A stretch of DNA of 64,000 bases, taken from contig CP075494.1 of assembly GCA_021613535.1 (NCBI GenBank), positions 496,001 through 560,000 of the forward strand. The letters are read 5' to 3'. This DNA is from Adineta vaga. Lineage: Eukaryota; Animalia; Rotifera. Positions 1-64,000 of this stretch are shown in pieces. The stretch's first letter is position 1. Each line of letters starts with the position of its first letter. The notes beneath the pieces are model-generated. The model ran no database searches. It was not told the DNA's origin and was given only the letters and a program-made list of their open reading frames with translations. The translations under genes and the position numbers were made by a program.

Positions 1-185
1 AACTCAGCCATTTGTTGAGAGATCATTCTCATCTTCGAACTCGACCGAGATATTAATGAGACAATTCTGTGCACAAAGTTTCAGCTCAATCGAATGTAGT
101 TGTGAAGAGTTATCGTGTAAACGGCCGGACGGACGGACATACAGATCGATTATAGTAGTGTACTCACTTTTTGAGTACACAACAA
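1..185 (-). mobile_element. End of HINE/DINE-1-like non-autonomous Helentron-type element (copy of 45013-45197)
   Basis: (CGGA)n microsatellite followed by catacagatcga, then the terminal inverted repeat gtgtactca-ctttt-tgagtacac. Confidence 0.55.
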
Positions 186-208
186 GTATATTGATTGAAT
201 ATATCGAA

Positions 209-336
209 AGGGTGTGGGTGAGGGTGTGGGTGTGGGTGGTTGTGGTTGAGGCTGTGGAAGGATGCAAGCCAGTATCTCTATTCACCCAAACCCTCACCCA
301 CGCCTGCACCTTCATCCACACCCACACCCACACTCT
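209..336. repeat. Telomeric-repeat palindrome (TGTGGG/TGAGGG arm, spacer, CCCACA arm)
   Basis: agggtgtgggtgagggtgtgggtgtggg ... catccacacccacacccacactct. Weaker copies at 512-555 and 584-640. Confidence 0.85.
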
Positions 337-1181
337 AAACGCGTAGTCCCATCAGCGCATGCATCTCCTCCATCAAAAATCGTCACACTAACGAAAATAA
401 CTCCAAAATAAAATCACACAAACAGATAAAAATGAAAATGATTCATACTGTATGTTTCGGTTCTGCGTCACTCTCAATCACACATTGTGAGAATGAATGA
501 AAGTAGACGCAAGGGTGAGCGAAATAAAAATATCCGAAACCCTCACCCTCACCCAAATTTCCTTAATATTTATCTCGGCGCTATGGGTGAAAGTTTAGAA
601 AACTGAAGGATACTGCCATTCACAGCCTCACCCACACCCAACAAACTTTTCCTCTATAAAAAAAAACTTTCTCAATATCTGTTCTGCAAAACAAAATATA
701 GGAACGTGATATAAAGAGAAATCGTGACAAAAAATGATATTTAACAAATTCTAGTAAATATTTCAAATTAATATATATTTTATTATTGATCTTAATCATT
801 CATTGACAAAGAAAATTCATACTTTGTTTTGACATAAAACATGTTCTATGATTCATCAAAGTTCTTACGAATTATGATTTTCATAAACGAAAAATATGAA
901 TTATTTTTACGAACTTAATTAAATTCTATTCAGTTAAACTAATTAAGTTTCTAGACTATTTAAATTCAAAAGGAAAAGCTCTTCGAAAAATATGTTTTCT
1001 TTTTTTCCTATATGATGCCTAGAATAAATAGAGAGAAGAAAGAAAAAGAAAACTATAAATTAAGAGGAAATCAACGATCAATGTCACTTTTTTTTACCAA
1101 ACAAGAATATTATAATCAATTATTAGTATATTCTAACATTAATACAAAACATTTGGATTATAAAACAATATCGTCTCAAAC

Positions 1182-4100
1182 ATGTGCAACTTCTACATAT
1201 TCGTCAGTATTTTTCTGATTCTTATTAATCCAACATCAGGTAAATAGTCTTATTTAGATAGATTTTGTATTTGGTATTTGTCCCACGAACGAGTCCTATT
1301 AATTATTAACCATCTATTCTATAATCCTTTATTATACAATATATTCACGCCATGATACATCTCAATACGAATATTGATTTCTAAAAATGTGTGATATTTG
1401 CGTCTATGTTTAACATTCATAAAAATGAACAGCATTCTATAAAATGAAGGTCAATACTTATACTAGAGAAAACGTCTTCAAATTTTATTCTAAGGTTCTA
1501 TAGAGAATGCAATTCATTTTCAGTAAAATTTTTCTCCTATTAGTCTAAATATTCTATCTATTTTTATATGTTAAAATTGAGATTCAGTTGAAAACTTTCT
1601 TCAATTCAATACAAGATAAGAAAAGCTACAGAATGTTGAACTCTTTTCTAATAGTAGAGAAAAACAAGTTCTGAAAATCGAAAATTATATGTTAGCCATT
1701 TAAATTCAATCCTTTATTTTTCGTTTTAAAATATTTATCTTTATATCAGTTTTAATCTTAATCGGTTATGTATTTATCAATACTACTATAAGACCATATT
1801 AATCATTATCTTATTCTGAATCAGCCAATGTTTTTTTTATAACATAATAAACAAAGTAACAAAAACATTAGTATAACGGATACGACTATGTCGGAAGATA
1901 TGTTTTACAATACTAAAAAGAACTGTACAAAAATAAAAAGCATAGTTCTAGTTTTTCCGAGATTATCATCTACGTTTGTTTATTTTCTCCTAGCTATTTC
2001 ATTCAATCAACCAAAATTTTGTCCAACAGCAGCTTGGAATAGAAATCCAGTCACTTTTGCTAATCAATCAGTAGTTGGTATACGTCCTGGCGCCATCTTT
2101 ATCAATACAAATAATACAATATTTGTCGCTTATCGACAGACAAGTCAGATCTTGATATGGAATGAAAATAGCACTATACCAACTAAGACAATTTCAGGCA
2201 ACTTTTGGAGTCCTAGCTCTATCTTCGTTACACAAAATGGTGATATTTATATCGACGATGGTCTCAAGAATGGTCGAGTACAAAGATGGATCGCAAGTAA
2301 TGACACATTTGTCACTGTCATGAATGTTAATTCGTCGTGTCGTGGTCTCTTTATTGATCTCAACAACAATTTGTACTGCTCGATAAATAATAAACATCAA
2401 GTTGTGAAAAAGTCATTAGATGATCTTGTGATGAAAACAATTCCAGTTGCTGGAACAGGTAATGAAGGATCTGAATCGAATCAACTCAGTAGTCCTGGTG
2501 GAATATTTGTTGATGTTAACTTTGATTTATATGTGACCGATTGTGGCAATCATCGAGTTCAGTTATTTCCATTAGGAGAATCAAATGGAATCACAGTCGT
2601 TGGTGAAACTTCAGCAAGTCGAACAATTATACTCAATTGCCCTAGCGCAGTTGTGTTAGATGCTGACAAATATTTATTCATTACAGATCTCGTTAGTAGT
2701 CGTATTTTTGGCGGAGGAGCATATGGTTTTCGTTGTTTAGTTGGATGTTATAGGGATGGCTCACACACGAACCAATTAGACTCTCCTTATTCTTTTAGTT
2801 TCGATCGATCCGGTAATATGTTTGTGATTGATTCCAGTCACCATGGAATTCGAAAGTTTGTGTTGTTGGAAAGTCCTTGTGGTAAGTTGAGAATTGAATA
2901 TTTTAAGTGAAGAAAAAAGATTTTCTCCACTATGATTATAATATATAAAAAACGGATCAGTTAAATATTTAGACCAATGTGAGCTATGAGATATAGGAAA
3001 ATATATTACGCACAACGATGGATGATTTTACTCAGTTATATAAAAAATAACGTTTCTCAAGAAGACAAAAATAAAAATCCATGCTCTACTTTATTTCTTC
3101 TGGGGGATATTGTATTAATATACAATCATTTCATTTAGAAAAATCTTTCTTTGCATCTCTCTTGGTACCCTTGAATCATGAGTTGTGATATCATTTTCTT
3201 TTGTTACTAATAGAATCTCCAACAGAAATTTCTCTTATATTACATTTGTTTTGTATTAAAGTATTGAACCATTGATATGTGATGATTTCAAGCATCTAAT
3301 TCAGTGAGTATTCTTCTGAATATGGCTGACTTTCATGAGTACATATTTATTATTATCAATAGTGATTAAGTGTTGTCATCGTAGAACGATCGTATTATAA
3401 ATCCTTTTTGTTGGTGACGATGAGGTTCATCAAGATAAATCCATAGTCAAATAAAATAATTTCATTTTATGATCAGAGAATTTTTTGTCATTTATTGAGA
3501 TCGATTAAAGCGATAACACAAAAGTTCTCACATATTAAGCAACACAATTCAATATTTTATTTTATTGTTCAACAAATCCATTTTTGTTCAGTATAAATAT
3601 AATTTCTTTAGAGATTTCGTTGAATATTGTTATGCGTCAGTTATCGTGAAATATCATCGACTCATAATTCTTAAGTCATGATTACGTCGTATCAATGTTT
3701 ATTTTTTATGATAAAATGTGAATTTCATCATCGCTTTATCTTCGACTAAAACATTTTTCTGCGAAGGAACTGAAAATAAATTGGTATCTGATATTTGAAA
3801 CATGAAAATATAGATCTGTATGAGAAGTAAAATTTATTCTTAACTTTTTTTTAATGTAATTCAGGCAGCTTAATACACGAATAATACCGTGACTTTTTAA
3901 ATTGAAAAGTATGAAAAAGGTTTTGCATCTATATTGATTAGAAACACAAAAGCGTCTTTTATTATATCGAATTGAACTTCTTATTGAACACTATAACATG
4001 AAGTAGATTGCGATCGAGTTAAATATAGTACTATACACTTTCTCATAACTGTAGTTGATGATTTCCATTGATGTTTAATGTTTTCTTTCAAAATTGATCT

Positions 4101-7100
4101 AAAAGTCTGTAGAAACTTTTAATATATCATTTTGAATCTTCGAAAAGAAAGGTATAGTTACAAATAAACATTTAAACAAAAGATTCGAATTAACACTTGC
4201 AGATTCTTATCGGATATATTTATTTCCGAAAGTAAATAGCTACATATAGGCGAAAACTAGATGTATGTTGTCAATACCACTTTGTTTTCTAATATTTAGT
4301 TATTTTCTTTAAAAAGACGAATTTCTTAAATTAGTTATTTTTTTAAAACTGTTCTTTCTCTAATCCGTATCCCCTTTCTTTGAGATTCAGATTTTTCAAA
4401 ATAATTGAGACATTGGTTTTATTCATTCTCATTCTTAAATTTTATCTATCTGTCTTTTATTTTTTCTAGTTACTTCTTCTAAACAATTACAATTTTGTCC
4501 AACAGCAGCTTGGAATAGAAATGCAATTACTATTGCTAATCAATCAATAGTCGGTAGATATCCTGGAGCCATCTTTATCAATGCATATAATACAATATTT
4601 GTTGCCAATCAAGAGGCAAAACAGATCTTGATATGGAATGAAAATAGCACTATACCAACTAAGACACTTTCAGGCAACTTCCAGAATCCTGGCTCTATCT
4701 TCGTTACACAAAATGGTGATATTTATATCGACGATGGTCTCAAGAATGGTCGAGTACAAAGATGGATCGCAAGTAATAATACATTTGTCACTGTCTTGAA
4801 GGTTTACTCGGCGTGTCATGGTCTCTTTATTGATCTCGACAACAATTTGTACTGCTCGATAAATATTATGCATCAAGTTGTGAAAAAGTCATTAGATGAT
4901 CCTGTAATGGAACCGATTCCAGTTGCTGGAACAGGTGATGACGGATCTGCATCGAGGGAGCTCAATAGTCCTGGTGGAATATTTGTTGATTTTAACTTTG
5001 CTTTATATGTGACCGATTGTGGCAATGATCGAGTTCAGTTATTTCCATTAGGAGACTCAGATGGAATCACAGTCGCTGGTGAAACTTCAGCAAGTCGAAC
5101 AATTGTACTCAATTGCCCTAGCGCAGTTGTGTTAGATGCTGACAAATATTTATTTATTGCAGATCTCTTGAATCATCGTATTGTTGGTGAAGGAGCATAT
5201 GGCTTTCGTTGTTTAGTTGGATGTTATGGGGGTGGCTCGCAAATGGATCAATTAGGCTCTCCTTATTCTTTTAGTTTCGATCGTTCTGGTAATATGTTTG
5301 TCAGTGATCAACTGAATAGTCGAATTCAAAAGTTTGCGTTGTTGGAAAGTTCTTGTGGTAAGTTGAAAATAGTCGAAGAATTCCAATAGTTTGAAGACAG
5401 AAGAAAGAGATAGACTGGATTTCTATTTTTGTTATATATTTGTGAAGACTTTTAATAAATTCTAAAATAAAAGAGAAATGCAAGAAATATGACAATATAA
5501 GACGTATATTAATCAGATGGATTAACAAAAAACACGAAAAACGAGAGATAAAATCTTGATTGTACAAAAAGATTTGAGAAGTAGTGTAATAAGAGTTAAA
5601 TATTAGTTTATACGTATAATATTGAACACATATGTACATTCAAATGAAGGAATTAAAATTACAGGTTAATAGACAATTATGAACAAGACTGATGAAGCGT
5701 GTCAGTCTTTGTTGGCTTCATATATGAGCAACGAAAGGGACATCAGCGAAAGAAGACGAAAGAAAGAGAGAATAGAGAAAAAGTGACCTTCGTGGGAGTC
5801 GAACCCACATCTTCTGCTATCCGGGCAGATGTCCTAGACCAGTTAGACCAGAACGACCATCTTAATCTCAAGCTTAGCGTTGTGTGATTCACACAAACGC
5901 TAACAGTCTTCTATCGATTCTGATCTTAATTTCAAATTTTTAATTCTGAAATAACTTAGGTTTCGACTATTTATATTTCTACTGAGCAATTGAGTATGTC
6001 GAATGTTAAAGAAGTGAAATACTAATTAAATTTTTATAAATTTTATTTTTATATTCTTTCTTTTATCTTCAGATATTGTACCTAATCAACCCAAGTTTTG
6101 TTCAACAGCTGTTTGGCATCGCAATGGATCTACATTTGCAAATGAAACAACACTGGGATCTAAGCCTCGCACTATTGCGATCGATGCGAAGGATTCCGTT
6201 TATTTTATTCATTCAGAAAGAAATGAGCTTTTGGTATGGTGCAATGATAGTATCAATCCAATAAAAAACATTTCTGGTAACTTCTCCAATCCATCATCCA
6301 TTTTCGTCACAACAAATGGTGATGTTTATATTGATAATGGTCAATTGAATAGTCAAGTCGTTCAATGGACACCAAATACTTTTAAATTTACCACTGCTAT
6401 GGATGTTTTCTCAGCATGCTTGTGTCTCTTTATCGATATTAATTATGATCTCTACTGTTCAATGCATGATCGTCATCGGATTGCGAGAAGGCCGCTATTG
6501 GATCGTTTTATGTCGGTGAACATTGTTGCTGGAACAGGTAGCGAAGGATCCAGTTCGGATGAACTTAATCATCCTAAAGGTATCTTCGTTGACGTAAAAT
6601 TCAATTTATATGTAGCAGATTGTGGAAATAATCGAATTCAAGTATTTAAACCAGAGCAGTCGGATGGTATTACAATTGCAGGTGGTAGTTTATCAAGTCA
6701 AACAGTTACTCTTAATTGTCCAAGTGGAATCGCATTAGATGCTCAGAAATATCTATTTATTGTGGACAGTAGAAATCATCGTATTATCGGTCAAGAACAA
6801 GATGGTTTTCGATGTTTACTCGGTTGTTATGGACAGGGCACTCATTCTACACAATTATCATTTCCATCAACTCTTACTTTCGATCGTTTTGGTAACATGT
6901 TTATTTTAGATCAAGGAAATAATCGAATTCAAAAATTTCAATATTTAGAAAATACTTGTGGTATGTTTTATGAAAAATCGATAGTATATAAAAGAATAAA
7001 GGTGTTAGCTCGTAAAAAAGTAGGATGTAAGTGTGGATATAGAGAGACGACTCCTTCACCCACACTCTTCCACATTAGATTGAATTCTAACTTTTGAATA

Positions 7101-9208
7101 TAATTCAAACAAATTGTGTACTTTGTAAATAATTGATTTTATTTTTGTATTTTATAGATACATCATCGATTACTGACACACAATATCCATCTGCACTGAA
7201 AACCACAAGTGAAATGTATTTTCGACATTGTAACTTCGAAAAATTTTATTATGAAGCTCTTGAGATCTCTGTATCAGAGATCTATTCTTACAATATACTA
7301 AGTAGTAGCAATGACAAAATTAATTTATATGGTTATATCTATGAAAATAATTTCAATCCACTTGCTCCACTTGAAAATTTACTTGCAGAAAATAATGATA
7401 TTAGTGAAACTAACCATCAATTTAAACTTAGAGTTCCTCTTTACGTCAACATTACGTATATTTTAGTAGTAACAACAAATTCTCCTGAAGATATTGGTGA
7501 ATTTAAACTCAATTTCATCGGCTGGAAAAATATCAATATCACGCGTCAAAGTAAGTGAATATATCTTCTTAATTGATGCCATCAATGTAAAATATAGTCA
7601 AACAAGTAGAATTTTTTCTTATTCAAAGTAAAATGTTCATAATAACTTCTGAATATTCTTTCTTTGATTATTTAAATAGTAATACCACTCAACAATCATT
7701 TAAATTATTCATCAGAGTTCACTTTTACTAGTACAATGTATTATCGTGATTGTCGAATACCAAAATGTTACTATGAAACATTAGAAATCAATGTAATTAC
7801 AACAGGTATATATGTTTTATGGAGTGAGAGTAATATGGATATGTATGGATACATTTACAAAGATGATTTTGATTCGTTAAAAACATCAGAGAATTTACAC
7901 TTAGAACATAATGGAACATGTAATGAATATCAATTTAAATTTATTACTAATCTTAACAATTATACAAAATATATATTGGTTATAACAACATATTATCCAT
8001 ATACTATGGGAAAGTTCTCTATTTTTATATCCGGTCCGAATAATGTTAGTCTTAATCGTTTTTGTGAGTATCTCTATAGTTTTTTTAATTAATATAAACA
8101 TATTTTCAACTTGTATATGAACTCTTTAGATCCAAAATTTGGTAGTTGTATTGGTGGTGATCAATGTAATTTTTATGTGAAAAGTGTTGGTTTGACGTTG
8201 GATGATATTTTGCATGATGAACTTCGTTCAAATAAACCTTTGAATGATCAATCCATCTCTATTAAATTAAGTGCAGCTCTAACAATAATTATGTTCGTTG
8301 CAGGTTTAATTAATAGTATTCTTTCTTTTCTTACATTTCAAAATAAAGATGCACAACAAGTTGGATGTGGATTATATCTTCTAGCATCATCAATAACTTC
8401 TCTCTTAACGATTATTATGTTTACAATAAAATTTTGGTTTCTTGTTATTACTCGAATTAATGTTTCAATTATTGATCTATCGGTTTTTCAAAGCGGTTGT
8501 AAATCTATTGAACCTCTTCTCAAACTTTTTCTATATTTCGATAATTGGCTCAATGCTTGTGTTGCTATTGAACGAGCATTTCACGTTTTCAAAGGAATTA
8601 ATGTTAATCGAGAGAAGAGTAAAAGTATTGCTCGATGGATTATTCTTATTTTACCATTCTGTATTATGGGTACTCTTATTCATGAACCAATCTTTCGCAA
8701 ATCCTTTGAATATCCATCAGAAATGAAGAGAAATGAATCAAATCAAACATATACAAACAAAACTGATGAAGAAGTAACAACATATCGGCCAGTACAATGT
8801 ATTGTTGAATATCCTCGTTCTATTCAAGATTATAATACGATCATTTTATTTTTTCATCTTGTTGTTCCATTTATTGCTAATTTTTGTTCAGCTCTCTTCA
8901 TCATCTTTGGTGCTGCTCGACAACGATCAAAAATACAAAAAAATCAAAAATACATAGATCATGTTCGTACACAATTTATTGAACATAAACAAATAATCAT
9001 TAGTCCTATTGTTTTACTTACTTTATCATCACCACGTTTAATCATTGCATTACTTCCTGGATGTATTAAAATATCACAAAATTTATGGATATATTTATCA
9101 GCTTATTTTATTTCATTTATTCCATCAGTGCTTATTTTTATGATATTTGTTTATCCTTCAGAAATATACATGAAAGCATTTAAACAGTCGGTAACTATTA
9201 GTCGTTGA
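1182..9208 (+). CDS. Signal peptide + 3 NHL beta-propellers + 2 PPC-like domains + rhodopsin-like 7TM receptor, about 1525 aa. Exons 1182-1239, 1994-2881, 4470-5357, 6073-6960, 7158-7550, 7680-8063, 8130-9208
   Basis: Exon 1 reads MCNFYIFVSIFLILINPTS. All six introns are GT-AG, phase 1, and join in frame. NHL motifs (PxGIFVD..LYVADCGNxR.Q). The last exon has seven hydrophobic segments with ACVAIERA at the DRY position. Confidence 0.88.
5700..5905 (-). mobile_element. 206-bp LTR-like element (TG...CA) carrying a tRNA-like gene, inside intron 3
   Basis: The minus strand starts TGTTAGCGTTTG and ends CAAAGACTGACA (imperfect terminal inverted repeats). It has a 5' hairpin. No clear TSD. Confidence 0.55.
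5784..5857 (-). tRNA. tRNA-like sequence (non-canonical, nominal anticodon GGA), probably element-derived
   Basis: D arm GTCT..GGAC, anticodon stem TCTGC/GCAGA with loop CCGGATA, T arm GTGGG-TTCGACT-CCCAC, followed by CTTTTT. The acceptor stem has two mismatches in this copy. Confidence 0.7.
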
Positions 9209-10701
9209 CAAACTCATCGACAATAAACGTCGTTTTTACGATACAATATACCGAACTTATTGTCTATAGAGAGGGCATAAAATACTATATCTTGACTTTC
9301 TTATTATTTGCTTATTGCTTGTTCCCATTTTATTTCTAATCAATTTAATAAAAATGAACTCTAAAATCGAACATCTATCTTGAGGATGTGAGTGACGGTT
9401 TTACCACCATTCACACTGACAATCTCTTTTATCAATATCACATACATTTGAATCATTAATCAAAGTTCGAATAACCATTACGCATTAAAATTGTTTTTAG
9501 ATTTCTTTCACTTTTTCTAACTTAGATAGAATATTTTAAGATCCTTTTAGTTTCCAATTTATTATAAATTCTTTGTTCCATTCTTATGTTTTGATTTCTT
9601 TTATTCATATTTGTTATTATTGCTCGTCATTTTTATATTCATATGGTTGACTTTCTTCATCGAAATAGAAAATTCAGAAAAGAAACATGTGCCAAAGCAA
9701 TTTTAGTTAATTCGAGTTGGAAGTGTCATACTTTTGAACACATGTTCGACAGATAGCACAACGAATTGAGGAAAGCTGTCTAACACAGCGTTCCGAGTGA
9801 CATGATTCACATGAAATAGGACATTCATCAATCATTGCTTTTCCTTTATTGAACACTGCAAGAAGAAAACAGTTTTCGTCTCTATCAAGTTGTATTTATC
9901 GCTCTAACTGTTGCCGAGTTAATTGTTTATCATTTGGTGTTGAAGGAAATCTCTATGTTACTGATGTTTGGAATTATTGAATTCAAAGATTTGATTTAAT
10001 TTTTTAGTAAAAGAAGATTTTTGAATAATTTATTTTCGAAGAGTAGGATATGGGTGTTGATGTACTCATTATAAAATTCAAACGATTTTATTTTGAGGGT
10101 GTGGGTGTGGGCGTATTACTGGAAAATAGAATAAACAGTTTTGCATCTGTTTAAACGAACACTAGCGCATATGCAGTGGAAAACAGCAAGTGAATTACCA
10201 TCGGTTATACACACTGCCTTTGGTTCAATAAGATGCTGTGCATCTGAACAAGTCATTGCAATTTCTCGTGCTCTCAAGCCTTATGCCTTTATCTAGTATT
10301 TGAAAGTAAACTCTGTTATATATTTATCATGCTCATTTACCCAGGTCAATAATTCCGATGCTTGATTCGATCGGATTTTGAGTGACGGAATTGCAACGGA
10401 AGCCGACAGATAAATGATTCAGTTGTTACAAATTTTATGAGTATTGTTTTAAACTATACTAAATATGATCCTTCGCACGTGTCAGATCTGACTGTCGTAA
10501 ACTATATAGGATCCTATAAGAAACGGTCATGTGGCATTGTTCGTATGAATGTGATGAAAGAAACTATTGCCAAAAAAAGGCTAAACTCTACCAATGATCA
10601 GAAACAGAATAACAATGGATATCAATTTATTCTTTTATTTTGAGAATATAATTTTCTAATATCATTCCTAACATTCATCTATGAACACGTATTAGAAAGG
10701 A

Positions 10702-13700
10702 TCATTCTTTCAAACATATTAATTTATGTTTATATAGTTTCCAGTCCATTGTTTGACATTTTTTTGTACAATAACGTGCTCGTTTACAATTACCACAGCT
10801 ATAATGCGCATTTGCTTTTCCACAACATCGGCACATATTAACAATATATTCAGATTCATTTTGCATAATAATTGATGAAAAATCATCAATACGAATCACT
10901 GGTTTCTTATCACTTGCACCTATTCGTAAATATGGATTGATAATATTCATTTTATTTCCAATTTGAAATTTTTTTTTAATTAAATATTCTCCTTGTTTTT
11001 CAGGAAAAACATAAATGCATATTTTTTTATAATCACAATGTTCATCTTCTATCATTAATTGGATGGATGGAGTCCATGAATATGCTTCTCCAATAATTGT
11101 AACAGAAAGGACATGTTGTTCGTAAACATGGTCCTTTGTTGAATTCATTTCTTTAAATGTAATAGATTTTAATCCAACCAATGATTTCGCTGTTCGTTGA
11201 GAAAATGAAGCTTTGTATGTAAATGATCCAGAAGCAATAGGGGATTTATTTTTTATTTGTAACAATGTTTTTTGCCATTTACGTTGTTCTACTATAGCTT
11301 CAATCCGAGCTGGATCTTCCAGTCGTGCTTTATTTTCCTTAGCAAGAGTAGACAATTTTGTTTTGATCGAAAATAATAAATCAAGCTGAAGTTTAATAGG
11401 AGTTTTCAAGCTAGAATCATAAGGTAAAAAGCATGGTAGTTGCAGTTTTTCTGCTTCTTCACCCTTTTCGTATATTTTTATAGCGTCTTCTAAACGTTGA
11501 TCGTTTTTTCGCGCCAGAGAGCAGGTAGCCATTGCATAATATGAAGCGGGTACTTTTCGGTGATCCTGAGGTGCAACGGCAAGAAATGCGCGATATGCTT
11601 CGATGGCTTCATCCATATCCTTGTTGAGCAGACGTAATGCACCAGCTTTATCATACAATAACGTACAAGAGTTTGGATCTATTTCTAATCCAAGATTAGC
11701 ATTGTACAATGTATCTTCATAATGTCCTGGGAAACCATTCATTGAGGCACTTGTCTCGAAAAAATGAATTGATTTTGGATATTTTTGTTTGCATAGACTA
11801 AGAAAGTTAATAAGCAATGTTTGCGAATCTAAATTAAGATGAGCATAACATGTTCGAGTATCATCGTCAAGTTGTGACACAGTAGTATTGCATCGACGAA
11901 GAACACGATCTACAAGATCTTCAAGTTTATTGCGTATCTCTAAACTTGGATATTTAGCAACTATATGTTCAATTCGATAACATTGTGAAAGTTTGTGTAT
12001 AATAAGATTCTCTTCATCTTCTGTCAATGTATCATTCTGTGTGAATATATATAATGCTTCTAAAAAATGTCTTAAAGCGTCACTCATAATTCTTGCTGTT
12101 TTTGAACCACGATTGGCATATTCAAGTAACATACGATAATCGTAAGAACTCGATCCATTCATTGCTGTTGATGCGGATGTGGTTTTCTTCATCGAACTGA
12201 AAATTTCGAATATTTTATCACTAATTGGCAATATATCTGGGGAAACTCTACTAAAAATATAATGTTTTGCTTGTAAGTCTTCTTCAAAACCACTATCAGC
12301 TAAAGCAACTATATGACCTGCCTGGCATGCTCGATCATACCATATTTTTGCCATTGGGAACTTAGCTCTACGAGTTAATAGTATTGCTAAATTATACATC
12401 GCATTTGAATCACCTTGTTCAGCTGCTTGTTCAAATATTTGTTCAGCTTTGTCAAGATCCATTATAACACCACTACCATTTTCATATAGTAAAGCTAAAC
12501 TATTACCTGATTGAACATTTCCATGATCAAAAGCACGTTTATACCAACATGCTGCAGTTGCTAGTCTTTTGCTAACCACGACACCTTCAGCATATCGAAC
12601 ACCTAAAGCATGTTCCGCTTCTGCCACACCTGGATTTCGCAAATTTTTTGATTTTGGATACATTGGCGGTTGTGAAGCTGCTTTTTCATAAAGCTTTTGT
12701 GCTAAATCATGATCTTTTTTTACACCTAGACCACGATCAGTCAATCGAGCTAAATTAAACATTCCTTCTGCATTGCCTTGTCTTACTGCTTTTGCAAAAT
12801 ATCTAGCGGCTTCTTCATAATTCTGTTTAACATCGCAATCTCCAAGTTCATATTTATATCCTTTTTCTACATCTGCTAAAGATGAATCATTTTTCTGAAG
12901 TAATTTATAAGTATTATGTATTTCTTCGGGATCTATTCCAAATATACTTAATTGTTCGAGTATTGATTTTGGTTTTGTTTCTATATCCAAATGTTCTTGT
13001 CGTTGTTGTCGACCAAATTCATAATGACTTTCATCCAATGCTTTTTTTACCTCATTGTTTGTAGGATCAAGAGCGAATGCTCGTTCATATGAATTAATCG
13101 CTTTTTCATGTTCATTTAACGCAGCGTAAACCTTTCCCACACGAAAATGTCCTTTCCACCATGAAAGCCAAAGTTTTCGAGCATGTTTTGCATCTTGCAA
13201 TGCACGGTATTGTTCATTCTTTGCATCATCAAGTTCCCACTTTCTACTAAGACCTTCTTTTTGTTCAAACAGTGCAAGACGACTGGCAGCCATATTACAA
13301 AAGAAAATAGCACGATTATGAGCCCCAACACCTGGTAAAACTGTTGCTTTCGTAAAATATTCAATTGCTTCAGAAAATTGACCATCCTTATGAGCATGAG
13401 TACCCAGAGAATTCAACCGTAGTGCTTCTTTTACATTGATTTCATTTATTTCTTCAGTGGATGATTGGAAAATGCTGTCATCTTTGAGTTGATCTATTTC
13501 AAAATTGTTATCACCAAATGCAATTAGAATTGTCGATATATCAATCCACAATTGATTAAATTCAATATTATCAACAGATTTTGATGCACAGTGTGCCATT
13601 TTATTTCGAATATCTCTCAATTGTTCTAAAAGTTTCTTTTCTTCATTAAGTTCTTGTATTTCAATTGAATTTAATGTTGTTGGACGATTACTATAAATTA

Positions 13701-24126: not shown

Positions 24127-25205
24127 ATGGATAACAATCAGAATGAAAGTGAGCTTCTCGTTAAAAACAACTATTTACAAAAATTGTGGCGCCATCGGCG
24201 AGTTAAAATCATTTGTATAGCTTGTATTATTATAGCAGTTTTTGTAGTAATGATTTCTCTGTTATTAAAATTCGTTGTTTTTGCACCGATCAAGCCAGTA
24301 AGCTCTACCACAATCACAACAACAACGACAATAATATCGACTTCAACAACATCGAGTTCAATATCAACAATGACGACGACAACAACAACTACTACGACCA
24401 CCACTCAACAATCACGTAAGATTTAAAGAAAACCTATGTTTAACCAAGTATATTTAATTATGATTAGTTATATCTCACGGTAATCTCTATACCTAGATAA
24501 ATGTTATATTTTAAACTGAAAAGATGTTTGTCTTACAGAATCTAAAAAAATTTCGTTGATTATTATATACGCTTGAGGATCATATAATATTCATAAGATT
24601 AACAAAATCAATATATTTTCAAGCACTTTTTTCTAGAATGGTCTAATACTGGTAATATGAACAGTCCACGAAGTGAACATACAGCATCGGTTTTAGCAAA
24701 TGGAAAAGTATTAGTGACGGGTGGATATAATTATAATCGTTCTTTAAATAGTGCTGAAGTGTATGATCCATTGACAGAAACATGGACAATTACTGGTAAT
24801 ATGCATACCGCACGATACGGACACACATCATCCATCTTAACAGATGGAAAAGTACTAGTTACTGGTGGAGCTAGAAATGATATGTCACCGAAAAGTACTG
24901 AATTGTATGATCCAGTAACAGGAACATGGTCTATTGTTGGTAACATGAATAAGGAACGAGTTGGTCATGCAGCTGTTGTATTATTAAATGGAAAAGTGCT
25001 AGTTACTGGTGGATCAGGTGAACGTGATTCTGAACGTAGTGCTGAGTTATTTGATCCATTAACAGGTAATTGGACATTTACTAGTGAGATGCATTTTGAA
25101 CGAGTCAGTCATACAGCATCTGCTTTACTAAATGGAAAAGTATTAGTTACTGGTGGAGAGTATAATGATATGTATATAAATTATGCCGGATTGTATGCTC
25201 TATAG
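24127..25205 (+). CDS. Type II membrane protein: TM, Thr-rich stalk, four Kelch repeats. Exons 24127-24415, 24637-25205
   Basis: Hydrophobic IICIACIIIAVFVVMISLLL, then poly-Thr, then repeats R..HTAS.L.NGKVLVTGG...SAE.YDP..W. The phase-1 intron joins in frame. Confidence 0.85.
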
Positions 25206-26314
25206 TAACGGAAATTTGAGAGGTTATGAACGTGAATTCCATTTAATGATACAAATTCATAATGTAACTAAGGTAAACGTGACGCTCATCCTTTATGATC
25301 AATTATTTGATGTAAACAAATAATAATGTTGTTAAAAGAGCAATGATTATTCTGATGTTGCTTAAATATTTGAGAATAATACATAAATAGTAGCAATTCG
25401 ACTACCCTTAAACTGATTATTTGTACGAAAAAACGTATTCTACAATGAATGGATTATTAATTTGTGTCATATTTGTCGTAGATTTGTTAGTCAATACAGA
25501 ATTTCGTGGTAGCATGATTTTATTAAACGATCAAAGATAAACTGACCGATAAAACCAAATAATTTATTTCTACAAACAAAATCTTTATCCGTTATTCACT
25601 ATTCTTATTAGTCAGAGATTACAGTCTATAAGATTGGGTATTGATTTCAATAGCAATTTTATCATGAAAAGAATATGATTTCTCATCATGATTCAGTGAA
25701 ATGTATCAAGTAGAATTCAATTTGAAAGATTAGTTGATGTAGAAGAGATATGTGTTAATTTGTGAGGAAAATGTCAGTTTTTTGTTAAAGATTTTATTCC
25801 CAACACTTCAGGCGAGTATAGAATGTTTCTTTGGCATCATGTATTGATGGAAATTTTAATGTTAAAGATTGTAAATGAATTACAAAATAATTCTATTTAG
25901 ATATTTTATTTATTTGCCGAGGTCTATCAGGGTCTACTAGACTCTTAACCATTCACCCACTTTGCACTCTCACCCACACCCTGAAGAACCTAATAAACCC
26001 TGCTAAACAAATAGTATATAAATGGAATTATATATAGTTATACATATACGATACATATACTATATGAAATATAGAAATTTTGAATTATTGTGTAACTCAT
26101 TTACGGCCTTCAGTGGCTAAAATGCATCTAAACGCGCTTTCATTGCTGAAGTATAGACGAATTTTTGATACAAGAAATATTTACATGAGTTAGATTCGTT
26201 TCGCTTGAATAAATCATTGAATAACATAAACACATGTGTCATACTTAGCTAATAACATTACTTCGTTTTTCTACTACCAAGAGTAAAAAACGATATTTAT
26301 TTTTCATCAATTAA

Positions 26315-26694
26315 TACCATTTATTGTATATGTTTATACTTTTATTATGACTATTCGATCATTACCTAAAAGTAAATCAGTTGTTCGAGAACAATTATTT
26401 CTCATTGTATTTTGGATACCAATTAAAAAATGTAAAAAACAAATTCTTTGTCCTTTTCTAATGATTATTACAACATTACCTCAATTAATTATTGTCTGTG
26501 TTGTTGATTGTGATCAATGCTATAACATGTGGCTTCGTTATCTTATAATTTCCATATATCTTATTGCTCATACTCCTGAATTATTGACATTTTTTCTATT
26601 TATTTATCCATCAACTGTTTATAAAAATGCGTTTTATAAGACATTCATTGGACAATTATTATTGATTTTATTGAAAAGATGTTGTTGTCGATGA
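26315..26694 (+). pseudogene. C-terminal fragment (TM5-7) of a 7TM receptor
   Basis: ILCPFLMIITTLPQLIIV and LLTFFLFIYPSTVYKNAF resemble TM6/7 of the 8130-9208 receptor. No intact N-terminal part is seen. Confidence 0.6.
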
Positions 26695-26723
26695 AAGGAT
26701 AACTTTAATGGTTATCTAAGTAA

Positions 26724-26789
26724 CTCGAGGGTGTGGGTGTGGGTGTGGGTGTGGGCGTATGATCGATGCAGTACCCACACGCACACCCA
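26724..26789. repeat. Telomeric-repeat palindrome between two convergent 7TM 3' ends
   Basis: ctcgaggg(tgtggg)x4 ... gtacccacacgcacaccca. Confidence 0.85.
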
Positions 26790-26803
26790 TCGTCTGTGGA
26801 TGT

Positions 26804-27854
26804 TTAAAATAAAGGAACACTACCAGTTCCTCGAATGAAGGGCATCACTTGATTTATTTGCCTATGATGAACGATCCTTTGAATAGCAACAACCAATTGA
26901 GTTCGGAATCGTTTTGATAAACAGTAACAATAAAAAGAACTCTAAATAAAGAGAAGAACAATCATGATTTTAACCAATGAGAAAAAGGTCTTTTACTGCA
27001 TATGGACCATAGCCATAAATCGCAAAAAAAGAATTAACCAGTTGTTCTTGTGCTCGTTGATAAGCACTTTTCACTGAATTAGCTGTACTAATAAAGTATA
27101 TTTGTCCAGCTGTATAAGGACCATTGAATATTAATACAGCGAATATTTGAAATAAGGCCATCATAATCATTTGTTGAATAAGAGCTGTGAGTGAACGTTT
27201 AACAGCTGTTATTCTCATATGTTTGACAGTGAGAAATCCAAAAATTGAGATTATAACAATAGGAATAGATGTATAAACACCAAGATAAATAAAATAACTA
27301 CGATATTGTGCAAATATTGTATTTTTTGTTACACATGCAGGTGTACCGCCTGTGATAACAAGATCTTGTAAGAAGTAATAAGGTAACTCATGAATAAACC
27401 AAAAGCAGATAGTACCGATTACTAAGTATCTTGCAATTCGAATATTACTCTTCTGTCGTAAAACAACAGATGGTGAGGAACAAATAAAGGCATCAATTGA
27501 TTGTAAACAAAGTAAAGTGTATGTACTTTGAGTATTAATATCGAGAAAACCTGAACGTACTTTGCACCAACCTCGATTCATCACTGCAAGATCAAGTGAA
27601 AACCCTGTACTAAGAATTCGAGTGACAAGTCCAACAAGTAATGCATTCAGATCAAGAAAGCATCGAACAAGCATATAGAATGAACTTGCATTATTATTAT
27701 AATATCCATTCATGAAAAAGATAATCATATTGAAAATATTGCCAATAACACCACTAAGCAATAGAATAAAACCAAAGATAAGACATACATATCGAGAACT
27801 TTGTTGTAATTGAAAAATTTCGAAACCAACTTTAGTATTGTTATTCGATGACAT
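26804..27854 (-). CDS. Rhodopsin-like GPCR. Exons 27854-26997, 26941-26804
   Basis: GVIGNIFN in TM1, WCKVR, and SIDAF at the DRY position. A phase-0 intron adds SSFYCYCLSKRFR. Confidence 0.85.
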
Positions 27855-28293
27855 ATGAACGTGTTTTTCTTAGCTGCTTCGTATTAATAAGGAAAGTATT
27901 ATCATAATCCTACGGCAGAGAAAGTATGCCGTGAAATACATTTTCTAATTGAATTTATGGCAAGGAAAGAATAATCCAGAAACTAAATATTCAGTAACAA
28001 GAATAGTAGCATCCATAGTTTTAATGCATGCATCAAAAAATGATAAGACTAGAGAGATGCTTTATTAACCCAATTTTATCACATATGGAACAAAATGCAA
28101 TAAAATAAAAAGATAAAAAATAGTTTTTAAATAGAAGATAATGTGTTTGATTATCACCTTTAAGCAAAAGTTATATGATTTCAAAAGCTCCTATTTATTA
28201 TGCATATTTCAATAAAGAATAAAAACTTTTTTTTTCTGTCCCTATAGTTTTTAAGGTACTAATTCGATTTATCTCTTATCTTTATCATGCATT

Positions 28294-28346
28294 TTGAGGG
28301 TGTGGGTATATCTTCTTCACTCTTATCTACGCCACACTCACATCCT
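28294..28346. repeat. Telomeric-repeat palindrome with the same spacer as 29945 and 43065
   Basis: ttgagggtgtgggtatatcttcttcactct...gccacactcacatcc. Confidence 0.8.
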
Positions 28347-28523
28347 GCCATTTAATTAGTAAGAGTATTAATTCGTTTTTTTATTCACATACTTTCTCAC
28401 AATGATAAATATGATTCAAACGTACTCTAACGATATTCCACGATCAAAACGACATTTTCAAGGTTAAAAAAACTTCTGAACTCAGTCGGAAATGAAATAG
28501 TGATAAGATGCATTGACTTGTTC

Positions 28524-30000
28524 ATAAAATAAAATATTTCATGATTTGTTTTTCAACATCAAGATGAGAAATAAGAAGGGAAAGTCTCTTGCTTTGTTAT
28601 GTTCGAACATTTCCGTTTAGTAAAAGTAATTCATCTGTTTCGAACGTTCATTGATAATCAATCTAACAAAGATTTATTTATTCATCTTATTTGTTGCCTT
28701 TCTTTCCGTTTTTTATGTTTCATTATGCATTCAGAATGCTAGAGGTATTTTTCCCTTTTCAGATCGTCATTGTCTGGAGGAATAGAATTTTGTCAATGTC
28801 TATCAATACAATTCAACGCCATTGAAAGTCACACAAGCAAACCGTCCGCCAATAACTAATATCTTCCCATTTAATAATCTAGATGCTGTATGATAACCTC
28901 TGTGGGTGTGGGTGAGGGTGTAAATCAAACATAAGAGAATACTAACTGATACATACACCCTCAATATGCTCCTTTAGTAACCATTTCAGAAGCAAAAGAA
29001 GAACATCTATGGCATCCGGGCGCGCCTCTCTTAAAAATTCACAATTATTTCTTCCTTCTTACGAGCTACTGGGTTTTCTCCCACTATGGGTATGAGGAGG
29101 TAGTGAATATGAAGGAAGAAGTCCACGGTGCAAATGAAAACGAGAGTTGGTAAGAAGAAGAAGAAGGAAACACCTAATGTGCGTCTCTAAGCAAATATAA
29201 TTTTCTTTTCATGTGTAGTTTTCCTTACTGGGTGAGGAAACTATAGAGTTACAATAGTTATATAAAAGCCGCCATCAATGACGAACACATTCACTTACGT
29301 TTCATTCCAACATCGTGATCATCAAATAACAAAATCATGCAGGTAATGGTACTTTTTCTTTTTGTAGCAATTGTTATCGGTTCAACTCAATCTCAAACAT
29401 GGGCTGGCACTTACACGCCTGATTCATCATGTGACACATCAACTTGCTGTTGCTTGAGTGGACAAGCAATAGTAACAAGTTCATCGGCAAATAGTTACAC
29501 TGTTCAGTCTGGTGCGAGTGGTGTATGTGGTGGTGCTGTGACATTCACAGGCAATCTCTATACAAGTGGCTATACGGGTTGGATGATGGTAGCCGCTGAT
29601 AATGATACAGTAACACTTAGCTCTGATAGCCACATAGTCACAGTCACCAATCCAAGTAGATCGGCATGTAGTGGCCAAGGAATCAAAAATGGAAGCCCGA
29701 CACAACATGTTAACATCATCACGTACGTTATTGGCTATGTTTTGGTGGGTATAGTGATCAATACCTTAATCGCCTGAAACATTTCGATTCTCTAAACTAT
29801 TTCACACATTGATAATTTACTAGTTTGCTTAATCAAGAATAAATTATTTATATCATTGATCAAAATGCATTTTAAAACGAGCTTCAATACCATAGTAAAA
29901 TCTGTTTAAAACTGTTCTAAGAGAGATGCTCGCTTTTTATGAAATCTTGGGGGTGTGGGTGTGGGTATATCTTCTTCGCTCTCATCCACACTCACCCACG
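28524..30000 (+). repeat. 1.48 kb direct duplication, copy 1 (copy 2 at 41644-43120)
   Basis: Constant offset of 13120 with scattered substitutions. Includes the palindromes at 28901-28964 and 29945-29999. Confidence 0.95.
29337..29777 (+). CDS. Small Cys-rich secreted or GPI-anchored protein, 146 aa
   Basis: N-terminal signal peptide, CDTSTCCC motif, hydrophobic C-terminus. TATAAAA lies about 75 nt upstream and AATAAA downstream. Confidence 0.8.
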   Translation: MQVMVLFLFVAIVIGSTQSQTWAGTYTPDSSCDTSTCCCLSGQAIVTSSSANSYTVQSGASGVCGGAVTFTGNLYTSGYTGWMMVAADNDTVTLSSDSHIVTVTNPSRSACSGQGIKNGSPTQHVNIITYVIGYVLVGIVINTLIA

Positions 30001-30920
30001 TCTAGAGCCATCAGTTTCTTTAGAAAGATCTTGTTGTGAGGATGTTATTGTTGTTGTTTTACTTCAACTACTGTGCGGTAAAACATTGTTGTCGTTTATG
30101 TTTGGGTTAGATTATGTAGCTTTTCAGTAACAACAAGCGGTTTCATTTTACAAATGGGTGGATCTAAGAAATTCTTTGATGTAGGTAGGAGTTGGACATT
30201 GACATGTTTTGAAGACTCTATCAAATTGTTTTAAAATAAACTGTAAAGGATATTTATTCAATAATAATGATACACAAAAGTAATTTTCTTTATGTTTAAA
30301 TGTATCATAACTTAAACAATATCTTATGGCACGTATGAGAGATATGAATGGAATATTCCTCGTTATATGTTTTGCATGTATACTTTTGAAAGGGAGAAAA
30401 TATAGTTCGTGCGAACGTTTATGAAACACATCAGATACCAATTTTTCTCCGCTATTCTGGAGTTTGGTATCCATATATTCGGGGGCAAAACCAATAGATT
30501 TCGACAATTGTATGTTATTGTTCAGTCTATTTCAGAAATTTACTAGATCATTTAATGTGTCTATATGTATATTTATCATAATGAATTTGTTCTAATTGCC
30601 CTTTTAGCTATGAGTCTTTCAAAAAAATACATACACGCATTAACTATTGATAATGTAAGTGATGAACCCGTTGTTCCGCCTCTTATCTGTTTATAATATA
30701 TACCATCATAATAGAAATATTTATTATTCAAAACGAATCTGGTAAGAGCAAGGATTATCTCTTTTTTATCGACCATCTTTCAACATGTTTCAATAATTCA
30801 ATTTCATTAGATACTGTAGTATCACTTGTTATACGATTAAAAAGTGGTCTTAAAAGACTATCTAACCATTTTGATATACGTATAGTTGGAAATTTTATTC
30901 CTGTCATTTTTGGCCTTAAT

Positions 30921-32923
30921 CCCACGGAAAAATATCTAAGTAGATACCTCCGTTAGACGCTGTTTTTTCGTAATGACCGCGGTTACTTGCTTGAAGACCT
31001 CGATGGGTAGAAAAAAACACAATTAACTGCGGTAAGTTACACCGACATTAAGACGCACCGCGATATACTTGAATGAAACCGTAGTGTATGCGCCAGTGAA
31101 AACCGAGATTTTGAAAAAACACGGTATGCTGGCAACTAGTTGCGGTATCAGAGAACCTCCATCTTTTATGGTATTTTTATTCGCGAAATCTCTATTAGAA
31201 ACCGCGGTCTGTATATTATATCGAATAGTACCATTATTTGAATCAGTTTATTTTCAAAACATGACTGGATTTTCTAACGTTATTTTTCTAATAAGATTAT
31301 ATCAATAAAACTTATTACTTAAAAGTCACAGTATGATATAAAAACATTTTCTCATCGATTAAAACTAAATTTATCATCATCCTACAACATAGAAAGTTGG
31401 AAAAAACTACGTTATAAAAATAACGATTTGGCGATTCGCAACGTATAATAAACCTTTTTTTCTGTTTTTTGAAGTGATTCATAAATCCAGAAGGGATTTA
31501 TATCTTCGTCAAATACAATAAAAACGTAGTTCCTTCTACGGTGAAAATTCATAAATCTTTTTTTACGTTTATGAGACCATCATAAACGCTTTTTTTGTTG
31601 GCTATTCCCCACTTTTTTACAGTATAGATATATGTGATTTTTAAATCAAAATAGAGTATTTTTATTAAATGGCAACAAATGATAATATTTTAATTAATTT
31701 TTCAATTTAGATGATAATATAGTGCGACTAAAATTAGAACAGTTAGAATTTAAAAAGGTGAAGCTACAAAGAAAATAAACCAGATCAATATGAAATGTAA
31801 ATAGACATTAACTATACCCAGGGATTTAGCAGATTTTTAGAAAATATGGGTATATAGAATACATTATAGCCACAGTTAATTTAGATGATTACTTCTGATA
31901 GTATTAACAAGCTTGTAGATTATTCAGATACAGAAAAATACATAAATTTGTTTTGTTAGTCAATAAAATCGAGAGCTTATAACTTTCTTAATAACTTAGA
32001 TGTGTTTTAGTATTAAGATTTACATATATATTTACTGAATTTTCAATACTATGCTCGATATTTAGACTTTTCAGTACCGTACAAAACCGCGGTTGAATAT
32101 CTACAAATTCTGATAAATCCCTATGTCATGGCCTTCAGCCATAATAACTCATGAGTCAAGGAATCCATGAGTCATGTACATGTGATCACGAATAGTATAT
32201 AAGAGCAATGCTTCTACTTGTGTATGTGTGTGTTCCATCTCATTATTATTCCCTCAATAAAGCTTATCACCTCACACCCTACCTTCCACCAGGTATGATT
32301 TTATCACAATAAAGTATGTTTATATACCAATGGTCATATTATAGAGGATATATGTGATTCTACAGATCATATACAAAGAATACTGTAAATAAAGTTACTC
32401 GAGGAAATCTAACAAAGTTTTAGAGATATCATAAATTAATGAGAAATACTTATGAAATTATTAATATTTTACTCGTATATGATATCTATATTTTTATATG
32501 AAACAATTTTTCATTACAAATCAGATAGACTATTATATCTGATCTTAATATAAACATCACCACATGGTTCAATGGAATTAGTGAACGGCAATCACATGGT
32601 AATAAGTTCGAATCTAACAAGAAGTAGATAAATATAAAATAGATAATGCTACTATAAGAGTCGACCGCGGTATGAGATCAACGTGTCGAGATCGTTGACT
32701 AGTAGGGAACATGGAAAATTAAGGATTACCGGACAGATGGCAGAAATAAAATACCACTACATTGAATTAGAATTTTCTCGAAAACCGTGAAGAACCGCGG
32801 TTTGTGGCGGTTTTAAAAATCCTAATAAAAGGTCTCACTTTTGCGATTCATAATAACCATTTCAAACCTTCAACTTACAAACCGTCAAAAACCGTGGTAT
32901 CACTTAGTTTATTTTTCCGTGGG
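30921..32923. mobile_element. Non-autonomous CACTA/CMC-like DNA transposon, 2003 bp, with 2-bp TSD (AT)
   Basis: TIRs cccacggaaaaat / atttttccgtggg, with accgcgg/accgt subterminal repeats. Removing the element and one AT restores the RT reading frame. Confidence 0.88.
32124..32308 (+). mobile_element. Possible solo LTR nested in the CACTA-like element
   Basis: TGTCAT...ATCACA ends, TATATAA then AATAAA. No TSD found. Confidence 0.35.
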
Positions 32924-33592
32924 ATGATGTCGCTGGTTTATGTACTTTTCGTAGAAAATAAAGATGACCTAATTCTGCTTCTTCTTCATTTACTCTCAAT
33001 CTCCCATAACGAGCCTGCGTTTACGTTTCTTATTGTATAAACCAAAAAGGAAATTATTAGTTTGTTTGACCCAAATCTTGATATGCTTTTGTTTTATCCA
33101 TATATATATTTTTGCTTTTTTTCTATAGTCGTCAAGATCACCGATATAGAAGAGAGAGAAAATAAACATATATGATCAGTCGGTTAAGAAATATCTTAAT
33201 AGACCAGTAGAATGTGTTTTAAATGGGTATATATGTCAGCGATTTTTTGACAGTTTGTATAAGATCATTCTGGTTTACAGAATTTGGTAGAAATATCAAG
33301 CATTCTTCTCTGAAGTGAGGCGATCTTTTTATATAGATGAAACTAATTATTTCCCGTTCTTTTTCTAGATGTCTAATACAATCAACAATTCAACTCCAGT
33401 ACGGAGTAATGATCGAGACTTCGGCGATGAGGTCTTTCAAACTCTGGTGTCATTCTAGGAAAAATTTTCACAAGAAGCTGTTCGAGTTGATTTGTCTGGC
33501 CCTCGTGTTAATGGTCAGCCATCAATTATTCGGCGATGGATCCTACTGCCTGTACGTGTGTGAGAGGACAGTAGAAGCAATGTGGGTGCCTA

Positions 33593-33875
33593 ATGGCTAC
33601 GGCTATCATCATACTGGTCGCAACGCTTCTGGCAAGAATGAGAACATTCGTCGATCCACATCGGTATCCTCAAGATGAAAAACAAAGGACTACTGGTCTA
33701 ACAGAAGAGGAAGATACTCGTCTTGACTATGTGATTGAAATATTAAATTTTCTTCTGTCCAAAATGAGTAAATATATATAAATTTATTTTTTTAATCAAT
33801 AATGAATTTTGTATAGTTGATGCAGTGCTCGATATGACGTATGAACGTGAACGCCGTGTTCGTAATACATTATAA
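33593..33875 (+). CDS. Possible small 2-exon protein with a hydrophobic N-terminus. Exons 33593-33767, 33817-33875
   Basis: MATAIIILVATLLA... A 49-nt GT-AG intron continues the frame (IDAVLDMTYERERRVRNTL). No recognised homology. Confidence 0.3.
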
Positions 33876-34017
33876 TAACTATCATTGAAAGAAGACAATC
33901 TTTAAATTGATTCAAAACTTAAATTGTTTTTAAGTATAAAGATCTGTTATGTTTCAAATACAAGAATATAAAAACATTATCATGTTTAAATCATACTGAT
34001 AAAATAATAATTATATA

Positions 34018-34642
34018 TACCCTCGGAAAAAGTAAACTGGAATAGGTATTTTGAAGATGTTGTTTCCATAAAAATGTATATATATTCTGAAAGCCCGTCA
34101 AATTCTCTATCATCTTGTACATTTTATTTAGCGATATCTTTTTGCAATATATTCCAACAACTAGTTTTTCATCGCAGACTCAATAAAGTTTGACTATTTA
34201 TTAAGATAGTTTGTCTAAGACGTATCACATGCTTTTTCGTTCTTTCTGTTTTATAAGAATATATTTTTCTAGGTCACGTGAGTGCAAACGCGTATAGCCA
34301 TAATGACATAATTACGGTTCATTTTCGTTGTTTTTCGTTCATATTTATTAAAACTTATTATTGATGGTTGGTCATTTAAGTATTGGTGATCGATGGAGAA
34401 TTGTTTCACTACGTTTCGACCAGAATATGCTTTCAAGTGAAATTGCTTCGATTATTCCTTGCTCGATTCAAACTGTTCGTAATATTTTACAACTATATCA
34501 AGAAACAAATAATGTTATTGAGCTAGAAGGACATGGCCGTTCTTCATTAAATAATTCTAAACAGTTTCGAGAGCTTAAGAAAATCATTAGAACAATAGAG
34601 AATGTCAAGCTCTATGAGAAAATGTGGTTTATTTATTTTTAA
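34018..34642 (+). mobile_element. Tc1/mariner-like remnant with an N-terminal helix-turn-helix ORF (34364-34642)
   Basis: LSIGDRWRIVSL...EIASIIPCSIQTVRNILQLYQETNNV..GR resembles a transposase paired-like HTH. No DDE domain or matching right TIR is seen. Confidence 0.5.
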
Positions 34643-35666
34643 GATATATTTAAAATTCGAAAAAAAATCAAAAACTATGTGAAAGTATGAAAGTTCTGTG
34701 TACTGTTTGGAAATGTAGTGGTGGAGTGATTTTCATTATATTTTCAATTTTTTCTTAATGTAGAAAATTTCGAATTTACATAATCCTTGTTATTTAAAAC
34801 CAATATATCCCATTTTTAACGACCCTCCTTTCGGTGTAAAAGTCACGATATATACTCCTCTTTGAATTTATATCGTTTTATATTCTATTACTTGGGATAC
34901 CAATCAAGTTAATCACTTCCATATAAATAAATAAAAATAACATCAGTCCCGTTAATCTTGATAACGCATATATTTTTAAAAAAAGTTCATAATACCCACA
35001 AGTTTTCTATTCTTTTTTCCTAGAAAACCAAATCTCTGGAGATCTATGGGCAAATATGATGTTGATATTCGAACTCACCATACTAAATAACACTAGATCC
35101 GTTGTATTTAATTAAAATATCGATGAATCAGTTGCATCTGTTTTCTCGTTAGCTTCACTTTCCCACAGACCCTCCAACACAATCTTTTTTCTTCTATTTG
35201 TTGATTGATTTATTGACAATCGAAAGCCACTAAAGTGTCTTATTTTTTAGACACTCAATGGAGTAAAAAATTGAAAGAAGGAGATTTTTTCTTTCACACC
35301 GAATTAAAACAAACATTCAGCGAAATCGAAATCACAGCCTTACTTTCTCAAGTGATGCCGAGAGTCACTTTTACTTTATAAGAGAATTATTATTTTTCAG
35401 CATTATTCCATTGTTGGTGAGAAATACGCCATGTGCTTTATTTAATAGTTTGAGTCAGTAGGAAAGAACAGGGGATATTTTGTGAGGAAATTGGGTCATC
35501 ACCAAATTAAGGTAGTTTTGCATTCAAAGCTCAGCAATTATAGAGCTCATATTTTGGTTTGTCGACTTACCAATAACAATTCGAGAATTATTTGTGACAA
35601 AAAGAAGTCTATCGAAAAGGTGGTTTCATTGGAACACGAAAATTCTCTATTTCAAGTTCTTATTCA

Positions 35667-37162
35667 ATGGCCGAAAACATTTCGAACAAGTACGTCGATC
35701 GAAAAACAATTTTTTATGAAATGTCTCGTTCGGTTTCATTGCCAGTAGGACACCGTCCAAACCAAACATTGAAATAATGAGGTTTTCTTTTCTTCAAATC
35801 TTTGTTTCGATTGATATCAAAAAGGATTTTTGTTTAGACCAAAGCGTCTTTATAAATTTCTCGAATTAACTAAACATGATGCAAAAGAAATCTTTCAAGA
35901 ATATGAAGAACTTGAAGAACGTGAAGTAATAAGCACATTGAAAATTTCGTCATATTTTGATTTATTTATAGAAAAAGCGATCAGATACGGCGTTCAGTGA
36001 ATCGAACAGAGATTTGAAGAACCTAGATAAAGACCGTTATTCGAATATTCATGCCCGAGGTCCATGTAAGTCAAATAAATTGTTTTCATCATTTATTTCA
36101 ATTAATCTTTAGGGGAAGAAACTGCTGTTCGTTTGACAGGGAGTCATCGCGAACATGATTATATCAATGCAAATCTAATCACGGTTATTTTATCCAAAGC
36201 ACAATTATTTGTTTCAAATCATTTCGTTTCTTTTTGTTTAATTGAAGATGCTTCATAAAGATCGCGATTATATCGCTTGTCAAGGACCATTAGAACGTAC
36301 TTCAGAGGATTTTTGGGATATGATTCTTCAATATCAAGTTTTGAAAATAGTCATGTTAACTAAAACTCATGAACGAGATCCTGATGACCCTCAAGAACTT
36401 GTTGTAAACTTTTATGTTTGGTGAAAATATTTTCCATTGAAGTTTGTATTTCAGGAGAAATGTTTTCAATATTTTCCAGAAAAAATCGACATGCCATTAA
36501 AGTTTGATTCAATCATTGTTGAAGTTATCCATATTGATTCGAACATAAAAGATCTTAAAATTCGTCATATTAAAATAACACGAGTATTTCCATTTGTTGA
36601 ATTATTTGAAAGAAAGTTTTTTCCTCTTTTTCTTTCAGAATGATGAACAACATAATGTTACTCATTTTTATTTTACTGGTTGGCCAGATTACAATGTCAT
36701 TGAACCAGAAAGATTTCTTGATCTCATTGATCAAGTCAATCATACAGAAAACTCTCCATCGGATTTACACAAAAGTGATCAAAATCAGACATCACCACCA
36801 ATAGTTGTTCATTGCAGGTCCGCTGAATTTGAGCGAATTAAAAAAATCATTTTTTCTTCATTATTTCCTTAGCGCTGGTGTTGGTCGAACAGGTACTTAC
36901 ATCGCACTAGATATACTTATGTCTTTACTTAGTTGTCCTAATACTGACTCATCAACAATTGAACTTGATGTTATGGGTACTGTTTATCAATTGAGATTAG
37001 CACGAAATAAAATGGTTCAAACAAAGGTAACTCGAGTAGTTTTTTTTACCAAACGTAATGCTAATTATTTTCTCTCGAAAGGAACAATATTTATTATTAT
37101 ATCGTTGTGTCAAAAAACAATTAAAACGAACAAAACGACTAAATACTGTCCATGTAAAATAA
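35667..37162 (+). CDS. Classical non-receptor protein tyrosine phosphatase with many short introns
   Basis: Motifs KDRYSNI, DYINAN, YIACQGP, DFWDMI, KCFQYFP, WPD, VHC|SAGVGRTG and MVQTK|EQY spread over short exons. The start is approximate. Confidence 0.88.
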
Positions 37163-37572
37163 AACTAATGAAGAATTAAACTTGATCCATTCATCGATTT
37201 TAACGGATTTCTCAAGTTTTCATTCATTTTAATCTAATAAAATCGATTATATGAAGAAAAATAATAAATTCGAATCGATGACAATGATAAGAATAAAATC
37301 TACAATATCTTTTTAAAAAACGTGATGGTGCGATTTGTAGTGCTGAATTTGTTCTTCTTCTTCCTACTATTATTCATCATAAGGGTCGTGGATGTTGTTC
37401 TAATGATAGTGGCATTAATATTTCTATTGAATATGAAGTTAAAGGTTCTCATGATGATTTTTCTGATCTTTGTTTATGCAAAGATAGGAACAAAAATTAA
37501 CAAGACTATTTCTTTAATATTATTTTCAATTTTATTAATAAAGAAAGAGAACGCTTGAGTAAAGATGAAACA

Positions 37573-37646
37573 TGAGGGTGGTTGTGGGAGTGTCTAAGAG
37601 TCAATATAGTGAATACTCTTATGACACCCACTCCATACTCTCAAGA
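37573..37646. repeat. Telomeric-repeat palindrome (degenerate)
   Basis: tgagggtggttgtgggagtgtc ... gacacccactccatactctcaaga. Confidence 0.7.
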
Positions 37647-38624
37647 AAAATAAATACAGTTTTGTATAATAAGTGTCTTTAAAGAATTTCGTCATTACTA
37701 TCTTATTGGTTTTTTTCTGCATGAAATGATATGAACGTTCTGTAAAATGTATCTGAGTATAACAAGTTCAAAAGAATAAAGGTCGTTTTTAGGTACTTTC
37801 ACCTTTCTTTTATGTTCGTTTGTAATTATTTGTTCAAAATAATTATTGTTTAAGAACTAAGATTATCAATGAGAAAAAAAGGAAAAGGAAGTTTTGAGTA
37901 GAATGTTCGCGACTAATTCTATCTGAGATATACTTCTCATTTTTTAAGAAAAAAAAAGGTAATTATCGAAAGAAATCAATTTGTGAAAGAGAATTGCGAT
38001 GTTTAGTTAATGTAATATAATACTCAGACGATACTTTTAAAACTTAAATACACAATTGTTTATTTATATTTAAATGAATTATTCCAATAATTTTTATCAT
38101 AAAAGTTGTAAATGATGAATAGAATATATAATTAAATTCTAGAATTATTAGAAAATATTCTCATTTGTATATAGAATTCTTTTTTTTTATTAATAAAATA
38201 AAACTTGATTTTCAAAGATAATTATATATCTAATCTATAAGAAACAACATATCTTTATCTCTATTCTTCCGGGTTTTTTTTTTGTCTCTTCATATTGCGT
38301 TGTTTATATTTATTATTGTATGAAGATATTATAAATAAGTAAATCAAATCATTTTCTTTCGTAAATCATTTTTCATCTGACTTATCTTTATTTTAGATAA
38401 AGTATAATCTAAAATATTTAAGATGTACTTATTTTTTTTCCTCTTGACTTTTAAAAATTTGAAAGATGAGAGAAGATTTCCTGTCATTGTATAGATCTAT
38501 TGTAGAATAAATTAATATTATAAATTCCACTAAAGGAAATTAAAATCTGCGTATTGTCATCTTTTTTCTCCTATAAGAATTAATGTGAATAAACAATTTA
38601 TTTTTTAGAAAGAAAAAGAAAACA

Positions 38625-40553
38625 ATGTTTACGACATTTCCATTATCACAAATCGATGGTTATATCATCTTAATTAGTTTTGGAATCATATTTAGTTTAA
38701 TTATGATTATAATAACACTTCTTTTACAACGATTTAATGGTGAAAATCAAATGTCAAGTGAAATATTTATAACAGGAAATCGAAAAATTCGTTCAGGTTT
38801 AATCTCATCATCAATTGTATCATCATGGACATGGACTGCAACATTATTACAATCAACTTCTGTTACTTATTTATATGGAATATCTGGTGCATTTTGGTAT
38901 GCAAATGGTGCAACAATTCAAATTATTTTATTTTCAATCATTGCAATTGAATTTAAACGTCGTGCACCATTTGCTCATACATATTTAGAAATTATTCGTG
39001 TACGATATGGTCGGGAAGGTCATTGGATATTTATTCTATTTTTTTTATTTACAAATATTCTTGTTACATTAATGTTATTAACAGGTTGTTCAGCTGTTAT
39101 TCATTCATTATGTGGAATGAATATTATTGCTGCTTGTCTTTTAATACCATTAGGAACAATAGTTTATACAACAGTTGGAGGAATAAAAGCAACTTTTCTA
39201 ACAAATTATGTTCATACAGTGATTATTATTATTATAATATTATTTTTTTCATTAACAACATATCAAACATCATCTTTATTGGGTTCATTTTCAAAAATTT
39301 ATAATTTACTTATTAATGCAAGTTTAATTCATCCAATTGATGGAAATTTTCAAGGTTCTTATTTAACAATCAAATCTCGAGATGGTTTAATCTTTTTTTT
39401 TATAAATTTAATTGGAAATTTTGGAACAGTTTTTCTTGATAATGGATATTATAATAAAGTTATTGCTGCTTCATCAACATCAGCTGTACATGGTTATATT
39501 CTTGGTGGTATTGCATGGTTTGCCATACCATTTGTTACTGGTACAACAATGGGTATTGTTGCAATTACAATTGAAGATAATGTTTTATTTCCAACATATC
39601 CAAATCGATTAAGTGAAAATGATATTAATTCGGGTTTAACATTACCATCAGCTGCAATTGTTTTACTTGGAAAAAGTGGAAGTATATTAAGTTTTATAAT
39701 GATTTATTTAGCATGTACAAGTGCAATGTCTTCACAATTAATTTCAGTTGGATCAATAATAACATTTGATATTTATCGAACTTATTTTAATACAAATGCA
39801 TCGGGAAAAAAATTATTTTTTATTTCAATTTTATCTTTATTAGTTTTTACATTAACTATGAGTATTTTATCAATTGGTTTATATTATATTTCAATAAATT
39901 TAGGATATTTATATACAATGATGGGTATTATTATATCAAGTGCTGTTTTACCTTCTATATTAACACTTTTTTCGAATAAACAAAGTAAATTAGCTGCTTG
40001 TCTTTCACCACCATTGGGTTTAATTTGTTCAATAATATCATGGTTATTAACATCTAAATATTTATATGGAAAAATAACTATTCAATCAACTGGATCAAAT
40101 TTATCAATGCTTGTTGGAAATCTTGTTGCTTTATTAACTCCATTTATATTTATTCCTTTATTTAGTTTTATTAAACCAGATGAAATTCCATATGATTTTA
40201 AATCAATGAGAGAAATTAAATTAATTGATGATGATTTACCAAATCCAAATCGAATAAATACTGAAGATGTAGAACATGGAATTATTTATATTAAAGAAAA
40301 TTCTCGTTTTGTTCGTTTATTAGCAATTGGAATAACAATATGTTTAATTATTATTTGGCCATGGCCTCTCTATGGAACATCATATATATTTAATGAAAGA
40401 TTTTTTACTTTTTGGATTTGTTTTGGAATAATTTGGTTAATTATTTCATTTATTATTGTTGGAATTTATCCAATTATTCAACATCATCAAACAATTAAAT
40501 CTGTTCTTAGATTAATCTATTTTGATATTAAAACATTTATAGAACGTGATTAA
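38625..40553 (+). CDS. DUR3: Intronless DUR3-like urea active transporter (sodium:solute symporter family)
   Basis: Motifs SSWTWTATLLQS, YGISGAFWYANGA, GGIKATFL, GNFGTVFLDNGY, GYILGGIAWFAIP and FDIYRTY. Many TM helices. Confidence 0.9.
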   Translation: MFTTFPLSQIDGYIILISFGIIFSLIMIIITLLLQRFNGENQMSSEIFITGNRKIRSGLISSSIVSSWTWTATLLQSTSVTYLYGISGAFWYANGATIQIILFSIIAIEFKRRAPFAHTYLEIIRVRYGREGHWIFILFFLFTNILVTLMLLTGCSAVIHSLCGMNIIAACLLIPLGTIVYTTVGGIKATFLTNYVHTVIIIIIILFFSLTTYQTSSLLGSFSKIYNLLINASLIHPIDGNFQGSYLTIKSRDGLIFFFINLIGNFGTVFLDNGYYNKVIAASSTSAVHGYILGGIAWFAIPFVTGTTMGIVAITIEDNVLFPTYPNRLSENDINSGLTLPSAAIVLLGKSGSILSFIMIYLACTSAMSSQLISVGSIITFDIYRTYFNTNASGKKLFFISILSLLVFTLTMSILSIGLYYISINLGYLYTMMGIIISSAVLPSILTLFSNKQSKLAACLSPPLGLICSIISWLLTSKYLYGKITIQSTGSNLSMLVGNLVALLTPFIFIPLFSFIKPDEIPYDFKSMREIKLIDDDLPNPNRINTEDVEHGIIYIKENSRFVRLLAIGITICLIIIWPWPLYGTSYIFNERFFTFWICFGIIWLIISFIIVGIYPIIQHHQTIKSVLRLIYFDIKTFIERD

Positions 40554-40734
40554 TGATTCATTCAAATTAGTTTGTTAACGATATACTGTTGTTTTTCTCT
40601 CACTGTATTTAATTTCTGATCCGCTCACCACCTAGGGTTCACAAAGATCCTATAAGGCTAATAAAATATAAAACTATCATATTGTTTTATTATGAGATTA
40701 CAGTATTTGTAGATTTGAACGATCTTTATCCGAG

Positions 40735-40791
40735 TTGAGGGTGTGGGTGTAGGTGTGGGATAAGAATGTAATCTCACCCACACCCTCAAGA
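40735..40791. repeat. Telomeric-repeat palindrome, cleanest copy
   Basis: Perfect 15-nt inverted repeat TTGAGGGTGTGGGTG (40735) / CACCCACACCCTCAA (40775-40789). Confidence 0.92.
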
Positions 40792-40986
40792 AATAGTTCT
40801 CGTTGAACAAATTTCTAAAGATCTAAATATGATTTCTATTAGAATTTTATTACATTATAACGCAAATGGTTTGTTTGATATACTTTTTAAAAGATAGGAT
40901 TTTTGAACGTATGCGTTTTTCATTGCGTATTTCTTTAATTTCTCACAATAAAGGAGTATGAAGGATCATCATATCAATTATCTTAA

Positions 40987-41633
40987 CCCTTAAAAGCCGA
41001 GATGTCCCTTCCAAGGGACATTGGATTAATCGCTGCAGAACAGAGGAATTAAATCGTATCCATGAAAGCTACTGTTTTCCTGAACAAAGACAGTCAAGAA
41101 GAATGTAGGATGGAAGAAAATCACACTAAAACAGTTTTCGCGAACTTCAACATAGCTTTGAGTGCGAGTCTATTTTTAAGTAAAATTGGGTAATCGGATA
41201 TTTCTATATCTTCGCATATACAATACAGGTTTTGAGTAATATCATGAGAAACAATCGTAAACTATAATATAAAACAACTTTGCACGTTTTTAACTATTAT
41301 AAATGCCCATTGTAGCGTGGTAAAAAAGTGCCGTTTTAGAGGCATTTTTAGCACAGTAAACCGAGGTAATTGTATATTTTTCGCTCAATCGATAATTGGA
41401 GATACCTCAAAATATCATCAGAATGAATTCACGATGGTCCTGAACCATATTGCACGCCCACCCAACCGACAAATTATTATGATCATACTTCACCCAGGTC
41501 ATCTGGGTGGAAAAAATTTTTGGTACCACCCAGCAGTTTTGACCATGGTATACGCATATTTATACTCCAGAACCTTCATTTATATGATTATTTCGTCTCC
41601 AGCATTAAAAAAACCCTCTTCGGTTTTTAAGGG
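40987..41633. mobile_element. piggyBac-type MITE, 647 bp
   Basis: TTAA|CCCTTAAAAGCCGA ... TCGGTTTTTAAGGG|TTAA. Confidence 0.9.
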
Positions 41634-41643
41634 TTAAATAAAT

Positions 41644-43120
41644 ATAAAATCAAACATTTCATGATTTGTTTTCCAACATCAAGATGAGAAATAAGAAGGG
41701 AAAGTCTCTTGCTTTGTTATGTTCGAACATTTCCGTTTAGTAAAAGTAATTCATCTGTTTCTAACGTTCATTGATAATCAATCTAACAAAGATTTATTTA
41801 TTCTTCTTATTTTTTGCCTTTCTTTCCGTTTTTTATGTTTCATTATGCATTCAGAATGCTAGAGGTATTTTTCCCTTTTCAGATCGCCATTGTCTGGAGG
41901 AATAAAATTTTGTCAATGTCTATCAATACAATTCAACGCCATTGAAAGTCACACAAGCAAACCGTCCACCAATAACTAACATCTTTCCATTTAATAATCT
42001 AGATGCTGTATGATAACCTCTGTGGGTGTGGGTGAGGGTGTAAATCAAACATACGAGAATACTAACTGATACATACACCCTCAATATGCTCCTTTAGTAA
42101 CCATTTCAGAAGCAAAAGAAGAACATCTATGGCATCCGGGCGCGCCTCTCTTAAAAATTCACAATTATTTCTCCCTTCTTTCGAGCTACTGGGTTTTATC
42201 CCACTATGGGTATGAGGAGGTAGTGAATATGAAGGAAGAAGTCCACGGTGCAAATGAAAACGAGAGTTGGTAAGAAGAAGAAGAAGGAAACACCTAATGT
42301 GCGTCTCCAAGCAAATATAATTTTCTTTTCATGTGTAGTTTTCCTTACTGGGTGAGGAAACTATAGAGTTACAAGAGTTATATAAAAGCCGCCATCAATG
42401 ACGAACACATTCACTTACGTTTCATTCCAACATCGTGATCATCAAATAACAAAATCATGCAGGTAATGGTACTTTTTCTTTTTGTAGCAATTGTTATCGG
42501 TTCAACTCAATCTCAAACATGGGCTGGCACTTACATGCCTGATTCATCATGTGACACATCAACTTGCTGTTGCTTGAGTGGACAAGCCATAGTAACAAGT
42601 TCATCGGCAAATAGTTACACTGTTCAGTCTGGTGCGAGTGGTGTATGTGGTGGTGCTGTGACATTCACAGGCAATCTCTATACAAGTGGCTATACGGGTT
42701 GGATGATGGTAGCCACTGATAATGATACAGTAACACTTAGCTCTGATAGCCACATAGTCACAGTCACCAATCCAAGTAGATCAGCATGTAATGGCCAAGG
42801 AATCAAAAATGGAAGCCCGACACAACATGTTAACATCATCACGTACGTTATTGGCTATTTTTTGGTGGGTATGGTGATCAATACCTTAATCGCCTGAAAC
42901 ATTTCGATTCTCTAAACTATTTCACACATTGATAATTTACTAGTTTGCTTAATCAAGAATAAATTATTTATATCATTGATCAAAATGCATTTTAAAACGA
43001 GCTTCAATACCATAGTAAAATCTGTTTAAAACTGTTCTAAGAGAGATGCTCGCTTTTTATGAAATCTTGAGGGTGTGGGTGTGGGTATATCTTCTTCACT
43101 CTCATCCACACCCACACCCA
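41644..43120 (+). repeat. 1.48 kb direct duplication, copy 2
   Basis: Matches 28524-30000. It ends in the palindrome at 43065-43120. Confidence 0.95.
42457..42897 (+). CDS. Small Cys-rich secreted or GPI-anchored protein, paralogue of 29337-29777
   Basis: 146 aa, with five amino-acid differences from copy 1 in the ORF track. Confidence 0.8.
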   Translation: MQVMVLFLFVAIVIGSTQSQTWAGTYMPDSSCDTSTCCCLSGQAIVTSSSANSYTVQSGASGVCGGAVTFTGNLYTSGYTGWMMVATDNDTVTLSSDSHIVTVTNPSRSACNGQGIKNGSPTQHVNIITYVIGYFLVGMVINTLIA

Positions 43121-43586
43121 AGCCTAAATATCTTTTTTCCCAGTCAAAAGAACATAAGCTAAAAACTAAGTTCAATCATCGGCCATTTTCTGTGAACAAT
43201 AGAATGACAAGGATGGCTACGTTTTCAACTGATTTTTCTCATAGACTCACAAGTCATGAAGAAAGCAGAAAGGAGTTTTGAAAGAGGGTCATACCTCAAC
43301 GTCTACCATTGATTCACCAGAGCCATCTAATGACTTGTAGTCGTTGGAAGACATTTGAGTTCGATCAATTTTGCATTAATACAAATCCTAACCCTTTTCA
43401 TTTCTACCTTCAATTGTTTGAAACATGCATATCATATTTGTAATGATGTTGCTATAAGTATGGAAAGGGAAACGATCCTTTACTTATTGTTTATTTCTTT
43501 GTTTTTCACAAAAAGATCTTTACTATTCTTCTAATAAAAAACATAACCCGTAATACAAAAATGAATTTAACTAATTTTGTCGATAT

Positions 43587-44280
43587 TTATCCAATCATTG
43601 ATTCTGTAGCTACAATACGAATCCGATCAAATCTTTCATGTAGTCTAGAATGAATTGTCGCAAAGAGTGAGGAAATTTGTCGTATGTGATTAACTTCAGG
43701 AATCATTTCATTTTTTCTGACCAAAATATTTAATCGACATTGAAAGCATTTGAGATGAGGTGTACGTTCAGTTAACATATGAAATAATCGAAAAAATCAA
43801 TTGGTGATAAAGAATGTGTACATCGAACGGCTAGATCAGTTAAGACAGGTGTAAAACATAAGACTTTTTCCAGATCATTAATAACATCATAATATTCATC
43901 GAATACGATATTAAAATAGCGTAAAGTCATATGTTGGAACGACAATAGGTGGAGTTAGGTGAAATATAGTTGTAGTAAATCGACGTAGAGTTGGAAGTAC
44001 TTTGAATAAATCAGGCCAATGTTATAATTCACCTAAAATATATTCAAAAACAATAACTTACATAATCCAATAAAAAGTGAATAGAGATATTTATTTTCCA
44101 CAACGTAATGTTTGAGACGATGAAGATCAGCACCATTTTGACGAACAGAACGAAGTTATGTAAAACGATTTGATAAGAGTAAACGATAGAAATCATCGAT
44201 ATGATCATATTTTAATGGAGTAACATATTTGATTGAAAGCATTCTTAGATCAGGTAAATAATCTGGATGAATAGCCCTAG
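43587..44280 (-). pseudogene. Disrupted coding relic, possibly an F-box/LRR-type protein
   Basis: Protein-like stretches (YLPDLRMLSI, LFKVLPTLRRF, LEKVLCFTPVLTDL, RTPHLKCFQC) broken by stops and frameshifts. Confidence 0.35.
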
Positions 44281-44422
44281 AGTACATTAACAAACAAATA
44301 TATTCTACTCTTTTAACATATCATTTTCTATTAAATCTGATTCAATTCAGTAATTTATAAAAATAATATTGCATATAAATCGAATACTTACATCAATTGA
44401 AGGAAGACTGGTCGAAAAAAAA

Positions 44423-45197
44423 TGCGGAAACTTCGGATTTTATCCGAGAGTTATGTGTACTGGAAAAAGTGTATGGGAGAGATGGGTCATTCTAGAATGT
44501 CTACGCATCAAAATTACCACGAGAAATTTTTCGATGAGCAAGATTTTTCATGTTGAGTTATGAATGCATTTTTATATTGGAATCTATCGGAATAACGGTC
44601 ATATGCAACCTCATGAATCTATAAAAGATCTATGACAGATACACATATCAGCATTTTCATAATAGATCATCAATATCAATAGGTTTGGAGATCAGGTTTT
44701 TCTCTTTTGATAGTCGTTCCGACTAGCTACAAAACCAAGCATTTGGGAAACTCCCAAACTACAGATCATATGAAACATATTTAGGCAATTCGGTGTTAAA
44801 ATACAGTTTTTGCGCATTTTGAGACCTTTTTTAAGCATTTTTCATTAGTAAACTACGATTTGACTGAAGCCCAATATCAGATTCGAAATCAGCGTTAAAA
44901 ACTAAGTCGATTCATACATGTTTTAAATAATTTTGAGAGAAAATGTTTTTTCAAAAAAAACCCTGTATCCACCCTCAGGGATGGTCTGGTCAAAAATGAC
45001 AATTTTTTCGATAACTCAGCCATTTGTTGAGAGATCATTCTCATCTTCGAACTCGACCGAGATATTAATGAGACAATTCTGTGCACAAAGTTTCAGCTCA
45101 ATCGAATGTAGTTGTGAAGAGTTATCGTGTAAACGGCCGGACGGACGGACATATAGATCGATTATAGTAGTGTACTCACTTTTTGAGTACACAACAA
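44423..45197 (-). mobile_element. HINE/DINE-1-like non-autonomous Helentron-type element
   Basis: Minus strand: 5' TTGTTGTGTACTCA with an adjacent inverted copy, then TCGATCT..ATGTCCGTCCGTCC microsatellite. At the 3' end, a partial subTIR AGTACACA, a stem-loop AACTCTCGGA/TCCGAAGTT, then a T run. Confidence 0.6.
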
Positions 45198-46194
45198 GTA
45201 TATTGATTGAATATATCGAAAGGGTGTGGGTGAGGGTGTGGGTGTGGGTGGTTGTGGTTGAGGCTGTGGAAGGATGCAAGCCAGTATCTCTATTCACCCA
45301 AACCCTCACCCACGCCTGCACCTTCATCCACACCCACACCCACACTCTAAACGCGTAGTCCCATCAGCGCATGCATCTCCTCCATCAAAAATCGTCACAC
45401 TAACGAAAATAACTCCAAAATAAAATCACACAAACAGATAAAAATGAAAATGATTCATACTGTATGTTTCGGTTCTGCGTCACTCTCAATCACACATTGT
45501 GAGAATGAATGAAAGTAGACGCAAGGGTGAGCGAAATAAAAATATCCGAAACCCTCACCCTCACCCAAATTTCCTTAATATTTATCTCGGCGCTATGGGT
45601 GAAAGTTTAGAAAACTGAAGGATACTGCCATTCACAGCCTCACCCACACCCAACAAACTTTTCCTCTATAAAAAAAAAACTTTCTCAATATCTGTTCTGC
45701 AAAACAAAATATAGGAACGTGATATAAAGAGAAATCGTGACAAAAAATGATATTTAACAAATTCTAGTAAATATTTCAAATTAATATATATTTTATTATT
45801 GATCTTAATCATTCATTGACAAAGAAAATTCATACTTTGTTTTGACATAAAACATGTTCTATGATTCATCAAAGTTCTTACGAATTATGATTTTCATAAA
45901 CGAGAAATATGAATTATTTTTACGAACTTAATTAAATTCTATTCAGTTAAACTAATTAAGTTTCTAGACTATTTAAATTCAAAAGGAAAAGCTCTTCGAA
46001 AAATATGTTTTCTTTTTTTCCTATATGATGCCTAGAATAAATAGAGAGAAGAAAGAAAAAGAAAACTATAAATTAAGAGGAAATCAACGATCAATGTCAC
46101 TTTTTTTTACCAAACAAGAATATTATGATCAATTATTAGTATATTCTAACATTAATACAAAACATTTGGATTATAAAACAATATCGTCTCAAAC

Positions 46195-49100
46195 ATGTGC
46201 AACTTCTACATATTCGTCAGTATTTTTCTGATTCTTATTAATCCAACATCAGGTAAATAGTCTTATTTAGATAGATTTTGTATTTGGTATTTGTCCCACG
46301 AACGAGTCCTATTAATTATTAACCATCTATTCTATAATCCTTTATTATACAATATATTCACGCCATGATACATCTCAATACGAATATTGATTTCTAAAAA
46401 TGTGTGATATTTGCGTCTATGTTTAACATTCATAAAAATGAACAGCATTCTATAAAATGAAGGTCAATACTTATACTAGAGAAAACGTCTTCAAATTTTA
46501 TTCTAAGGTTCTATAGAGAATGCAATTCATTTTCAGTAAAATTTTTCTCCTATTAGTCTAAATATTCTATCTATTTTTATATGTTAAAATTGAGATTCAG
46601 TTGAAAACTTTCTTCAATTCAATACAAGATAAGAAAAGCTACAGAATGTTGAACTCTTTTCTAATAGTAGAGAAAAATAAGTTCTGAAAATCGAAAATTA
46701 TATGTTAGCCATTTTAATTCAATCCTTTATTTTTCGTTTTAAAATATTTATCTTTATATCAGTTTTAATCTTAATCGGTTATGTATTTATCAATACTACT
46801 ATAAGACCATATTAATCATTATCTTATTCTGAATCAGCCAATGTTTTTTTATAACATAATAAACAAAGTAACAAAAACATTAGTATAACGGATACGACTA
46901 TGTCGGAAGATATGTTTTACAATACTAAAAAGAACTGTACAAAAATAAAAAGCATAGTTCTAGTTTTTCCGAGATTATCATCTACGTTTGTTTATTTTCT
47001 CCTAGCTATTTCATTCAATCAACCAAAATTTTGTCCAACAGCAGCTTGGAATAGAAATCCAGTCACTTTTGCTAATCAATCAGTAGTTGGTATACGTCCT
47101 GACGCCATCTTTATCAATACAAATAATACAATATTTGTCGCTTATCGACAGACAAGTCAGATCTTGATATGGAATGAAAATAGCACTATACCAACTAAGA
47201 CAATTTCAGGCAACTTTTGGAGTCCTAGCTCTATCTTCGTTACACAAAATGGTGATATTTATATCGATGATGGTGCCAAGAATGGTCGAGTACAAAGATG
47301 GATTGCAAGTAATGACACATTTGTCACTGTTATGAATGTTAATTCTTCGTGTCGTGGTCTCTTTATTGATCTCAACAACAATTTGTACTGTTCGATGAAT
47401 GTTAAACATCAAGTTGTGAAAAAGTCATTAGATGATCTCGTGATGAAAACAATTCCAGTTGCTGGAACAGGTAATGAAGGATCTGAATCGAATCAACTCA
47501 GTAGTCCTGGTGGAATATTTGTTGATGTTAACTTTGATTTATATGTGACCGATTGTGGCAATCATCGAGTTCAGTTATTTCCATTAGGAGAATCAAATGG
47601 AATCACAGTCGTTGGTGAAACTTCAGCAAGTCGAACAATTGTACTCAATTGCCCTAGCGCAGTTGTGTTAGATGCTGACAAATATTTATTCATTACAGAT
47701 CTCGTTAGTAGTCGTATTTTTGGCGGAGGAGCATATGGTTTTCGTTGTTTAGTTGGATGTTATAGGGATGGCTCACACACGAACCAATTAGACTCTCCTT
47801 ATTCTTTTAGTTTCGATCGATCCGGTAATATGTTTGTGATTGATTACAGTCACCATGGAATTCGAAAGTTTGTGTTGTTGGAAAGTCCTTGTGGTAAGTT
47901 GAGAATTGAATATTTTAAGTGAAGAAAAAAGATTTTCTCCACTATGATTATAATATATAAAAAACGGATCAGTGAAATATTTCGACCAATGTGAGCTATG
48001 AGATATAGGAAAATATATTAAGCGCAACGATGGATGATTTTACTCAGTTATATAAAAAAATAACGTTTCTCAAGATGAGAAAAATATAAATCCATGCTCT
48101 GTTTTATTTGTTATGAAGGATATTGTATTGATATACACTCATTCCATTTAGAATAATCTTTCTTAATATCTCTCTTGGTACCCTTGAATCATGAGTTGTT
48201 GTATTATTTTATCTTTGTTACTAATAGAATCTTCGATAGAAATTTCTTTTATATAAAAGAAGTACTGAGTCATTGATTTGCGATGATATCAAACATTTAA
48301 TTCAGTGATTAGTCTTCTGAATGTGACTGATCTTTATGACTACATATTTATTATTATCAATAGTGATTAAGTCTTGTCATCGTAAAATGATCGTATAATA
48401 AATTCTATTTTTTTGACCATAGAATTCATCAAGATAAACCCGTAGTCAAATCAAGAACTGTTATTCATTGAGATCGATTAAAAAGCTACAACCCAGCATA
48501 TCTCACATATTAAGCGACATTTTTTTCCAACACAATTCAATATTTTATTTTATTGTTCAACAAATCCATTTTTGTTCAGTATAAATAAAATTTCTTTAAA
48601 GATTTCGTTGAATATTGTTATGCGTCAATTATCGTGAAATATCATCGACTCATAATTCTTAAGTCATGATTACGTCGTATCAATGTTTATTTTTTATGAT
48701 AAAATGTGAATTTCATCATCGCTTTATCTTCGACTAAAACATTTTTCTGCGAAGGAACTGAAAATAAATTGGTATCTGATATTTGAAACATGAAAATATA
48801 GATCTGTATGAGAAGTAAAATTTATTCTTAACTTTTTTTTAATGTAATTCAGGCAGCTTAATACACGAATAATACCGTGACTTTTTAAATTGAAAAGTAT
48901 GAAAAAGGTTTTGCATCTATATTGATTAGAAACACAAAAGCGTCTTTTGTTATATCGAATTGAACTTCTTATTGAACACTATAACATGAAGTAGATTGCG
49001 ATCGAGTTAAATATAGTACTATACACTTTCTCATAACTGTAGTTGATGATTTCCATTGATGTTTAATGTTTTCTTTCAAAATTGATCTAAAAGTCTGTAG

Positions 49101-52100
49101 AAACTTTTAATATATCATTTTGAATCTTTGAAAAGAAAGGTATAGTTACAAATAAACATTTAAACAAAAGATTCGAATTAACACTTGCAGATTCTTATCG
49201 GATATATTTATTTCCGAAAGTAAATAGCTACATTTAGGCGAAAACAAGATGTTTGTTATCAATACCACTTTGTTTTCTAATATTTAGTTATTTTCTTTAA
49301 AAATAAGAATTTCTTAAATTAGTTATTTTTTTAAAACTGTTCTTTCTCTAATCCGTATCCCCTTTCTTTGAGATTCAGATTTTTCAAAATAATTGAGACA
49401 TTGGTTTTATTCATTCTCATTCTTAAATTTTATCTATCTGTCTTTTATTTTTTCTAGTTACTTCTTCTAAACAATTACAATTTTGTCCAACAGCAGCTTG
49501 GAATAGAAATGCAATTACTATTGCTAATCAATCAATAGTCGGTAGATATCCTGGAGCCATCTTTATCAATGCATATAATACAATATTTGTTGCCAATCAA
49601 GAGGCAAAACAGATCTTGATATGGAATGAAAATAGCACTATACCAACTAAGACACTTTCAGGCAACTTCCAGAATCCTGGCTCTATCTTCGTTACACAAA
49701 ATGGTGATATTTATATCGACGATGGTCTCAAGAATGGTCGAGTACAAAGATGGATCGCAAGTAATAATACATTTGTCACTGTCTTGAAGGTTTACTCGGC
49801 GTGTCATGGTCTCTTTATTGATCTCGACAACAATTTGTACTGCTCGATAAATATTATGCATCAAGTTGTGAAAAAGTCATTAGATGATCCTGTAATGGAA
49901 CCGATTCCAGTTGCTGGAACAGGTGATGACGGATCTGCATCGAGGGAGCTCAATAGTCCTGGTGGAATATTTGTTGATGTTAACTTTGCTTTATATGTGA
50001 CCGATTGTGGCAATGATCGAGTTCAGTTATTTCCATTAGGAGACTCAGATGGAATCACAGTCGCTGGTGAAACTTCAGCAAGTCGAACAATTGTACTCAA
50101 TTGCCCTAGCGCAGTTGTGTTAGATGCTGACAAATATTTATTTATTGCAGATCTCTTGAATCATCGTATTGTTGGTGAAGGAGCATATGGCTTTCGTTGT
50201 TTAGTTGGATGTTATGGGGGTGGCTCGCAAATGGATCAATTAGGCTCTCCTTATTCTTTTAGTTTCGATCGTTCTGGTAATATGTTTGTCAGTGATCAAC
50301 TGAATAGTCGAATTCAAAAGTTTGCGTTGTTGGAAAGTTCTTGTGGTAAGTTGAAAATAGTCGAAGAATTCCAATAGTTTGAAGACAGAAGAAAGAGATA
50401 GACTGGATTTCTATTTTTGTTATATATTTGTGAAGACTTTTAATAAATTCTAAAATAAAAGAGAAATGCAAGAAATATGACAATATAAGACGTATATTAA
50501 TCAGATGGATTAACAAAAAACACGAAAAACGAGAGATAAAATCTTGATTGTACAAAAAGATTTGAGAAGTAGTGTAATAAGAGTTAAATATTAGTTTATA
50601 CGTATAATATTGAACACATATGTACATTCAAATGAAGGAATTAAAATTACAGGTTAATAGACAATTATGAACAAGACTGATGAAGCGTGTCAGTCTTTGT
50701 TGGCTTCATATATGAGCAACGAAAGGGACATCAGCGAAAGAAGACGAAAGAAAGAGAGAATAGAGAAAAAGTGACCTTCGTGGGAGTCGAACCCACATCT
50801 TCTGCTATCCGGGCAGATGTCCTAGACCAGTTAGACTAGAAGGACCATCTTAATCTCAAGCTTAGCGTTGTGTGATTCACACAAACGCTAACAGTCTTCT
50901 ATCGATTCTGATCTTAATTTCAAATTTTTAATTTTGAAATAACTTAGGTTTCGACTATTTATATTTCTACTGAGCAATTGAGTATGTCGAATGTTAAAGA
51001 AGTGAAATACTAATTAAATTTTTATAAATTTTATTTTTATATTCTTTCTTTTATCTTCAGATATCGTACCTAATCAACCCAAGTTTTGTTCAACAGCTGT
51101 TTGGCATCGCAATGGATCTACATTTGCAAATGAAACAACACTGGGATCTAAGCCTCGCACTATTGCGATCGATGCGAAGGATTCCGTTTATTTTATTCAT
51201 TCAGAAAGAAATGAGCTTTTGGTATGGTGCAATGATAGTATCAATCCAATAAAAAACATTTCTGGTAACTTCTCCAATCCATCATCCATTTTCGTCACAA
51301 CAAATGGTGATGTTTATATTGATAATGGTCAATTGAATAGTCAAGTCGTTCAATGGACACCAAATACTTTTAAATTTACCACTGCTATGGATGTTTTCTC
51401 AGCATGCTTGTGTCTCTTTATCGATATTAATTATGATCTCTACTGTTCAATGCATGATCGTCATCGGATTGCGAGAAGGCCGCTATTGGATCGTTTTATG
51501 TCGGTGAACATTGTTGCTGGAACAGGTAGCGAAGGATCCAGTTCGGATGAACTTAATCATCCTAAAGGTATCTTCGTTGACGTAAAATTCAATTTATATG
51601 TAGCAGATTGTGGAAATAATCGAATTCAAGTATTTAAACCAGAGCAGTCGGATGGTATTACAATTGCAGGTGGTAGTTTATCAAGTCAAACAGTTACTCT
51701 TAATTGTCCAAGTGGAATCGCATTAGATGCTCAGAAATATCTATTTATTGTGGACAGTAGAAATCATCGTATTATCGGTCAAGAACAAGATGGTTTTCGA
51801 TGTTTACTCGGTTGTTATGGACAGGGTACTCATTCTACACAATTATCATTTCCATCAACTCTTACTTTCGATCGTTTTGGTAACATGTTTATTTTAGATC
51901 AAGGAAATAATCGAATTCAAAAATTTCAATATTTAGAAAATACTTGTGGTATGTTTTATGAAAAATCGATAGTATATAAAAGAATAAAGGTGTTAGCTCG
52001 TAAAAAAGTAGGATGTAAGTGTGGATATAGAGAGACGACTCCTTCACCCACACTCTTCCACATTAGATTGAATTCTAACTTTTGAATATAATTCAAACAA

Positions 52101-54196
52101 ATTGTGTACTTTGTAAATAATTGATTTTATTTTTGTATTTTATAGATACATCATCGATTACTGACACACAATATCCATCTGCACTGAAAACCACAAGTGA
52201 AATGTATTTTCGACATTGTAACTTCGAAAAATTTTATTATGAAGCTCTTGAGATCTCTGTATCAGAGATCTATTCTTACAATATACTAAGTAGTAGCAAT
52301 GACAAAATTAATTTATATGGTTATATCTATGAAAATAATTTCAATCCACTTGCTCCACTTGAAAATTTACTTGCAGAAAATAATGATATTAGTGAAACTA
52401 ACCATCAATTTAAACTTAGAGTTCCTCTTTACGTCAACATTACGTATATTTTAGTAGTAACAACAAATTCTCCTGAAGATATTGGTGAATTTAAACTCAA
52501 TTTCATCGGCTGGAAAAATATCAATATCACGCGTCAAAGTAAGTGAATATATCTTCTTAATTGATGCCATCAATGTAAAATATAGTCAAACAAGTAGAAT
52601 TTTTTCTTATTCAAAGTAAAATGTTCATAATAACTTCTGAATATTCTTTCTTTGATTATTTAAATAGTAATACCACTCAACAATCGTTTAAATTATTCAT
52701 CAGAGTTCACTTTTACTAGTACAATGTATTATCGTGATTGTCGAATACCAAAATGTTACTATGAAACATTAGAAATCAATGTAATTACAACAGGTATATA
52801 TGTTTTATGGAGTGAGAGTAATATGGATATGTATGGATACATTTACAAAGATGATTTTGATTCGTTAAAAACATCAGAGAATTTACACTTAGAACATAAT
52901 GGAACATGTAATGAATATCAATTTAAATTTATTACTAATCTTAACAATTATACAAAATATATATTGGTTATAACAACATATTATCCATATACTATGGGAA
53001 AGTTCTCTATTTTTATATCCGGTCCGAATAATGTTAGTCTTAATCGTTTTTGTGAGTATCTCTATAGTTTTTTTAATTAATATAAACATATTTTCAACTT
53101 GTATATGAACTCTTTAGATCCAAAATTTGGTAGTTGTATTGGTGGTGATCAATGTAATTTTTATGTGAAAAGTGTTGGTTTGACGTTGGATGATATTTTG
53201 CATGATGAACTTCGTTCAAATAAACCTTTGAATGATCAATCCATCTCTATTAAATTAAGTGCAGCTCTAACAATAATTATGTTCGTTGCAGGTTTAATTA
53301 ATAGTATTCTTTCTTTTCTTACATTTCAAAATAAAGATGCACAACAAGTTGGATGTGGATTATATCTTCTAGCATCATCAATAACTTCTCTCTTAACGAT
53401 TATTATGTTTACAATAAAATTTTGGTTTCTTGTTATTACTCGAATTAATGTTTCAATTATTGATCTATCGGTTTTTCAAAGCGGTTGTAAATCTATTGAA
53501 CCTCTTCTCAAACTTTTTCTATATTTCGATAATTGGCTCAATGCTTGTGTTGCTATTGAACGAGCATTTCACGTTTTCAAAGGAATTAATGTTAATCGAG
53601 AGAAGAGTAAAAGTATTGCTCGATGGATTATTCTTATTTTACCATTCTGTATTATGGGTACTCTTATTCATGAACCAATCTTTCGCAAATCCTTTGAATA
53701 TCCATCAGAAATGAAGAGAAATGAATCAAATCAAACATATACAAACAAAACTGATGAAGAAGTAACAACATATCGACCAGTACAATGTATTGTTGAATAT
53801 CCTCGTTCTATTCAAGATTATAATACGATCATTTTATTTTTTCATCTCGTTGTTCCATTTATTGCTAATTTTTGTTCAGCTCTCTTCATCATCTTTGGTG
53901 CTGCTCGACAACGATCAAAAATACAAAAAAATCAAAAATACATAGATCATGTTCGTACACAATTTATTGAACATAAACAAATAATCATTAGTCCTATTGT
54001 TTTACTTACTTTATCATCACCACGTTTAATCATTGCATTACTTCCTGGATGTATTAAAATATCACAAAATTTATGGATATATTTATCAGCTTATTTTATT
54101 TCATTTATTCCATCAGTGCTTATTTTTATGATATTTGTTTATCCTTCAGAAATATACATGAAAGCATTTAAACAGTCGGTAACTATTAGTCGTTGA
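46195..54196 (+). CDS. Second copy of the 3xNHL - 2xPPC-like - 7TM receptor. Exons 46195-46252, 47006-47893, 49458-50345, 51061-51948, 52146-52538, 52668-53051, 53118-54196
   Basis: Same splice sites and intact frames as copy A. Amino-acid differences are concentrated in the first NHL exon. Confidence 0.88.
50688..50893 (-). mobile_element. LTR-like tRNA-containing element, copy B
   Basis: Duplicate of 5700-5905. Confidence 0.55.
50772..50845 (-). tRNA. tRNA-like sequence, copy B (better acceptor stem)
   Basis: Acceptor stem GTCCTTC/GAAGGTC with one mismatch. Same arms as copy A and a TTTTT terminator. Confidence 0.72.
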
Positions 54197-55354
54197 CAAA
54201 CTCATCGACAATAAACGTCGTTTTTACGATACAATATACCGAACTTATTGTCTATAGAGAGGGCATAAAATACTATATCTTGACTTTCTTATTATTTGCT
54301 TATTGTTTGTTCTCATTTTATTTTTAATCATAAATAATCAATTTAACAAAAATGAACTCTAAAATCGGACATCTATCTTGAGGATGTGAGTGACGGTTTT
54401 ACCACCATTCACACTCACAATCTCTTTTATCAATATCACATACATTTGAATCATTAATCAAAGTTCAAATAACCATACGCATTAAAATTGTTTTTAGATT
54501 TCTTTCACTTTTTCTAACTTAGATAGAATATTTTAAGATCCTTTTAGTTTCCAATTTATTATAAATTCTTTGTTCCATTCTTATGTTTTGATTTCTTTTA
54601 TTCATATTTGTTATTATTGCTCGTCATTTTTATATTCATATGGTTGACTTTCTTCATCGAAATAGAAAATTGAGAAAAATAAAATGGGGGTGGATGGGTA
54701 TGGGATTGATGAATAAATATACAACACTCTGAATCTTTTTTTGTTCAAAGGGATCTCGACATTTTTTTATTGGTATCCGTTGATTAGAACATCTGGGAAT
54801 ACAATTCAACTAGCTTGAGACTCATATACATAGGGCTGGTGAATCATTTTGTTAGCCTCAGTATAACACAGTGTTACGCTTCTCAATCTTGGAAATTTTA
54901 TCATAATTAGTGTGAGTAAGAGTCATCATTATGCAATAGCTTTGAAACTCTTCCATGTAATAACTACGTCAATAAGATGATATGATCAATTGGCCAAATT
55001 ACATTCAGCTTGTACTACAAACATGAACCATTTTTATGGAACTGCATAGCAGTTTTCCAGCGATATCAGTCTCACTAAATACATAAAGGTATTACCTAAC
55101 GTTTGTATACAACTCCACAATAACAGCTCGGAAAATTTTGAAAATATCCCGAAACAAAGTCTATGTAATAAACGGCAATTGTTTTTATACTCCACTGTAT
55201 ATCATATCATCGCAGTCTTGAACTCGAATAGCTTCGTAATAAAATGCAATACCCTCTGTTTGATTTTATGTATTTGTAAAGATGCAAGATTTCATTCAAA
55301 TCTTTTCGATTCTTTCTTTCATTATCGCATGACAGAAACAACATTTGTCTGTCG

Positions 55355-55408
55355 TCTTGAGGGTGTTGGATTAGTATTCATGTTCACCCCACACCCACAC
55401 CCTCAAGA
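55355..55408. repeat. Telomeric-repeat palindrome
   Basis: Perfect 12-nt inverted repeat TCTTGAGGGTGT / ACACCCTCAAGA. Confidence 0.9.
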
Positions 55409-56069
55409 TGGCGAAACTATTATTCCATACGTGGATAATAATTTGATGGCGAAAGATTTTCAAGGAAAAGTTATTATCTCATCAGCAAAAATTGCTGCAT
55501 ATAAAGATCGTTACTTTTTTACATTTGATGAAGAAGTTAATGATTAGTTTGATGTTATAAGTATGCTTTCTCGTTTAACAACAAATGGTATCTATTCAAC
55601 TGTTATGAGTAGTTGTTTACCAAACTTTTTTGATTCTACTCTACAAGCTAGTATTACAGGAAGAGCAACAAGTAAAAGTAGTCTAACGATTATATGGACT
55701 GTTGATTCAGATCCATCAATGAAATATTATATTAATATGGGTGTTCATGGAATATTGACAAATCGAGTTGCAACATTGAAAAATGTAGCTAATTCAATGG
55801 ATTAAACTTTAGCTGATCCTTCTTCTGCTATTCCTACTTCAACAAAGAATCTTCCATCACCAAATAAATGTAGTTGTGAATATGAAAATAATGGTTGTTC
55901 AATTTCTTTTCCTGCACCACTTCAAAAAGCATGTAAATGTACAAAAGTTGCTGTATTTCCATCATGTATTGGTACTGTTGTATCTTGTGATCAATTTCAA
56001 CCTAAATGTATTCCATATGATGCATCTAAAGAAGCTTGTCAACTAGCTAACGGCAATTGTCATGGTTAA
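55409..56069 (+). pseudogene. 5'-truncated GDPD-like sphingomyelinase D / phospholipase D pseudogene with a Cys-rich C-terminal domain
   Basis: WTVD...M..YI..GVHGILTNR, then CSCEYENNGCSISFPAP..KACKC...C.G.VV.C...ACQLANGNC. Two in-frame stops (about 55545 and 55803). Confidence 0.75.
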
Positions 56070-56352
56070 TATTGAATAAAGAATAAAAAAATTCTATTAT
56101 TGCAAACATTTTTTTCTCTATGAAAATAAAATAAATGAGCGAGTTAATTATTGTTTAATTACTTTACATTCTTCTTCTTCTTCTCTTCTTTCTCATCAAA
56201 TTTTTCTTGAAACAATATGCAAAATTCGGGCAACCAAACAACCAATAGAAAAAAATCTGATAAAATAAAGTTTTTCAAGGACTAGAAAGTTATTATAAAA
56301 TATAACTAAGAAAAACATATTTTACATTACGTTGTGTTATTTTTCCGTCGAT

Positions 56353-59300
56353 AGTAAGTATTATTTCAAAAAGATATTGTACTAACAACTTTTTTCTTAT
56401 ATTTTAGTGAGAAATATTCCTCGACGAATATCTACATTGTTGGAAAAATTAAAAAAATTCTTAGAAAATCTTAATTTATTCCCATCTGTACCATCATCGA
56501 CTGATGAACATCAACTTCGAAATGAAATTATTTCAACACGATTATTTATTTTTTTATTATGTATTTCTTTAACAATTCTTATTTTATACACATCATTAGT
56601 TACCATTATAAAAACTATCAGTATTCCAACACCTTCTTATATTGATTATTTACAATTATATTCCAGATATTCACAAACATTATCATGTCCATGTCAAACA
56701 ATTTCAATTAATTATGGAGAATTAGTTCATATTAATTATACATTACATGAAATATGTAGTAGTATTTTCGTAAGTAATCAATGGATTAGGTATTTTCATG
56801 AACTACCTCATGGACTGGTCTTAAATTTCCGCGACTTTCGTATGACAGGTGTTTATTTATTTCAAGCTTTGAATGGATTTTGTCAATTAATTAATACAAT
56901 AATATCGAATAATTTACTTGAATTTTATTCAAATCACTATGTTAGTGCATTTATGACCTCCTTCAATGTTTTACAATGGCAAATTTCAGCATCAATTGAT
57001 CAAGTTAAATCATCAATGATAAATACATTTTTAGTTTCTCTTTCATTAATTCAAATGACAAGTCAAAGTAACGCTTTGTTATCTGGACAATCGTTTAATT
57101 ATTATATGATTAAAGTTCAAGGAGGACATATTGGTGCACTACCACATAGCTTCGGTAACTGTTCTTGTCATACATTCGGTGAATGTACTGAACAGTCATC
57201 AATTATCAATGGTAGCAAAACAATATTTCTTTTACCAGGTATTTACAGAGGATGTTGGGCAATTGAATCATTATTACAATCTAATCTTCAATGTTTTTAT
57301 AATGAAATGTGTCTAAATGATTTACAGTTTTATATGTTATCAACTTTTCCATTGAATATAACAAGTCTAAATTCATCCTTACTAAATGAATATACGATAA
57401 ATTCAACGATTCGAGATCTTATAAATAATTTAATGCTAGAACAATGGAATTGGAATATAATGTATCATAATTATTATAATCAATGTCAACCAAAAACATG
57501 TACTTACATTATACACACAAGAAATAATCTAATTTATATTATTAATATCATTATTGGATTAATTGGTGGAATGATAACAATTTTAAAATTTCTAGTACCA
57601 CGATTGGTCAAGTTCATACGAAGAGAAAAACGACTACATAGATCGGAGACGGGTAAGAAAAAAAGGCAGTTAAAACGAATTGTATTAAATAGATTATATG
57701 AAGAAATGAAGGAAAACACCCAATAAACCGATAGAAATAATGGCATAAGTAGAATATAGGACATGATTACGCGCTGTCTACTCATCGGACCTATCCGCCC
57801 ATCCAACGGTATTAAATTTATATTTAGATTCTATAGATTCTTAAAAATAATTTATTACCTGGAATGGAGAGGCTTCTATTAGATTATAAGAGTTAATAAG
57901 ATGCATCTGCCTAGTTCGGTATTGAAACACTCAAAATAATCAAATATGCAAAAAATAAATTATCAATAGGTGGGAACACTAAAGGCAACTAATATCTCTC
58001 TAATTTTTTTACTAAGGAACAGCCACGGCACTACCATTATTAACAATGAAAATAAATCTTGAAATTTGTTTTCTAATTAGATCTTAATTAACTCATTTGT
58101 CTTCTCTTTATAGAAAGAACACGATGTGAAATATTATCAAAATATGTTCAAAAATCAAAAAAACAGATATTGATATTAAATATATTTAAATCTCTACCAC
58201 CTACAACAGATCAACATCAAATTCGAAATGAAATTATTTCAACACGATTATTTATTTTTTTATTATGTATTTCTTTAACAATTCTTATTTTATACACATC
58301 ATTAGTTACCATTATAAAAACTATCAGTATTCCAACACCTTCTTATATTGATTATTTACAATTATATTCCAGATATCCACAAACATTATCATGTCCATGT
58401 CAAACAATTTCAATTAATTATGGAGAATTAGTTCATATTAATTATACATTACATGAAATATGCAGTAGTATTTTCGTAAGTAATCAATGGATTAATTATC
58501 TTGATTCAATATCTAAAAACGTAAGATACTATCGTCGAGATTTTCGGGTAACCGGTACATATTTATTTCAAGCTTTACGTGGATTGTGTCATTCAATCAA
58601 TGAAACAATCTTAGGAGGTTTAGTTCGATTTAATTCTAGTCAATATATTAGTGGATCTGTAACATCTAAAGATTTATTTCAATCACAAATTTCAGCAACA
58701 GTTAATCAATTTAAATCATCAATGATGAATAATTTTCTCTTGATACTTTCATTAATTCGAGAAACAACTCAAAGCAACGCATTAATGTCGGCAATCTATT
58801 CAAATTATGTTCCTTTAGCAGTAATCAATAGTTCTCTCATAAATACATCACCGCAGAAATATTTCAATTGTAGTTGTGTTACTTCGGCAACATGTTTATA
58901 TCCATATTATCTTTATGAAACAGTTTATTATCAAATATATTATTTAATTCAAGGAATGAAATTAGGATGTTTTACGTTTGAAGCATTACTGCAATCTAAT
59001 CTTCGATGTTTTTATGAAGTTTTCTGCATTACAAAATTGCAAATACAAATAGAACAAAGTTCATTGTTTAGTTTAAATGTAACGAATCTTAATACATCGT
59101 TATTGTATGAATCTTTTAAAAATTCAACAATCAAACAACTTCTTAATCAAGTCATGATCGAAAAATGGAATTATACTATAATGCATAAAAATTATTTTAG
59201 TCAATGTCAACCATTAGAATGTTCATATGTAATTGAAACGAGAAATGATATTATTTATATAATTACTACAATTATTGGATTAATTGGTGGTTTAGTTACA

Positions 59301-60705
59301 GTTTTAAAAATTATTGTACCAACAATGATAAAATTTATAAGAAAACGAAAAGAATTAAATCGGCCAGTTATTGGTAAGAGAATTTGTAAAATGAGTATAT
59401 TTTATTTAATTATCAAAATATTTCTTTTCTTTAGTAATGAGTACATATGAAAAATTCATAGAATTATGGAAAAAAATCAAAATTTTTTTAGTAAACTTCA
59501 ATTTATTTAAATCTATCCCACCTTCGACTAATGATTATCAACTTCGAAATGAAATTATTTCAACACGATTATTTATTCTTTTACTATGTATTTCTTTAAC
59601 AATCTCTACTTTGTATACATCATTAATAACTAATATGAAAACTATCAAAATTCTAACACCTTCTTATATTGATTATTTACAATTATATTCAACACATTCA
59701 CAAACATTATCATGTCCATGTCAAACAATTTCAATTAATTATGAAAAGATTGTTTATATTGATTATACATTACATCAATTATGTAGTAGTATTTTTGTAA
59801 GTGATCAATGGATTGATTATCTTAATACAGCATCGCGAGGAATTGAAGTAGATTATCAAGTATTTCCTGCGATAGGTACATATTCATTTCAAGCTTTACG
59901 TGGATTTTGTCAATTAATTAATCAGACAATCTTAGGAGGTTTAGTTCGATTTAATTCTAATCAATATATTAGTGGATCTGTAATATCCAAAGATTTATTT
60001 CAATCACAAATTTCAGCATCAATTGATCATTTTAAATCATCAATGATCAAAGATTTTTTAGTTTTTCTCAATACAATTCGAAGAACAACTCAAGCTAATA
60101 CTTTAGTTTCTGCTGTTCAATCAAACTATTTATTTGAATTTTTAAATGATACAATTCCTGTTTTATCATCTTGGATCACATATGGAAATTGTAGTTGTGC
60201 TTCTACATCTACATGTATCTATCCATTAATTTCATACATATCTGCCGATCTAAAAAGATTTTTCACTATACCAGGTTTCTATCGAGGATGTCATATAATT
60301 GAAGCATTATTACAATCTGATCTTCCATGTTTTTATGATCAAATTTGTATCAATAAAGCAATATATATTTTTCAATTTTTCTCTCCATCATTAAATATAA
60401 TACCTTTGAATTCATCATTATTAAATAAATATTTAATAAATTCAACGATTCAAGAACTTCTTAATGAATTTATGATCGAAGAATGGAATTGGACGGCAGT
60501 ACATAAAGATTATTATAATTATTGTCAACCAACATATTGTACTTATACAATTGAGAAAAGAAATGATTATATTTATATCATTACTACAGTTATTGGATTA
60601 ATTGGTGGTTTAGTTACAGTTTTGAAATTCACCATACCATTAATAGTTAGATTTGTTTCATACTGTATTCGAAAATGGATGATGAAAGTTGTTCCAACTA
60701 CATAA
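56353..60705 (+). CDS. Membrane protein of three tandem 2-TM / Cys-rich ectodomain modules, about 1258 aa. Coding exons 56353, 56408-57652, 58114-59373, 59435-60705
   Basis: Three homologous ORFs (TRLFI.LL..SL, CPC, ICSS.FVS, LLQS.L.CFY, CQP..C.Y, IIGLIGG) are joined in frame by phase-1 GT-AG introns. The ATG is formed across intron 56354-56407. Confidence 0.82.
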
Positions 60706-61146
60706 ATCTCTGAAACTTACGACAATATATATATATATATCAAGCAGAAAATAAAGTGTATTATTGTATTGTACTTGTTGCAATAAGAAAAAAATCTGAC
60801 AATTATTTAATCGATAAACATATATAAGTATATTGATAAATGTTGTTAAACTATTCTTTAGAACTATTCATATCGTTTTTCTCTTTCTATATTTAGAAAT
60901 AAACCTTGTAAAACTAGAAATGTAAACAATGAATTGTTATTATGAAGCAATTCTAAATGAGAAAAATCTGATTTTGTTTCTTTATAATAATTATTTTTTC
61001 CAGTATTTAATTTAGTTTTGAAGAGAAAAGGAAACAACATTTTTCTATGAATAATTTAGCAAAAGAATGTTTTACTAGACAGTAAAAAATACATTTGGAC
61101 TGTTTTTTTCTTCTTCAGATTTGTTTTATTCCAAAAACTAATCAAT

Positions 61147-62549
61147 ATGATCAAATTCTATTCGAAACAATCATATTACTGTATAATATTGTTCATCACG
61201 TAAGTTTTTTTTTCCTATGAGTTATCGAATGAATAGTTTGATTTAATTAGATTTTATATAAATAATTGTTTCATGTTGAATATATGTCCAGGAGCTGTAT
61301 GGGAAAGAAATGCGACTACAGTTGCAGGTTCGTCTGTTGGTACACCGGGAAATAGACCAATAAGACTCAATTGGCCAACTGATATTTATATTGATGATAA
61401 TAATACTATTTATGTATTAGATGCTGATAATTATCGTGTACAACGCTTTTATCAGAATTCAACTACAGGTATAACAGTCGTGAATAGTAGTTATGGTGAT
61501 ACACTCGATAAATTTGCTACAAGTAAATTGATCTTTTCGTCTTTCTTTCTAATCGATATTTCATTGTTTATCTTCTATATTTATTCTAGTGGATGGTATT
61601 AATTTAGATCGAAATGGAAATATTTATATATTAGATAGCGAAAATAATCGTGTTACTAAATGGTTATCTGGTTCTACAAATGGAATAATCGTAGCCGGTG
61701 GTAATGGAGATGGTCCAAATTTGAATCAAATAAATTATCCTTATGGAATGTTTCTTGATTTAGATACATTATTTATTTGGATAGCTGATACAAGTATGAG
61801 TCGAATAGTTCGTTGGGAATCTTCATTAACAGGTATATTTGTTTGTGGAAGTCATGGAACAGAATCTAATCAATTTAAATATCCAACTGGATTATTTGTT
61901 GATACAAGTCAATCAAATACATTGTATGTTGCTGATACAGATAATCATCGGATTCAAATGTGGTTACCAGGAACTAATCAAGGTATAACTGTAGCTGGAC
62001 AAACAGGTAATAATGGAAATAATTTAAATCAACTGAATACACCTGTTGCATTACTTGTGGATACCAATGGATACATGTATATAGTAGATAATGGAAATGA
62101 TCGTATTATGCAATGGATGATTGGTTCAACATCTGGTATAATCATTGCTGGTAGTTCTACGAATGGAATTTTATCAAATCAATTAAGTATTCCATTTAAT
62201 ATTCGATTTGATTCAAATGGAAATCTATATGTTGCTGATACTGATAATTGTCGTATTCAAAAATTTTCTATGTATTGTGGTAAGTCTTTTTTTTATGAAA
62301 TCCAGATTATGATAAATAATATCTTTATAAAATTGAGATCCATCAATAACAAATAGTCCTCGAACAACGTCAAGTAAGTAATAGATTTCTAAAGAAATAA
62401 AGTGAATTTTTCTTTTTCTTTTAGTTACAATACAATCATCTTCAACAACAACAACAACAACAAAAGGATCATCTGCTTCTCATGATTATTATCCAAAATA
62501 TTCATTCTTAATCTTTTGTTTGATGATGATGATGATGATTATTATTTGA
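61147..62549 (+). CDS. NHL-repeat surface protein with a Thr-rich stalk and hydrophobic, probably GPI-type, C-terminus; multi-exon
   Basis: Hydrophobic leader across exons 61147-61199 and 61251 onward. NHL repeats LYVADTDNHRIQ. The final exon has poly-Thr then LIFCLMMMMMIII. Confidence 0.8.
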
Positions 62550-62999
62550 ATAAATAAATAATCTAAGTATATATTCGATTTAATTTATTTCATTATTTAT
62601 TCTATATGTCATATACTGCAGTCCAATCTCAGTAGTATCATATTCATGCTAGAAATCAAAGTAGCAATAGTTACTCGTAGAATTTTAATTTTCACATGAT
62701 TTGTCCAAAAACTAGTTACAATATGTAAATAAAATGATATTTCGATGTTTTCAATTTAATTCATCGATTCTTGTACTTGTTGTTGAATTAGAACAAATCT
62801 CTTTTAACATGTATCTATTTCTTTAAGTATTATTTTTCATAGATATATCATTTATCATATAATATATCTAGAAAGAATGTTGATGAAAAATATTTGATAT
62901 TATGAAAAAAGAATTTCTTTCTATTATTAAGTATCTTTTGTAATTTGAATAAGTAAATAAATAAATTAATGTTCGAAAATTACAAAGATCTGATAAAGA

Positions 63000-63047
63000 A
63001 GGGTGTGGTTGTCTCTGCTATATTCAGACTCACACCCACACCCTCAA
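63000..63047. repeat. Telomeric-repeat palindrome between convergent genes
   Basis: agggtgtggttg ... ctcacacccacaccctcaa. Confidence 0.82.
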
Positions 63048-63156
63048 TATCTGAATTAGAATGACAATGGAATAAACCATTAAATTCATTATCAACTTAT
63101 ATAATAAAGAAATACAAATTTATATTTATCTTTATAATAAAATTTCATTTAGTTCT

Positions 63157-63934
63157 TTATTCAAAAGTAATTGACATTGTCTGTGAGACTGCACCACTTG
63201 TACTACATGTTTGACCATTAATTCCACCCCAATTTGTACTACCCAGACATGGTCTTAATACATAACCTTGTGCACAATTACAATATCCATTTGTAGTTAT
63301 CTCATAACCAGATCCACATGTTCCAACTCTCCAAGAAACTCCATTTGAAACTGTAACTAATGTTGTATTATATCTTAAAGCAATTGCAAGTGCAGTAACA
63401 ACAGTTGAATCAGTTACAGTAATACCCTCTGGATCATTTGAACCATAGATATGCATTTTCGAATAAGATGAACAATTTAAACCTACTCGAAATGTTACCC
63501 AATCTGTACATTGCGTTGTGGGAATTACACCACTTGTAAATGCTGCAGAATAAGTTCTTGTACATGCTATAACGAGAAAAAACAATGAATTATTTCAGTT
63601 GGAATTGATCGAAAGACTTACGTGATGTTGTAGTATCTAAAAATAAAAGAAAAAAAACAACAAAAGATTGAATATTATAAATTTTTGAAATTTACCAAGT
63701 ATAATAACTACAATTGGTATTATAATTGCTGCTAATACAAGAAGTGTTAAGAGAACTAATAATTGAATACATATTAATCGTGAAATTGAACATCGAGATC
63801 TTTAAAAGAGAAAAATAAATCATAAAATGAGAATAAGGAAAATAAATAAACTTTGGCTTGTTTTGTTGATTTTGATATACAATTCTCGGCTGTTCAGATA
63901 TTTGTTTAGAAGAAGTTTCACTCAATTTCGTCAT
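63157..63934 (-). CDS. Multi-exon protein with a C-terminal Cys-rich extracellular domain (GSNDP...RPC...NWGG...TC)
   Basis: The last exon (63567-63157) is protein-like and Cys-rich. There is a micro-exon near 63621-63637. The upstream exon structure is uncertain. Confidence 0.6.
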
Positions 63935-64000
63935 CTTATATAATGTATTGTTTATTAGTGTAAAAGTAAAAATGAACGAAGTAGTCGAAAACTTTTTTTC

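What the first reader, a model, noticed from the sequence alone, without database searches (positions are those of the whole stretch)
1182..9208. GPCR with three equal-length (888 nt) phase-1 NHL cassette exons: possible swappable ligand-binding repertoire
Seen: exons 1994-2881, 4470-5357 and 6073-6960 are each exactly 888 nt, homologous and phase 1-1. The next two exons (393 and 384 nt) are also phase-symmetric. Any subset can therefore be spliced between the signal exon and the 7TM exon without a frameshift. Read-through of the first two NHL donors meets a stop within about 10 codons, which would give secreted propellers. Established: equal-length homologous tandem exons typify mutually exclusive splicing (as in Dscam), and NHL propellers are binding scaffolds. 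Inference: a variable chemosensory or immune receptor system of modular propeller-GPCRs.
Basis: partly seen in the sequence, partly recalled or inferred. Interest (0 to 1): 0.78.

Follow-up and report, generated by a model that had tools for sequence, protein, structure and literature searches.

The report
Rotifer receptor with three tandem propellers
This gene, whose named relatives are bdelloid rotifer proteins, joins three predicted propeller domains and two sandwich domains to a GPCR-like membrane domain; the three propeller exons are likely spliced in together rather than swapped, while the family varies propeller number and the likely binding face in its DNA, which would give these animals a fast-evolving set of surface sensors.

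Summary
The exon anatomy is right: three 888-nt phase 1-1 NHL exons, two further symmetric exons and a 7TM exon give an open 1525-aa protein, and all 32 exon subsets stay in frame. The Dscam-like reading is not supported. One propeller per ~890-nt phase 1-1 exon is the norm of a large bdelloid family (44 of 49 distinct related exons). None of the four known exclusion mechanisms was found. A contig from a probable RNA run joins one propeller exon straight to the next in a relative. Relatives also carry tandem propellers with no intron between them. Early read-through stops occur at the chance rate in related DNA (21 of 36), though more often in one related ORF set (55 of 65). What holds is a variable receptor family at DNA level: 0-3 propellers and 0-5 calpain-III/PPC-like modules per 7TM gene model, gene conversion between propeller exons, and amino-acid change concentrated on the predicted top face (7 of 7 significant sites). 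No splice junction of this gene itself was seen, so N1/N2 alternation with a fixed N3 stays open (about 15%). The NHL-7TM architecture was not found in 10 paper searches.

The parts
1182..1239 (+). Exon 1: start codon and likely signal peptide (19 codons + 1 nt), phase-1 donor
   Evidence: hydrophobic stretch seen in the translation; no signal-peptide predictor was run
1994..2881 (+). Exon 2 (N1): NHL propeller, 888 nt, phase 1-1, distal type
   Evidence: (Pfam NHL E=8.6e-12)
4470..5357 (+). Exon 3 (N2): NHL propeller, 888 nt, phase 1-1, distal type, 88% nt to N1 with gene-conversion signs
   Evidence: exact 196-nt contig in probable RNA run X8 at 4544-4739
6073..6960 (+). Exon 4 (N3): NHL propeller, 888 nt, phase 1-1, proximal type; predicted complete six-bladed propeller
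   Evidence: (pLDDT 93.4, pTM 0.92)
7158..7550 (+). Exon 5 (B1): ~130-aa beta-sandwich module, 393 nt, phase 1-1
   Evidence: 48 of 130 aa identical to B2; exact 161-nt contig in probable RNA run X9 at 7160-7320
7680..8063 (+). Exon 6 (B2): ~127-aa module, predicted calpain domain III / PPC-like sandwich, 384 nt, phase 1-1
   Evidence: pLDDT 91.7; Z 12.3, rmsd 2.7, 116 aligned to calpain-7 C2-like domain; Z 10.1 to a collagenase PPC domain
8130..9208 (+). Exon 7: Cys-containing cap and rhodopsin-like 7TM domain, stop codon
   Evidence: (7tm_1 E=3e-6, 27.4 bits, under the 30.5 cut-off; relatives P0001 and P0002 pass)
46195..54196 (+). Second, intact copy of the whole gene (exons 46195-46252, 47006-47893, 49458-50345, 51061-51948, 52146-52538, 52668-53051, 53118-54196)
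   Evidence: 98% nt over 9.7 kb, 1525 aa open, 8 aa differences, 6 of them in N1

Best explanation
This is one gene for a predicted cell-surface receptor of a large bdelloid rotifer family, in which a likely signal peptide, three predicted NHL propellers and two predicted calpain-III/PPC-like sandwiches are likely spliced in together, in fixed order, ahead of a rhodopsin-like 7TM domain. Each outer domain sits on its own phase 1-1 exon (shown), the usual build of shuffled extracellular modules in animals, so domains can be duplicated, lost or recombined in the DNA without breaking the frame. The repertoire is made mainly in the genome: paralogues differ in propeller and sandwich number (shown in gene models and contigs), tandem propeller exons exchange sequence by gene conversion or unequal crossing-over (inferred), and the top faces of the propellers change fastest (shown, with faces assigned from a predicted model). 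The propellers likely bind variable outside ligands, such as microbial or environmental molecules, with several propellers adding avidity or breadth; the sandwiches would act as a stalk and the 7TM would signal through a G protein (untested).
For: Family: 356 longer relatives of the 7TM exon, every source-named species among the best 120 is Adineta, most with NHL hits. Propellers per model in those 120: 0 in 19, 1 in 59, 2 in 38, 3 in 4 (two of these four are split hits of two-propeller models); sandwiches 0-5. Length and phase are the norm: 69 of 100 full propellers are 295-296 aa; 44 of 49 distinct related exons are phase 1-1, 26 of those 44 are 888 or 891 nt. Tandem use: X5 contig (259 nt, depth 3.7) runs to the donor position 5357 as an N1/N2-type sequence and continues with 11 letters matching the N3 exon start at 10 of 11, with no intron; 9 of 59 adjacent propeller pairs in related DNA lie in one ORF less than 30 nt apart. 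Fixed position: first-position propellers cluster in the tree (17 of 18 in the main clade, SH-aLRT 92, quick tree); in 36 two-propeller models the terminal Cys is missing from the first in 34 and present in the last in 36; P0001 keeps the same three position-specific exon starts. No exclusion mechanism: against the criteria in 10.1101/133215 (passages). DNA-level change: N1 pairs with N2 within each gene, 86-nt identical run p=0.001; L007 has three propellers where the 99%-identical L008 and L009 have two, its middle one a single-switch hybrid. Top face: pN 0.145 against 0.056 bottom and 0.049 core in 22 exon pairs, top above bottom in 21 of 22, 7 of 295 sites above neutral after Bonferroni, all on top. 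Class 1-1 modules: PMC8001218 (passages).
Against: No splice junction of this gene itself was observed. The propeller-to-propeller joint is one low-depth contig of a relative about 88% alike, in a run only guessed to be RNA, and does not tell N1 from N2. The intronless tandem propellers are about three distinct genes and none was shown linked to a 7TM. The multi-propeller proteins are automatic gene models, which include all exons by default. Two unreviewed findings report exclusive splicing elsewhere in this genome. All three window propellers keep the terminal Cys, so any of them could join B1. Pooled top-face pN (0.145) only equals overall pS (0.136); the pairs are related to each other and faces come from DSSP plus recalled NHL topology. 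No ligand or G-protein evidence.
Confidence: 0.7

Rival explanations
1. N1 and N2 are alternative distal propellers (one or the other, or N2 skippable) in front of a fixed N3, giving two-propeller receptors with a swappable tip.
For: Two propellers is the common multi-propeller state (38-40 of 120 models, three in only 2). In the window, P0001 and P0095 the extra propeller groups with the distal one. N1 and N2 differ most on the top face (36 of 100 residues against 13 of 112 in the core; narrow-top dN/dS 1.9, Fisher p=0.028, one of two definitions tried). The X5 joint is compatible with it. Frames allow it. Unreviewed notes report exclusive splicing in this genome.
Against: No N1-N3 or exon1-N2 joint of this gene seen; no docker-selector signal (34 of 45 and 31 of 60 shuffles as strong); no frameshift, short-intron or U12 barrier; N2's distinct start is shared with P0001 and reads like an inter-propeller linker.
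Confidence: 0.15
2. Dscam-like three-way mutual exclusion: each transcript carries exactly one of N1, N2, N3.
For: Equal length, same frame and homology are the prediction criteria of PMC3228551 (passages); one-propeller receptors are the commonest model in the family (59 of 120).
Against: An in-frame joint between candidates rejects exclusivity by the criteria of 10.1101/133215, and such a joint was seen in a relative; tandem propellers in one ORF exist; position-specific propeller types; no mechanism found; each exon is a whole self-contained domain, so double inclusion would not break a fold.
Confidence: 0.04
3. The gene also makes secreted one- or two-propeller proteins by reading through the N1 or N2 donor to a nearby stop and ending in the intron.
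For: Stops after 9 and 10 residues; in 65 metagenome ORFs closer to this gene, 55 stop within 11 residues and many share a seven-residue tail also seen after N2; AATAAA at 3070 and 5454/5466.
Against: In related DNA 21 of 36 propeller donors and 8 of 15 sandwich donors stop within 11 residues, against 58-60% by chance; the window's own B1 and B2 donors also stop early; the 65 ORFs are related (median 65% identity among 14 checked), so the tail may be inherited intron sequence; AATAAA is common at 73% AT.
Confidence: 0.08
4. The propeller exons and the 7TM exon belong to separate genes, or the extra propellers are dead copies.
For: A broken propeller fragment lies at about 20441-20645, so dead copies occur; expression evidence is thin.
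Against: All exons are open with strong splice sites in both gene copies; core dN/dS 0.3-0.4 between N1 and N2; the last sandwich and the 7TM share one ORF in 6 of 9 adjacent pairs in related DNA; P0085 holds signal, propeller, sandwiches and 7TM in one 1339-aa record from metagenome sources (DNA not seen).
Confidence: 0.03

Closest known systems
Rhodopsin-like (class A) GPCRs with large modular ectodomains, such as GRL101/LGR types (recalled; search listing only)
   Same: A 7tm_1-type domain behind a signal peptide and repeated extracellular modules; the same bdelloid 7TM clade also carries LDLa/EGF ectodomains in ~1500-aa relatives at about 51% identity.
   Different: The ectodomain is NHL propellers plus calpain-III/PPC-like sandwiches; no LRR or LDLa hit in this protein; 7tm_1 score is under the cut-off and NPxxY is absent.
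Class 1-1 exon-shuffled extracellular multidomain proteins (PMC8001218, passages read)
   Same: Phase-1 intron after the signal peptide; every mainly-beta extracellular domain on a phase 1-1 exon; tandem duplication of modules.
   Different: NHL is not mentioned in that review (0 hits); here a whole ~295-aa propeller is a single mobile exon.
Drosophila Dscam mutually exclusive exon clusters (PMC3228551, passages)
   Same: Tandem homologous exons of equal length and frame in a surface receptor.
   Different: Three exons, not 12-48; no docker-selector signal found; a candidate-to-candidate joint seen in a relative; diversity appears spread over many paralogues.
Extracellular NHL propeller sensors: M. 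tuberculosis PknD sensor domain, teneurin NHL domain (PDB matches)
   Same: Six-bladed NHL fold (1rwl TM-score 0.72; 9ifo teneurin-like 0.74) used outside the cell on a membrane protein.
   Different: About 20% identity; those proteins are single-pass (recalled), not 7TM.
Expanded NHL and 7-transmembrane families of Adineta vaga (PMC3846280, passages read)
   Same: Both families are named as expanded and proposed to act in defence, chemosensation and signalling.
   Different: The passages list them separately; a fused NHL-7TM family, its exon build or its selection pattern are not described there.

Membership tests
Mutually exclusive exon cluster (Dscam type) | Neighbouring exons of like length, same frame, homologous | tested here: met
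Mutually exclusive exon cluster (Dscam type) | No in-frame junction between cluster members | tested here: inconclusive
   no junction of this gene seen; one N1/N2-type to N3-type joint in a relative's contig speaks against it
Mutually exclusive exon cluster (Dscam type) | Junction reads from each member bridging the others | tested here: inconclusive
   none in 4 probable RNA runs laid of 9 listed; coverage of the gene was near nil
Mutually exclusive exon cluster (Dscam type) | Frameshift on double inclusion, donor-branch distance under 50 nt, or U2/U12 mismatch | tested here: not met
   888 nt is divisible by 3; introns 1588 and 715 nt; all GT-AG with ordinary donors (criteria)
Mutually exclusive exon cluster (Dscam type) | Competing docker-selector RNA pairing | tested here: inconclusive
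   best shared duplex no stronger than shuffles, 34 of 45 and 31 of 60; only 24-nt windows in chosen intron parts, no orthologous introns to test conservation
Rhodopsin-like GPCR (7tm_1) | Pfam 7tm_1 at the curated cut-off | tested here: inconclusive
   27.4 bits against 30.5 for the window exon; 33.3 and 35 for the 78%-identical P0001 and P0002
Rhodopsin-like GPCR (7tm_1) | Seven membrane helices | tested here: inconclusive
   six hydrophobic regions above threshold; the TM3 region (about 125-150) is below it but lies inside the 7tm_1 match; the 7TM was not folded
Rhodopsin-like GPCR (7tm_1) | E/DRY-like motif and TM3-ECL2 cysteine pair (motifs recalled) | tested here: met
   ERA at residue 147 of the exon product; Cys 123 and 223
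Rhodopsin-like GPCR (7tm_1) | NPxxY in TM7 (motif recalled) | tested here: not met
   no match; a Tyr-Pro-Ser stretch at 341 instead
Rhodopsin-like GPCR (7tm_1) | G-protein coupling | not testable with these tools
   needs a cell assay
Adhesion GPCR | GAIN/GPS domain and 7tm_2-type membrane domain | tested here: not met
   no such Pfam hit for the six window modules, for 11 relatives rescanned or in the precomputed domains of 120 relatives
NHL six-bladed propeller | NHL repeats folding into one closed six-bladed propeller | tested here: met
   Pfam NHL in all three exons; N3 model with 24 blade strands, the last supplied by the N-terminus, best matches six-bladed Pizza6/PknD/TRIM71; N1 and N2 not folded
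Calpain domain III / PPC-like sandwich | Fold match over most of the domain | tested here: met
   Z 12.3, rmsd 2.7, 116 of 127 aligned (2qfe); Z 10.1 (5sv5); Foldseek E only 1e-3
Calpain domain III / PPC-like sandwich | Sequence match to Pfam Calpain_III or PPC | tested here: inconclusive
   no hit for B1 or B2; one relative, P0057, passes Calpain_III at 24 bits over a short stretch; Atlas PPC clusters at 0.87-0.89 are leads only

The most novel reading that the evidence does not exclude
Bdelloids run a variable-receptor system built on propeller-GPCRs that diversifies at two levels: in the genome, by exon duplication, gene conversion and selection on the propeller top face across many paralogues, and in RNA, by choosing between the N1 and N2 distal propellers (or releasing them as secreted decoys), so that one asexual genome fields many recognition surfaces wired straight to G-protein signalling.
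Probability: 0.17. Interest if true: 0.8.

Novelty: new variant of a known kind. Interest (0 to 1): 0.48.

Why it matters
How long-term asexual bdelloids keep up with parasites and changing environments is an open question. A large receptor family whose outer domains are single symmetric exons, whose copy number varies even between near-identical loci, and whose predicted binding face changes fastest is a concrete candidate for a recognition repertoire renewed by DNA rearrangement and gene conversion. It also adds an ectodomain type (NHL propeller plus calpain-III/PPC-like stalk) to class A-like receptors that my searches did not find described. If splicing choice were shown as well, it would be a whole-domain cassette system in a GPCR.

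Tried and rejected
No whole genome is held, so paralogues in this genome could not be counted. No RNA holder was listed for the stretch; the four best holders X1-X4 cover introns, are DNA of one sample and give no splice information; their N1/N2 mosaic contigs switch inside 45-86-nt identical runs and were set aside as possible assembly chimeras. Four of nine probable RNA runs were laid: uncovered parts say nothing; the three listed skip joints have sides of 20-26 letters, not at splice sites, and were dismissed. Intron-versus-intron BLAST gave only AT-rich low-complexity matches in the part of the output shown, which was cut; the docker-selector scan was at shuffle level. Rfam found only a tRNA and below-threshold microRNA matches to a simple repeat in 1-10000. 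The 7TM exon has no PDB sequence match at E 0.01. A giant-virus link for the sandwich module (Atlas cluster at 0.94) was not confirmed: 86 pattern matches in viral contigs, none a relative. A bacterial origin of the propeller or sandwich was not resolved. The 11:3 bias of copy-specific N1 sites towards N2 is suggestive only. The tree is the quick one; the careful search did not finish. No complex prediction was run. Look-ups of earlier findings by sequence and words found nothing. The Nature genome paper of A. vaga is not held; PMC12220480 has no NHL or GPCR mention (passages).
Full report
OBSERVATION. The exon model holds. Exon 1 is 1182-1239 (phase-1 donor); 1994-2881, 4470-5357 and 6073-6960 are 888 nt each between AG and GT; 7158-7550 and 7680-8063 are 393 and 384 nt; the last exon is 8130-9208. 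The all-exon frame gives 1525 aa, and 32 of 32 subsets of the internal exons are open. N1/N2 are 77% identical in protein, N3 is 49-50% to both, without gaps. A second intact copy lies 45 kb downstream (98% nt, 8 aa differences); whether it is a tandem duplicate or an uncollapsed haplotype cannot be told here.

WHAT THE PARTS ARE. All three 888-nt exons hit Pfam NHL. N3, folded with a 65-row alignment, is one complete six-bladed propeller (pLDDT 93.4). B1 and B2 have no Pfam hit; the B2 model (pLDDT 91.7) matches calpain domain III/C2-like and PPC/collagen-binding sandwiches (Z 12.3 and 10.1). The last exon hits 7tm_1 at E=3e-6, under the curated cut-off, which two 78%-identical relatives pass; it has an ERA motif and the expected cysteine pair but no NPxxY (motifs recalled). 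No GAIN/GPS or 7tm_2 hit was seen, so it is not an adhesion GPCR.

THE FAMILY. The 7TM exon has 356 longer relatives; of the best 120 listed, all with a species name are Adineta gene models, so the host is taken to be a bdelloid by homology. Those 120 carry 0 (19), 1 (59), 2 (38) or 3 (4) propellers and 0-5 sandwiches; two of the four three-propeller counts are split hits, and many models are partial. The same 7TM clade also occurs with LDLa/EGF ectodomains. The Atlas's nearest clusters for a full-length relative are Rotifera. In 73 metagenome loci, 100 full propeller hits collapse to 49 distinct exons; 44 are phase 1-1 and 26 of these are 888 or 891 nt (boundaries were taken as the AG/GT nearest the expected place, which leans to phase 1). 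In proteins 69 of 100 full propellers are 295-296 aa. Equal length and symmetric phase are therefore what any duplicate of this module looks like. Phase 1-1 is the known class of shuffled extracellular modules (PMC8001218, passages), and an unrelated tandem of 1245- and 1260-nt phase 1-1 exons sits in the same window.

IS IT MUTUALLY EXCLUSIVE? For: length, frame and homology are the accepted prediction criteria, and few non-exclusive exons met them on the Drosophila X (90 of 16180; PMC3228551, passages); two unreviewed notes report exclusive splicing in ion-channel genes of this genome (not tested by me). Against: of the mechanisms listed in 10.1101/133215 (passages), frameshift, short donor-branch distance and U12 mismatch do not apply, and a scan for a shared docker found nothing above shuffles (34 of 45, 31 of 60). 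In probable RNA run X5 one contig (depth 3.7, 23 differences in 188 nt from N2, where N3 differs by 56) ends its match exactly at donor 5357 and continues into an N3-like exon start (10 of 11 letters): a propeller-to-propeller joint in a relative. Nine of 59 adjacent propeller pairs in related DNA, about three distinct genes and none shown to carry a 7TM, lie in one ORF under 30 nt apart. Propellers are position-typed: first-position ones cluster (17 of 18 in the main clade, quick tree) and lack the terminal Cys in 34 of 36 two-propeller models while last ones have it in 36 of 36 (mostly one species, related genes, and the window's three all keep it). No junction of this gene was seen; only two exact exon-internal contigs at depth about 2.5 (X8 in N2, X9 in B1). 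Three-way exclusion is unlikely; N1/N2 alternation before a fixed N3 is not excluded.

SECRETED PROPELLERS? Stops follow the N1 and N2 donors after 9 and 10 residues, but also the B1 and B2 donors after 2 and 9, and not N3 (45). Chance is 58-60% within 11 codons. In related DNA 21 of 36 propeller donors (of 44; eight dropped for atypical donors or contig ends) and 8 of 15 sandwich donors stop that early.

WHERE THE VARIATION IS MADE. P0001 has the same three propellers with the same position-specific starts, yet N1 and N2 group within each gene (SH-aLRT 98 and 94), and identical runs between N1 and N2 are longer than chance (86 nt, p=0.001) while flanking introns have diverged: concerted evolution, inferred. 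L007 has three propellers where 99%-identical L008 and L009 have two; its middle exon matches the last at the first 31 informative sites and the first at the next 63, the mark of unequal crossing-over, though identical introns mean an assembly loop is possible. With faces assigned from the N3 secondary structure and recalled NHL topology, 22 disjoint exon pairs give pN 0.145 on top, 0.056 on the bottom, 0.049 in the core, against pS 0.136; top exceeds bottom in 21 of 22; 7 of 295 sites exceed the neutral expectation after Bonferroni, all on top, and 16 of 18 at p<0.01. This is a counting test on related pairs, not a codon model. N1/N2 overall dN/dS is 0.89 against 0.31-0.37 to N3.

MECHANISM. 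Shown: exon build, family-wide module-number variation in models and contigs, top-face hypervariability under the stated face assignment. Predicted: folds. Inferred: joint inclusion of the three propellers, gene conversion, ligand binding by the top faces, stalk role, G-protein signalling, and a chemosensory or defence role. Confidence 0.70; N1/N2 alternation 0.15; secreted forms 0.08; three-way exclusion 0.04; separate or dead parts 0.03.

NOVELTY. NHL and 7TM expansions in A. vaga are named separately in PMC3846280 (passages). Ten full-text searches (seven aimed at rotifer NHL, GPCR or splicing or at NHL-7TM, three at methods and background; listings only unless stated) showed no description of an NHL-sandwich-7TM family. 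The library lacks most subscription journals, the A. vaga genome paper was not held and no supplements were read; these may hold a prior mention. The proteins already stand unnamed in databases. Verdict: new variant of a known kind (modular-ectodomain class A-like receptor), interest 0.48; the splicing claim that gave the first score is unproven and, in its Dscam form, unlikely.

Noticed in passing
window 1-9689 and 45013-54686; 28524-29995 and 41644-43115: Two near-identical duplicated blocks (both 98%). In the receptor copies the differences cluster in N1 (14) and the first 800 nt of intron 2 (78 substitutions plus gaps), while other exons differ by 0-2 nt.
   Followed up: partly
window 5783-5857 (-) and 50771-50845 (-): tRNA-Ser with a GGA anticodon inside intron 3; unusual for a eukaryote (recalled), and contigs with loose ends pile up there, so possibly a tRNA-derived repeat.
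   Followed up: partly
window about 20441-20645 (+): Isolated, frameshifted 5' fragment of a propeller exon with its acceptor, 68-72% nt to N1/N3: a dead copy.
   Followed up: partly
window 56408-60705 (+): Three tandem homologous large ORFs (73-76% nt) with no Pfam hit in the two scanned; putative exons of 1245 and 1260 nt are phase 1-1, followed by a terminal one: the same build as the receptor in an unknown membrane-protein family.
   Followed up: partly
window 61237-63594 (+): A second, more distant NHL gene, followed by a Cys/Gly-rich ORF of unknown family.
   Followed up: no
window 10702-14049 (-), 15479-18073 (-), 21317-22429 (-), 24603-25205 (+), 38589-40553 (+): Neighbours: HEPN-TPR-Sel1-MYND protein, vWA protein, endonuclease/exonuclease/phosphatase, Kelch repeats and a sodium:solute symporter on long ORFs; some may be horizontally acquired (not tested).
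   Followed up: no
window 26287-26694 (+) and 26970-27869 (-): Two further 7TM-like ORFs facing each other; no Pfam hit, the first matches the receptor's TM5-7 weakly.
   Followed up: no
window 14014-14336: 323-nt imperfect inverted repeat (82%), MITE-like.
   Followed up: no
L007:2609-3499 against L008 and L009: Hybrid middle propeller exon with a single switch point: two versus three propellers at one locus.
   Followed up: yes
Introns after propeller exons, window 2882-2910 and 5358-5389; proteins P0144-P0234: Read-through tail resembling GKLKIVE-stop recurs in many related ORFs; conserved intron start, inherited sequence or a secreted-form tail is undecided.
   Followed up: partly
Proteins P0090, P0107, P0108, P0113-P0115, P0118-P0120; L031 (-): The same 7TM clade with a ~1190-aa LDLa/EGF ectodomain instead of propellers, pointing to whole-ectodomain exchange in evolution.
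   Followed up: partly
Atlas hit for P0002 residues 737-863: A 59-member cluster labelled mostly Nucleocytoviricota resembles the sandwich module at 0.94; no relative found in viral contigs.
   Followed up: partly
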